A DNA stretch of 64,000 nt from contig AP039695.1 of assembly GCA_051599415.1 (NCBI GenBank), positions 1 through 64,000 on the forward strand, read 5' to 3'. The position numbers and the translations under genes were made by a program. Positions 1-64,000 of this stretch are shown here, piece by piece. The stretch's first letter is position 1, and the number at the start of each line of letters is the position of its first letter. This DNA comes from Savitreella phatthalungensis. Lineage: Eukaryota. The notes under the pieces were generated by a model that was given only the letters and a program-made list of their open reading frames with translations, ran no database searches and was not told the origin of the DNA.

Positions 1-96
1 TTCGTCTGAACCGGTGTTGTCGGGTGCCTCGCTTCCGGTCAAGTCGTACTCGCTGCTGTCTCTTGTGACAGTGCACATCTGCCTTGCTAAGACTAC

Positions 97-143
97 TTAC
101 GTATTGCTAAGGTTAAGACTACTTTCTGCCTTTGCGAGAACAG
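97..143 (+). other. Untrimmed Oxford Nanopore adapter end + native barcode (NB06-type); technical artefact
   Basis: TTACGTATTGCT (97-108, 3' end of ONT ligation adapter), AAGGTTAA flank (109-116), GACTACTTTCTGCCTTTGCGAGAA (117-140, recognised as native barcode 06), then CAG (start of the CAGCACCT flank). Bases 1-96 are probably adapter or basecalling noise. Confidence 0.93.
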
Positions 144-268
144 AACCCTAACCCTAACCCTAACCCTAACCCTAACCCTAACCCTAACCCTAACCCTAAC
201 CCTAACCCTAACCCTAACCCTAACCCTAACCCTAACCCTAACCCTAACCCTAACCCTAACCCTAACCC
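144..268 (+). repeat. Telomeric repeat (CCCTAA)n, about 21 units, left-end orientation
   Basis: Perfect AACCCT tandem array directly visible, with the C-rich strand on +, as expected at a left chromosome end. Confidence 0.99.
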
Positions 269-699
269 CAAAAAAAAATGACTCTGTCTCTGCTTGTTGT
301 AAACACCACCTGCTTGGCTTTGATCCTACCCTGTTGCCTGCATACTCATTCCTCTGCCTGTAATTGGCACTGGCGCCTGTTGTGCAACATCAATTAACTG
401 CAATTGACTGCAATGTCACATGGCATGCACTGTTTCCTCCACTGTTGCTTATCCAATCCATTGCTGGCGCTATGCTGTGCCCTTTCCTCCACAACTGACT
501 TCAATTCACTCTCACTTGCTCCTCTTGTATGTCTTGTGCACTGTCGCATGTACTTGCCACTGTCATGCACTGTAATCTGTCCACTACGTTGTGGCTGTGC
601 GTGTCTGTGCTCCTTGTATGCCTCATTCTACTATCTAGTCTGTGTTTTATTGACTGTGATGGCTGTTACGGCTACCACACTGACTACTTCTGACATTCC

Positions 700-870
700 C
701 TTCACTCCTTCTAATACTGCCACTACAGCTACTGCTGCATTCACTGCTGGTGCCGTTACTACTGCTGCATTCATTACTGCTGCTGTTACTACTGCTGTTC
801 CTACTGCTGCCACTGCTTGCTGCTACTGCTGCTACTACCATGACCACCACTGCTGCTGCTACCGCTGCTG
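700..870. repeat. Degenerate (CTG/CTA)-rich low-complexity tract with a 30-bp imperfect tandem duplication
   Basis: actgctgcattcactgctggtgccgttact (731-760) versus actgctgcattcattactgctgctgttact (761-790), flanked by ctg/cta runs. Confidence 0.8.
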
Positions 871-952
871 GCGGGCATACTATATTTTGTTGAGCGCTGC
901 AGTCTGGCCCTGCAGTCTGGGATGCAATCAGGTCAGAATTTGCTGTGTGCTG

Positions 953-1055
953 CAATTTAGTTTTCCAGTTTGGTTTTGCAGTTTTGTTCTTGCAGTTTGG
1001 TTTTACAGTTTGGTTTTACAGTTTGGTTTACAGTTTGGTTTTACAGTTTGGTTCG
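953..1055. repeat. Subtelomeric 13-bp tandem repeat, consensus CAGTTTGGTTTTA, about 8 units
   Basis: Units start at 953, 966, 979, 993, 1006, 1019, 1031 and 1044. Confidence 0.92.
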
Positions 1056-1844
1056 TCCCTAACTGTTGACTTACAGTCAGGGATGCCATGCAGTGTTTCA
1101 TCCCTAGCTTCATGGCTATAATTGGGCGCTGCTGAAAACAGTTTGGGATTTTTGCAAACGGAAGATATACAGCCTGCACTGCGCTAACACTTGCCAAATA
1201 CTATGATGGGTGATGTCAAAGGCTGTCGCCTGCATTGCCATCTGTTTCAACCTCATGCCCTGTGTCGTCAAACGCTCTCCCTTGTAATGTCACCTGTCTC
1301 ATCTTCTACTGCACTATCGTATGCCATGCATTTCTGTCATTGACACTGTCATCTGTTTCATTCTCACCCGCACAGCCATCTGCCGTGCTTTGTTACCGGC
1401 CTGCCATGTATCACTTTCTCAACCATCACAACTTGACAGTGCCCTACCACTGGTCAAGCACTGCATCACTTCCAACAATTGAATGTTGTTTGCTTGCCGC
1501 TCAGCCACATTGTTGTCCGCACTGTCATACCTCTGCCTGCTGCTGCCTGTCTTCCAATATTGATCAGTCGCAGCACAGGAAAGCAAAGACAGGTTCTAGA
1601 CAGCAACCCTCAACTGCTGTGCTTATTTCGCCTCCTTTCTTTGTTTGACAATATTGTCGGTGAACTGCGATTTCAATTTTCAGGTGTGATTCTGGTAGCG
1701 AAAAACGAACGTTAGATCGACAAATTGATCGGGACTGCTCAAAGCTCGCGTTGACAAACGACAGAGTTCTTGAGGATACGAATCTGTTCAGCCGGCTGTA
1801 TCGGGCGATGTAGACAGAGGATCAGGTCATTCAACGAGAGCAAG

Positions 1845-2519
1845 ATGGATTCACATCTGAAACGACGGATCGATTTGAGGCGAAATCCGTCATCTGAATC
1901 CCTCCTGCGCGGTCGAGCCTTCAAGCAACTTCGACTGAGCCAGGCTGAGGACGAGGAAGCACAGGATGTCCAGATGGGCGAAGGTATGGCGATCTTTCAG
2001 CAGCTCCCGCGACGGATAGTCTTGCAAGAGAAAGGAGAACCGCAACGCGAAATGGCAAGTGAGATGGCAGCTGCCTGTCGTACTGGTGACGAGGATCGAG
2101 TGCGATGGTTGCTTGAGCGCTGTGGGTTCGATCCCAACTCAATCGTGGAGGCCGTTCAGCCCGCACCTGCAGCTGGTCAACATGCGCATCGCTGGACGGC
2201 GCTTTTGACGGCGTGTCGTTACAAGCAAAGCGGTGCAGCGCGCATCCTGCTCGCATACGGTGCCGATCCGAATTGTCGAAGCGGAAGTTCGACTCCGTTT
2301 CGCGAGCTCCTTAACGGCCTGTGGCTTCGCAATTTGCCTTCGGAGGAAATGGTTATCGACCTGCTGGAGGCAGGGGCGGATCCACTCGACGGGCTCTATA
2401 GACACTCGATGAGACTCTCAGATGTGTTGTTGGACTACAAGCAGGCCTTTCCGCGAGCGCTCGAGCGGCTGCTCGAAGTCGAGGAACTGTCGGCACAGAG
2501 GCGCGGCTGGACGAAATGA
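1845..2519 (+). CDS. Ankyrin-repeat protein
   Basis: Ankyrin-like units AAACRTGDEDRVRWLLERCGFDPN and WTALLTACRYKQSGAARILLAYGADPN, plus DLLEAGADP. First ATG at 1845. Confidence 0.8.
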   Translation: MDSHLKRRIDLRRNPSSESLLRGRAFKQLRLSQAEDEEAQDVQMGEGMAIFQQLPRRIVLQEKGEPQREMASEMAAACRTGDEDRVRWLLERCGFDPNSIVEAVQPAPAAGQHAHRWTALLTACRYKQSGAARILLAYGADPNCRSGSSTPFRELLNGLWLRNLPSEEMVIDLLEAGADPLDGLYRHSMRLSDVLLDYKQAFPRALERLLEVEELSAQRRGWTK

Positions 2520-2543
2520 AATTGCGCCGCCCAGCGTTGCAAA

Positions 2544-5006
2544 TCAATCACATAGACAGTCGCCGATCTGAATTCTGCACCTTGAATGCGCAGCAAGCGT
2601 GCATCTTAGGCAGTAGGTCGCCTCACCACGAACGACGGTCTCGCAGACCACGCAAATGACGGAACTCTGACAGCGCGGGCAATGCCAGTATCCTTCAGCC
2701 TGGACAGTCGCCTTGTTGCAGTGGCGACAAGTCAATTGGATCGCAAGGTCGCCGCCGAAACGAGACTGGAGCGATTCGCTATCGCTCACGGAGACGAGTT
2801 CTGCCGCGGCGACATAAAGCTTAGCTCGATGAAGCATATCTGCGTATGCATGCAAGACCTGATCGCGAGCACTTGTCGAGATTGTGTTGACATCGAGAAT
2901 GTCTTTCAGCACCAGCCACATGACAGAGGCCGTCTGCGGATCGCAGACGTCTCGAAAGTGCGAGTAGAAGCGTTGGAAAAGCTGACCGACGTCCCAAGGA
3001 GACACTCTATGAGTACTACTGGTTCCTGCCCGATCGAGCTCTTGCGGGCCTTCAGGAGCCTTGTCATGTTTCACGGTCAAGGCACTCTCGATTAGAGGTG
3101 ACGACTGCACAGGCATGACAAGGTCGTTTTCCGGCGATGAGATGACGTCGTCCCAGGTGTTCACGCCGTAGTAAGATCCATACGAATTGGAGTCTGCGAC
3201 AGAGCTGAGGCTAGAGTCGCGGCGCAAGGTTTGAGTGGGTGATTTTGCGCTGTCCGCGTCTGACGAGGAGTCGCTGCTCGGCGCATGACTTTGTCGTTTC
3301 GTGGCGCTCGGGGGCCGCGACGGCACCTGGTATCGTGGCATGATCAGAGTAGGCGTATTGGGACGCAGCGTCGGTGCTGCGCTCAGTATGGTCGCTTTAG
3401 CAACCACGGCTGGTTTCGTCGGGTCAACTCTGGCAGATATGTGCCTCTTGCGCTGTGCGAGCGCAAGCGACAGTAGACGCCAGCAACGAGCGGTGTGGGC
3501 TCTTCCACACTCCAGGGCAACTTGAGCATTATGCGCGCAAGCTGTCTCGCCTTCAATTCTGTAATTCGCAGCCATGAAATGGAAGACCTCACGCTCGTGG
3601 TCCATGGGAGCGACGACCGCCTGCATCTGCACTGGCCGGAATGGCTGTGCAAGTGGTTCGAAATTGCTCGGGATTTGCACGTCGACAAGATTGTCGCGAG
3701 ACCGACGAGGCTCGTCATGTAGCATAGCGGCCACTTGGCGTTGTCTGTACTTGTCCGAGACAGCGCTTCCAATCGCCACAGCAAGCTCACCGTCGAGCGA
3801 CCAGTCCAATGCGCTGTGGGCTATTGCATCTATTGGCTGAGATTCTAGACTGAGAGCGTGCTGCTGGAATGACCGATCTTTTGAGCACGACCAGAGAGTC
3901 TCTTCGTCCCTCCAGAGCAACCCTGTAACAGGGCCGTCATGGTCCTCGATCACCCGATTCGGTATGTAAGGACGACGCAAATTCCAAATATTGATGGTGT
4001 TGTCGAGAGAGAGAGAGCAGCTAGCGATGTCCCAATGTTGTCTACTGTCGCCTGCGCGCCACGCCACACGAGAGACCGGGGCCATAGTGCAGATATAGTG
4101 GATCGGACGACGGAGCTCACCTTTTGAATCCCAGAGCTTGATGACCTTGTCACGACCGCCTGTTGCGATGTGCCTACCGTCTGCGTGCCAGTCCACGGTC
4201 AAAGCAGGTCCATTGTGAGCATTCACTTTGGCGTCGAAGGAATTCGGCCTGCGCAAGTCCCAACGCTGCAACATCCCATTATCAAATACCGCTGCGAGCT
4301 CCAGGGCATTTGCTGCATTAAATTGTACGTCGCGCACAGCTTCTGCCCTGCCGACAAGACTGAAGCGTGCTGCGCTGGCACGCTCGCGCAGATCCCACAA
4401 TCGCATGTTGCCGTCCTGTGAGGCTGTCAAGAGCCAGCTGCCGTTGCCCGGATTGAAGACAAGTCTGTTGATAGCTCTCCCATGCCCAGAGATCGTTGAT
4501 CGTCGTGTTACATTCGTACTGAGCCGTTCGACGTCCCAGGTAACAACTGTACCATTCGAATGGGCTGTCGCGAGCAAGCCGCTCGTCGGCCCGAGACCCC
4601 AGCGAACGTCATTCGTGGTACTGGTCGTCTGCTGCTTGCGACCTTCTGTCATATCGCGAAGGTCACATATCTCTGCAACTTGATTCGCTCCCACATCCAA
4701 AATCTTGAGCAGCTCCCGACCCGCAATGGCAACATGAGCACTAGTACTGGAGGCGGAGAAGGCATTGAGCGCAGCGCCGGCGTCGTGCCGAAGTTTCGCG
4801 ATCGCAATGCCTGCACCCGGTGTCGTTGGCGTTCGCTGCCCGTCAGAGATGCTCTCCGTCGCGTGCCTGCCATTGTGAGCAAAATGAGTAAGCGAGGAAG
4901 CAGCCGAGTCGACCACTGTCGCTGGTCGAGCTAGCAAACCACGAGCATATCTACTAAATGAGACAGACGGCTGTCTAGTATTGACCGACGCAGTCCTGTC
5001 AGTCAT
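2544..5006 (-). CDS. RTC1: SEACAT/GATOR2 subunit Rtc1/Sea2 (WDR24 orthologue)
   Basis: N-terminal WD40 repeats (GHGRAINRL..LLTASQDG, AHNGPALTVDWH..IATGGRDK, IWNLRRPYIP), the CAHNA motif, and a C-terminal Cys/His zinc/RING region. Confidence 0.88.
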   Translation of the reverse strand: MTDRTASVNTRQPSVSFSRYARGLLARPATVVDSAASSLTHFAHNGRHATESISDGQRTPTTPGAGIAIAKLRHDAGAALNAFSASSTSAHVAIAGRELLKILDVGANQVAEICDLRDMTEGRKQQTTSTTNDVRWGLGPTSGLLATAHSNGTVVTWDVERLSTNVTRRSTISGHGRAINRLVFNPGNGSWLLTASQDGNMRLWDLRERASAARFSLVGRAEAVRDVQFNAANALELAAVFDNGMLQRWDLRRPNSFDAKVNAHNGPALTVDWHADGRHIATGGRDKVIKLWDSKGELRRPIHYICTMAPVSRVAWRAGDSRQHWDIASCSLSLDNTINIWNLRRPYIPNRVIEDHDGPVTGLLWRDEETLWSCSKDRSFQQHALSLESQPIDAIAHSALDWSLDGELAVAIGSAVSDKYRQRQVAAMLHDEPRRSRDNLVDVQIPSNFEPLAQPFRPVQMQAVVAPMDHEREVFHFMAANYRIEGETACAHNAQVALECGRAHTARCWRLLSLALAQRKRHISARVDPTKPAVVAKATILSAAPTLRPNTPTLIMPRYQVPSRPPSATKRQSHAPSSDSSSDADSAKSPTQTLRRDSSLSSVADSNSYGSYYGVNTWDDVISSPENDLVMPVQSSPLIESALTVKHDKAPEGPQELDRAGTSSTHRVSPWDVGQLFQRFYSHFRDVCDPQTASVMWLVLKDILDVNTISTSARDQVLHAYADMLHRAKLYVAAAELVSVSDSESLQSRFGGDLAIQLTCRHCNKATVQAEGYWHCPRCQSSVICVVCETVVRGEATYCLRCTLAAHSRCRIQIGDCLCD

Positions 5007-5428
5007 TACATCGAGTCGTGATTGTCCCTATCCTGTACGGCTGACACGATGTGCTTCGCTTTCCGAACACAGTGTGCTCACAATAAGTCGAGCCCTAAAG
5101 GGCAACTGCTTACAGATGTGCGGTCATGATGTCCTCGCAGAGTCCATCGGTAAGGCAGTCGTAGTTTACAGGTAACCACGCCTACAGCGCGTAACGAGGC
5201 ATCCATCTTTTACACGCCGGCTCCTCTCTAATTTTGCCGTTCCGTGGGCGATGAAGAGGCTGTAGGTTTAGTTATGATCTGGGTCATTTATGATCGGTTG
5301 CGCTCGATCAATTGATCAATCTATCAATCGCGCGACATAGCGGTCGAATTCATTAGTGACTCCGGCGGTTGTGCAAGTACGAGCTCACCGGTCGGCTTCA
5401 TCATCTCTAGAGATCGCGCTCGCCCGTG

Positions 5429-6052
5429 ATGAGCTCGCCAAAGCGACGGTAGGGCTTCATCTTCGTGGGCGCCATCTGCGCTCGTGTAGCGACGCTTTTA
5501 CTGACGAGACGCAGTATCGAGACTGATGTAATGAAAATGCTAATGTCAGATTACGAGGTCACTCTCGTCAATGACAACATGCAGGAGTTCTACGTGCGAT
5601 TCCATGGTCCGTCAGAGACTCCATTTGACCAAGGGATCTGGAAAGTGCATGTGGAGCTGCCAGACCAGTACCCATACAAATCTCCTTCAATAGGCTTCAT
5701 GAACCGGATTTTTCACCCAAATATCGACGAGCTCTCCGGCAGCGTGTGCCTTGATGTCATCAATCAGACGTGGTCACCTATGTTCGACATGATCAACATA
5801 TTCGAAGTCTTCCTACCACAACTTTTGCGCTACCCAAATCCTGCGGACCCGCTCAATGGCGAGGCCGCTGCTCTCCTCATGCGCGAGCCTAAAGCTTACG
5901 ATGCTAAGGTGCGCGAGTACGTGCAGCGTTACGCGACCAGGGAGGCCATTGACGCTCAATCTGACGGAGATGATTCCGAAGATGAGTCAATGTCCTCTGT
6001 CGGATCCTATAGTGACGAAGAGGATGGCGCGGCGGGCCGGATGGACATATAG
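5429..6052 (+). CDS. UBC8: Ubiquitin-conjugating enzyme E2 Ubc8/UBE2H; exons 5429-5448, 5515-6052
   Basis: The spliced start MSSPKRRIETDVMK is restored by a GTAGGG..ACTGAC..CAG intron at 5449-5514. Active-site FHPNID..SVCLDVI and an acidic tail are present. Confidence 0.95.
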
Positions 6053-6103
6053 TTAGGGCAGCTGACAGACTTTGATGAGCAACGTAAGAACCATGACAAT
6101 CAT

Positions 6104-7306
6104 TCATCGTAACCAATTGGCTGTATAGGCCCTCATCTTCGAGATATAAGCAGCGGATCGAACTTTGGACGTGGCAAGCCGTGACCATAATTCAATCCAG
6201 AGGGTCACGCAACGAATCCAGTCTTCCGAGGGACGAATATCGGGCTCTAGGAGGATTTTGAGCTTCGGGCGTAGGACAATTCGTAGGTCAACAGCTCTGG
6301 TGGTGTCGCCGAGGCCTCGTAGGAGGCGATCGAAAACCATTGATCCCGGAGGACCGCAAATCGCTTCGATGAGCGAGGATATGTCCTCTGCAGCCTTCTC
6401 GTAAGCATATAGGTACTGAACGGAATCAATGGCGTCGGTGTGACTGAGCCCATCGAGCGCTAGTTGATACACAAGTTGGTCACGGAGCAATTTTGGTACA
6501 GCCTTCAGAAGTGTCATCTCGACGTCGGATCGCACACTTTCGCAAGAGGCAGATTCCAGCGGCCCGTTCGACTCTTGGGCCGTCACCAAAGGGAAGAAAT
6601 TATCGCTGCCATCTGTGTACGGCGCGATGACAGCGTCCGTGTCCATCTCACAGGATGTTTGCTCCTCCTCAGTCGCCATGCCGTTCCCGAGCGCTTTCAG
6701 ACCCCGAACCTCGTGCATCACTTGTTCAGCGTTGAGCGAGTCATCGTAACGACGTACACGGATATCGTGGATCAGAGCTTTCGCCCCAAGATTCATATCA
6801 TCCGACAGAAGCAGGCAGGGCAAGCCCAACTGCTCCTGGAAAAAGGTGCAACAGTCCAGGATTGCGTCGTCACCGTGAAGCGAGCGCCCAGATTCGATGC
6901 TCTCACTCTTCCTCTGCCCTCGAATGAGTCCAGCTTGTAATGACTGGACAAGCCATCGTGTCGCGCGTCTAGCCCTGCTAGCGACGTCGGCGGACTTGGA
7001 ACTCTTTAATCCGTCCAGCTCAGTGACCACAATCCACGGTACTGTAACCTGACAGATATTTTGGTAAGCTGGGTTCGCCAATTCTTTGACGGTCTGAAGA
7101 CGGGAGATGAGGAAGTTTGTGTCAGTCACGACGATTGCCTTACGCCAGCGTATAGGGTTTGACCCTGAAGCACTCGCGCGCGATACGAGCCGCTGAACCT
7201 GGGAGACCGATGTGGTCTCAGGATCGATGTCATAGGGCGATGGATTTTCGACATCCGATTGTGTAGCATCGAGCATGTCGACGTCTACATCCGCATCATG
7301 ATTCAT
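6104..7306 (-). CDS. PIN-domain endoribonuclease, Swt1-like
   Basis: PIN motifs VVTDTNFLI, VPWIVVTELDGLK, GDDAILDCC and LLSDDMNL. Confidence 0.82.
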   Translation of the reverse strand: MNHDADVDVDMLDATQSDVENPSPYDIDPETTSVSQVQRLVSRASASGSNPIRWRKAIVVTDTNFLISRLQTVKELANPAYQNICQVTVPWIVVTELDGLKSSKSADVASRARRATRWLVQSLQAGLIRGQRKSESIESGRSLHGDDAILDCCTFFQEQLGLPCLLLSDDMNLGAKALIHDIRVRRYDDSLNAEQVMHEVRGLKALGNGMATEEEQTSCEMDTDAVIAPYTDGSDNFFPLVTAQESNGPLESASCESVRSDVEMTLLKAVPKLLRDQLVYQLALDGLSHTDAIDSVQYLYAYEKAAEDISSLIEAICGPPGSMVFDRLLRGLGDTTRAVDLRIVLRPKLKILLEPDIRPSEDWIRCVTLWIELWSRLATSKVRSAAYISKMRAYTANWLR

Positions 7307-7460
7307 CGCGCAAACGCATCAGCGTGAATCAGATTACATCGATCATATACATCGCTTCTACAGTCTTTCATAAATCGCGGTGCAAAACAGGCATTGCGGA
7401 GGACGTGAAGCTAGGGCAGAAGTACAGTGTTTGGTCCGGCCGTTAGGGTCTTCGATTGTG

Positions 7461-7757
7461 TCAGCGAAGTTTCTTCTTGTCGTTCTTCTTGATCTCTGAA
7501 TCTCGCTCAATCTTGCCGTCTGTCTCCTCCTTCGCGAGAATACGCAGCTTTGCGCCAGCGTTCCCTGCCATAGCTGCCAGTCTACGCTCTATTGCTGTGT
7601 TAGAGGATTTGGAATGCTTCTTGACCCGCGTCGCATCTTGCACGGCACGCGCTTTCTTTGGCGCTGCCACACGCGACCCACGCTTGACCTGGGACACTGC
7701 CGTTTTCGAAGCCGCTGCTGTTGTAGATTTTTTTAACCTTACGCCTCCTTGCGCCAT
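7461..7757 (-). CDS. Small basic protein, DUF2462/UPF0390-like
   Basis: MAQG start, Lys-rich, and the APKK..KK..IERRLAAMAG pattern typical of the family. Confidence 0.7.
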   Translation of the reverse strand: MAQGGVRLKKSTTAAASKTAVSQVKRGSRVAAPKKARAVQDATRVKKHSKSSNTAIERRLAAMAGNAGAKLRILAKEETDGKIERDSEIKKNDKKKLR

Positions 7758-7960
7758 GGCAGGCACGATACTCGCTCTGATTGAATCGTCAGCACGTCTC
7801 CTGCGGACTGAGAGGCACCTGGTTCCTGTATGCAAGTAGCTTCCGGGTTGCTACGCTTATCACATGCATCTAGCTAATATGCATATCCTTCTACCAAATG
7901 CTCGCGCGCATACATCTATTATACATAATTTCGGGATCGGCCACAGGTCACTGTGATGTC

Positions 7961-8569
7961 ATGGTGAAGCGCAAAGCAATAGTTTCTGGGTTTGCAGAGC
8001 GTAAGCGCAAGCGGGAGTCTCACCTGTATACGGACGACAATCCGCAGACTACTCTCCATGGGACAGGCTTCAAGAATAAACAGGCAGCGGAGCGTACGTT
8101 GGAGCTCGTACAGAGGCGCAGCTTGACATATCAATGTCAGACCATAAACACGATGCTGCATCGGGCTAAGGGACACCCGCATCCAACTGCAGCCATGCAG
8201 GATGCCATCGAGATCTTTCAGAATTGGATGGATAATTACAAGGCGAGGAGAGCCAAATTGCCCAAGCACTCGCTGATGTCAAAAGCAAAGGTAGAGCGAT
8301 ACCTCAAGTTGGCAGAGGAGCGAAATGAGGATCGCGAACAGCCTATCGACACAGCTTGGGCTGAGAAATATGTTAATCTGGGTAAAGGCAAGCGTCTGGC
8401 GAACACATTGATGGACGATAATCGCCCAGACGGCGATGACCTTGAATCATATCGGCAAAAGCGGCTGGACGCGATGCATTTAAAGACGTCAGCAGGAACG
8501 ATTGAAGCCCAGATCACAGATGAGCTGCTGAGCATGATCATGCTGGGGTATTGTCCAGTTAACCTCTAG
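7961..8569 (+). CDS. Uncharacterised protein (LYTDDNP..TLHGTGFK motif)
   Basis: Open frame of about 200 aa with a globular-looking N-terminal block. Start may be 7898 or 7961. Function unknown. Confidence 0.7.
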   Translation: MVKRKAIVSGFAERKRKRESHLYTDDNPQTTLHGTGFKNKQAAERTLELVQRRSLTYQCQTINTMLHRAKGHPHPTAAMQDAIEIFQNWMDNYKARRAKLPKHSLMSKAKVERYLKLAEERNEDREQPIDTAWAEKYVNLGKGKRLANTLMDDNRPDGDDLESYRQKRLDAMHLKTSAGTIEAQITDELLSMIMLGYCPVNL

Positions 8570-9627
8570 GCAGTACCTGACGCGCTGGGTACAACATCTT
8601 CGGCTGCATTAGAGCGTTCCTCGGGCGTCAGACTTACTTTCTTTGCCCCAATATCCTTATAGGACACAGGGACCTGCTCCCAGCCGATGCGATCGTGAAG
8701 CACTTGATTGCTCGCGAAGCAGAGCGTTGTGCGCTGTGTCTGTGCAGGCATTACCTTCATAGCCAAATTGTACATGCTACCCCAAAACTGACCGAGATTG
8801 ACAACGAGCGCTTGATGTCCTTGCTCGGGGTAATTCTGTGAGGTGACCTGTTGAGATGCCTCGATCATGGCCTGAGCAGTCTTATATATACTCGAGCTCT
8901 GCCAAATGGATAAACGACGGCAGTCGATCACCCAGGTCACTCCGATGCGAGGATTGCTGCATTCGATGTCAGACGCAGCCACAGCGTCTGCATCTTCGCT
9001 CTGCGGGGTCCTATGAGCTTCACTCCTAGCGATGACCGGCGGCGGGTTCAAGCGCGGCTCACGGAAGCGCAGCGTGTGTTCGTTGTTGACGATCCGGCGC
9101 AACGTCATGTCACGTAACAGTTCTGGTCTGTGGCCACTTGGCAGCATTTCATAGTGCACGGGATATCCATCACGGTCACAACCGTAGAACTGCTGTGGAA
9201 ACCAGCTCTGAAGCTCGATCTCAGCTTCCGGACTGGTTTTGTAGTTGTTGTACAAGTCGTCGATATCCTTGAAAGACCATCGTTTCCAAAACTCACCCTG
9301 GCCTGAACGCCAAGCCTGAGAGGCCTTGACTCGCTCGAGGCTGTGCCGCATGATATCATCGAGATCGACTCGATTCTTTTTGGTCGCTTCGTCACGCCAT
9401 TCTGCTAGAAGGAAGCGCAGGATGAAATTCGGATGCCTTTGGAAGTCTTCAAGCGCACGAGAAAAGGTTGACTGCTCAAGCTTGTCACTGAACTGAATCA
9501 GAGCGTTGGGGAATTGTTGAACAAACTGTTGCGCACGAGTATGAGTAGCACTTTTTGGCAGGCTGACTATGTCCTCCTGAACCTTGCGATACCAAGCGGC
9601 ATAGTCTGTCGCCTTGTATGCCACCAT
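8566..9627 (-). CDS. CRAL-TRIO/Sec14-family lipid-binding protein
   Basis: ILRFLLA (CRAL-TRIO N), FYGCDRDGYPVHYE, WVID and QNYPE..VVN motifs. Confidence 0.82.
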   Translation of the reverse strand: MVAYKATDYAAWYRKVQEDIVSLPKSATHTRAQQFVQQFPNALIQFSDKLEQSTFSRALEDFQRHPNFILRFLLAEWRDEATKKNRVDLDDIMRHSLERVKASQAWRSGQGEFWKRWSFKDIDDLYNNYKTSPEAEIELQSWFPQQFYGCDRDGYPVHYEMLPSGHRPELLRDMTLRRIVNNEHTLRFREPRLNPPPVIARSEAHRTPQSEDADAVAASDIECSNPRIGVTWVIDCRRLSIWQSSSIYKTAQAMIEASQQVTSQNYPEQGHQALVVNLGQFWGSMYNLAMKVMPAQTQRTTLCFASNQVLHDRIGWEQVPVSYKDIGAKKVSLTPEERSNAAEDVVPSASGTA

Positions 9628-12315
9628 GCCCCCAAAACCTCATGCCATCAGACTATCGGGGATTGGGACAGATTTGCACAACAGGATATCAAGGTTTCTC
9701 AACCTCATATGTCCACTATCTCAAAAGCTTGATCTCATGCACGTGACGCATAAGGGGCTGTTCGAGAGTGTTTTGTGGAAATCAGTACACATATTGTGTA
9801 GAAATTAATGCAGATAATTCATGGTGTACAGACACACTTAATTAGATACAGGCATTTGGAGATTTCTGAGTGTAGCGCAGATGCAGGCGGTGAACAGTAT
9901 ACAGGACAAAGCATGGCCACCAGCAATGTTCAGCCAAAACCCATCGCTTCCCAGTTTTAGCAAAACACCCAGGACCGCTTATGCATGGAAGCCCAAACCA
10001 ATTTAAAGTAGGTAGAAACACCCGGAACTGGTTAGGGAGAGCCAGAGCTAGTCCGAATCGTTGCACATGGTTCATTTATCTTCGAGGCTGTGATAGGCGG
10101 CTGAATCGATTGGCGTGCGGGTCTCCGCGCGAGACCAGCTAAAACGTGTTCGAGAGGATTGCCGAAAATGGACACAGAAGCGATCGACGCCAGAGACAGG
10201 ACACGCTATCCAAGGAATATGTCGCATAAAACAATGTCATAGCTCTGGCTCGGAATAACACTGGCGATCATCAGAACGCTGAATGATGAAGAATGCCGTT
10301 GTGTGAACCACAGACCGGCCTGTGGCCTTGTTGGTCAACTCGGGAGCATATGCGAATAGATTGGCAAAGTCTTCAAGGGCGGCTCTCTACCCCTCAGCAC
10401 GATTCAAGCCGACCAGATGAGCTATCAAATGCCCCCTCGTTTGTCCCCGCACATCCCTGGACTCTCAAAGTTTCGGATAGCTTTGACGGCACAGATCGAC
10501 TTGGACCCGTGTTCGCGAATCATGAATGTGCAGACTTCAAACTCATGAGCAACAGGCACGCACGGCACTCAAGCGACCGCGGGTTCGATCACGTCTGCCA
10601 TGCGTGATTGTCTGCACACTACTTCGCTGTGCTGATTCTTGTCTAAAAATGCTGACAAAGTTTAGCTTCCGAAGGGTTCAAATTGATGTCCGGCAACTTA
10701 CGGTCCTATTTTCGAGACATAAGGGGCTCTTGTGCGATTTGCAAGTCGAGCTAGCGTACAAACAACCTTCCTCCTAAAATCATTCACGCCTTGAACCGCT
10801 CGAGCGCCATGCAAGAATCACCTTTCTTTGCTTGATGAAGCGGGCATATTCAAGCAAATGGTAGAGACCGATCGCGGGTAGCTACGAGAATGATTGCTCA
10901 AAAGTCAAGCGTCGCCTCATCGTTCGGGTCCCAGCTTAGTCGAGATATACCTTCTCGCATGTCTCATTTCTGACCGGACACTTGCGCTCGCGTCCACACT
11001 CCATGCTTAGCACGAAGTCCATGGGGAGCGCCGTCGAAAACGGTGCTATACCTTCTAGAGAATCACGCAGGGGTATCGACTGTACTTTTGAAGTTTCAAA
11101 CAAGTTTGCCTTTTTCGGAAAGCGTTAGCGCATCAAAGCTCGGGCATGTAAAACTTTCCTGCATTCTGTCCAATCAGTAATGCTGAAACTGGCTCGAGAA
11201 TATACCACAAGAGAACCAAACATCCGCAAAAGTCCAATCGCTCAGCCGTCAGGCTTTAGCCCGTCGGATGTCCGGGTAGCAAGGAATATCGATCGGCTCC
11301 TTCGCCTCAAAACATTGTGCAGATGGGCAGCTCTAAGGAGGGACAAGATGTGACGACGAGAATCTACAGTCGACGGTATCTCTCCGATCCCGAGATCAGC
11401 GCGAGTATTCGTGCTCAGTCACATTTTTCGAACTGCGTGACAGCTAAGATCTACGTTACCTCGATACCGAGATCGCCACAGCGGATTGAAAGTCACGACG
11501 CTGCATTGGACGACATTTTTGACCTGCTTGTCTGACGGTCCAAATTGTGCGCTTCGGCAGAGAACGTCACACTTCGGGTTCTCTGCAACCGAGTGCGGGA
11601 GGACGCCCGCCTTTTTGCTATTCACAGGGGGGGGGTGGACATGCCGACGCATCCTGCATCATGGCCGTGGTCAGCTAGGTGTGGAATAGCGTAGCTGCCG
11701 TGTTTTCGGATCATAGGTCTGAGACAGAGTTCTTCATGTGAGACTTGTTGCTTTGCCGTCTTTCGTTACCAATGAAAAAATTTGATCAATCTGGTTAAGT
11801 GACAGGTCAAGCGCCACAACATATCATCTCGAATTGCAATGGATTTGCCCTCAAGAATTGGCTGTGGTCAGAGGAAGGCCTCCGCAAGCGGGAAACTACC
11901 CTGCTTTTGGTCCGTCTGTTAATCTGGTACTCACCTTCTTGTGATCGAAGCCTGCCAAGGCCGCATGTCCGCTGAGGGCAAGACATCCATGTCCCGCCCG
12001 GAAAAGTGCGCCAGGGTCAATCAACTGAGATTTCAGGCGCTGGCAATCTGCCGGAAGCCGAACCTGTGGCGGCTTCGATCCCGATGCAGCATGAGAGAAC
12101 ATTTCGTGTCTGTTTACGGGAAGGCGTGTGCGCTTCTCGCAAGTTGATGATTCGATATCTCTTCTGTGGCAGTAGAGAGAGACATCGCAAGAAGTCTTCT
12201 TCGTCGTGGAAGCGGCAATGACGCTTCGTTATAAGACTCAAGGGGCATCCCTCTGGGTAAAACAGTACCGACCCGACCGATACCTCAACACTATAGCGCG
12301 ACTGTCACTTCGCAG

Positions 12316-14790
12316 ATGAAGGTCGACCACATAGTCTTGGCTGCTGCCGCTCTAGGCGGCGCTGCCGTCGATGCTGTTGCTCTTCCTGGTCGTGTCTTCC
12401 TGACGGTGCCAGCATTGATCAACCCGCTGACTCAGACACCATCATCATCGCTATCGTCCTTTTCTTCTTCCCGTTCCAGCAGCGCATCTTCAGCTTCAAG
12501 CGCTTCTCCAACCGCATTGGCGAATCCGCTAGTTTTGGGTGGCCGTGTCTTCAAGACGACACCTGTTTCATCGTCCTCGTCCAAGACGACTTCTTCATCT
12601 ACCGCGACAGCTCCGACCACAAAATCATCGTCCATCTCCACGACGAGCACTAGCACAGTCATCGCATCTGCGCCGGCACTAAATCTTCAGCCTAGCTCCG
12701 TCAAGCCGTCGTCGTCGTCATCAAGCTTGCCGTTCTCTGTAAAGCCTTCGTCAGCTTCTCCTTCGCTGACCTCTAGCAAGCCCGTGTCGACCATGGTGTC
12801 GAGCTCGGCAACCTCATCATCGCCGGTCTCGTCGTCGCGCCTTTCCAGCTCCAGCCTCATGTCTTCTACGAAGGTCCTCGTCACAACAACATCTCGGGCA
12901 CCTCCCTCATCATCATCGTCGGCTTCTTGGTCGACGCTAGCGTCGATCAAATCATCCGGTGCTGCATCATCCTCGCGCCCTACCCTTAGCTCCTCCGCTA
13001 GTGCCGCCGCATCGTCGCAGTCGGCCACTGTTTCTTCTACACTGGTCGACATCGGTTGCTGGGCAGACAACACTGGCGTACGAGCGTTCTCGGGTCCGAG
13101 CTACGTTGACACAGTCAACATGACTCGAGAATCCTGCGCAGCCTTCTGCACAAACCAGGGTTTCCCATACAGTGGAACAGAATACGCGCAGGAATGCTAC
13201 TGCTCCGCTACAATGCCGACCACACAGGCCTGGTGGTGCAACATGCCCTGCAAGGGCAACGCGCTCGAAACATGCGGCAGTGGCGGCGCAATGTCCGTGT
13301 TCTATCAAGCGAAAATCACAAATGCCGCTTCGTATGCAACATCAGACATGGGTTGCTACGGTGACGCCAGTGCCGAACGCACATTCACCGGTCCTGCTTA
13401 CGTTTCGACGACCAACATGACAACCGAGAACTGCGCCAACTTCTGTCTCGGACAGGGCTTCCCTTACAGCGGCACCGAGTATGGCCAAGAGTGTTACTGC
13501 TCGGCGACCGCTCCGTGGTCCAATCCAGTCAGCTGCAACATGGGCTGTACCGGCAACAAGCTCGAGAATTGTGGCGACGGCAATGCGCTGCACGTTATCT
13601 TCATGAACAACGGCACGAAGACTGCATCAGCCATCGCTCCGGTGTCTTCCGCCGTTAACAGCACACTGTCGACGCTGAACTCGACTCGAATCCTTCAGGG
13701 TGTATCCTTGCCGCAGACATTCTCGAGCTGGTCAACCTTCAAGGGTATAGGTGTGAATCTCGGAAATTGGCTGATTCTCGAACGTTGGATGGATACCACT
13801 TGGTTTGACAACCAGGCCCCGGGCGCACAGGATGAATGGACTTTCTGCCAACAACTCGGGAAGGTCAACTGCTCTAACGTGTTGCAACAGCATTGGGCAT
13901 CCTGGGTCACGGAATCCGACATCGCAACGATGGCAAGTATTTCAGTCAACACACTTCGCATTCCGATTGGCTTCTGGGCATTCATCGATCCCGACTCGAC
14001 TGAGCCTTATGTCCGCTCGACTCAATTGCAACATGTCTCACGCGTTCTCGGCTATGCAGCAAAATACGGCATGACTGTCATTCTTGATCTGCATGGTCTG
14101 CCTGGCTCACAAAATGGCAAAGATCACTCCGGACACATCGGCGATGTCAATTGGATGACCGACGCCAACCAACAACGTCTGGCACAGACGGTGACCGCTG
14201 CTGCGAAATGGGTTGCGGCCAACGGACAGGGCGTCATCAGCACGATTGAGGTGGCTAACGAGCCTGCTCTTGACGGTTGGGCAGGCTGGCTCGCATACAA
14301 AGACATCGTCGTCGCCGCCAAGCAGATCATCGATGCTAACGCCCCTGGCACGACTACCATGTTCCATGACGGTTTCATGCCTTGGGATGCTTGGAACCAC
14401 TACTTCCCCAAGGGCAGCAATGTCGTCATTGACGCTCACAATTACTGGGCATTTGCGCCGGTGACCACCAGTGACGCCATCTCTCAAGTGTGCGCTATCA
14501 TCGACAAATTCGCAAACTTGAACATGCCCGTCTTTGTCGGCGAGTTCTCCTTATCCGTCATGACCGCGCAAAACACTCCTCAGAGCTGGCTCGCAGCCTT
14601 TTTCGAGTCTCAGATGCAATCTTGGTTGCAGTCTGCCGGCGGTGCTTTCTGGTCGCTGCGCGTCAATAACGCGGACGGCGTATCGCAGAATCCCGCTTGG
14701 TCTGCGCTGGGTGTTGTTCAGGCTGGTCTTCTCAACCAGCCGAACTTCTGGAACTTGACAGAAGGTCTTTGCGGCTCCATGACAGTCTAA
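12316..14790 (+). CDS. Secreted GH5 beta-glucanase with Ser/Thr-rich stalk and two WSC domains
   Basis: Signal peptide, Ser-rich region, two WSC repeats (GCW/GCY..C..FC..YSGTEY.QECYC..C.GN..E.CG), and GH5 motifs GVNLGNWL, LRIPIG, LDLHGLPGSQNG, ANEP (acid/base) and VGEFS (nucleophile). Confidence 0.92.
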   Translation: MKVDHIVLAAAALGGAAVDAVALPGRVFLTVPALINPLTQTPSSSLSSFSSSRSSSASSASSASPTALANPLVLGGRVFKTTPVSSSSSKTTSSSTATAPTTKSSSISTTSTSTVIASAPALNLQPSSVKPSSSSSSLPFSVKPSSASPSLTSSKPVSTMVSSSATSSSPVSSSRLSSSSLMSSTKVLVTTTSRAPPSSSSSASWSTLASIKSSGAASSSRPTLSSSASAAASSQSATVSSTLVDIGCWADNTGVRAFSGPSYVDTVNMTRESCAAFCTNQGFPYSGTEYAQECYCSATMPTTQAWWCNMPCKGNALETCGSGGAMSVFYQAKITNAASYATSDMGCYGDASAERTFTGPAYVSTTNMTTENCANFCLGQGFPYSGTEYGQECYCSATAPWSNPVSCNMGCTGNKLENCGDGNALHVIFMNNGTKTASAIAPVSSAVNSTLSTLNSTRILQGVSLPQTFSSWSTFKGIGVNLGNWLILERWMDTTWFDNQAPGAQDEWTFCQQLGKVNCSNVLQQHWASWVTESDIATMASISVNTLRIPIGFWAFIDPDSTEPYVRSTQLQHVSRVLGYAAKYGMTVILDLHGLPGSQNGKDHSGHIGDVNWMTDANQQRLAQTVTAAAKWVAANGQGVISTIEVANEPALDGWAGWLAYKDIVVAAKQIIDANAPGTTTMFHDGFMPWDAWNHYFPKGSNVVIDAHNYWAFAPVTTSDAISQVCAIIDKFANLNMPVFVGEFSLSVMTAQNTPQSWLAAFFESQMQSWLQSAGGAFWSLRVNNADGVSQNPAWSALGVVQAGLLNQPNFWNLTEGLCGSMTV

Positions 14791-14975
14791 AACAGCGCGC
14801 TGGTGAGACACAGCACAGACTTTCATTTGTACGTAGACCGCACAGGACGCCTCCGTACTGTGAGATGGACACCTCTGCATTTTTCCTTTCACGGCATAGC
14901 GTTCTGCAGTAATAACGATTTCTCATGACCAAAATTCCACAATCCTTGCCCATCACAAGGAATTCGTTCACCTGC

Positions 14976-16127
14976 ATGGGAGACGCCTATCAGGACTTGT
15001 TGAAGCAAGCGCTGACGTCGTACGTGCAAAGTATCAAAGATGAGCGCTCAAAACGGCTAGATTGTGTTGGTAAGCGTCTGCATGAGGTTTACGGCGTGTG
15101 CCTGATAGACTCCGAGCCTCTTGACGATGCTTCCGACCCTCACGACCCATTCGCCGGCTCATTGCCCGGTCACGGCACGGGCGGGACGAGCAAAGTATTC
15201 GACTATAGCGACGCTGATCCAGATCCAGAGTTGCTCGTATCTCTGAAAGACCTAAATCATCCTTGCATCTTTCGTGCCGGTGCAGTAGACTACGGCTGCT
15301 TATCGGACTGGCAATCGATGGCATATCTCAGGGCGCAGATGGGGGACGACGCGCTTGTGACGGCAGCTTTTACACCTGACGGGCGGGCTGACGCAATTTC
15401 CCGCATTGGCAAAGCGTGCCATTTTGTGCTGCCATTCGAGCGCCAAATTTCGTTTCGACAAGTCGTCGACTGGCTTGGGGAGCCCCGGAAGAGCTCGGGA
15501 GTTCTGTATTTACAACTTCAGAATGGCTCGCTTGGGCGAGAGTTTGCAAGTCTTGCTCAGGATGTTGATGCATGCGGACCGCATTGGGCGCGAGCTCTAG
15601 GTCACAGCGAGCACGTTGGTGGAGACGAATCGAGGCCGTTGTGCAATCTCTGGCTAGGCTCCTCGCATTCAGCCACGACGACACACAATGATCCGTTTGA
15701 GAACTTGTTCATGCAAGTGACCGGGCGGAAACGATTTATTTTATGGCCCCCTGAGGATGTGGCATTCATGCGCGAGCGGGAGTACCCCAGCGGTCGATAT
15801 CGGGCCGACATGACTATAGATCGCAGTGAGGTTCCTGTTGCGTGGCCAATGCCTGCATGGCCACCAGACGCCAGGGCATCACCCATGCAGGTCACATTGA
15901 ACGAGGGCGAATTACTTTATCTGCCGGCCATGTGGTGGCATTCTGTGCGACAAGTTGACAGTCGAGGCCGAGACGGTCCCCCAAGGTGTTTATCGGTGAA
16001 CTGGTGGTATGATCTGGACTTTGGCGGTGCTCACTGGGCACAATGGAAGCTGCTCGAGCGTTTGACGATGCTGAGCGCAGCACGTCTGGACGAGTGTCGT
16101 GCCGACCTCATGGACTGTATGGCCTGA
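14976..16127 (+). CDS. JmjC/cupin-8 2-oxoglutarate oxygenase, JMJD7-like
   Basis: TPDGRADA, YLQLQNGSL, NLWLG, HNDPFENL (HxD), LYLPAMWWHSV and SVNWWYD. An alternative start lies at 14925. Confidence 0.88.
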   Translation: MGDAYQDLLKQALTSYVQSIKDERSKRLDCVGKRLHEVYGVCLIDSEPLDDASDPHDPFAGSLPGHGTGGTSKVFDYSDADPDPELLVSLKDLNHPCIFRAGAVDYGCLSDWQSMAYLRAQMGDDALVTAAFTPDGRADAISRIGKACHFVLPFERQISFRQVVDWLGEPRKSSGVLYLQLQNGSLGREFASLAQDVDACGPHWARALGHSEHVGGDESRPLCNLWLGSSHSATTTHNDPFENLFMQVTGRKRFILWPPEDVAFMREREYPSGRYRADMTIDRSEVPVAWPMPAWPPDARASPMQVTLNEGELLYLPAMWWHSVRQVDSRGRDGPPRCLSVNWWYDLDFGGAHWAQWKLLERLTMLSAARLDECRADLMDCMA

Positions 16128-17050
16128 GGTGTACCGAGCGACATGACGCATTCCAGCAGACTCCGGCTCAGTGTTCTTGGCTGCCGTTTTACCATAACCC
16201 TTTTTGCGACTGCTCGGGCTCAGGTAGATGACCATCACGGTGCAAACTGAGGACCTCTTGCGACGCCCTGAAGCACTCCAGTTAGACTCACAGAACGCCA
16301 GTCGCTGGCAATGTCTCCATTGCAGCGTACAGCAGCGCTTAAAAGGTCTTCAGACCGCCCGTACTCGCTCGTGATCTACGTGCAGGCAAGATTGCCACGA
16401 GAAGCAGTCGATACGCAACAACCGGTCAGTTGATAGATGTCGAAGAAATGGAGGCGCATATGTATCAGCTAGACGTCTCAATCACGACAAATGACGCTTT
16501 CACTGCGTCAACTTTATGAGTTATGACAGGTGACACGATTGGTAATGAAACAGAATCGGTATCACATGCTGCAGCGCGCAGCCGGCTCTGATGGTGACGG
16601 AGCAGAATCTTCGAGCTGGCTGAGACCACCATCAGAGCCTAAAAACAAACTCTTGGAGCACTGACCCGTATTCTCAGGCATGTTCAGGCATAAATTCGAC
16701 GATAAGGAAAAGTGTTCAGCGAGCAAAAAGTGATGCGCACAGGCCACGAGGATGAAAGCATAGTCAACACGCATCTAGTACGTCACATGCGTCATTTTGA
16801 GTGAATGTCTCTCATATAGAAGTCCAGGGCAATCGCCGATGCCATAGGTCGAGCTTTGTGCGTGCCGTGTGCCTGATGCACCATCAATATGGGTGAGGCA
16901 CTTCGTCATCGAGAGCTTTTGATGTCACTGACGAATGCCAGGAGAATGAGTACATCTCATGAGGCTGGAAGAGCACTTAACAGCAAGCATATCGCCACTG
17001 CGCAGACTTGCATACTATCCTCGTACTTGTCCCTCAGTAGATCTTCTGCC

Positions 17051-18352
17051 ATGGACAGAGCAGCACAGAAAGCAAATCCCAGCTCTTCTCAAGTACAACA
17101 GCGGTGGCAACAGCAGCGAGTTCAATACCAGCAAGTGCAGGACGAGCAGCCGATGGGGTATCAGACAATTGACAGCAGTCCAGCTTTCAGCCCATTCATC
17201 ACCATGGGGGGCGACCGTACACGATCGACGATGGGTTTCTTGCCACAACAGCAAGATGTGTTTTTGAGACCAGAATCTCAAGCCGGCCACGCTGGAATGC
17301 CACACGGTCGGCAGCTGCGGCGCCACGAAGCCATTCCGACCAGTGCAAATACGACCATCGATCCTGCTCGCTTTGATCTTGACATTAAGCTTGGCGTGGA
17401 AGGCAAGCCGTATTCCTATGCACGTCTCATCACCTACGCGATTGCGCATTCTGAAACAGGCAAGATGAGTCTTTCTGAAATCTATGATTTTTGCCTCGAG
17501 CACTTTCCGTACTTTTCCAAGCAGGCGAGCACGGGCTGGAAGAATTCGGTGCGGCACAACTTGAGCTTGAACAAGCTCTTTGTGAAGATCCCTCGGCCTG
17601 TGCATGAATCGGGTAAAGGTGCTTATTGGGCACTGGATATGGAGATGCTTGCTGCAGCCGGTGGGTCGGCCCCTTCGACGAATAGCTCGCGACAGGGCTC
17701 CGGCCCGGGTCCATTGAGCTCATTGAGCATGATGGCCACGCGCAGTAATAGACATCTTCGAACTAGGTCGCACTCGGCGCTTGAGCCGCTGCAACGCCCT
17801 CACCGAGCAAGTACCGTCCACGACAGGAACGACGATAGGAAAGACTCGCCCATTCTCCCACGTCAGCCCAATCCGCAAATCCGTGCGAGGCCGATGTCTG
17901 ATATTTACGGCTTGCAGGAGAGAGCTCCCGGAGACTGCTTGATTGACATACTTGATGTGATTCCGAAGGAGTTGGCCTTCGGCGAGCTGAGCACGCTGCG
18001 AGCAGAGCAGAACGTCAGTTTCGATTCGGGCTCGAGCGATTCCATAGTCATCTCACCTGCTTTCCAGGACATGCCGTCGGAAGTCGAACTTCTGGATATC
18101 TTGATGGCGAATGGATCCGGAGAGCCATCACGACGAGAGTCCATACCTTTGGTGGCACCCGTGGTGACATCATCAGCTACAATCAGGCTCAGTGGACGCG
18201 AGCAGCGTGACGATCCGTTGCCACGACCCGTGGAATCCATGGGATTCCCACAAGCTGCAATGTTTCAAGATATGCATGCATTCATGCAAGCTGGCGAGCT
18301 TGGCGTAGATCACGAAGGAGCCCAGGGAGGATGGAACAGCACGAGTTCTTAG
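17051..18352 (+). CDS. Forkhead transcription factor
   Basis: KPYSYARLI..LSEIY..FPYF..GWKNSVRHNLSLNKLFVK..GKGAYW. Start uncertain, as the ORF is open from 16889. Confidence 0.9.
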   Translation: MDRAAQKANPSSSQVQQRWQQQRVQYQQVQDEQPMGYQTIDSSPAFSPFITMGGDRTRSTMGFLPQQQDVFLRPESQAGHAGMPHGRQLRRHEAIPTSANTTIDPARFDLDIKLGVEGKPYSYARLITYAIAHSETGKMSLSEIYDFCLEHFPYFSKQASTGWKNSVRHNLSLNKLFVKIPRPVHESGKGAYWALDMEMLAAAGGSAPSTNSSRQGSGPGPLSSLSMMATRSNRHLRTRSHSALEPLQRPHRASTVHDRNDDRKDSPILPRQPNPQIRARPMSDIYGLQERAPGDCLIDILDVIPKELAFGELSTLRAEQNVSFDSGSSDSIVISPAFQDMPSEVELLDILMANGSGEPSRRESIPLVAPVVTSSATIRLSGREQRDDPLPRPVESMGFPQAAMFQDMHAFMQAGELGVDHEGAQGGWNSTSS

Positions 18353-19938
18353 GTTCTGTAGGTGACTTTCTTGAACTTAAATCGTAAGCGAAGAACACCG
18401 TCCTCGAAGCTTGCCATAAACCCGCCTTGGACGCGCGCCGAGTGATCCCAGGGCAGATCAACAACCCTAAAGCAGATATCCGCGTACGCAGATCCTGGCG
18501 GACAGGAGAACCTGAGGATGCAGTAAGGCTGTTCGACCTTATGCGCGTCAGGCGGCACTCGCGGATCGATGGGCGAGGCACTGGGCTTGAAGGATCCTCG
18601 CGCTGATATGTTCGACTGAGGGTGCACGATAAATCGCTGATCAGGAAAAGGCGTGGGCGCAGTTTCCTCGTCCCATTCGTGCAATGCCAAATGACGGTCA
18701 GGCTCGCGAGCACACTCGATGCGCTCTACACGGTATGTAGGAACATCGGATCCTGAAGGAAGTTCTGGGTAGAAGACCGCAAAATCGTAACCGACAACAG
18801 CAGCTGGGGGAATCTCCCCGTTGGCTGTTGAGTAGTGGGATCTGTTATAGCTGTTCCACTCAAACCGCTTAATGCGTTTGTTACAGAACAAAGGTCGCAT
18901 CGAGGCCAATTTCAGATCTGAGTCGATCTTACCAGTGCGATGCTGCTCGAACGCTGATTCAGAGCTCAGAAAATCAGGCAATGGATGGTTGTGTGGTTCC
19001 TCTTGACTCCTGAGATCTCGTCTGCTTACCTGCTCGAATAGATCAAGCGCTCGTGGAGATGAATCATACATAATCTTTGTCGAAGGACTGTGAGAAGCGC
19101 TCAGACTGGTGCGTGCAGGATCTATTTGCGGTATCATAACACCTCCCGACGGGCTGAGAACAGCATTACTGGATTTTTGCGCTTCTAATGCCGGACCTCC
19201 GGATTTTGCTGGATTCTTCTTGTTGCGTTTGGACACTATCCGTAAGACCATGCGGTACATTGAGGCTAGCTCAAGTCTGGATATTCGCATAGCGCAATGG
19301 TCTAACAGCCCTGTTTGCTTGTCGAGCTCCTTGTCAAAATGGCTGAGCTCGGTTGGCATTTGATCTTGGAAGTCCTGAAGCTCTTCCCTGGTTTTGCTGT
19401 TAAGCAAGATCTCGGCTTCCACACCCATCCTTTTGCTCTGTGGGGGAGCTTCGAGGCGATACTGACAGAGAGTCTTCACATGGCGCCAATATAGGTGAGA
19501 TCTCTTGTGGGTCTCGAGCTTGAGAAATAGCTGAAGCATTCCGCTCAACTCTTGTAGGGATGGAGCATCGAGCGCATCGATGTAATTCAGGGGCTGAGTC
19601 ATATGGATATTCGGCTCGGCAAGCAGTTCCATGAGGTCAGACTGCGAGCCCGCAGTCGTCGGCTCTGCAAAGACCAGGTTAGCTACGAGAGGGTCAATTA
19701 CCTTCGGGCGTCCATCCCGAATGCGCAGGAGTGATCTGTGCTTAGCTTGCTTGAGCACGAAAGAATCTTCCTCTGATAGCCACTGGTCCATGCTTACAGC
19801 CTCTTGCTTCGCGGCCTTTCTTGCCCTGGACTTTTCATCAGACCAGGGAACCCTCGTATCACATCGCGCGGTCTGATGAGCGTCGAGCGGACTGCGGAAA
19901 GTCTGTTCTTGGTGCTCATGAGACTTAGAGCGTTTCAT
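18349..19938 (-). CDS. Cactin (spliceosome-associated; S. pombe Cay1-like)
   Basis: Mid-domain W..EEDSFVLKQA..RS.LRIRDGRPK.ID and C-terminal FEWNSYNRSHY..PP..VVGYDF..FYPEL..YADICFRVVD..LRLRFKFKK..YR. Confidence 0.9.
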   Translation of the reverse strand: MKRSKSHEHQEQTFRSPLDAHQTARCDTRVPWSDEKSRARKAAKQEAVSMDQWLSEEDSFVLKQAKHRSLLRIRDGRPKVIDPLVANLVFAEPTTAGSQSDLMELLAEPNIHMTQPLNYIDALDAPSLQELSGMLQLFLKLETHKRSHLYWRHVKTLCQYRLEAPPQSKRMGVEAEILLNSKTREELQDFQDQMPTELSHFDKELDKQTGLLDHCAMRISRLELASMYRMVLRIVSKRNKKNPAKSGGPALEAQKSSNAVLSPSGGVMIPQIDPARTSLSASHSPSTKIMYDSSPRALDLFEQVSRRDLRSQEEPHNHPLPDFLSSESAFEQHRTGKIDSDLKLASMRPLFCNKRIKRFEWNSYNRSHYSTANGEIPPAAVVGYDFAVFYPELPSGSDVPTYRVERIECAREPDRHLALHEWDEETAPTPFPDQRFIVHPQSNISARGSFKPSASPIDPRVPPDAHKVEQPYCILRFSCPPGSAYADICFRVVDLPWDHSARVQGGFMASFEDGVLRLRFKFKKVTYRT

Positions 19939-20133
19939 GCCTAAGATGCGCGTACTGAAGGACTTCCTGACGAGCCATGCGGTGTTCCATAATCATGCGA
20001 TCAATTCTTTTTCCTACGATCGCGACCGTGGAAATCGAAATGGAATGCTGCGTCGTGCTGAACGATCACAATATTCAGACACAGAATCACGACACAAGAT
20101 TACAAGTGCCGCAAGCCGATCCACTGTGTCGCC

Positions 20134-20695
20134 ATGGTAGGTCTTCCCGAGCATTCTCGAGCTAAAGACTGATCAAGCAGCTTCCGCTCTCATTACTCAC
20201 AACGGCTCAGGGCCATCCAATGCTGGTAGAGCTCAAGTCTGGAGAAACGTTCAATGGTCATTTACTGCAGTGCGACAATTACATGAATCTGACATTACGT
20301 GAAGTGATTCAGACCAATCGCGTATGTGTCATAGACTGTCCCGAGTCGTGCTAACAATGCAGGACGGAAACAAGTTCCATCGTTTGGCCGAAGTGTACAT
20401 TCGGGGCAATAACATCAAATATTTGAGGATACCCGACGACGTGGTCGACAAGGTACGGGAACGTGAGCGTTCAGAATACCAGCAGCGCCAGAGAGAGCAA
20501 CGTACTCACGGAGCTGGAGGCACAGGAGCCTCTGGCTCTATGGCATCGAATGTTCGAGATGGACGCGGCCGAGGACGTGGTCGGGATGGTATAGACCACA
20601 TACGCAATCAGAAATCGATCAAGCCCGCTGACCTCATGACAACAGGCAACAGCAGTCGTGGAAATCGTGGACGTGGCGGGCGCGGCGCTTTTTGA
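20134..20695 (+). CDS. LSM4: Sm-like protein Lsm4; exons 20134-20136, 20181-20321, 20363-20695 (possible third intron 20589-20645)
   Basis: Spliced product [52 protein letters not shown] with an RG-rich tail. GT..CTRAY..AG introns at 20137-20180 and 20322-20362. Confidence 0.95.
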
Positions 20696-21235
20696 GGATA
20701 TCAATTCCACATATGATCGAATCGCAAACCTGCGCAGCGTGAGCAGGTCCGATCTCGCCGCTGTTTTGCTGCATTCAATTCTCCTCCACAGGTATGCTAG
20801 ATACTGTGGCGGCTCGAATGCGACGCTAGCTCGCGCTACATCCTACCAGCGATGAAGCTGACGAAACACTGTCGACCGCGGTCGGTGAGGCGGCCCTCTC
20901 TGAGTCGACGAAGTGCACAAACGAGTCATGCTTCGACATCTGTGCAAAGTATTTGCGTACATACAATCACATATATGCTGTTCGTATTGCCCGAGGTGGT
21001 GTTCGTACTACCCAATTATTTTGATTGAGCAATATGACCTCACTTTGACGACGCCCGCGTGCTTGAAAAATCCCCGCCGGAAGACTTGGAAAGATTGCTG
21101 TAGTATAATAAGGTACGTCATACATGGCTAAAGCCCAATACAAGCCATCTGGACGGGTCTCCCCATCGTTCTAGATCTTGCGCGCCTCTCAACAGTCAGC
21201 GGGCTTGCCTGTCTTCAAGATCACGCACGACCAGC

Positions 21236-24049
21236 ATGACATTGCGCGCATTGGTCCACAGGCTCGTTCCAGTTCAGCACATCAATGGTCAAAAGGACGA
21301 AATAAACAGAGTGAAGCCGGAAGTCTTTCGCCAGAAGGAAGCACAAGCGAAGCGTAGCGACTATGAGTGGCAGCAGCAACACGAATTCGCGCTTCGACAT
21401 CGTCAGCTCGAGAGAATTCGCCAGGACGAGTGTGAGGAGTTGAAAGAGCGGTTCGGATTTTTAAACGTCGATGGCACAGATGACCTCCGCTTCTCGGGCT
21501 GCCAGCGAGTTCGCCTCCTGGACCTACTGCAGGCGCCTGAAGCTTCCACTTGCTCGGAAGTCTATCTGCAGTGCCGGATTCATCAAATCCGGAGGATGAG
21601 CAGCAAGCTTGTGTTCTTGATTCTCCGACAGCAAATCGATACCATACAGGCTGTGATGAAGATCGATTCCGCTCAGGCCGGCATCTCGACGACATTCGTG
21701 CGTTGGGCAGAGCACATTCCCATTGAGGCAATTGTGCTCGTGCGCGGAAAGCTGTCTGCACCAAGACAGCCAGTTGAAGGGACAACAATCCACTCCTATG
21801 AGCTTCAAATTTCTCACATGTACCTGGTCTCAAGTCTGACCAAAGAACTACCCTTTTCCGTTCAGCAGTCATCCTTGGGAAGCAGACAGGAAGCAGGACC
21901 AGGCATATCGCAACGGACCCTGCTCGGAGATTCTAATCGCATTGTCCATCTTCGATCTCCAGCCGCAAAGATTATCATGCAAGTCCAGTCTGCGATCTGC
22001 AACCTTTTTCGCAGCTACCTAGATGAACATAGGTTTCTCGAGATACACACCCCCAAGCTGCAACGGGGAGCGACAGAGTCTGGTTCCTCTGTCTTCAAGG
22101 TCAATTATTTCGGACGCACGGCTTTCCTTGCTCAGTCGCCGCAGCTGTGTAAGCAGATGTCTATCTCGGCGGACTTCGACCGAGTGTACGAGATTGGCCC
22201 AGTATTTCGGGCGGAGAACTCGAACACACACCGTCACCTCACTGAATATGTCGGTCTCGATATTGAGATGGCTCTCGAGAACGACTACTACGAGATGATG
22301 CGCATTGTCGATGGCATGCTAAAGCATGTCTTTAAAGGCATATATGAGCGCTTCGGACGTGAGCTCGATTTGCTTGAGCAGGTATTTCCGCACCAGAAGC
22401 TGCTGTGGCTAGAAGAGACGCCCATCCTGCGTTTTGATGAAGCAATTCAGATGCTGCTAGATAGTGGCTGGAAGCATGAGGACGGTTCTGTGCCTAGCAA
22501 GAACGAAGACATGGCAACGCAAGACGAAATTCGCCTTGGCGAGCTTGTACGGAAGCGATATAACACAGATTACTACATCATCGACAAGTTTCCAGCATCT
22601 GCTAGGCCATTTTACACTATGCCCGATGCATCAGACCGAACGTTTACGAATTCATTCGACATCTTTGTACGTGGTCAGGAGATCACTACGGGCGGGCAGC
22701 GAATCCACGATGCATCAATGTTGGAAGAGCGTCTCATCAGACAAGGCATAAGCCTAGACGGTATGCAGGAGTATCTGGACGGCTTTCGATGGGCTGCACC
22801 TCCGCATGCAGGTGCAGGCATCGGGTTGGAGCGTCTAGTCATGCTGCTCTTAAATCTTGGGGATATTCGCCACGCGTCATTATTTTACCGCGATCCGAAA
22901 TCACTGCCTGCACCTGGGAAGAGATTTCAGCTGCGCCATCCGGAGGCTTCAACGCTCCATCCGGTGTGGCAGCGTGACGATGCAACAGAACCAAAAGCTG
23001 TTGAGCTGGGTGAGGAAGCAGAACACACACAGGAAGCTCGTAGGTGCGCGAACGAGTCGGAGCTCCCGCTTCTAGAAGACCTCATTGCAAACTATGGCGA
23101 TGCCGCAAATACGACGTGGTTGGACGATCGCTACAAGGTATGGCGGGATCTCAAGTCGGGTGCGGCGGTAGGCTATGTGCCATCGAAAGGTTACGCTATC
23201 ATTGTTGGCGCTCCTCTGTGCGATTCGACGCAATACGGTCGTGTGATTGCAGACTTTCTCGATGAGCTACAGCACAAAGTCAAGCTGAGTCCTATCTGGA
23301 TAATGGTTTCCGAGGAAGTTGAGCAACTCCTTGGTGTACGATTTGGCTGGTCCACGCTGACATGTATTGCTGACGAGCGAGCGGATCTTCGTGACAACAA
23401 AGCGCTTCATGCAAAGGACGTCCAGCGCAAACTTCGCCATGCCAAATCATCCGGGCTCAAAGTAATTATTATACCGGAAGGCGAACCGGTTTCAGAGGAG
23501 CTGCAGCACAAATTGCGCAAAAGAATGGATGACTGGAAGCAGAGTCGCACAGGCCGACAAATTCATCTCACAGAGCTCAATCCCTTTCGTGATCATCGTC
23601 ATCGACGCTATTTGTTGGCTGAAAGCACGCAAGACGGCAAGATACATGGACTCGTTGTGCTAGCACAATTGTCCATGGAACACGGATTCCAGGTGAAGTA
23701 CTCACTGGACTTTCCTGAGGCTCCGTCTGGCACAATCGAATTGCTAAACGTGGAGGCACTCCAGCTTGCCGCCTCTTCAGGAGCGACTACCGTAACTTTC
23801 GGCGTCGAGGCAAGCGAGTTCCACGCCGGTCACAATCTTTCCGGAATTCGTGTGAAAATGCTTTCGAAGTCGTTTAACTCAATATCTAAACAATTCAGAC
23901 TGCGCCAGAAGGGAGATTTCCGCCGTAAGCTCGGAGGTGATCAAGACGGTAACGAATCTTACGTATGCTATCCTCGCCACTCTTTGGGCACAGGCGGAGT
24001 TCGCGCTCTCCTGCATATGCTTGGCGATCAGGAGGAAGAGACTCAATAG
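21236..24049 (+). CDS. erdS: Aspartyl-tRNA synthetase-DUF2156 fusion; ErdS-type sterol-aspartate synthase
   Basis: OB-fold and class IIb motifs (EIHTPKL, AQSPQLCKQ, FRAENSNTHRHLTEY, PPHAGAGIGLERL, RDPK), followed in frame by a ~330-aa C-terminal domain (LEDLIANYGDA..W.DDRY..GAPLC..FQVKYSLDFP..PSGTIE..FR.KLG..YVCYP) that I recognise as DUF2156/GNAT-like. Confidence 0.88.
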   Translation: MTLRALVHRLVPVQHINGQKDEINRVKPEVFRQKEAQAKRSDYEWQQQHEFALRHRQLERIRQDECEELKERFGFLNVDGTDDLRFSGCQRVRLLDLLQAPEASTCSEVYLQCRIHQIRRMSSKLVFLILRQQIDTIQAVMKIDSAQAGISTTFVRWAEHIPIEAIVLVRGKLSAPRQPVEGTTIHSYELQISHMYLVSSLTKELPFSVQQSSLGSRQEAGPGISQRTLLGDSNRIVHLRSPAAKIIMQVQSAICNLFRSYLDEHRFLEIHTPKLQRGATESGSSVFKVNYFGRTAFLAQSPQLCKQMSISADFDRVYEIGPVFRAENSNTHRHLTEYVGLDIEMALENDYYEMMRIVDGMLKHVFKGIYERFGRELDLLEQVFPHQKLLWLEETPILRFDEAIQMLLDSGWKHEDGSVPSKNEDMATQDEIRLGELVRKRYNTDYYIIDKFPASARPFYTMPDASDRTFTNSFDIFVRGQEITTGGQRIHDASMLEERLIRQGISLDGMQEYLDGFRWAAPPHAGAGIGLERLVMLLLNLGDIRHASLFYRDPKSLPAPGKRFQLRHPEASTLHPVWQRDDATEPKAVELGEEAEHTQEARRCANESELPLLEDLIANYGDAANTTWLDDRYKVWRDLKSGAAVGYVPSKGYAIIVGAPLCDSTQYGRVIADFLDELQHKVKLSPIWIMVSEEVEQLLGVRFGWSTLTCIADERADLRDNKALHAKDVQRKLRHAKSSGLKVIIIPEGEPVSEELQHKLRKRMDDWKQSRTGRQIHLTELNPFRDHRHRRYLLAESTQDGKIHGLVVLAQLSMEHGFQVKYSLDFPEAPSGTIELLNVEALQLAASSGATTVTFGVEASEFHAGHNLSGIRVKMLSKSFNSISKQFRLRQKGDFRRKLGGDQDGNESYVCYPRHSLGTGGVRALLHMLGDQEEETQ

Positions 24050-25044
24050 TTCTTTCGCGTTTTGAATGGAGCCGTAGATTCGTCAATGATGATTTTATCC
24101 ATAACGCTCAGATTCGGGGCCACTCTGTGAGTCCAAGTGGTCCCGAATGACAGCCAGGGTGTACACTTACATTTGGGAGCTTTGCAGTCACAATCGTTTA
24201 AATTGTTTTGTAGCACAAACCAGCGCAGTGCTATTCATCCGGTTTCTTTGAGATCTTCGACCGGCGTCTTGCCTGCAAATCTGCTGAGTTAGAATGTGTT
24301 CCGCCTGCGGAACTCAACACTCGACTCGCTCTGAATCGGCACGTAGCACTTGGCATGACGCCCTGCTCGATGAGCTCCATCTACCGGCTAGCTACACTTT
24401 CGACTGGAGCACAAGCTCGGCTTCGTGATCATGTCTTGGAAAGCTCGCAGCAGACACGTGCAGATCTCGCACTGGTGTGCCTATAGGCACATGTATGGTA
24501 TATCTACAACGTCATTCTTGGATCACTTGCGTGGACACAAATCGTGGCGCACCATGCTCGTGATAGACATCTATTGAGACATCGGAGCATTGGGATCTGA
24601 AGATCCAGAGATTGAGATCGAGACGATTCGAGTCGTGAACAGGTGAATCATAATTAAAGTAAGAACTCATGCATATTACAGAGAGCTCGCAGACAGGCGC
24701 AGGGATAATTTGAACGAACGCATCTCGCTGCACATTCAGCCATGAGTCTCGTTTGAGCCTCATTTGAACATGCGTATTTGAGTATTATACTGTGATCGTT
24801 GAAATGGTAGGAGGTCGTGCTCCAACACGCCGGCCATTCTGTCGAATGGAGAGTGAAGCGCTTTCATTGAAGGCTTTGCTTATTGTATCTCATACTTCTT
24901 CATGTTGCGACATAGTCTGACGGAGGCTCACTGATGTATCGTCTAGCCGCAGGGTCCAGGAGAATGTTCGTTTGATAAGTGCTGTGAAATTTTGAGGCGA
25001 GTCGGAGGCGCGCACGTTGCTCAATGGTCATTGCCGCGGCCTGC

Positions 25045-27957
25045 TCAGTCAAGCAGGCTTGCGAAGCTCTCGCCAAGTAGAGACACATCGATCACTTGCA
25101 TGGCTGCTCTGACGAAGACACGGAAGCGTGTCGCGCAAACCGGGTCCTCTGCATGGAGTTGCTGCCGTCGAGCGATTTCGGCACTGCTGTCATCAATCCC
25201 ATCCTCAACTGCCTGAAGGGCAGTATCGTCCGGCCAAAACACGCGGTCTTCGCCCGCCTGGCTCTGCACCTCTGCAAGCACGTGCGACCAGAGGAAACCG
25301 AGCGAAGCAATGACCTTCGCATCGGCTTTGATAATCTGATCGGTGCTGTCGAGCACGAGCACGGTGGCAGCCATCGCGACCAGCTTTCGATGCTTCGGAT
25401 GTGACAAACTGTCGAATTTTTCGGTCATGTGCTCTACCATCCGCGCGGGCGACAATCGATGACTCGAATCCGGTTCCCAGGCAGTTGTCACCGCTTTGGC
25501 ATCTGTGATGAGCAGGCGAGCCAGGACCAACATCCGACAAACTTCCACAATTACACTGTCGTCGGTCTGAAGTGCCGCAAAGATAACAGATCTGATAGAC
25601 GCAGGGTCCCATGCCGGAAGCCCGCATGTGATAATGACTGTGTCAAGCGCTTTGGCGACATGAGATATGGCTGCGGCCTCAAAGCCACCTAGCAAGACGA
25701 CTAATTGCTCGATGAGCTTACAAGCTTGCCCATGCTGGCATAAAGCATCGCCAAGCAGTAAACAGCCAGATTCGGTGATGTAGAGCAGCTTGCGAAGGGA
25801 CTCACCCTGTGCCCGGAGACATTGCGGTTCAAGAACGATAGAAAATAGTTGGACGAGCGTTTCATCCGGCTCGGAAGCACTTTGCAAAAGAGCGTGTAGC
25901 AGTTCCAAGGCTTCTTCCATCAAATAGATGTGCTCAATGTTGCTGGCATTGGTTCCATGACGAATCAGTGGCGCGACGACCGGATAGCAGCACATGAGGA
26001 CGGATCGATCACTCTGAGACGTCACAATCCGGGTAAGAAGGCCGAGCATAGCGACGGCTAGCAGCTGCTCGTCTCTAGCTTCGTCCCATTGTTGCTGGAT
26101 GATAGATAAGACCCCTTCAACCTCGTCCTTCACAAAATTTCGTGACCGCTCAAAGATTAATCCGAGACCGGAGATAATCTTCATTTTGGTCTCCTGATGC
26201 TCGGCAAGCGATAGAAGCCTTGCAAGAGAGCGTGCGTAATGGGCTGCGAACGGTCTGAATGAGTCTAGTTGCCAGTCCCAATCGTCGAGAAATGCATGAA
26301 CGTTAGAACCAGCGGCGAGCGCAACTCCGTCTTCTTGTGAGGCCAGCTCGTTAGCAATGATAGCATATACGAATGGCCTCGCTTGCTCACTACACTTGAC
26401 CGAGAACCATTGCGCCAAGAGTATGGACACACGACGGCGAACGATTGCAGGGAGGTGCTTGTTGGTAGTATCACGCTCGAGGTGAGGGATAAAGGCCTCG
26501 AAATCAAAGTGCTCGTCAAGATGTTGTGCCGATATGCCGAGCGCGCTATAGAGAGCCTCTTTGATCAGAACTTCCTGACCGATAGTCGAATCCTTATATT
26601 GGGCCAATACTTCGAGCAGGGGCTGGGTCAGCTGTCGCTTGTACGTTGAGAAGAGGTCTTCAAATACACGTTCCGCACACGGCCGCACCTCGTATTGCCA
26701 GTGCGATGCTTCCTGAGACAGCATCCATCCCTCGGGATCATTCTCCCAATCGCCGAAATCTTCGGCCTTGAGGACGAAGAATTTGATGATAAGGTTTTCC
26801 AGCATTTGAGTCAACGAGTCCGGCGCAAAGAGACTGTTCCCGAGGAGGCTAAGGGCACAGCGAATTTCTTCTGTCGCTTCGCTGTTGATCAGGCGCATCG
26901 ATACGCTGGGCATAGCGACGAGCTTTAGACAAGACTTGACGAGCTGCATACCTTGGAGGACGACTTTGCGGATACAGCCATGGTTGCGACTCGAGACCTC
27001 AGCGGCAGCAACAACCACAGCCCAGTAGCGCCGCACTAGCTCCATTGAGCCCGGCATGAGCACGAAATTAGGATTCGTCGCGATGCTCTCAAGTGCCGAG
27101 TTCGATGCGAGCTCAAGAAACAATTTGCCATGATGAACAATGTGTCTTCTGAGGAGTTCGTCGCGAGCTCGAGGATCAATGTTGCGCATCTCAAGACCAG
27201 AAACGATATTCCAGACGCGGTCAAAGTCCGAGCACAAGCGAGTAAATAGTCGACGACACAATTCGTCCTGATATGGTAATTCGTATCCGGAGCAAATAAG
27301 GCGACGGGCCGTCTTGATCGCAAGATCTGCGACAAGGATCGTGGCTATTGTGCAGCTTTCAAAGTGTTCTAACACTTGCTCCTCGAAGGCATCATATGCT
27401 ACAGCAACAATCCTCAGAAGCTCTGGGGCAGTCTGCTGAAAATGCTCTCGTGCACGCGGTAGGCGCACGCTGACGAGCGACTTGACGACTTGCAACAGCA
27501 GTCGCAGGACACGCACCAAAGTTTCTTCGTCAGTTCGCGCCGCGTCGATGCGCGACGCGATGTCGCGAAACAAGCCGGCCCAGCTTGTCGGATAATCGAT
27601 TCTCGCCACGCGTGCGGTCGCAACAAACAGCTGCGCGGCAACCCTGTCTGGAACCGTCTCTCGATCGCAACCATCAAGAAGGCGGGCACGGATTCGCTCT
27701 TTTTCTTCGTCCGAAAGTGCCGTCCGGGATGATTTGCGCCAATGTTTATCAATGCCATTCTTCAGTTGTATACTTGCCTGTAAACGAGTCGTCTCGGCGA
27801 TTTGCGGTGTCAAAGCAATCTGCAGCAAAAGTCCATAGTAGCCTGGGAGCTCTGTCTCTGCTCGCTCTAGCAAGATTCGTGTGCTCTGGGAAGCAAATTG
27901 GTCTGATAGCAAAGAGCTCAGTTCAGCAAGCTGTGCGTCGACTGACATCTCAGCCAT
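25045..27957 (-). CDS. Importin-beta family karyopherin, importin-11/Kap120-like
   Basis: IBN_N-type RLQASIQLKNGIDKHWR, ARIDYP..W, WENDPEGW..RPCAE and KEALY; helical repeats over 970 aa. Confidence 0.87.
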   Translation of the reverse strand: MAEMSVDAQLAELSSLLSDQFASQSTRILLERAETELPGYYGLLLQIALTPQIAETTRLQASIQLKNGIDKHWRKSSRTALSDEEKERIRARLLDGCDRETVPDRVAAQLFVATARVARIDYPTSWAGLFRDIASRIDAARTDEETLVRVLRLLLQVVKSLVSVRLPRAREHFQQTAPELLRIVAVAYDAFEEQVLEHFESCTIATILVADLAIKTARRLICSGYELPYQDELCRRLFTRLCSDFDRVWNIVSGLEMRNIDPRARDELLRRHIVHHGKLFLELASNSALESIATNPNFVLMPGSMELVRRYWAVVVAAAEVSSRNHGCIRKVVLQGMQLVKSCLKLVAMPSVSMRLINSEATEEIRCALSLLGNSLFAPDSLTQMLENLIIKFFVLKAEDFGDWENDPEGWMLSQEASHWQYEVRPCAERVFEDLFSTYKRQLTQPLLEVLAQYKDSTIGQEVLIKEALYSALGISAQHLDEHFDFEAFIPHLERDTTNKHLPAIVRRRVSILLAQWFSVKCSEQARPFVYAIIANELASQEDGVALAAGSNVHAFLDDWDWQLDSFRPFAAHYARSLARLLSLAEHQETKMKIISGLGLIFERSRNFVKDEVEGVLSIIQQQWDEARDEQLLAVAMLGLLTRIVTSQSDRSVLMCCYPVVAPLIRHGTNASNIEHIYLMEEALELLHALLQSASEPDETLVQLFSIVLEPQCLRAQGESLRKLLYITESGCLLLGDALCQHGQACKLIEQLVVLLGGFEAAAISHVAKALDTVIITCGLPAWDPASIRSVIFAALQTDDSVIVEVCRMLVLARLLITDAKAVTTAWEPDSSHRLSPARMVEHMTEKFDSLSHPKHRKLVAMAATVLVLDSTDQIIKADAKVIASLGFLWSHVLAEVQSQAGEDRVFWPDDTALQAVEDGIDDSSAEIARRQQLHAEDPVCATRFRVFVRAAMQVIDVSLLGESFASLLD

Positions 27958-28482
27958 GAGCGGTTGTTCTAGATAACCTAGAAAGCAACACTCATTCCTG
28001 AAAATTTAGTTCAGGCAACTGTCGCCGGTTTGTGACGAGGTATGTCAGTAATTCATCGTCCTACATGATCTTATCACCCTGCATGCTGATGAATGCGGCA
28101 TGGGCTTCATGTTGTACGAACGTTACATGTTGCATGCATGATCGATGGATGAAGGCCATAAAAAGACGTCAATTAGTTTATCTATTTTTTGCGTATGCTA
28201 CACCTATTTAAATGATATAGTGCACGCGTCAGAGTGCTATCGAGTTTCCTAAACTCGAAAGTTCGATTCAACGCACGCCAACTAATTTTGCTGCAAAGAG
28301 CATGGCCGCTGATGTCGGCAAGTAAGCACAAACCTGGTGCTGCAAGGTCAAAGAGCCAGAAGGACAGGGCAGACAAAAGGCAAATGATATAGCTCGTCTT
28401 GCGAGATGTGACAAGTGAAATGCTCATGATCCGTATACATATCGCGCCTAGGGACGATCGTGCAGTCGAGAAAGCACAGCTC

Positions 28483-30722
28483 CTATGCGGCCAAAGGATT
28501 CTTGCGACGGCCAAGCAAAGTTGCATTGTCCATGTTCAGCTCAAATCCGCCTTTTTTGCGCGCCCCGCCAGATGCAGTGGCGATCGAAGCAGCTCCGCCG
28601 GCACGTCGTTTCCTCTCGGCTACAGCGCCGTTGCCAATCGACGTATTCTGCAGCTGTCCTGCCACGCCCGCCACGCCATCGCTCTTGCCTGGCTGCCTAT
28701 TGCCAACGACGGACTGAGCATCGGCCATGATTTCGTCCTCCTCTTCTTCGTCCATCGCATTGAGATCCGCTAGCCGATAGTTTGCGTGCTTAGTATTCTT
28801 TTTGCGGTTGGACTCCTCCTCTTGACGATGTACAGCGTACGTGACGTCAAATACTTCTCGCAGCGCCACCATGCCGGGCGAGCGGAAGTCACGCTTTGTA
28901 CCACCAGGTGTTCGCATACCGGCCTCTGTGAAGCGCCCACCAGGGGTTTGGGCGGGATAGTTCACGTCCATGAATTCTGCCGGTGTTTGAGCAGCCAAAC
29001 CTGTCGGTGGTGCGTCCGAAGCCGGCTGTGTCTCTTCGTTCGTTTCACGAATCCATGGGTGAGCCAGAAATTCATCGATAGTGTACCGCTGGTCCGGATC
29101 CACTGTCAGAAGATGCGAGATCAGGTCTTGCGCCGATTTCGAGATCTCGTCCCACCACGGACTCAGGAAAGTGTATTGACCCCGCGCGACTTTTTCCGTT
29201 AATGCCTGAATGCTCTCGTCATAAAACGGCGGAAAGCCACATAGCAGTGTATAAAGCACGCAACCAAGAGCCCACATGTCGACGGACTTGGAGTAGCGCT
29301 CGTCTTTGACAATCTCGGGGGCTGTGTAGCCAACAGTGCCGCAAGGCGTCATCGTCTGCGCATCCCAAACCACTTTGGACAAGCCGAAGTCTGCCAATTT
29401 GATCACGCCAATGCCACCCGCGCCTTTGCCGGCGACAAACTCGCCTTCATCCTCCTTGTCCTCGTCTTCACCTGTTCGTACGACGGGGACGCGAGAAGGT
29501 ACGAACTCTATAGGCTCAAATAAGAGATTTTCCGGCTTGATATCGCGATGCACAACGCCCTTTTCTTCGTGCAGATAGCGAATCGACCGTGCGACCTGCG
29601 TGATGACATGTCGTGATAGATCCTCCGAGAAATAGGTGAGGCGTACGATCTGATGAAAGAGCTCGCCCCCCTCGCAGAGCTCAAGCACGAGAAAATAGTA
29701 ATCTCTCGATTCCAAAAACTCATAGAGCTGAACAATGTGAGGATGGTCGAGATTCCGCATGATTTGCACCTCCTTGAGAATGCTTGCGCGCTGTTTAAAA
29801 GGTTAGCCGCCGCACAGAAAATGAAATGCCACAAGAGGCGTTCAGGACAACAAGCTCTTGTTGAACGAGATTGTAACCGTGTACGCGTGCGACTGTCGTG
29901 CTCTCATACCTCAATGCCCTTTGGTACCTTCTTCTTGATGTCCGGGTGGAGGTGCGAGTTTGCCTGCAAAGGAAGATTTGGTTGGCCTCTGTCAACGCAC
30001 ACTTCAGTAGGTGGCAGTTGCGCATCGTGGCATCGCAGCAGTCCAGAGGACGGTGCAGGCTTCCAGCTCGCTTGCAGCACTCAGCGCCTCCTATGGCACA
30101 ACTCGATCGAGGTGAGGCAGGAGGACGGAAAAGAGGCAGAAGAACACGCGGCCGGCTGCATCATCGCCTTGGCAGAGTCCAGCGATCAATCCACGATGCA
30201 CAAGCTGCAGCACCTGATCAGAATCAAACTTACCTGAGAAGAGTTGAGCTCATATTTGCGGACCACTTTGATGGCACAGACCTCGCCGGTTTCGCGATTC
30301 TGGGCTTTGTAAACGTTCGAAAATGCGCCGCTATTGAAAAGGATCAGTCAGTCGCTATATCTTGCAACGCATTTGCAGCGCAGGGTCACTTACTCTCCCA
30401 TTTTGACGATGAGCTTATATTTCTCCAGCCCAGGATAGTGCGGAAGCTTTCCTTTAGCTTCGCGTTCCTCAGCGACGATTCGAGCCGCCGCTTCGTCGTA
30501 CGCAGGCTGGTTCTTCTGCTGTTGCGCTGCAGCTGCAGCAGCAGCAGCAGCCTGCTCCTGAGCTACACGCTCTGCTTGTGCTTTGGCTTGCATTTCTCGA
30601 GCATGCTGTTCCCGTATGACTTTCTCAGCAGCTGCGGTATTGGTGTTGCCAGCGGCCGGCAAGTCCTGTCGGGCCTGTTTGCCATGGCGAATGAAGTTCT
30701 TGAAGCTCTCAATCACAGCCAT
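28483..30722 (-). CDS. MAPK-activated CaMK-family kinase Srk1/Rck2; exons 30722-30394, 30330-30234, 29963-29910, 29790-28483
   Basis: FKNFIRHGKQA N-terminus, spliced MGDGAFSNVY and AIKVVRK, HRDIKPENLL, acidic insert, ADFGLSK, TPCGTVGYTAPE and LREVFD. Canonical GT..AG boundaries read directly. Confidence 0.92.
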
Positions 30723-32251
30723 CTCACCTAGTTGAAGAGTGTGCCCTGACTGAGAATGTCCAGAGTTGTGATGCACAAGAGCTGGGAACGAGGATGCGAT
30801 TCAAGCTGACCAATGTTTGAATGTGGTTTCCGCTTGTCGTGTCGTACCGGTTCACAGAATGCTCTCTCCGGTAGCAATGCCTTGTCGCGATACTTCACAA
30901 GGAAGTGAATGTCTCGTCTTAGATTGTTGGTCTCGCAGGATGAGCTACTGTCCGATCGCAATCGCAACAGTAGGGTCGTTCATCCGATGATGCTGATCGA
31001 TGATGACGCTGGTGGAGTTGTGGTGTGCGATCAGAAGGGTAGGATGAGGTATAGCTAAGACAGGCCAGTGGGTCAGACGAATTTCTCTCTCAGCTTTTTG
31101 CATTTCAAAGCCCCTAGCGGCCGTGCATAATGAGGATCATTTTTTCCTGCATCATCTTAGATCCAGTCCACGGATCGCATGAAATTGAAGGCAGCAAAGA
31201 CATCTCAAGGCCAGGCGCCTGGATTTTCTGGCCCATAATGTATTGAACACCATGCGTGGCTTGACGTCGCCAATCACAACCTTGGGTAAAAATTGTTTAG
31301 TTGTCCAACCTACAGCCAGCAAGGAGTTTAGCACTAGCCGGCTTAGTCAATCGGCCACCCAAATTGACTGTTGTCATTGCCTTTACGCATAACTTGTCCG
31401 AACACGCATGTCGCAGGTGCTCACGGCTGATGCCTGCCTGGCTGCCTGCCCGGGCAGCACTTTCGGAGAGTGCGCATTTCTTGACTTTACATATATGCAT
31501 GACTATCGGGCTCTTTCGCTCAGTGCTGAAGCGCTACGATCATGTATTGCTTCACGGATGCTACCAGACTTTGAGATGAGGCGCCTCGGGCAATGACGCA
31601 TCATGTGTGTAATTTCGACTTACGATAGGTTGGACTATGAATGCATGCGCATGCAGAACGATGTTTTATCTTCGATCGGCTGATGACGTCGTTAAGAACA
31701 TAGGTCCCTGGTTTCATCTGATCAAATTTTGATACTATTGGAAACAACCATTATCGGTAGACTTTGAAAGTAGAGAAAATAATGTCTGATTAGCGACCGA
31801 TACTGACTTCTCAAGCGCTGAGACTGGGTAATTACAGCTTCGGCTGCCTGGCTGGAATCTTCCCGAAGCGCACACGTCTTTTGGTTAAATTTGGCGTCCG
31901 TATGCAGAGATTGTCCTGGAGTTCGTGGAATGCATTCGTGTGGTTCTAACATCACGTGATCTCGGCTGAGCACAACGAACATCGACAGATCGCGGATCAT
32001 ACAAACATAGACTGATAGGCTATACCTGATCAGGTATCGCGGCACTTGATGCCCGTGGCGGTCATCGCCTAGCTAGGTGAAGACAGGAATTTGACCTGGC
32101 CAATCTGACGGAATTGAGTCACGGATTGCACACCATAATAATCGACCTTAGAGATTGGACAACCTCGTCGTCTGCGTCCGTCGCCACACCTCGTCCCTAG
32201 GATCTGCATGGACTTTCACTTTTTGAGACTCGGGTTAGTGCGTCTTTTGTG

Positions 32252-33166
32252 ATGACTCACTCCCTGGCAGCACGCGTCGAGCAGATCCCTCGCTATAATG
32301 AGGCGGAGCTATCTCGGATCCCTATCGCCGACGACGATGCATCATTCGAGACAATGGACGGAGAGGACGAAGACGAAGAAAGCCCGGAGCTCAGTGACGC
32401 TTTAGAGCTCCCTTCTGACTCGCGTCGAGCCTCAAAGCATGATTACTGGACAGCGGTGCCCCACATACGTGATTACGGGTATGCTCCAGCTGACGTGCGA
32501 TTTTACCATCCGAGCTCTCCCCATCGGACAGATCCGCTTCTCGAGATATGTAGCAGCGGCGAGACTAGAGCTGCTCAGGGACCACTGCCACAGCCGGCGA
32601 TCGACGAGAGCGGAGCCTGGGACGGGAAGCCTCCTTGGCTGGACGACGAGGACGCGGAAGGCTCAGCTGAGGCCGAATACAACGACGATGACATTCGTGG
32701 GCGTGCTCGAGCTCTCTACCGTTTCGAGCCTATGCACGACAATGAATTTGCCCTAGAGGAAGGTCAAGTTATCTATGTGTCAAGTCGACACGGCCTCGGC
32801 TGGCTCGTCGCTGTCGATCCAGACACGGGTGATTGTGGTCTCGTGCCTGAGGAATACGTTGCATTCTTCGAATCCACCACAGCCATTGATGACGACAGAC
32901 TCGACAATTGTGATAGTCACGATCTGAGCGAGCTCTCTCTGGACTCTGCTGCCGATAGCGCCTGGGAGGATGAAGTGATCACCAAGACGGAATTGATGGA
33001 GCTTGAACACGATCCGCACGAAGTGTCCGTCGATGAACTCGGCTCTGACCTAGCGAATCTCCTCGTAGCCCTCAGAGCTCCTAGAGGCCTTGCAGAATCC
33101 GTGGCAATACGAGCGAGTTCTGACAATGAAGGCTCGAAGGATGTCTCAAGCAAACTCGGTGAGTGA
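32252..33166 (+). CDS. SH3 adaptor Nbp2/Skb5-like
   Basis: IRDYGY motif and SH3 ARALYRF..DNEFALEEGQ..HGLGWLVA..GLVPEEYV, with acidic flanks. Confidence 0.82.
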   Translation: MTHSLAARVEQIPRYNEAELSRIPIADDDASFETMDGEDEDEESPELSDALELPSDSRRASKHDYWTAVPHIRDYGYAPADVRFYHPSSPHRTDPLLEICSSGETRAAQGPLPQPAIDESGAWDGKPPWLDDEDAEGSAEAEYNDDDIRGRARALYRFEPMHDNEFALEEGQVIYVSSRHGLGWLVAVDPDTGDCGLVPEEYVAFFESTTAIDDDRLDNCDSHDLSELSLDSAADSAWEDEVITKTELMELEHDPHEVSVDELGSDLANLLVALRAPRGLAESVAIRASSDNEGSKDVSSKLGE

Positions 33167-33469
33167 TGCTATCAACTGCCTGAGCAGGGGCTTGTCGGAA
33201 GTCGACTCAGTGGCCTTTCGAGCCTGGCTATCGCATGTGGGTTTCATAATGCCATCAAAGAAGGTAAAGATGAGCAGCGTTGATCGCAGGCGGCACGCTT
33301 TACATCACTTTCGAACTTCAACGAGATGGGACGGACCAAAGATAGAGCGGTACCGAAGATCTCAATTTTTACTCTACCATTGACTGGCAGGAACCGAAGC
33401 ACAAGGCACATAGGATCGTCTGAAGGTTCCTTGATGAATTCGGCCACAATTATTTCTACGAATGGCCGC

Positions 33470-35268
33470 TCAGAACAGCAGATCGGCACCGTTGCTGTTC
33501 GCGGCACTGTTTACGGCAGAAGAACCCTTGCTGAAGTCTCCAAAGTCATCGTCGTCCTGATGCGCAGTGCCCACCGACACCGCAGGCTTGTTAGTGGCCC
33601 AAAGACCTTGCTGTGCGGTACGCTGGTTCATAGAAGCTAAAGACTCTGCTTTTGGCTTCGAAGCGGTCGTTTTGAAGCCCGAAAGCAAGTCTCCAAACGC
33701 GTCCGAGTTGCCAGCCGGCTTGACAGAACTGGTTCCGGCTTTCGAGGCCGGAGCAGATGTGGTAGAAGTGGCAGCGTTGGGAGCACCTGAACTGGCATTA
33801 GTGGTTTGCATTGTGAACAAGCCTGATGCGTAATAGTTTGGACCAGCTTGGATGCGTGTCTGCACGGTTGGCTGCCTGGAGACCTTGTCAGCCGGCGAGG
33901 CCAAGGACTGACCAGCATCAGACACGATCGCGCCGCCTGCCACGCCTGCCGAATACTGAAAACCCACAGGCTCTCCAACGACTCCCGGAGATTTCTCCTG
34001 TTGCTTTACGGGAGATGCTGGGCCCATGATGTTCATGAGCGACACAGTCTTCAGGTGAGGAGGCGCCGAAATATTAGTTGAAGCGCTCTGAAAGTCGTCG
34101 AAGTCATCGTCGTCGTCAACATTTGCTGTTGTGACTGAAGCCGCAGCACTATTGCGGACCTCCGGCAGCCTGGACGCCACTGTGGACGTTGTGCTAGGCT
34201 CGTCATCAAATGAGAATAGGTCAACTTCCTTAGGTTTTGATTCGATGTCGTTCTTATTCGGAATCGGTTTGGGAACCGTGGAGCGAGAGCTAAGACTTGG
34301 GACCGAGGATCTGCTGGTGATGGAAGACTCGTCATAGTCATCGAATCTCTCCATTGGAGCTTGCACACTACCGAGCGCGCCTTCGGCGAACCCATGTGCA
34401 GCCCTTTGACGTTGTGCTCGCTCTCTTCGCTCTGCCACGCGCGCAGTCGAGGCCTCGCCGGAAGCTGGAGATGCGCGGCCGTGTGTGCCGCCGCCGTCGC
34501 CATAGACGCGGTTGACCGGTGCGGCATTCGATGGTCGGGCAGTGAAACCGCCACCATCTCCATAGACCTGGCCCGCAGCACCCGCGCCGTAATCGTCGCT
34601 CGAAAATCCTCCATACTTTTTGCCAGTGTTGCCAAATCCTCCACTGGATCCTGCAGCAAACTGTCCATCGGATGAGACTGCTCCGAATTTCGATTTGTCA
34701 GATTTAGCCTTGCGCCGCTCCTCCCGAATCGTCTCTGATGAGCCCAGGAGATCGACTAGCTCTTTCGCACGATTTCGTACATTGATACCTTGATCCTTCA
34801 TCTTATCGTCGATAAAGTGGAAATTGCGAAGCAATTTGATAGTGCCGATGTGCTGACGAGCATCATCGATGACGCGCTCTGCACCGTGCTTGACAAGATA
34901 CTCAAGCAGCTGAAGTGATTTGTAAATTTGTCGCCATTCTTCTGCCGACTTCTCCACGAAACGCTTGTAGATCATCGCCATGATTTCAGAGAAATGCTGG
35001 TAATTATGCGTTGCGTCTGCGATTTCCTGCAGCTGCGTGGAGGATGCTCCCCATGGCTCATTGTTTGTGGCTTCTCTGACTTTAGCCTCGATTTCTGTGT
35101 AGTTCATCACGACTAGTCTTGTCAGCAGTTGTTCAACGCATGGCGACTCTTCCTGTCGAGTCTTCATTCGCATGCAGACTCACCATTTTGAACCTTTCTC
35201 ACTGCCGACTTGATATCATATAGGGTCAAGTTGGAGATTGTATCTCCGAAGTTGTCGAACGCCGACAT
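33470..35268 (-). CDS. ENT3: Epsin-like ENTH clathrin adaptor Ent3; exons 35268-35184, 35112-33470
   Basis: Spliced TLYDIKSAVRKVQNVVMNYTEIEAKVREATNNEPWGASS, ENTH domain, DLFSFD/DDFDDF/DDFGDF motifs and terminal DLLF. Intron 35113-35183. Confidence 0.92.
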
Positions 35269-36999
35269 GACACAGGCAATGTCTTTCTTTCGCGGCGAAG
35301 ATCGCTTTCGAGGGAGACTTTAATGATGCAGCAGGGCTGTGTCTGAAGGAGGAAACAGTAATCGACCAGGTACAATGTCTTGACCTTTGAGGCCACGATC
35401 AAGCGGTTTCGTATGGTTTGCTCGTGATCAATCTTGATCGTCAGGAGTGCTCTGCGTGCTAAGCTCTGTGCTAGAACTCACACCGGTAACCTGTGGTAGC
35501 CAGCCGTGCTGAAAGTGTATACCGATGACGCTAGTTGTATTCCCGGCCCGGGGGAACGTAGTTGCACAGCTACTAGGCCCACACATGCAGAAATGCGAAA
35601 GCCTGACCGAAGCAAATCTACATACTCAATAAAATTAATTTAATTTAGATAGAACTTTGATTCAATTCAGCCGCCGCAACAGGCATCGAGCGACGGAAGA
35701 CAATTCGCAAAGTGCCAGTCCTCTAATTCAAGTTATTTTTCCACCAAGCAGGTAAGTCCCGCTTATTCACCCAGCTGTATAGCCATATACACAACAATTG
35801 AGTGGTTCTTTCTCTTTCTGTGATCGTGGTATCAGCCACAGGTGGCGGTGCTACCACTAGTCCTCTAACCTCGCATAAAACCTTATGTTTACGTAGCCGT
35901 AGCTCCTTACTCGCATCACTTACACGCCTACAGCATTACACTTTCGCATATGATTTGCATGACTTAAGCTCTGAATTGTAGTTGCTCCCGTCTATCAACA
36001 TGCACGTGATCCTCCCAAAACTGCGCGAGTCCCTGGTGCGTGCTTACGCATGTTACACACAGAGATACAAGGGCGATTGAGTATGACGACAAGCCTGATC
36101 ATTAGACCAGGTGTGCTAAAATCGCGGGCATTCCATGGTAGCACGGTGTGAAGTCTCTCGTCAGCATGTTTATATATGGAGAAGGTTAGAAGGCGACCCT
36201 CGAGAGAGCAACTCAACGAGTTTGACGTGTATGTCGTGATATCATGCCGTAATGAGCTTCGAGCTGCCGGTGCGTAAACTTCGAGCCTTCTTTTCACACA
36301 TGCAGCGATCAACTTCATTCTTGTCCATCGGATGATATGCTATTCAATATGCATAATGTTCTCGATTGGAGCAAAGACGCATCATCACACAAACAAGAGC
36401 ACATTAAGCTTTGACGCTGTAAAATTGCGCCACGTTACCACTAATACACATTGAGTGAGCTCTTCTCGTCAATGCCAATGGTGTGTTTGCCATCGTTGCA
36501 GGGCCACTTCGGCCAGTCGTCTAGACGACACATGATAATATGCTCTCTGGGGAACCACAAGGTCAATACAACCTCGATCGCAAGCGTCGGTAGGACACAC
36601 TGGCAAAAAAGTTGTTGAGTTGAAGCTCATCATCGAATCCTGCATAGAACAGATATGGGCAAAAATTGCTCGCAGCCGAATCGATCTTATCGCCATGCAT
36701 GGTAAGTCGACCAAGCTCAAATATTATCGAGCATGCAATTGATTGTATGTAATGGTATTCTTATTCAGATTCTGAAGAAAATGATCGTCATGCCAAAAAC
36801 AATTGCGCCCAGAGAGGATCACACATTTCAACTCCAGCTCTCTTAAGGATTGTCTTGCTCTGCTCTAACCGTTTTGCACGAGCTTCTTGTGATTCTGGCA
36901 GCCTTCAAAGAGCTTAACGGCGGAAGACGCGAGGGTGCGAGATAGTCAGGCCGTCCATACGTCAGCCGTACGGAGCTCGCGGACACAGCGTGGATCGCG

Positions 37000-38100
37000 A
37001 TGGTAAACACCGCTTCTTCGATCATAGCCCGGAACGGTATTGTCTACATCGTATCTGAGCTCGAGTGGGATGAATCAGATACAGAGATCACATCTGATGT
37101 GAAGATACTCGGATGCTTCACTTCTGCGCGCGCCGCCAATCAATGTGTTCAGACATGGCACCAGCGTTCATATGTCCCAACCGAGACTTCAGTACCTAGT
37201 GACGAACATGGCGGTGCAGGCCCCAACAATCTCTACGATAAATACGTGGAAGCGAAAGACGCAGAAGGCTTGCTGCATTTGACTGCAACGCTCGGCTGGC
37301 GCTGTTGGGAGATAGCTGCTGAAGCAATTCCAGTCGATGAAGAGTTTACAATGTCGCTCATGGAACCCGGCATCGGCATGAGTGAGGAGCAGGTAGACAG
37401 GTCAATTGTGGATCGAACAGACACCAGGAGCCGCGCAAAAGCAGATTCTAGCAATCGCAGCTTCCCTCGCCGCGGCCGTAAAGAGTCGATCAGAGCAGTT
37501 CGCGATCGTCGTGTGTCTGATGGCAAAGCCGGAGCACGCAAAATCACTGTGGACGAGGAGGATGAGATTGCTTCGGTGGCCTTGTCTTCAAACGGCCATT
37601 TCGCACTGGACACCAAGCTGGAAGCCGATGAGGATGACGACCAGAAGAATGTTCCACAAGATGACACTACAATTGCACATGACGTTAACGCTGGTAATTC
37701 ACCATCAGATTCCGATGGACTTCAGGATAGCACGACCGGTCCAAAACGGGTGCCGAAACGCAGAATCACAAAAGTGGATGATGCAGACGAGTCGCCCACT
37801 AGGAGGCAAAGCCTCTCTAGGATCGAGAAGACAGCTGTGTATGGCACGCCTTCAAGTGCCACAGATGCTGTCAGCCCATCACGCCCATGGACAACGAACG
37901 ATAGACTTGCGTCACCGCGTGGCTCACGGCAACAGAAACGTACAGGCAAGCCAGATCTTGTTCAACAGCACAACCGCCGACAGCTCGCTGCACAGCGGCA
38001 CGGCGGCATATCTGCCTCAAGTAAGCGATCGTCGTCCCATGCGAACGCTTCTGCTTCTGCCAGGACTGTTGATGACAATGAACGAATTTTCATGGGATAG
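37000..38100 (+). CDS. Hypothetical protein (small N-terminal globular region, long disordered tail)
   Basis: 366-aa ATG-started ORF in otherwise unoccupied space. No family recognised. Confidence 0.6.
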   Translation: MVNTASSIIARNGIVYIVSELEWDESDTEITSDVKILGCFTSARAANQCVQTWHQRSYVPTETSVPSDEHGGAGPNNLYDKYVEAKDAEGLLHLTATLGWRCWEIAAEAIPVDEEFTMSLMEPGIGMSEEQVDRSIVDRTDTRSRAKADSSNRSFPRRGRKESIRAVRDRRVSDGKAGARKITVDEEDEIASVALSSNGHFALDTKLEADEDDDQKNVPQDDTTIAHDVNAGNSPSDSDGLQDSTTGPKRVPKRRITKVDDADESPTRRQSLSRIEKTAVYGTPSSATDAVSPSRPWTTNDRLASPRGSRQQKRTGKPDLVQQHNRRQLAAQRHGGISASSKRSSSHANASASARTVDDNERIFMG

Positions 38101-38678
38101 GCTGCGACTTCGAGGACTCGAGAGCTTATTTCACTATACTACGATCGAGCTCGTTCCAAGCTTGCATCCCATGTAGACTGGCGATAAGCTGCGACCAGTC
38201 GCGGAATGACACAGCTGTCGTTCACCGCAGACATACCGGCAGATCAGTTCTGAATATCATCTCTGCGAAAATCTCGACGGTTAAACAATGGCCTACGACG
38301 CAGCACTCGCGAATCGCGGCTCCGCAACACATGACGGTTCGCCAAGACTTTGATATGGCTTTGCCGGGCGCGTCGCGATTTTTTCTGGGTCAAGCCTGAT
38401 CCGTAGCGATGATGACGGGGAGCGATTGCGTCTCAAGGCGCGCCGTAAAAGTAGCACTTGGACTGCACCCGCGGGACATTTGCACACGGCTCGATTCATT
38501 AACATAAGACTGTGGCGTGCGAATCCGAAGCACCCAACATGCTGCAAAGAAGATATTTAGCCAGCGTGACTGAGTCTATAGTTCCCACGCATCTATTGCG
38601 AATTCGAAGTTCGAGGCTCGAGACGATGGACTGCATTTCACCACGCAATGATCATCGGATCCTGAAGCTGAAGCATCT

Positions 38679-40910
38679 CTAAAGCTGTCTTCGCTGCCTG
38701 CCTTGTCGAGTGGTCCGGAAAGCGCAACAGACCCCCTTTCTGTCAAAATATTCACGAGCCTCGTCGAGCTGCAGCGACAGATACGGGTGCTTAAGATTCA
38801 TGTCGGCGACAAAATCCTCGAGAATGATCGGCTCGTACATGATAATCCGCCGGAACCAACCCTCGCGCACTACAAAGTCAGTTTGAAACAGGTTGTCCAG
38901 GCCGTCAGCAAGACTGCTCTTGCGGACCTGACGATCACGAACGGCTTGATCTTTTGCATCGATCCTCGCCTGAGTTTTGGTTTGTTTCTCTCGATCCTTG
39001 GCAAGCCGCCATTCGTCCCTTATCCTGATTCGCATCGCAGTCTTCAGTGCCTTTTCTTGTTCCCGATGAGCCTCCTTCTCCGCTCGACATGCTCGCAAGC
39101 CGCGTGACGGGAGGCCCATTTCTTTCAAGGACACCGTTTGCAAAGGACTTGTAACGCACGGCGTGACAACCTCGCTGTTATGGATCAGCGGGCTTCCTTC
39201 TGTCAGGTCTACTGGGTTTTCGAGAACAGACTCTTTGGAGTCGCATAATGCGACGACCGGCTCATCCTTCTTCGTCGTGTCTGAGCTAGCTTTCGAGTGA
39301 TAGTAGCATGGATTTTGAGCTTTCTGATGACGAAATCCGTGAGATACCAAGGTCGACTGCTCTGTGAAAAGCTGTCTGTCCGGCCCGTGCGCCTTACGTT
39401 GAGGTATTTGAGAAGGCGGAGCGAGCTCTACAGGCTCTTCGTCTGAATCGGGAATCGAGATGACTCGGGTCATATCCTTGGGCCCAGAACTTCTGCCGGG
39501 AAGAGGACGTGGGCACGTGAGGTGATGGAGAGGTCTGTCGTCTTCATCCCCACTCTGTGACGCTATTTCGATGGCGTCGATCGCTAGGGAGGGACTTCGA
39601 TGCGCAAGCCTGGGCCCACTAATTTTCGGAGCGAGAATCTGGGGCAGAATGGCTCCGGTCGATTGCGCGCGCAAATCTATGATCTCGTGACGAGTCTCTT
39701 TCCTTTCTGACAATTGCACGGGGAAGTCGAGCGTTTGTGCCTCCGCGCCTTGGTTTATGTTGCCAGATTTCGGAGGAGAACCCACTAGGTCACACAGATA
39801 CTGCTGAGAATATAGCGGGACAAAGGAATCTTCATCAGAGCTGACGGCAGAGCGAGCACGACCGGGAGAGTCGGTCGGCTGCATGTCAATCTCGGATCGA
39901 AAATGGTGATCAGTCGTTGTGTGTCTTCTGGTTTTAGCCGAATTGTTAACCGGTTCTTGGTCCATTGACGGCACCTGAGGACACGTTGGAAGCTCTTTCC
40001 CAGCAGGCCCACCAATCATGCTGTCCGACAGATCCTTGCCGTCAGTGACTTGCCCATCCGGACCACGCGATGCAGCCTGAAAAAGGCCTTTGTAAGTTCC
40101 GTGGAGACTTGACATCCCAAGGATGTGCGGTCTAGAGGATTGACGAATACGGGATAACGAATCGAAACGAATGCCTTGAGCAGAGATGCTCCGTCCAACT
40201 GTGCGCGGAGATAGGAGGCCTTTACAGACCGTGGTGTCCAGCCTGTCCGGCCGATATATGCGGGCGGATTGACCTAGCTCATGATGCGAACCCAGTGTAG
40301 GACTCGCTCGCTGAACGCATTGATCACGACCGAGACTGACGGCTCTACGCTGTCCCGACCTCGCGTGACAATTGACTTCCCCTGAACAATATGCATCGTT
40401 GATACTGGATGCAGCTTTGCTCGCCTCGAACGCTTGAAGTGCGCGCTCCGTGATGTTCAAGATTTTGGCCTTTTTCGTCCGCAAATGTCGCTGTGGGCGT
40501 CGCCCGCGCGCCAAGGAATCGGCATTTAGCATCTGCTGGCCCGATGATTGCGCGTATCTCCCGAGATTCGTCCCAAGATCAGTTCCGCTTCGGCCTGAAA
40601 ACATGTCCTTGAGCTTAGGCTGATTCGACCTTATTCTTGGGAGAACGGCGTTCTTGCGCTTCCTGACGTCTCTGGCGGAGATATTAATCGTGACTACTTC
40701 GCAATCACTGCCTGCAGACATCTCGGGCACTCGACATGATTCGGTTGAAAATGCTTCGGCTTTGTATCCTGCAATGGGTGCGCTAGAGGCTGAGAGAGCG
40801 GCCGGATGGATGGACTCAGTCGCCTGTTCCACAACATTCATGCTTGCTGAATCTTCAGCTCGATTGACGTATTGTCGGTTTGGTGGAGCCATGCATCGAT
40901 CAAGAGACAT
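38679..40910 (-). CDS. Slx4-like structure-specific endonuclease scaffold
   Basis: C-terminal WFRRIIMYEPIILEDF..YFDRKGVCC resembles the conserved Slx4 C-terminal domain. The rest is low-complexity with SIM-like IIDL/VISI motifs. Start uncertain. Confidence 0.7.
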   Translation of the reverse strand: MSLDRCMAPPNRQYVNRAEDSASMNVVEQATESIHPAALSASSAPIAGYKAEAFSTESCRVPEMSAGSDCEVVTINISARDVRKRKNAVLPRIRSNQPKLKDMFSGRSGTDLGTNLGRYAQSSGQQMLNADSLARGRRPQRHLRTKKAKILNITERALQAFEASKAASSINDAYCSGEVNCHARSGQRRAVSLGRDQCVQRASPTLGSHHELGQSARIYRPDRLDTTVCKGLLSPRTVGRSISAQGIRFDSLSRIRQSSRPHILGMSSLHGTYKGLFQAASRGPDGQVTDGKDLSDSMIGGPAGKELPTCPQVPSMDQEPVNNSAKTRRHTTTDHHFRSEIDMQPTDSPGRARSAVSSDEDSFVPLYSQQYLCDLVGSPPKSGNINQGAEAQTLDFPVQLSERKETRHEIIDLRAQSTGAILPQILAPKISGPRLAHRSPSLAIDAIEIASQSGDEDDRPLHHLTCPRPLPGRSSGPKDMTRVISIPDSDEEPVELAPPSQIPQRKAHGPDRQLFTEQSTLVSHGFRHQKAQNPCYYHSKASSDTTKKDEPVVALCDSKESVLENPVDLTEGSPLIHNSEVVTPCVTSPLQTVSLKEMGLPSRGLRACRAEKEAHREQEKALKTAMRIRIRDEWRLAKDREKQTKTQARIDAKDQAVRDRQVRKSSLADGLDNLFQTDFVVREGWFRRIIMYEPIILEDFVADMNLKHPYLSLQLDEAREYFDRKGVCCAFRTTRQGRQRRQL

Positions 40911-41838
40911 GCGAGCGACTGAACATGGGGTGAAAGACTTGCGACAACACCAGCCTAAGCGAGTGGCACTAATCAGGCTCCGCCCAGCTGCACAAGAGTG
41001 CGCCGCTATTGGACGTATCACAGACTGTTTGCAAACAATTTTGAGGTCGCAGTTGTGGGCATTGAGGGTCTCCCTATTGAGCGTCGGGATACAGCTCGTG
41101 ATCTTCTGCGAATGCGCGTTGCGGTTGGAATCCCTGGTAAATCAATGAGCTGAAATCATTGTTGTTAGTCGTCTTTTAATTCTGTTGTGCTGCACTGTCG
41201 TCAAGCTTACAGAAGATTATCTCTTGTACTGTAGTCGAGCAACGCTATCAGTAGAAAGAGGCCGACTGGTTCGTACGGTCTGACAGCCGCACAGTCTCGA
41301 CCTAATGCGCGATATCTGTAAAGTCACGTTTTGAGTCTTGCTGATGGTTGTCAAGTACGTACCCGAATCCACTAGTGTCGTGCATGGAGTGATCAACTTA
41401 GCTATAGCCAGCTAGCTATATGTTTACCTTGCATATGCATTTATTGAACGATCCACTCGAGCGTATTTTGATCAATTTTTTACATCATTTAAATTAATTT
41501 TCATTCACTTCAATATTCGCGCGCGCGATCGCTATATAAATTATATGCACTAGCTGGCTGTATTGAATCGATCTGGCAAGATTGTCAGACAAATTTTATC
41601 AACATAATTATATATCAATCAGTTCAGGTCTAATTGGTGCCACAAACGAATCCAGTACTGTCGACATCATGTGGTGCATTTCCGGGATGATGATCAGTTT
41701 GTAGCCGGTCCCCACGTTCTTTCCATGAGTGTTAAAATAACTCTAGGAACCAGTTTACAACAAAGCAAAGCCGATGCGTGACGTCGAGCAATCATTCATT
41801 ATACCCTCAACGATCGTGGGCTTTTTGGATCGTGAATA

Positions 41839-42981
41839 ATGTCACGGACAGAAGTGCTGCAGCCGGAAGGATTCCGCGCTGATGGCAGGCTGCCTTCCGA
41901 ATGTAGACACTTTCGGGCTCGGATATCATTGCCGTCCATGAACGGAGCCGAGCCTGCCGTCGATGGATCAAGCGTTGTCGAGATGGGCTTGACCAATGTC
42001 ATATGTACTGTCGTTGGGCCCCACGAGCCGGCATCGCGTATGATCGCGCAACAGTGCCGGGAGAGGGCTTCCGCAGGAGCCTCTTCGTCAGGCTCCTTTG
42101 CCAATGTCGTGATGGCAGCTCAAGGTGATGCCGAGCCGGGTTTCGTCAATGTCACCTTGTCGGACGACCTGTCCGCCCCTGGCAACAACGTGACGCCCGG
42201 TATGAAGAATGGCTCTCTCAGTGGCGGTCAAGACAAGCGAACGCAGGAACTGATCATTCACATCACCTCCGTCCTCCACGCCCATCTTTTACTCAGCAAA
42301 GTGCCCAGATCCCAAATCGATGTGCAATTGCTCGTTGTCTCTGCCGACGGCGGCAAGCTGGCAGCATGCATCAACGCCGCCATTCTGGCTCTTGTGGACG
42401 CAGGCGTGCCGATGCGTGGTCTTATAAGCGCTTGTTCGGCTGGTCTCGCCATTCATCCTCGCGCGGTATCTGACGGGTCGGCTCAATTCTCCGCTGCTCG
42501 TAGTGGCAGCCACGTCGCGCGCAGTCTGAAACGTGGAAGTTCGAGTAGCGCGGCTGTGGCGTCCGGCCAAGCAACGGAGGTAGCCCTCGCGGATCTGACA
42601 GCTGCAGAGCAATCGGGAATCCCGTGGCTTACAATTGCAACGCAAGTGTCCTCTGATATGCAGGCCAAACAGACACCGGAACGTATGAAGGCTGGTCCCT
42701 TGCACGGGAACCAGGACGATGAGACGGCCGGGCAGGATGGATTTGTGGCCTATCACGCGCATGCGGTCTTGCCGGTCAGCGAGCCAAATACGCTGCGGAC
42801 CAAGCCCGGTGTCACTATGCTATTGTGCGAGTCGCGATTGCCCATTCAAGGCTTTGCCTCAGTCCTTGATATGGCAGTGCGCGGTTGCGAGGCCATCCGA
42901 GCTCAGATGGAGCGGGTTTGTCAAAGTCAAGCCCAGCGTCACTGGACTCAAAACGCGGGCGTTGAGCACATGGTCTCATGA
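41839..42981 (+). CDS. RRP41: Exosome RNase PH-like subunit Rrp41/Ski6 with long insertions
   Basis: PEGFRADGR, DGSS..EMG.T.VIC.V.GPHE and PRSQIDV..ADGG.LAACINA..LALVDAGVPM. Confidence 0.82.
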   Translation: MSRTEVLQPEGFRADGRLPSECRHFRARISLPSMNGAEPAVDGSSVVEMGLTNVICTVVGPHEPASRMIAQQCRERASAGASSSGSFANVVMAAQGDAEPGFVNVTLSDDLSAPGNNVTPGMKNGSLSGGQDKRTQELIIHITSVLHAHLLLSKVPRSQIDVQLLVVSADGGKLAACINAAILALVDAGVPMRGLISACSAGLAIHPRAVSDGSAQFSAARSGSHVARSLKRGSSSSAAVASGQATEVALADLTAAEQSGIPWLTIATQVSSDMQAKQTPERMKAGPLHGNQDDETAGQDGFVAYHAHAVLPVSEPNTLRTKPGVTMLLCESRLPIQGFASVLDMAVRGCEAIRAQMERVCQSQAQRHWTQNAGVEHMVS

Positions 42982-43062
42982 TACTGTCCTGACGTGCAGG
43001 CGGACGATCACCGGCTCACGCGATAATTATTAACTGCCTGACGTCGCGCAGACCTCAGGATT

Positions 43063-44600
43063 CTACCTGATATGCATGTCCGAGAAGTGTTCTTGCGCAT
43101 CTTCAAACATCTGGTCTTCGGAGTCAACCGGGCTTAATTTCGGTCGGGCGGCATCAGGCGCTTGTGCTTTAGGCGTGCTAGGAGAAGCCAAAGCATTTGC
43201 CGCGTGCGTGCTTGAAGCTGCAGACTGTTTGAGATGGCTTGCACCTGGTGTGATCTGTGGCGACGCACCGGGTTGCGGCCGGAGCGGAGAATTGCCACTA
43301 ATCACAGGAGTTTTTGTTGCTGAATTTGTCGGTCCTCCTTGAGGTGCCGATCCGGGTCTAGCTTCATGAGCAGAGGCTGTCCTGGTGGGCGACATGCCTT
43401 TCGTTGCTGAAGAGCCGGCTTGCTGCGCATCAGTGATTCCGCCTACGGCAGCTTCCATCCAATTCTTCAAATCTGTGCCTTGTAGATCGGCCGGTGCGTT
43501 CAGTGAATACTCTTCGTCCCCTGTCTTGCGAAACAAACTCGGAGACCAATGTTCTCCCGCCTCGTGTCGGCGCCGCGCTTCTTCTCGCTGGGCGTCTTCA
43601 ATATCGCCTTTGAACTGAGTCGCTGCAGCTTGATCTCGGGCTTTGATTGCATCGATCGTGTTCTTCCACAGACGACGTGATTCGCGCTCGCCCATCAACT
43701 CGATTGGTTTCGTTGAGATTGGAGTCTCCTTCGCGGTCATGCCATCGAAGAATGGCTCCACCTTCTTCGTCTTCAAATTCTTAATTGTCATTTGCTCGGT
43801 CCACTTGCCGTCAAGTTCGAAAAGCCTCTCTCCAGTGCTGAGTCTCTTTATGCACCCGCCAATCGTATCGTACTTGCCGCTGATAAAGCCCTTCGTTTTG
43901 AATTCAATGTCAGCAACTAGGTCAGATTGCTCGCATTTGACCATTGAGTGATCGCCCAGTTCCATGCGCATTCGGCCGAACAGGATGCCGCGGGCATACA
44001 TATTGGGTTGCGTGAGAGTATAAAGTTCGTCATGATTCAGAATCCTCAGCGTCGCCTCGCCCTCCATGATACTGCCAGCACTGTTCCCCAAAAACTTGGA
44101 CCGGGGTTTTAGCAGTCCGTCGATTCGTATTTTGTGTTCCGGGCAGTAGTAGCAATATGCAGAGATAGGAGGATGATGGGAGACCTGCTCGGCTAAGTAT
44201 AGTGCTTGAGTGCCATCCGCAATTGTCCAGTATCCGCTGAAGACCTCGCCGAGGATCGGATTCAACGGTTTCTTAACTCCCGGGGGTCGAATATGCCAGC
44301 CGGCCATATAGAATCGTACTACTTCGACAAAGCGGGCAACTGGGTCGCTCAATTCGGGAATCGGCATCAATAGTTCGGGATGGGCCATGAAGCTGTTCGG
44401 AGTCAGTCCAGACCGGTCTTACAAGTGAACACGCATGCTTACTTTGTGATTCGCTCGAGCATCGATTTCGGCTCGAGAATGAAAGTCGGCAACGTTATAC
44501 GCGAGAGATCCATTCCTGGTCGAAGCTGTCCGATGATGCCCATGATGATAGATTTCTGATCATCCTCTAGCGCAGTCTCTGCCGCATCTTCCTTCGTCAT
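43063..44600 (-). CDS. Oxysterol-binding protein homologue Osh6/Osh7-like; exons 44600-44443, 44392-43063
   Basis: Spliced QLRPGMDLSRITLPTFILEPKSMLERITNFM, KKPLNPILGE and the EQVSHHPP signature. Intron 44393-44442. Confidence 0.92.
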
Positions 44601-45266
44601 ATTGACTCTGCGTGGCGGTCTTCAGCGGGAAATTCGGAGGATCTCCTGACTGTCTGTAGATATGGGGATTGGAGCCCGTCACCTTCCTTTTGGTACGGGT
44701 GTCGGAACGCGACAGCGAGATAGCGATAGTTGTGCCGCACACACGCAAGGACCAATGGTAGACCTTTCACTTAGTATTCCACAGATGCTACGTTGAAGCA
44801 ATGTGATGAGCTAGCTGGATTGACAGATTTGACGTCCTGTTCTCATTATAAGTGACGTCGGGATTGGTGACGATACGAATGATCGGTCGTTGGCTCTTGC
44901 ACCGGCGATGGTGTATCCGGCTCCGTGATTGGCCACGAGTTTGCTAGAGCAGTGCTCTGTAATCCCTGGATTACTCACCCAGTCCAGGCTACCTGGAATC
45001 AAAATTATTAAATTACATGCACATATATAATTTATAAATATATGTAGCGTGCATTCTATCACCACTTTGGTATTACTCCCGGTGTCCACATATATGGCAT
45101 ACCACATCAAGGAAATTGAAGATCTTTTGTTGCTTGTATTCCAGATTTCGAGTCAAACGTCGTGAAGACTTGATTAGCCACTCAAAGTGATGTGGTACTA
45201 GGCACAGTACGATGCCCGGCAAATGCCACAAGAATCATTGCACTCAGCTTCGTTGCCCTATTAGAT

Positions 45267-46604
45267 TCAATCAATCTCAATGACTTCTGGCACACACGCT
45301 TGGCCCGGTGCTAGATCGTCACTTGTGCGCACTGTGCGCAATGTCCTGGTTTGCTTGTCCAACAGCGACGACTGGGAGGCTCTGGTCATCTGAGTTGCTA
45401 GATTCCGCCCCTGCGAAGACGTTCTCGAATAGCTTGCAAATGCTACCGCATGGTGCATAACAGCCAGATTTGGCCTAGTTTTCCGCATACGGCGAGCTGC
45501 ATCGGTATTTTCGCGTTTCTTTGTTCGCGAATGCCTACTGACGTTGTGGTCAAAGTTTATGTACGCCGTGGCCCGTTCGCCCCAATGCTTGTCGAGGCAT
45601 TTCCGGACGCTGCGATCGCTTCGCTTGAGCAGTCGCGCCAGCTTTTGCTGGGGCAATCTGCTTGCAATGGCATTGAACAGAACGATCGAGCAGTAAGCAT
45701 CCTTAGCCGCATAGAGCAGATCTTCATGACTGAGACCTGCGTGACTCCAACGTGGTCGCTTACCGTGTGAACTTGTTATCGTGGCCATCTCAAAGTCATG
45801 GAACCGGCCGAGGCTGGAAAATCTGTCTTTTGTGAAACTCTGTATGGCTGGACCCCGTGTACCCTGCTTCCTGGGCGATATTTCATGGCTCGCTATGTTG
45901 ATGGCCGAGGCTCTGCTCAGACCTTGGGCGCGAGGTAGGAGAAGTGTAAATTGAGCTTTGTACAGCTGAGCATAGAGCGCCTTCAGCCCGAGAAAACCCC
46001 TTACTCGGGAACTGGTCGAGCGACGATGATTATCGCTTGATCCAGGCCCGATACTAGCCGATGGCGCTGCTAAATGTCGTGAGTTCCTGAGATCTGCCTC
46101 GTTGAGCGACGCTGTATCCATCTTTTGTAAGTCGACAACACGTACGCACTCGAGTCCGTGCAGCTGCCAGATTGCCAAGGCATCTCCGATGGCTCCCATG
46201 CCAACCTTCAGATAATTCTTCGAGCTCAATACTTTCGATAACGAGCTGAGGACTCGGTTATAAGATGTCGGGTCTCTGCTTTCACTCGCATCATCGCCCT
46301 CTATCCTTCGGCCGTCAAGAAAGAATACGAGGATTGACGAAGTTTCCTGACAGCAAAGCTGTATCAGTCGGCCCGCCCCCTCCGTGTCGAAGCCCAGAGT
46401 ACACACGGCAGGAAGGCTTTCGATCCATTGCGCTAGCGCATCAGCATCTGTGGCGAAAAGCAGTTTCAGTGTTTCATGACTGGCGATTGTGTCAGAACAG
46501 TCTGCTTGCTCAACATCCAAGTCAAAGTCGAAGGCGATTTGTAAAGGGTTGCTGAAGTGATCTCGCGTCATTGAAAGAGTCTCATCGCACGCTGAGCCTT
46601 GCAT
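45267..46604 (-). CDS. DEDDy 3'-5' exonuclease (WRN-exo/EXD-like), stand-alone
   Basis: ExoI GFDTEG, LIQL, ExoII KVG..GD, GLKAL and ExoIII W..L..YAAKDAY. Confidence 0.78.
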   Translation of the reverse strand: MQGSACDETLSMTRDHFSNPLQIAFDFDLDVEQADCSDTIASHETLKLLFATDADALAQWIESLPAVCTLGFDTEGAGRLIQLCCQETSSILVFFLDGRRIEGDDASESRDPTSYNRVLSSLSKVLSSKNYLKVGMGAIGDALAIWQLHGLECVRVVDLQKMDTASLNEADLRNSRHLAAPSASIGPGSSDNHRRSTSSRVRGFLGLKALYAQLYKAQFTLLLPRAQGLSRASAINIASHEISPRKQGTRGPAIQSFTKDRFSSLGRFHDFEMATITSSHGKRPRWSHAGLSHEDLLYAAKDAYCSIVLFNAIASRLPQQKLARLLKRSDRSVRKCLDKHWGERATAYINFDHNVSRHSRTKKRENTDAARRMRKTRPNLAVMHHAVAFASYSRTSSQGRNLATQMTRASQSSLLDKQTRTLRTVRTSDDLAPGQACVPEVIEID

Positions 46605-47231
46605 GAGAAGCGATCTCCTTCGACCGCATCATCTAATAGCCGGTAGAGCAGTCGACAGCGCGCTTTGGCCTTCTATTGTTCGCAACAAGCTTCTGAGGCT
46701 TGCATGGGACCTAACTCACACTCAGCTTATGTTAGCATCCCAAGTCATATTGTATGGTTCCTTCGTATGCATAGCGCATGCGTACGACGTATATGTGCGT
46801 ATCTGCCTACGTACGTTCCTAGCTGCAGAAAGGCATTTCGCACTCCACACAGTTGAACTGATCATTCCAACATTTCGATATTGCACAACAGCTATCTGGC
46901 TAGGAGAACCAAATCGACTTTGATATACCGTGGCAAACAGCTGAGCTGATGCTATGCACGTGCGGAGGAGGCTGTCGTGCCAGATAGAAGAGCTACATCT
47001 CGTCCCAATGACTCAAGCAGAAGGCAAAGTTATTGCTTAGCCTTGAAAAGCATGTGTTGAACACTACTTCCACGGCACGAGCCGTGGGAGAGAGTCTTGC
47101 TAGCGAATCATCAGAGACATCAACCCGGATTTTCGTACGAGCACAACTCGTGCACGACTTGTCTAGCCTCAGTCAATCGCGAGGAATTGATCTATAAATC
47201 CTCTAGATACACATTCTACGGCAAAAGCATG

Positions 47232-48824
47232 TTATGACTTCTGCTGATGCAACTGTTCTATGTATGCCATGACCTTGGCCCTTCCTTCTCCTTTGCCGCG
47301 CACCAACTCGACTCGTTTCTCAAGCTCGCCGAGTCCTTTGAACTCTTCCGGCAAGACATCACGAACGAAGTCGTAGTCTCCTGTTCCAGAGAGAGCCATA
47401 TCGACCGCGTTCGCGAACTTTGCCGGATGTGCTGTCGCAAGCGTCACTGTCATCACGTCGGCAATTTTCGGCAGTCGAAGAGATGCTGCAATACCAACGG
47501 CCGTGTGTGGGTCGACGATTTCGTGCGACGCTGTTTCTGTATGTACATGCCTGATTATTTCAACAGTCTCACTGTCGCTGACGCGCGCAGAAATGAATAG
47601 CGCATTCGCAGCGTGCAGAGATGCAGAGGATACTGTCAGACTGCCTTTCGTTTTTAAGTCGTCCATCCAATCAGCCAGAATAGTCGATGCCTGCTCGGGT
47701 TTCTTCTCGGTAGCTTCATTCTCCAACGCCAAGTACCACAACAATCTCTCAAAATTCGATGACACAAGAATATCCATGGCTGGAGACAGCGTTTCTCGTG
47801 CACCATCCTCGTGAGCCTTGCTACCATCAGCAGGTATACCACCTTGCGCAGCCACTTGCGGTGGAGCAGGCTGCTTCGAGTACGTGCCTGTGCGGAAGAA
47901 TCGGTCGAGGATGTCGTTCTCGTTTGTGGCGACGCACAGACGCTGGATGGGCAGGCCCATGCGAGCGGCATAGTAGCCAGCGAGGATATCGCCGAAGTTG
48001 CCAGTCGGTACAGAATACCGTACTTTCAGCTGGCTCGGCGACACCTTCGATTGTCGCGCCAGAGAAAAGAAGGAGTGAAAATAATAGGTCACTTGAGCGA
48101 GGATTCGTGCCCAATTGATAGAATTGACCGCGCCCAGTTGGAATGTATTCGAAAATTCCTCGTCGTTGAACAGCGATTTGACGATGTCCTGGCAATCGTC
48201 GAAAGTGCCCTCGACTGACACGCAGTGAACATTTGCGTCAGCCACTGTTGTCATCTGAGCCTCCTGGATTGGAGATACCCGGCCGGTGGGAAACAAGATG
48301 AAGACGTCGATATCGCGCTTTCCGCGCAAACCATAGATGGCAGCACTGCCAGTGTCGCCCGACGTGGCTCCGACGACTGTGAGATGGTTGCGTTTGCCGT
48401 CCGCGGGCAAGGTGGCATTCTTCCGCACGAGAAAGTACTCAAAAAGATTTCCAAGAAACTGTAGCGCGACGTCCTTGAAGGCAAACGTAGGTCCATGGAA
48501 TAGCTCGAGCAGGTACTGAGACTCATCATTGCGCAAATGGAGCGACTTGACAGGTGTACGCTCATTGTGTCGGAAAGAAGAATACGAGCGAGTAATCAGA
48601 TCACGAAGATCCTCCTCTGGGATCTCTTGCCGTGGTATGTAGAGAGACATAATGTTAAAGGCAAGCTCCTCGAAAGAAAGCTCTGCCCATGCATCCAGGA
48701 AGCCATCTGGAACCGTAGGAATACTCGCCGGGATGTAGAGGCCCCCATCCGAAGCGAGTCCCTTGAGAACAACTTGCTCGAAGGACAGACCAGTGTCCTT
48801 CCCCCTGGTGCTCAAATATTCCAT
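47232..48824 (-). CDS. THR4: Threonine synthase
   Basis: YLSTRG, GLASDGGL, LELFHGPTFAFKDVAL (PLP Lys), ATSGDTG, NSINWAR, VPTGNFG and TAHPAKF. Confidence 0.97.
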   Translation of the reverse strand: MEYLSTRGKDTGLSFEQVVLKGLASDGGLYIPASIPTVPDGFLDAWAELSFEELAFNIMSLYIPRQEIPEEDLRDLITRSYSSFRHNERTPVKSLHLRNDESQYLLELFHGPTFAFKDVALQFLGNLFEYFLVRKNATLPADGKRNHLTVVGATSGDTGSAAIYGLRGKRDIDVFILFPTGRVSPIQEAQMTTVADANVHCVSVEGTFDDCQDIVKSLFNDEEFSNTFQLGAVNSINWARILAQVTYYFHSFFSLARQSKVSPSQLKVRYSVPTGNFGDILAGYYAARMGLPIQRLCVATNENDILDRFFRTGTYSKQPAPPQVAAQGGIPADGSKAHEDGARETLSPAMDILVSSNFERLLWYLALENEATEKKPEQASTILADWMDDLKTKGSLTVSSASLHAANALFISARVSDSETVEIIRHVHTETASHEIVDPHTAVGIAASLRLPKIADVMTVTLATAHPAKFANAVDMALSGTGDYDFVRDVLPEEFKGLGELEKRVELVRGKGEGRAKVMAYIEQLHQQKS

Positions 48825-50235
48825 GACGTCCAGCAAAACTTATGCTTAGAAATTCAGCTATCGCTATCTGGCAAAAGTGTTCAGACGCACACGATCGACC
48901 GTTACCAGGCGGTCGTATACAGTGGTGTGCGATTGTCTACCGGCTTGCTCTCGTGCAAACTTCAGTGTGTCCTGCGCAGATCATGACTGAAAATCAGTGT
49001 TCTGCATTCGTCTCTTACTGGTTGCCGCTCTTAGGTCTGGTCGCTCGAAATCGTGACACATTGGAAACCATAGCTACCCAGGGCTAAAGCGCTGCATCGA
49101 AATATCAGGCCGGATATGAAATCTCAACGCCGAACAATAGACCCATATGCGTATTCGACATGTAAAATTAGTTTTAAGTTGACAGTACGTAGGATATAGG
49201 AATTATAGTGCATACGAACGAAAACACAAATTGCTCACCTGGGCGTACAGTAATTACAGCTAGCCAGACGTCGATTGTGCGCTGAACGCAATTTGGTGCA
49301 GATCTGTCGTCAACGTTACATGTATAGCATAATTTTGACTGTATAATTTCGATACACTAGCTGTCCATACGTAAATTACCTTAATTTCTACAGATTACCA
49401 GCTGGAGGCAATACAGACTCGTCCGCGCGCACGAAAGGCACCAGCAACTCCGCTGACTTGGGTTGCACTTTGGGTAACAGACATGTCGCTTCCAGAAGAG
49501 AGCACTGACGACTCCGAGCCGCCTGAGTCACCGAACAAGGTTCGCAGCAGCCCGATCGAGAAGATATTCGGTGGCACTGGCGGCCGGCCGATAGCACACA
49601 ATCATGCTATAACGAGACCACTGTTCGAGTGCTCCATTTCAGCCCTACGGCTCGGCTCCTTCGGCAGTTAAGACATTCGTAGACACGCTTGAATGAAGAG
49701 TAACGGCGAGGTGGGGAAACGACAGACATGCTCAATGGTGGACAAACTCGTGATGGTCATATGGTAATTTGCGGATGAAGCACAGCGACGTCGCTAGGTG
49801 AACGGGCGCTTGGGCACAGAGCTATTCGCTCTTTGACAAGTGATCTTTCATCAGACTCTTGCAGCTCATGATTCCAAATCCTGTAAATGCTGAACCGTTC
49901 GCAATGAGTCATGTCTTGCGCTTCTCCTGCTCCCGTCATTCCAGCTGTCGCATCTTTCGAAGGCCTTGTCAGCAGTTCGATCGACAATGAAGTACTCGCC
50001 AACTGAAGCGAAAAGCAACCGAAAACTCTCATGTCTAGGTGAAAGACTTCCACTGTTGGAATTGTTCTCTGTAGACGCCGCTCGCAGCTTCTCTGGAAAC
50101 TCTGATAATCTGCCAATACGGTGAAGCGTAGAATGGCGACCTAATACACTGCATCGTCAAGGAGAATCTTGCTTCCGGTCAATGTCTTCCGCTATACATC
50201 CGAACCAATGCGTCGCGGCGCGCAAACAGAAACAC

Positions 50236-51480
50236 TCAGAGCATTCGGACCTTGCGGTTCGCCCTGGTCGATGAGCCGATAATGGGCAACTGAAGGGAGG
50301 AGACAACGCCGCTGAGACTCTCGCTCAGCTTCGTGCGAGCAGCTATCATTGCCAGCAATAAATAGCCGATAGCAATGGCGATGTATGCGCTAAACAGCCA
50401 CCAAACTGTGTTGTGAACAAAAGGAACAGCAGTGTACTCAAACCGCCAGTCTCCTGTCGTAGGGTCTATATCTCCTGTGAGCAAGCCGGCGTTGCCGCCG
50501 TACTGACCCATGACAGACCGAACGGTCGCTTCTTCCACGAATCCACGGTTCTCCGCGAGGGCCCGTCGTTTGTCCGCAGGGAGAAACGCCCCTGCTTGCC
50601 AGAAACCCTTGGTCCCGACCGGTGGATAATGTAAGACGTGGCAACCCTCGTGGTCATGCCCCGAGAGCACTATTCCGCCGCCGGAGCTGAAAACTTGAGA
50701 AAGAACGGCCTTGGTTGATTCAGGCGACAGGTGATTTTGTTCTCGCAACAGAATAGCTGGCGACTCGTAGTAACTCATATAGGGTCCGTCTACGCAGATA
50801 CCAGGTTCCTTGTGCATCGGAATATGAGTCAGGAGGATTGTTGAGTAAGACGGGTCGCTTTCGATGCTTTGAAGCCAGGCGTGGGTGGATCCACGCAAAC
50901 CCTCATCCTGCGCTGGCCCATCCATGAACAAATTGTTGAGCAGGACCACGCGGAGCTTTTTCGCAATCTTTGCGTCACGTCTAGGCAACTCTAGCGTTGC
51001 GACCAGGTTTAAAGGACCAAAGACGTCCTGCCAACGATTCACACGATGTCTCGTGATGTCCCCGGCGTAACCTATGTCGTGATTACCGGAAACGTTGAAG
51101 ACGACATCATCAGGCTTCCAGCGTAGGAATCGGGACTGCATGCGGTTGGCGCGCTTGCGAAACTCCGCGTCATCGATCCACTGAGAAGACATGTGGTCTC
51201 CTAGAACGACAGTTTGCGTGGGTCTGACGAAGAATCGCATAGTGCGGTGGATGTGTCCCAGATAATGGTCGTTGCCCCACAGGTCCAGCGCTCCACGCCA
51301 TCCCTGCAAAGCAAGCTTGCTATCGCCTTCGATGTGTGGATCTGCTAGAATGAGCATCCGAAGTGGGGGTCTTCCTATCGGGGACAGATATGAGGTGCCA
51401 CGTAGCAATGGATATGTATGAAGCAGGAGGAACGCCAACCACGCGCTAAGCGCTATCAACTTGCTGAAATTGTCGAGCAT
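50236..51480 (-). CDS. TED1: ER metallophosphoesterase Ted1-like (GPI remodelling)
   Basis: N- and C-terminal TM segments, with ADPHIEG, LGD..SSQWI, GNHDIGY, LTHIP and SGHDHEGC. Confidence 0.85.
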   Translation of the reverse strand: MLDNFSKLIALSAWLAFLLLHTYPLLRGTSYLSPIGRPPLRMLILADPHIEGDSKLALQGWRGALDLWGNDHYLGHIHRTMRFFVRPTQTVVLGDHMSSQWIDDAEFRKRANRMQSRFLRWKPDDVVFNVSGNHDIGYAGDITRHRVNRWQDVFGPLNLVATLELPRRDAKIAKKLRVVLLNNLFMDGPAQDEGLRGSTHAWLQSIESDPSYSTILLTHIPMHKEPGICVDGPYMSYYESPAILLREQNHLSPESTKAVLSQVFSSGGGIVLSGHDHEGCHVLHYPPVGTKGFWQAGAFLPADKRRALAENRGFVEEATVRSVMGQYGGNAGLLTGDIDPTTGDWRFEYTAVPFVHNTVWWLFSAYIAIAIGYLLLAMIAARTKLSESLSGVVSSLQLPIIGSSTRANRKVRML

Positions 51481-52411
51481 ACTGGACACAAGCGGTATCG
51501 AGTAGTTGGATTGCTTGACTTTGACTCTTCGAGTTGAGATGGGTCACGGACGCCAAATAGCTCTTCAATCGACAGCGAGCAAGAGAGGCTGTTCCGACAA
51601 TTCCGGTGGCTCCGTCCGAGCTGCCTACGTCGCCGGCGATCGAGGTGTCGTGAAGGAGGTGAGCAGATACGCGAGTGTGTGCCTGCTCTTGTACACGTAG
51701 TGGCACATGTATATGAATGAGTTCGCCCGGGCGCGCAAGCATCCACCATGCAGTCACATGTCACCAACACCACACCACAGCACGACGCGAACGGGTAGGC
51801 GATTATCTCAGATTGAAAATATAAAATTGTGCATAAATTGGATTCCTATAGCTTCCACGAGCCTTGACTCTTGCAACCAACCGGCCATATGGGATATCGA
51901 AGGATCAACCAACTGTGAAAATTCAATGATGCAGGAGCATCTAAGCTTGAACCTGTTACATGTACAGTTTTCTCCATCGGTCAATACCAATCAAGTATGT
52001 ACGTACGTACCTCTCTACACAGACTCTATCATCTAGCTGCGATGTATCGCGATCATATTCAGGCCCACCATGAAATCTAGATGTCACCCCGTAGTCACAA
52101 AATATACCGCGTGAAGAGCGCACGAGTTGACATCCACAAGCTGTAGTTCACAGGTGATCGCTTCCTGCGACGCTTACGTTGAGAACATAAGGACTTGAAA
52201 GCACAAATCGCTCCACACGAGAAAGGGGCAAGGAGATTCCAGCATTTACGATATCTACAAGAAGTGCAAGGCAGAGAATGAGACTAGTGCGCGTTAGCAA
52301 ACACTCTTCCTGAAGGCGTTCTAGAGGAGTCGGCGTGAAGTCGAGCGCATGGTCCGCTAGCTCACACAAGCAGCCCGATCTCACCATTGACTCCGAGCGC
52401 TTTCGCGAAAT

Positions 52412-55400
52412 ATGACGATATCAGCAGAGAAAATCACTGACACCGAAGCAGAGCAGTCTGCTCCGGCTTCAAAGGATGCTCATGCTGGACTTGCTTCTCG
52501 GCGACGTGCGCCGCCCGTCCCACCACCCGCGCCACCGCAGGGCAGCAAACGAATGCCAAATACACTTGGGAGAAACGTCCCACCGCCGCCTCGACCAGTT
52601 GCTTCAAGTGCGGGACATCGAGACCATTCAGCAGCGCCGAGTCTCAGGCTGAAAATGGACGAAAAGCAACGCTGCTGGGCAAAGCTCCGGAAAGACAGAT
52701 TTATGCTCGAGCGCAGAACGGGCTTCATCGAGACGCAAAAATCCGATATGCCGCCGGAGCATCTGCGGCAAATCATGCGCATGCACGGCGACATGAGTAG
52801 CCGGAGATTTAGTCGAGAAAAACGCTCCTACTTGGGCGCCCTGAAGTACATGCCACACGCGGTACTGAAGTTGCTCGAGAACATGCCCATGCCGTGGGAA
52901 GACGTGCGCGAGGTGCCAGTCCTGTACCACATTACAGGTGCTATCACGTTCGTCAACGAGACACCTCGCGTGATAGAGCCAGTTTATATTGCCCAATGGA
53001 GCACCGTCTGGACCACGATGCGTCGAGAAAAGCGTGATCGACGGCATATGCGCAGATTGCGACTTCCACCGTTCGATGACGAAGAACCGCCGCTGCTCGA
53101 ACAAGTCTCGGAAATGGCCGATCTTGAGCCACCTGAACCAGTACAGATGGATCTTGATGAGCACGAAGATTCTGAAATTCTCGACTGGTTTTACGACCCG
53201 AGACCCTTAAGCGATTCAGCGCAGGTCAACGGCCCAAGCTACAGGAAATGGAACCTGACTCTGCCGCAAATGGCTACGCTTTACCGTTTCTCGCGTCACT
53301 TGCAGTCCGGTCCCGTGGATCGCAATCAACAATACCTCTTCGACAAAGAAAGTTTTCAAACTGCAAAAGCTCTGAATGTGGCCATACCGGGAGGACCACG
53401 TTTCGAGCCACTTTATAAAGATGTGGCCGAGATGAAAGATGAAGACTGGAATGAATTCAATGACATTCACAAGATTATCTTTCGTCAGCCCGTGCGAACA
53501 GAGTATCGCATCGCTTTTCCGCACTTTTACAATTCACTCCCTCGATCGGTTACGACTGCCAGATACCACGAGCCGCCCAGTATGTATATGTTGGCTGAGG
53601 ATCCCGATTTGCCCGCATTCTTTTTCGATCCAGCCTACAGTCCGATGAGGAAGATCGCACCTGCGAACGAGATGGTTCTCGAGAAATCCGAGCTGCAGCA
53701 TCAGGTCGAGGACGTGCTGTGTGATATGTTTGAGCTGCCTCTTGGGACTCAGCCGTTGCTATGCACCAAGCCACTCGAACCAGAATCGACGAACGATGCA
53801 CTCATGCTTTGGTTCGCGCCGCATCCTTTCAACAAACGAAGTGGATCAACGGTTCGCGCGCAAGATGTACCTCTAATCAAGCACTGGTACCTTGAGCATT
53901 GTCCTCCAGGGCAACCCGTCAAGGTGCGGGTTTCATATCAGAAACTCTTGAAGAGTTACGTTCTCAATTCGATTCACCACAAGCAGCCAAAGCCGCACGG
54001 CAACAAGTCGCTCTACAAACAACTCAAGGGGACGAAATATTTCCAGAGCACGACCATCGATTGGGTCGAGGCGGGCTTACAGCTCGTTCGTCAAGGTCAC
54101 AATATGCTTAATCTGCTCATACATCGCAAAGGGCTGACCTATCTGCATCTCGACTACAATTTTAACCTGAAGCCAATTAAGACTTTGACGACGAAGGAGC
54201 GCAAGAAGTCTCGCTTCGGCAACGCATTCCACCTGATTCGAGAAATTCTACGGCTCACCAAGCTTCTTGTCGATGCTCAAGTGCAGTACAGACTAGGAAA
54301 CATCGATGCATTCCAGCTCGCCGACGGGATACACTACATTTTCAACCATGTCGGACAGCTGACTGGCATGTATCGCTACAAATACAGGCTCATGCGACAG
54401 ATTCGAGCCTGCAAAGACTTGAAGCATCTCATCTATTACAGGTTCAATACTGGGCCAGTAGGCAAAGGGCCCGGCGTGGGGTTCTGGGCGCCAGCTTGGC
54501 GTGTATGGATATTTTTCCTCCGGGGTATCGTCCCACTATTGGAACGCTGGCTTGGTAATTTGCTCGCCAGACAATTTGAAGGGCGCCATGCTTCCGGCAT
54601 TGCCAGAACCATCACAAAGCAGCGTGTCGAGTCGAATTACGATCTGGAGCTGCGTGCTTCGATCATGAACGACATTCTCGATATGATGCCTGATGGAATA
54701 CGGCAGAGCAAAACAAAGCTTGTCTTGCAGCACCTCTCCGAGGCTTGGCGATGCTGGAAAGCCAACATTCCTTGGTCCGTGCCTGGCTTACCTGCACAGA
54801 TCGAATCCGTCATCCTGCGATACATCAAGGCGAAGTCGGATCATTGGGTGTCTGTGGCACATTACAATCGTGAACGCATACGGCGCGGGGCGACTGTCGA
54901 CAAAACAGTGGCAAAGAAAAATCTTGGCCGACTGACACGCCTATACCTCAAGGCTGAGCACGAACGCCAGCGCAGCTACCTCAGGGATGGTCCCTATGTG
55001 ACTACCGAGGAGGCTGTAGCAATGTACACCAGTACCGTACATTGGCTAGAAAGCCGGAAATTCCAGCCGATTCCCTTTCCGCCGCTGAACTATAAGCACG
55101 ACACGAAACTTCTGATACTTGCGCTCGAGCGACTGAAAGAGGCGTACAGCGTCCAGGGTCGACTCAACCAAAGTCAGCGTGAGGAATTGGCTCTCATCGA
55201 ACAGGCATATGACAATCCTCATGAGACTCTCAGCCGTATCAAAAGACTGCTGCTCACACAACGCTCTTTCAAGGAAGCTGGGGTTGAGTTTTTCGACAAC
55301 TACAGCCACCTTACGCCGGTTTTCACTATCGAGCCGATTGAGAAAATCACGGATGCCTATTTGGACCAGTATCTATGGTACGAAGCCGAGAAGCGCAATC

Positions 55401-58400
55401 TTTTCCCGCCATGGATTAAGCCCAGCGATTCCGAGCCACCGCCGTTATTGCTATACAAATGGTGTCAAGCGCTGAATAACATGCAAGAAGTCTGGAACAC
55501 GGCAGACGGTAGCTCCGTGGTCATGATGGAAACGACCTTCGAGAAGATGTATGAAAAAGTCGATCTTACTCTGTTGAGCCGCTTGACATCGCTCATCATG
55601 GACTCCAATCTCAGTTCATACATCACTGCGAAGAACAACGTCAACTTGAATTACAAGGACATGAACCATGTCAATTCATACGGCATGCTCAGAGGCTTAC
55701 AATTCGGTTCTTTCATCGGACAATTCTATGGCATGGTCCTAGATCTGCTTATGCTGGGCCTTCAGCGTGCCACTGAGATGGCTGGACCAGTCCACCAGCC
55801 CAATGATTTCCTCCAGTTCAAAGATGCAGAAACGGAAGTGCGACATCCAATACGGCTGTACGCGCGCTACCTCGATCGCGTATACATTGCGTTCCGCTTC
55901 GATACAGAAACCTCTCGTGACCTCATTCAACGCTACTTGACCGCTAATCCGGATCCAAACTTTGAGAGCATCGTCGGTTATCCGAACAAGACCTGTTGGC
56001 CGAGAGACTGCCGTATGCGGCTCATGAAACGTGATGTACATCTTGGTCGCGCAGTTTTTGCAGAGATGAAGTCGCGCTTGCCACGCTCGGTAGCGACGCT
56101 TCAGTGGCATGATTCGTTCTTGAGCGTCTACTCCCGCGACAATCCGAATCTTCTGTTTTCTATGGCAGGCTTCGAGATTCGAATTGTGCCTAAATCTCGG
56201 GCAATTGAAGAGGAGTTCTCCTTGAAGGATGGAGTTTGGCATCTAGTCAACGATGATTCCAAAGAACGTACTGCACTGGCTTTTCTGCGCGTCAGCCAGA
56301 CTGCCCAACAGTCTTTCAACAACCGCATCCGCCAAATTCTGATGTCCTCAGGATCGACGACGTTTACCAAGATTGCCAACAAGTGGAACACCGCACTGAT
56401 TGCGCTGCTTACATACTATCGCGAGGCTGTGATCACGACACCAGAGCTTCTTGATCTCCTAGTCAAATGTGAGACAAAGGTCCAGACACGCGTCAAGATC
56501 GGCTTGAACTCGAAAATGCCAACAAGATTTCCACCTTGCGTCTTCTACTCGCCAAAGGAATTGGGAGGCTTAGGCATGTTATCTATGGGCCACATCCTTA
56601 TACCACAGTCTGACCTGCGTTGGTCGTCGCAAACGGATAGTGGCGGCGTCACGCACTTCCGCAGTGGAATGTCGCACGACGTAGAACAACACATCCCTGC
56701 ACTGTATCGTTACATCAGCACATGGGAATCGGAATTCCAGGACAGCCAGCGCGTTTGGGCGGAATATGCTCAAAAACGGTCCGACGCTCAAGCGCAAAAT
56801 CGACGCCTGACTCTCGATGACCTGGAGGATTCTTGGGACCGGGGTCTGCCGCGAATCAACACACTTTTTCAGAAGGATCGCCACACTCTCGCCTATGACA
56901 AGGGATGGCGCGTCCGATCAGAATTCAAGCAGTACCAGGTGGCGAAAAACAATCCATTTTGGTGGACGTCGGCTAGACACGATGGCAAGCTATGGAATCT
57001 CAACGCGTATCGCACAGACATGATACAAGCACTTGGTGGTGTCGAAGGAATTCTCGAGCACACAATGTTCAAGGCTACCTTCTTCCCTTCATGGGAGGGA
57101 CTATTCTGGGAGAAGAACAGTGGTTTCGAGGATTCGATGAAGTACAAAAAACTTACGAACGCTCAACGTTCGGGTCTCAATCAGATACCTAATCGTCGTT
57201 TCACGTTATGGTGGTCGCCCACTATCAACAGGGCCAACGTCTATGTCGGCTTTCAAGTTCAGCTTGATCTCACCGGGATCATGATGCATGGTAAGATTCC
57301 GACGCTGAAAATCTCGCTTATTCAAATATTCCGGTCGCATCTTTGGCAGAAGATCCACGAGTCCGTGATCATTGATCTGTGTCAGGTCTTTGATCAGGAA
57401 CTCGAGGCATTACAGATCGAGCAGGTCCAGAAAGAAGCTATTCATCCGAGAAAGTCATACAAGATGAACAGCTCTTGTGCAGACATCACCCTCTTTGCAT
57501 CCCATCGATGGTACGTCACTCGCCCGTCCCTTATCACGGAAGGCAAGGACGAACTTCAGGACGGGTCTGTCACAAACAAATTCTGGATCGATGTGCAGCT
57601 GCGTTTTGGTGACTATGACAGCCACGATATCGAGCGGTACACACGTGCTAAGTACCTTGATTACACGACCGACGCTCAGTCGATATACCCTTCGCCAAAT
57701 GGGCTCATGGTTGGAATTGACTTGGCGTACAATCTTTGGTCTGCTTTTGGTCAATTTTTCCCAGGTCTTCGACCCCTCGTACAGCAGGCCATGACGAAGA
57801 TCATGAAGGCAAATCCAGCGCTTTACGTATTGCGCGAACGCGTTCGAAAAGGCTTGCAGCTCTACTCAAGCGAGCCACAAGAGACCTATCTGAACTCTCA
57901 GAACTACGCGGACTTGTTCTCAAATCAGACGATGTGGTTCATCGACGATACGAATGTCTACCGAGTGACTATTCACAAAACGTTCGAGGGTAATCTTACT
58001 ACACGGCCGATCAATGGTGCCATATTCATCATGAACCCGCAGACTGGGCAGCTCTACCTGAAAGTCATTCACACCAGTGTTTGGGCCGGTCAAAAACGTC
58101 TCGGACAACTGGCGAAATGGAAAACAGCTGAGGAAGTGGCGGCACTGGTCCGATCGATGCCCGTTGAAGAACAGCCCAAACAATTGATTGTGACGCGCAA
58201 GGGCATGTTGGATCCGCTCGAAGTACATTTGTTGGATTTCCCCAACGTAACAATAAAGGGCTCCGACCTTCAACTCCCGTTTCAGGCAGCACTGAAGATT
58301 GAGAAGTTTGGAGATATGATCTTGAAAGCGACCGAGCCGCAGATGGTTGTTTACAACCTATACGACGACTGGCTGAAGTCACATTCGCCGTATACGGCGT

Positions 58401-59647
58401 TCTCGCGCTTGATACTCATCATGCGCGCTCTTCACGTTAATCTTGACAAGACGAAAATGGTTCTACGCCCGACCAAAGACATTATAACCCTCGAACATCA
58501 TATCTGGCCATCTTTGAGTGACGAGCAGTGGGTACAGGTCGAACTACAGCTACGCGACCTGATCCTTGCCGATTACGGAAAGAAAAATGCTGTAAACATC
58601 GCCAGTCTGACGCAAACGGAGATACGCGACATCATCCTCGGCATGGAGGTGCAGGCACCTTCGACTCAGCGTCAGCAAATAGCTGAGGTCGAGAGAACAC
58701 GCGAAGCTCAGCAATTGACAGCGACGACTCATCAAACTACCAATGTCCACGGAGACGATATCATAACCACCACGACTTCAGCGTACGAGCAGTCCCGTAT
58801 TCAATCGCGGACAGAATGGCGAATGCGAGCGATCGCTTCCACGAATCTGCATCTGAGATTAAAAAATATCTACGTTGTTGACGGTGACTCGACCGGAGCG
58901 TCACATCAAGTAACGTACGTGCTACCGAAGAATCTGCTCGGTAGATTCGTGACAATCGCGGATCTGCGAACTCAGATCGCCGGCTTCCTATACGGACGTC
59001 CTTCTGCTGACGGGGATCAGGCCGTCAAGGAAATTCAATGCATCGTAATGATGCCGCAAAGAGGATCGAATGCTGCTGTGGAGCTTCCACATCATCTACC
59101 GCAAGTCACAAAAGCCCTCCGTGGCCTCGAACCTCTCGGGTGGATCCATACGCAAGATCGTGAGCTTCAGCAGATGTCCGCAAACGATGTAACGTTACAC
59201 GCAAAGCAACAACAAAAGATAAATGGTGTTGCAAAGGGCGAGGATGGTAGCACCTCATGGGACAATGATTCCATCACGATGACCATATCCTTCACGCCCG
59301 GAAGTGTTTCGGTCGGCTGTCATGCGCTGACGGACGCTGGCCGAGCCTGGGGCGAAAATAACCTCGACATGTCCAACGCTGCGCGGGGATTCAATCCACG
59401 TACAATGACCCGTGCTGCTCAGCTGCTACTAACGGACAATTTCCTTGGCTACTTCTGCGTGCCAGCAGACGATGACGCGGGCAAGTGGAATTATCACTTT
59501 CAAGGGGCTGCCTTCGATCCCAAACGCACATATTCGGTACGTCCGGATGTTCCGTTAAGCTTCTTCGCCCCAGAGCACCGGCAAGTGCACTTCATGGCTC
59601 TTGGTGATGCTGAGTTCGACTTTGATCGTGAGGATCTGTTCGCATAA
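52412..59647 (+). CDS. PRP8: Pre-mRNA splicing factor Prp8 (no introns, no intein)
   Basis: 2411-aa ORF with [58 protein letters not shown], and RNase H-like and Jab1/MPN regions. Confidence 0.99.
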
Positions 59648-59888
59648 CAAGGGCAGACATCTGAGTTATGTAGACGGCCGCCGGACAGCGGACCTGAACA
59701 CTGTGCGAGACCTGCTATCGAGATCGCGCGCGCACAGCGCGACTATTGATGGCATGCCGAATTTATATGTTGAAGACAATATTTATAATGATGAGACGCC
59801 AATGCTATGAAGTGAGACTGTGAGTGCTGTGGCTGTCGCCAGAGATGATCGAAAGGTTGCATCCCAGTAACGATGGTGCTGATATATT

Positions 59889-61535
59889 TCACTCGTACAG
59901 CGTGTCGCGCAGGAACTCGATGGTACGCTGCAAGGCGTCCTTAGAGGCTGCAGCTGCGCCACGCTTTCCCGGATGGTATCGGGTGCAGAATCCGTGCTCC
60001 GTGGTTGGGTAGGTGACAAATTGCGATTCGAAGAATTTGTCCGCAAGCGCACGCTGTGCAGCGACCTTTTCTTCGTTGGTAAACGTTCGATCGCTCTCAG
60101 CGCAAAGCCATAGAGACGGCGTTTGAATGGCTGACCACTCATCGGGCTCGAGGAAACTTGGACACGAGATAACGGAACAGCGAACGCGACCGGCTGCATT
60201 GGCGATTGCCGCGTATCGCGCGCCGAAGCAGTAGCCGACCGCAGCTGTACCTAGCCGGGGACGTACAGTTTCCTCGATGTAGTCCAAAACTTTTGCGCAA
60301 ATAGGCGCTATTGTAGACTTGGCATGTCGCCGGCACCAATCGGGAAACGCAGCCGCTGCACCGGGAGAGCTGAAGTCGAGGGTGTCGCCGTTGAAGAGGT
60401 CTGGCATGATCACCAGGAAGCCAGCCTCAGCAATTTTGTCGCAGATGAGCCGAGTGTTAACATTGCGCCAACCGAAAAGGTCTGGCAGCACGATTACCGC
60501 TGACGGGTCGGAGCGGTGCCCAGCGCTGTAGATGTTGATTCCAGCAATCTGAGACTCTGTGCCGACAGGCACGGTGACATTGTTCGTCCCGTCGAAAAGC
60601 GGTCCCGCGGACAAGTTACCCGCAGTTCCAACGTGTGAGTATCCCGGGCCTGATTGTGAGATTTGCCCAGCACCACTAGCGCTACTGCTCGCACTGTTGG
60701 CAGGCCCGGACGCCGCTGTAGTCATGATGTAATTGTTCTTCAAAGACGGGTCGCGAGAGTTGGTTGTGTAGGCTGTCGAGACCGACGTGCTTGTGGTGTA
60801 ATTACAAATACTTGGCTGTGATGCAAACGAGATAGGGCCCTCGCCAAAAGCTCCGTATTTGGGTGCTAAGCTACCGTCTTCGGGTCTTGTGCTCAGCAGC
60901 GGACCAAGTCTGAGTAGGCCAAGCTCTGCGTTCACAGCTGGAGCGCCGAGTGCCTGGGAAACCGATGACAGTCGTTGATCGATCTCCTGTCGGTCTCGCG
61001 ACAACGATCGCTGTTGTTGCAATACACGCTCCTTTGGATCGCGAGAGCGCCGAAACGATGGAATCAAACGCCTGTCTGCCCAGCCTTTGACGCCTGCAGA
61101 GGTCGGTGTGGTGGGAGAAACTCGATCGAAGCTCTCTGTCGACTTTTCGCTAGAGTCAGATGGCAACCGGCGATCCTGTCTTTGAGACGTGGACTTCCGA
61201 GAAATCTCGTGGCTTACGAGTGTTGCTTGGTCGTAGGCTTGGGCAGATCCGATGGCCGATTGTGTACTGTTCTGTCTGTCCACGTTTGGGCCAGGAAGTA
61301 GAAAGCCTATTCCAGCGTTTGTTATTGTCGTTGGTGCTGAGGTCAAACTCTTATTTTGACCGGCCGTGATGGATTTCCCCAATTCGCTGGCATTCAATTG
61401 AGCCGCAAAATGGTCAGGAAGTGCAAATGGTAACGGCAGTCCGTTCTGAAGACAGTGCGCTGCGATCTGGATGGCAGCAAATTCTGTGCCTTCCGGTACG
61501 AATACTTGTCGTGGACTGTGGCAGACGTCGTACAT
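59889..61535 (-). CDS. Dienelactone hydrolase family protein with long disordered N-terminal extension
   Basis: C-terminal DLH domain: PDLFG, GYCFGA (Cys nucleophile), AESD and HGF. An alternative internal start ATG lies at 60725. Confidence 0.82.
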   Translation of the reverse strand: MYDVCHSPRQVFVPEGTEFAAIQIAAHCLQNGLPLPFALPDHFAAQLNASELGKSITAGQNKSLTSAPTTITNAGIGFLLPGPNVDRQNSTQSAIGSAQAYDQATLVSHEISRKSTSQRQDRRLPSDSSEKSTESFDRVSPTTPTSAGVKGWADRRLIPSFRRSRDPKERVLQQQRSLSRDRQEIDQRLSSVSQALGAPAVNAELGLLRLGPLLSTRPEDGSLAPKYGAFGEGPISFASQPSICNYTTSTSVSTAYTTNSRDPSLKNNYIMTTAASGPANSASSSASGAGQISQSGPGYSHVGTAGNLSAGPLFDGTNNVTVPVGTESQIAGINIYSAGHRSDPSAVIVLPDLFGWRNVNTRLICDKIAEAGFLVIMPDLFNGDTLDFSSPGAAAAFPDWCRRHAKSTIAPICAKVLDYIEETVRPRLGTAAVGYCFGARYAAIANAAGRVRCSVISCPSFLEPDEWSAIQTPSLWLCAESDRTFTNEEKVAAQRALADKFFESQFVTYPTTEHGFCTRYHPGKRGAAAASKDALQRTIEFLRDTLYE

Positions 61536-63398
61536 GCTGACCAGATGCTTCTACGGATGTTGATGAAGGCTGAGCTTCGCGTGAGAGCGATTCAAAGAAG
61601 TGGTATCAACCTTGGCACCTGCCGTGTCGTCTATTTGAAACCGTTCGATAGGAATCTGCAACTGGGCCGAGTGTCAATGCGCGGCGATATGCTCGTGCGA
61701 GCGATTGATTGAAAGTTGTGATGTTCCTCCTCAGCGATGCGTGATGCCGCGTGGCTCCGAGTCTCTTTGCTGATACTTTGCAACGAGCCAAAAGAGCGAT
61801 CAAATCCTCAACGATGAAGCAACACTGACTAGCCTTCTGCAGTGCTCGCCGTGAGTTTGCTGAGCAGAAGCTTGTTGTTGCGCGGTTGACGTTATGTCAA
61901 AGTCGGGCGGAGTGTCGATTTCGTAGACTTGGTTTGCTTCTCACAGAGGGTGACCACAGCGAGTCATACTTCGTCTATGGGGAAGTTGAACGATCTTGGA
62001 CCGATGCGGCGAAGGCGACAATCAGCGACCACGCGATGCTCGCTACTATGGAAGAGACTTCAGTCTACTACGGACTACTCGCGTGGTTTAGCGGTCCGCG
62101 GACAGGATTGCCGACCTCGATGAGCGACCTCTGAAGACGCAAGCATTTCGCTGGCAGCTTGACCGGTGCATTTGAGACAAAATGATGGCCACTTATAAGC
62201 TTAGATTGATGTGTTTGGATGAATCCGGCAGTCTGCTTGTATCTTTAGCGTGAAGATGGCAGAGCTCCGCTCTCATCCAGCACTCCATTTCGCAGGCCTT
62301 CATCATGGAGGGCGGCGGGGAGATGAGCGGTGAGAAGCGCTGAACGGGATCAGGCCGAGAGGCTTCCTAGAGCAATTCAAACGTCTGACCTCCTTTGGCT
62401 ACAACGTCTAGCATCGATCCACACAAATGTAGTTGAGCTCCTAGAGCTTCGTACGATCCGGATAAAAAGCGCTAACGATAATTCTATTAGTTCTTTGGGG
62501 GTTGAATAGACTGAGAAGAGTCGCTTTGAAGGAGGCTGCATGATAGATAATTATCACACCGTTGAAATTCATAAGATCAGTCGATTGAGCAATCGAGCCA
62601 CACCAGTTGGCTTCCGCTTGAGGGGTCAGCATTCCGATCTAGCGATCGAGTATTCAATATACCTTAGGTCGCTTACCGTTACACAACAAGCGAGACAAGA
62701 TGGCTAAACCAGCTTGGGATTTCTAAAGGACGAATATCTCCGATCGTTTCCTTTTGACAGCATCCAATTCAGATTGAGGGGACAAGAATATTCCGGAAAG
62801 GGCAATTGATGGCTTGCAGATTCCACATTGTTCTGTTGCGTGGATATTCTGCAAATGTGACCAGTGACGCGGGCCGTACGCTCATTGGACAATACCTGTC
62901 TCACATGTCACAAACCTGCCACCTGTATGGCACTCCCTCTACAAATAGGTTTTGTTCGATTTGACGAGCCAGATAGAGGATCATGCACGATTTCATGCAT
63001 ATTTGTATGTTCTGGTTAGATAGAGTGTTAATGGACACTTGCTTGCCCACCCTCGCGTGCTGATAACCTGATATATATTTCTAGAGAGGATGCATCTCGT
63101 AGATTAAAGTGGTGCCGATCATGACGGACACCAGAGGGATCAATATACTCGTGGAGGCCTGCGCCATTTTTGTGCTAGCGGCGACTGTTTTTCTTGCGCC
63201 GCTTCAAGTAGAAGTATGAAGCGGGCTCTGATACCTCAGTAGCCTTGCCTGGGCTCTGTTGCGTTTAACATTGGTGATACTCAATAGCGACTCCATAGGG
63301 ATGGTCAATAATCAATGATTCCATCTACTCGAGCTGTCTTTGCCCCGCGCGCGTGCGGTCACGTCAGCGGCGTCACTATCTAATTGTCCGAAGTGCAA

Positions 63399-64000
63399 TT
63401 AAGATAGCTGTCTCAACGTGTCTCGTGTCTCATTGAGACAGCCGTGATCTGCATATATGGCAGCGATAAGTGCCGAGTCAAGATTTGGAAATTCGCTCCT
63501 GAGCTGCGCTTCTTCATCGCCTTGCCCGGCAATCGTCTGTAGGGCGCTCGCTGGGCGTGGCGGGAGCGCAGGCGAGTCATACAGATGCTGCTCGTATGGC
63601 GGAGCCATTTCTTGTCGATCCTGCGGGCGTACAGGTGTTTGAGGCTTGTCGATCTGACGCTGCGATGAGAACGCCGAAGAATGTTCGGCAAGCTCGTCTG
63701 TCAAGAAAGAACCGAACGTCAAGTTCTGACGATTCAGTCTGTTGCCGTCATGGGGATACGCGTCACTGCAGGATTCTAGGTCTCTTGTATGTTCGCGGCC
63801 CCGCAAGATGTCGCGGCGCTCACGGCGCGCTTCGCGTCGTTCTGCACACTGAAGCCGGCGCTCCTGACGATGCTCATGCCTGGCATCACGCATCGATCTG
63901 CGAGCCAATTGGTATTGTTCTTGCTTACTGATCGGGAGTGCGTTACCTCTTGACAAAGAGGTTGAACCTCCCAGACGTCGGCCTAGATCTATCACAGGAG
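63399..64000 (-). CDS. CUE-domain protein, C-terminal part (5' end probably outside the window)
   Basis: C-terminal EAQLRSEFPNLDSALIAAIY..ETRDTLRQLS (FP motif, CUE-like) and a PPPY-like APPY motif. Confidence 0.65.
   Translation of the reverse strand, partial: PVIDLGRRLGGSTSLSRGNALPISKQEQYQLARRSMRDARHEHRQERRLQCAERREARRERRDILRGREHTRDLESCSDAYPHDGNRLNRQNLTFGSFLTDELAEHSSAFSSQRQIDKPQTPVRPQDRQEMAPPYEQHLYDSPALPPRPASALQTIAGQGDEEAQLRSEFPNLDSALIAAIYADHGCLNETRDTLRQLS

Follow-up and report, generated by a model that had tools for sequence, protein, structure and literature searches.

One open reading frame (ORF) in the 64-kb stretch of DNA analysed here (hereafter, the window) joins an aspartyl-tRNA synthetase (AspRS) to a C-terminal DUF2156 domain. 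The question is whether this locus encodes an intact ErdS and whether its product works as the Aspergillus fumigatus enzyme does, and we regard both as highly probable. The preliminary description had placed here a complete AspRS that runs in frame through a linker into a C-terminal domain, and the ORF listing of the window gives exactly this span (21236..24049, plus strand) as a sole uninterrupted frame of 937 aa. The AspRS part ends with RDPKSL (aa 552-557, nt 22889-22906), the frame stays open through the linker between the AspRS and the transferase domain, and position 23060 corresponds to residue 609. An in-frame TAG lies at 21101-21103, and inspection by eye found no in-frame ATG from there to 21236. 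The N-terminus of the protein, MTLRALVHRL, matches the conserved ErdS start MSxLKxALxK in the 15 displayed alignment rows, indicating that the start codon at 21236 is right and that no upstream exon is missing. The gene and its parts are laid out as follows.

21236..24049, plus strand: complete erdS coding sequence, a single ATG-to-stop ORF of 937 codons and a stop, with no intron needed
21236..21535, plus strand: N-terminal domain (aa 1-100), from the alignment; the conserved start motif is present and the 'SKNQ..K' tRNA-clamp motif is degenerate
21317..21424, plus strand: predicted long N-terminal alpha-helix (aa 28-63), from DSSP on the model; aa 32-75 align to A. fumigatus 70-113
21572..21823, plus strand: OB-fold anticodon-binding domain of the AspRS (aa 113-196), PF01336 (tRNA_anti-codon), 27.9 bits against a cutoff of 27
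21935..22888, plus strand: class II AspRS catalytic core (aa 234-551), PF00152 (tRNA-synt_2), E 1.5e-72, and TIGR00458
22907..23062, plus strand: inter-domain linker (aa 558-609), pLDDT below 50 at 553-560 and 584-604, 37-46% identity to six relatives
23063..23410, plus strand: GNAT I subdomain of the aminoacyl-tRNA transferase (aa 610-725), from the alignment and the domain model
23414..23449, plus strand: positively charged alpha(+) helix (aa 727-738, helix predicted over the same residues), carrying R731, K732, R734 and H735
23450..24025, plus strand: GNAT II subdomain (aa 739-930), which holds the catalytic residues and the CCA pocket; matches the fold of L-PGS 4v36

Three Pfam domains, PF01336, PF00152 and PF09924 (LPG_synthase_C / DUF2156), occur in the ErdS order, each above its cutoff. 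The profile check confirmed the proposed assignment of the C-terminal domain to DUF2156, with PF09924 at aa 623-857 (E 1.8e-15, 57.2 bits against a cutoff of 27.5), and the score of TIGR00458, the NCBIfam model of archaeal/eukaryote-type AspRS, is 403 bits (cutoff 368). Mycobacterial LysX is a synthetase-transferase fusion too. A LysX or MprF identity was rejected, as the LysX model NF002821 reaches 85 bits where its cutoff is 742 and the N-terminal part is an AspRS. Residues 32-930 align in one stretch to the 947-aa A. fumigatus ErdS chain 9w9f_A (E 5.4e-285), a full-length match that lies far beyond chance, and three cryo-EM entries of A. fumigatus ErdS were matched (9W9E, 9W9F and 9W9G; PMC13219428). 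The window protein and A. fumigatus ErdS (AFUA_1g02570; PMC7334510, PMC13219428) are alike in domain order and in size (937 versus 947 aa). Among the best 120 of more than 3,000 matches, identity to the homologues is 48-58%, at least two of them are annotated 'ergosteryl-3beta-O-L-aspartate synthase' by JGI, and all 119 other proteins carry both PF00152 and PF09924. Because this identical fusion is common to all 119 other proteins among the matches listed, an assembly or gene-model artefact that joined two genes was rejected. Identity to close Aspergillus orthologues is about 65% in the AspRS core and about 47% in the transferase domain; over a set of six relatives compared, the transferase (ATT) domain shows 47-61% identity.

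For the model of the whole chain, the structural match to yeast AspRS (1eov/1asy) has a TMt of 0.85-0.86. At the sequence level, aa 69-557 align to yeast AspRS Dps1 (1ASY/1EOV; E 2e-124), and both motif 2 (FRAENSNTHRH) and motif 3 (GIGLER) are kept, whereas the extra 380 residues of linker and transferase domain distinguish the window protein from Dps1. A Foldseek search with the whole chain returned aminoacyl-tRNA synthetase structures only (library to 2026-04-08, without the ErdS cryo-EM entries), and the transferase domain was therefore modelled and searched alone. The isolated domain is modelled at pLDDT 93.3 and pTM 0.89, and its first Foldseek match is L-PGS 4v36 (E 1e-17, TMq 0.74), together with MprF and A-PGS and followed by FemX. 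In bacterial MprF-type enzymes, the lipid that is aminoacylated is phosphatidylglycerol, and the N-terminal part is a membrane flippase. The C-terminal fold and PF09924 are shared with these bacterial enzymes (L-PGS 4V36, A-PGS 4V34 and MprF 7DUW; E 1e-17 to 1e-13, TMq 0.60-0.74), but sequence identity is merely 14-17%, and the place of the MprF flippase is taken by a soluble AspRS in the window protein. In the Protein Atlas, residues 590-937 matched bacterial PF09924 clusters only. The ranking of fold relatives agrees with that described for ErdS (PMC13219428). ErgS belongs to the same DUF2156/dGNAT family and likewise uses an aminoacyl-tRNA as donor to modify the sterol 3-beta-OH (PMC8913301); it has no fused synthetase and its Gly-tRNA-Gly is made in trans. 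An identity with this freestanding DUF2156 protein was rejected, as the DUF2156 domain in the window is fused in frame to the AspRS.

Of the residues that mutagenesis found to be important in A. fumigatus ErdS, nearly all are conserved in the two halves of the protein. In the 9W9G variant, Q334, S335, N362, S363, N364, H366, R367, H368 and Y494 were mutated to weaken tRNA binding (PMC13219428), and alignments to 9w9f, 9w9g and yeast 1asy show the wild-type residue at all nine positions (Q300, S301, N328, S329, N330, H332, R333, H334 and Y460). The CCA-pocket and catalytic set of A. fumigatus consists of W785, R789, K790, G791, Q793, H795, F913, R914 and K916 (PMC13219428). Eight of these nine are identical here (W767, R771, G773, Q775, H777, F895, R896 and K898), and the ninth, equivalent to K790, is Thr772. 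In the 120-row alignment from which residues were counted (the best 120 of more than 3,000 matches), W767, R771, Q775, H777, F895, R896, K898, Q819 and K821 are invariant and G773 is found in 119 rows; the K790 position is Lys in 98 rows and Thr in seven. The K790E mutant of A. fumigatus has an activity R of 0.40, compared to 1.42 for the wild type (PMC13219428). The alpha(+) helix between the two GNAT folds carries R749, K750, R752 and R753 in A. fumigatus (PMC13219428), and R731, K732 and R734 keep three of the four basic positions, the fourth being H735, where 79 of the 120 rows also have His. Together with the Pfam and NCBIfam domains, the full-length match and the C-terminal fold, these residues bear out the ErdS architecture that the preliminary description had proposed.

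The sterol-pocket loop within GNAT I, Y620...R632, reads YGDAANTTWLDDR. Mutations at Q836, S644, W645, D647 and K838 in the sterol pocket lower the activity of the A. fumigatus enzyme; S644A has the strongest effect among the pocket mutants save Q836R, and at S644 only Ala was tried (PMC13219428). Q819, W628, D630 and K821 are identical to their A. fumigatus counterparts, S644 is replaced by Thr627, and T641 to Ala and W802 to Phe are further differences. A624 and T627 occur in no other of the 120 aligned rows (best 120 of more than 3,000), and the sister proteins P0002 and P0003 retain the consensus loop. The two unique residues and the Thr at the K790 position could be read as signs of a degenerating or neofunctionalised ErdS, in which the AspRS half works and fast evolution with loss of the hydrolase partner has left the transferase with a lost or changed, non-sterol acceptor or with poor activity. 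We consider this improbable: the 937-codon frame is intact, all invariant transferase residues are kept, including His777 and Arg896, the change of Ser to Thr retains the hydroxyl, and the ATT domain combines its 47-61% identity to six relatives with a model pLDDT of 93.

The N-terminal domain shows a further difference from A. fumigatus ErdS, where a long N-terminal helix clamps the tRNA elbow and a 30-residue N-terminal truncation reduces Erg-Asp synthesis 17.8-fold (PMC13219428). The long helix is predicted in the window protein as well (aa 28-63), at a mean pLDDT of only 40-75 per 10-residue block and with residues 1-32 below 50. The domain is about 40 residues shorter than in A. fumigatus and has neither the Ser-rich segment nor a recognisable SK..K motif, and 73 residues precede the invariant Gly74, compared to a median of 113.5 in the 120 aligned rows (best of more than 3,000). 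In the alignment, the SK..K (xSKxxLKKxx-type) clamp motif is unrecognisable in P0002 and P0003 too, and M. oryzae ErdS is likewise without it (PMC13219428). A short domain without this motif would fit degeneration, but it is common to the sisters P0002 and P0003, whose sterol-pocket loop equals the consensus, indicating that it is a clade feature and not decay.

The short clamp also bears on whether the enzyme has a dual use, in which Asp-tRNA-Asp is readily freed and the protein also, or solely, serves cytosolic translation in a genome that may lack a canonical AspRS. Progressive N-terminal truncation of A. fumigatus ErdS improves complementation of a yeast AspRS deletion, which was read as easier release of Asp-tRNA (PMC13219428), and the window protein has both a shortened N-terminal domain without the clamp motif and fully intact AspRS catalytic residues. 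Nevertheless, we think such a dual use very improbable, as helix 28-63 is still predicted, the ATT domains sequester tRNA too (PMC13219428), and a second AspRS is present in every ErdS-bearing Dikarya fungus examined (PMC7334510, PMC13219428). The window protein is expected, by analogy, to sequester its tRNA and not to feed translation. No second tRNA-synt_2 match was found among the ORFs scanned in the 64-kb window, and no tRNA gene was found in it.

Upstream of the gene lies a same-strand LSm-like ORF, and downstream lies importin-11. In other fungi, erdS and erdH are usually divergently transcribed neighbours and are separated in some species (PMC7334510); a divergent erdH neighbour, as in A. 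fumigatus, is absent here. The ErdH-type alpha/beta-hydrolase profile PF07859 matched none of 26 ORFs of the window at E <= 1e-5, a set leaving out nine of the 35 ATG-ORFs of at least 150 aa (overlapping or antisense), two such regions being covered by the second scan. That scan found no PF07859 match at E <= 0.01 in 68 frames of the window (62 further frames and six of the 26 re-scanned); of the 261 stop-to-stop frames of at least 75 codons, 199 lie at least half within 27 large ORFs and were not separately scanned, and the search is blind to exons shorter than 75 codons. The lack of an ErdH-type gene in the 64-kb frames scanned is a further point that would favour degeneration after loss of the hydrolase partner.

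The preliminary description had considered a Taphrinales-like host, and the Prp8 tree agrees with this in part. Prp8 of the window is sister to Protomyces lactucae-debilis (Taphrinales) and one further protein with an SH-aLRT of 100, on a long branch and at merely 79% identity; the tree thus places the host beside Protomyces in the Taphrinomycotina and makes 'Taphrinales-like' roughly right, whereas the long branch at this identity does not establish membership of the Taphrinales proper. In the ErdS tree, built from 31 ErdS rows and no ErgS sequence, the window protein forms a clade with P0002 and P0003 (100/100). This clade lies outside a 20-row clade (89/91) that comprises, apart from the sordariomycete row, every sampled member of the Pezizomycotina; this position fits vertical descent in an early-branching ascomycete. 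The sole sordariomycete row has a long branch and is placed with basidiomycetes, and the deep nodes are moderately supported. The branch of the window protein is 0.67 compared to a median of 0.3, and this long terminal branch would again be in line with degeneration or neofunctionalisation.

No ErdS of Protomyces, Taphrina, Saitoella, Pneumocystis, Schizosaccharomyces or Neolecta is among the best 120 of more than 3,000 matches to the window protein, and none of these six genera is among the 120 matches listed for its short-branched relative P0002; the proteomes of Protomyces, Saitoella and Pneumocystis are present in the database searched. Horizontal gain of ErdS from a Pezizomycotina donor would explain this absence of named Taphrinomycotina ErdS among the listed matches. 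Such a gain has, in our judgement, very little probability: the window clade is nested in no Pezizomycotina class and falls outside the 20-row clade, the protein is about equally distant from all classes among the matches listed (48-53% identity), and the GC content of the gene region (0.514-0.516) is like that of its surroundings. An ancient transfer would be compatible with the ErdS tree, given the moderate deep support and the long-branched sordariomycete row among the basidiomycetes.

ErdS is apparently undiscussed in this lineage. The literature searched contains no joint mention of DUF2156 and Taphrinomycotina, 'Taphrin' has no occurrence in the main texts of PMC7334510, PMC8913301 and PMC13219428, and one supplement of PMC8913301 makes no mention of Taphrina, Protomyces, Saitoella, Neolecta, Taphrinomycotina or Schizosaccharomyces; the per-lineage distribution figure in PMC7334510 is '9 of 13 lineages'. 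The window protein is an ordinary ErdS family member, found in a Taphrinomycotina host and not, as in A. fumigatus, in the Pezizomycotina. Its departures from typical ErdS loci (the absence of ErdH in 64 kb, the short degenerate clamp and the two loop substitutions) are minor.

By analogy with A. fumigatus ErdS, from which the whole mechanism is carried over, we infer that the protein is catalytically active, that it works as a dimer with a swinging-arm mechanism and which sterol it uses. The dimer would form via the AspRS halves, and the anticodon-binding domain, together with the N-terminal helix and the transferase domains, would grip tRNA-Asp while the AspRS domain activates aspartate and charges the bound tRNA. 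A swing of about 23 Angstrom would then bring the acceptor arm to the partner subunit, into the GNAT II pocket of its DUF2156 (dGNAT alpha(+)) domain. In this pocket, His777, the proposed general base, would deprotonate the sterol 3-beta-OH, and Arg896, the proposed oxyanion stabiliser, would stabilise the negative charge that builds up at the ester carbonyl oxygen of Asp-tRNA. The expected products are a steryl-3-beta-O-L-aspartate and free tRNA for the next round.

Relatives of the host, such as Taphrina and Protomyces, reportedly contain brassicasterol in place of ergosterol. A. fumigatus ErdS attaches aspartate to cholesterol, stigmasterol, beta-sitosterol, zymosterol and other sterols, and its only requirement is a non-aromatic A ring that bears a 3-beta-OH and no 4-methyl groups (PMC13219428). 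The acceptor would probably be the dominant host 3-beta-OH sterol without 4-methyl groups, which would be brassicasterol if the host is like Taphrina and Protomyces. As ErdS takes almost any 3-beta-OH sterol, brassicasteryl-aspartate is the default expectation if brassicasterol is the main sterol. The different sterol-aspartate conjugate suggested in the preliminary description would, given this breadth of sterol use, involve neither a change of the enzyme nor new chemistry. Brassicasteryl-aspartate was not found in the literature searched, where 'brassicasteryl' was met only in the context of plant steryl glucosides. More tentatively, the locus may represent a Taphrinomycotina ErdS lineage, to date comprising the window protein and its two sister proteins, without linked ErdH and with a reduced clamp that makes brassicasteryl-3-beta-O-L-aspartate, Ala624 and Thr627 perhaps being adapted to a delta-5 sterol without the delta-7 bond of ergosterol.

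To our knowledge, ErdS is the only eukaryotic system that diverts charged tRNA to lipid modification, and the studies of its biology (sporulation, germination and stress tolerance) that we know of all concern Pezizomycotina, among them Aspergillus, Neurospora and Magnaporthe. The AspRS-DUF2156 system is already described, and the known ErdS mechanism is unchanged by this finding, whose worth is comparative and incremental. An intact copy in a Protomyces-related, early-diverging ascomycete makes it likely that the fusion arose as early as the base of the Ascomycota or the Dikarya. The window protein also provides a naturally occurring ErdS whose tRNA clamp is short and which has no hydrolase gene linked to it, and it allows sterol promiscuity to be tested in nature, in a lineage related to fungi that use brassicasterol and not ergosterol.

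A preliminary description of the window had proposed a single in-frame gene coding for an aspartyl-tRNA synthetase (AspRS) fused to a DUF2156 transferase, the architecture of the fungal sterol-aspartate synthase ErdS. ORF listing and translation recovered exactly one such frame, and Pfam places three domains in its product:

21236..24049, plus strand: erdS ORF, ATG to stop, 937 codons in a single frame
aa 113-196, plus strand: tRNA_anti-codon domain (27.9 bits, cutoff 27)
aa 234-551, plus strand: tRNA-synt_2 domain (PF00152, E 1.5e-72)
aa 623-857, plus strand: LPG_synthase_C / DUF2156 domain (PF09924, E 1.8e-15, 57.2 bits, cutoff 27.5)

The landmarks given in that description also hold: the AspRS ends near RDPKSL (residues 552-557, nt 22889-22906), the C-terminal domain begins near nt 23060, which is residue 609, and the HMM search identifies that domain as DUF2156. 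The N-terminal half matches the archaeal/eukaryote-type AspRS equivalog TIGR00458 (NCBIfam, 403 bits, cutoff 368), and an alignment of residues 69-557 to yeast AspRS (E 2e-124) shows that motifs 2 and 3 are kept. Because the nearest in-frame stop upstream is a TAG at 21101-21103, with no in-frame ATG between it and 21236 in the DNA inspected by eye, and because the N-terminus MTLRALVHRL matches the conserved ErdS start MSxLKxALxK in the 15 alignment rows displayed, the start codon as called is correct and no exon is missing upstream.

A PDB sequence search aligned residues 32-930 in one stretch to the 947-residue chain 9w9f_A of Aspergillus fumigatus ErdS (E 5.4e-285), and 9w9e and 9w9g score close to 9w9f. 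In a collection of 5.8 billion proteins, 3,315 match at E <= 1e-10; the best 119 other proteins listed all carry both PF00152 and PF09924, are 48-58% identical to the window protein, and include two entries with the JGI label 'ergosteryl-3beta-O-L-aspartate synthase'. Identity to close Aspergillus orthologues is ~65% in the AspRS core and ~47% in the transferase domain.

A whole-chain AlphaFold2 model from the 54-row alignment A1 has a mean pLDDT of 80.6, with transferase-domain blocks mostly >90 and confidence is low in the inter-domain linker (553-560 and 584-604). The model predicts a long N-terminal helix spanning residues 28-63, with 10-residue block means of 40-75; values for residues 1-32 are below 50. 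A Foldseek search with this model retrieved AspRS and AsnRS structures only, yeast 1eov and 1asy ranking first (TMt 0.85-0.86). The library, which ran to April 2026, contained no ErdS entries, and residues 600-937 were therefore modelled alone from the 58-row alignment A2, giving a pLDDT of 93.3 and a pTM of 0.89. The top match of this domain model is the Bacillus licheniformis Lys-PG synthase 4v36 (E 1e-17, TMq 0.74), followed by the transferase domains of other MprF proteins and Ala-PG synthase, and then by FemX and other aminoacyl-tRNA-dependent transferases; the same order of structural relatives is reported for A. fumigatus ErdS (PMC13219428).

Residues mutagenised in A. fumigatus ErdS (PMC13219428) were mapped onto the window protein by a HMMER alignment and then by a 120-row MAFFT alignment of the listed homologues. 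The GNAT II CCA-pocket and catalytic residues W767, R771, G773, Q775, H777, F895, R896 and K898 are kept, and the residues of this set, Thr772 excepted, occur in 119-120 of the 120 listed rows. Among them, H777 and R896 correspond to the proposed general base H795 and the proposed oxyanion stabiliser R914 of A. fumigatus (PMC13219428). The alpha(+) helix residues are R731, K732, R734 and H735, and His is the majority residue at the fourth position (79/120 listed rows). Four of the five sterol-pocket residues with a mutational effect (Q819, W628, D630 and K821) are identical. Comparison with 9w9f and 9w9g shows that all nine AspRS positions mutated in 9W9G to weaken tRNA binding (PMC13219428) are wild-type (Q300, S301, N328, S329, N330, H332, R333, H334 and Y460). 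The full-length match, domains, fold and residues thus agree in placing the protein in the ErdS family, as had been proposed, and it is an ordinary ErdS orthologue, apparently intact.

Several positions differ from the Aspergillus model. K790 of A. fumigatus is replaced by Thr772, in a column that holds Lys in 98, Thr in 7, Gln in 6, His in 4 and Glu in 2 of the 120 listed rows; the K790E substitution lowers the activity of A. fumigatus ErdS, and Glu is the natural residue there in Magnaporthe oryzae (PMC13219428). The fifth sterol-pocket residue, S644, is Thr627, the sole Thr among the 120 listed rows, and no other row has Ala at the T641 position, where the window protein has Ala624 (Thr 94, Ser 25, Ala 1). 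W802 is replaced by Phe784, as in 15 of the 120 listed rows. The N-terminal domain is short, with 73 residues before the invariant Gly74 versus a median of 113.5 in the listed rows, and differs from that of a typical ErdS in having no Ser-rich segment. The 'LSKNQ..K' motif is found in 12 of the 15 displayed rows, and the window protein has FRQKEAQAKR at this place. A strict regular expression for the published xSKxxLKKxx pattern matches only 1 of the 120 listed sequences and is therefore a poor test; the loss of the motif is judged from the alignment rows displayed. In A. fumigatus, the N-terminal region sequesters tRNA, and a 30-residue N-terminal truncation makes Erg-Asp synthesis 17.8-fold lower and complementation of a yeast AspRS deletion better (PMC13219428). 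None of the deviations hits an invariant residue. The two sister proteins in the ErdS tree, P0002 and P0003, have a short N-terminal domain too (76 and 80 residues), but not the Ala624/Thr627 loop changes.

The following genes were considered in the neighbourhood of erdS and for placing the host:

18349-19938, minus strand: cactin
20324-20695, plus strand: LSm-like ORF with an Arg/Gly-rich tail, directly upstream of erdS
25045-27957, minus strand: importin-11
28483-29760, minus strand: protein kinase
52412-59647, plus strand: Prp8, intronless, 2,411 codons in one frame
59889-61535, minus strand: dienelactone-hydrolase-family protein, 548 aa (PF01738, E 2.3e-25)

In A. fumigatus, A. oryzae and N. 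crassa, as in the majority of species examined, erdS lies next to the divergently transcribed erdH, whose product, an alpha/beta-hydrolase of PF07859, cleaves off the aspartate (PMC7334510). Because no PF07859 match was found in 26 window ORFs scanned at E <= 1e-5, or in 68 sequences at E <= 0.01 (62 further frames of at least 75 codons and six of the 26 re-scanned), the usual erdS-erdH linkage is absent within the 64 kb. The ORFs and frames scanned also contain no second tRNA-synt_2 domain. The sole alpha/beta-hydrolase seen in the window, at 59889-61535 and 36 kb from erdS, was rejected as ErdH: it belongs to PF01738, not PF07859. Its PF01738 domain is formed by the C-terminal 200 residues, and the preceding ~340 residues have no Pfam match. 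Together, a weaker clamp, Thr at the K790 position, Ala624/Thr627 and the lack of an adjacent erdH would be compatible with an enzyme that is less active, leakier or differently regulated.

Elsewhere in the window, the LSm-like ORF lacks the first half of the LSM domain (the match spans profile positions 36-65 at E 0.005, below cutoff), and there is probably a short first exon further upstream. At 43063-44388 on the minus strand, 19 kb downstream of erdS, lies the gene of an oxysterol-binding protein (PF01237, E 1.5e-58); it probably serves ordinary housekeeping sterol transfer, with no evidence of a functional tie to erdS. An 824-aa protein at 12316-14790 on the plus strand has two WSC domains and a GH5 cellulase domain. 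This is the architecture of an enzyme that is secreted or sits in the cell wall, and it would fit a fungus associated with plants.

Prp8 was used to place the host. Its best named match listed is from Protomyces lactucae-debilis (79% identity), versus 71% for Saitoella, 70% for Pneumocystis and mostly 68-73% for other listed proteins. A quick tree (LG+G4, using 18 of the 120 proteins listed) makes the window Prp8 sister to Protomyces and one further protein (SH-aLRT 100), on a long branch of 0.25 versus 0.066-0.082 for the two nearest relatives. Protomyces belongs to the Taphrinales, Taphrinomycetes (taxonomy look-up). The host had been supposed to be Taphrinales-like; this one marker supports the supposition at the level of Taphrinomycotina, nearest Protomyces, and not at that of the Taphrinales itself. 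Most window genes are, like Prp8, long single ORFs, and the genome therefore looks compact and intron-poor.

An ErdS tree was built with IQ-TREE from 31 rows and 944 columns; 24 rows spanning the classes came from the homologue listing (the other 96 were omitted), and seven were 50%-identity representatives and named cluster mates, including the basidiomycetes Laetiporus, Acaromyces, Ceraceosorus and Tilletia. The window ErdS groups with P0002 and P0003 (support 100/100), and this trio lies outside a 20-row clade (89/91) of all sampled Pezizomycotina minus the sordariomycete row. The trio joins the long-branched Ustilaginomycotina and that single sordariomycete row, a flagged long branch, weakly (89/85); the four basidiomycete rows are not on one side of any branch, and the tree does not resolve the deep nodes. 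On this tree, the window erdS is clearly not nested in any Pezizomycotina class, which is what vertical inheritance in an early-diverging ascomycete predicts. P0002 and P0003, from assemblies of public sequencing runs, are the only close relatives among the matches listed; they share 73% identity between themselves and 57-58% with the window protein. When the search was repeated with the short-branched P0002, the best 120 rows listed contained neither another protein of this group nor one from a named member of the Taphrinomycotina.

ErdS has been reported in 9 of 13 lineages, with the Lecanoromycetes placed among those without it in the 2020 PNAS paper (PMC7334510). Full-length three-domain ErdS proteins are annotated in lichen fungi (P0004, P0007, P0013, P0014, P0019, P0048, P0060, P0097 and P0105). 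The lichen-forming genera are Mycoblastus and Lepraria, confirmed as Lecanoromycetes by taxonomy look-up, and Psora, Blastenia, Lecanora, Brigantiaea, Puttea, Hypocenomyce and Lasallia, which we take to belong to the same class. The reported gap seems to be a sampling artefact. A 914-aa match, P0255, lies on a 62-Mb contig of the plant assembly Orobanche gracilis (610 bits, 42% identity with the window protein), with the AspRS core (query 232-557) as its best-scoring stretch; it could reflect fungal contamination or transfer.

By homology, the activity of the window ErdS would follow the swinging-arm cycle proposed for A. fumigatus ErdS (PMC13219428). The enzyme would dimerise via its AspRS halves and charge bound tRNA-Asp, and the aspartyl-CCA end would then move into the GNAT II pocket of the partner subunit's transferase domain. 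There, His777 would activate the sterol 3-beta-OH and Arg896 would stabilise the negative charge that builds up on the carbonyl oxygen, yielding a steryl-3-beta-O-L-aspartate. A. fumigatus ErdS is described as aspartylating ergosterol, cholesterol, lathosterol, zymosterol, beta-sitosterol, stigmasterol, fucosterol, coprostanol, diosgenin, pregnenolone and DHA, and as rejecting only 3-alpha-OH sterols, aromatic A rings and 4,4-dimethyl sterols (PMC13219428). By the same homology, the acceptor should be whichever suitable sterol the host membrane offers. Brassicasterol is reported to be the primary sterol across a wide range of sampled Taphrina and Protomyces species (PMC2878339, PMC3648899). 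If the host shares this sterol, brassicasteryl-aspartate would be the default predicted product, given the promiscuity of A. fumigatus ErdS and the structure of brassicasterol. Brassicasterol, a 24-methyl delta-5,22 sterol, carries a 3-beta-OH and lacks 4-methyl groups. Such a product would need no changed enzyme and would be only a modest extension of the published promiscuity. Literature searches found no mention of brassicasteryl-aspartate, with 'Brassicasteryl' only in plant steryl-glucoside papers, and no paper combining DUF2156 and Taphrinomycotina. The window ErdS is notable chiefly for its host lineage and for its small deviations from the Aspergillus model.
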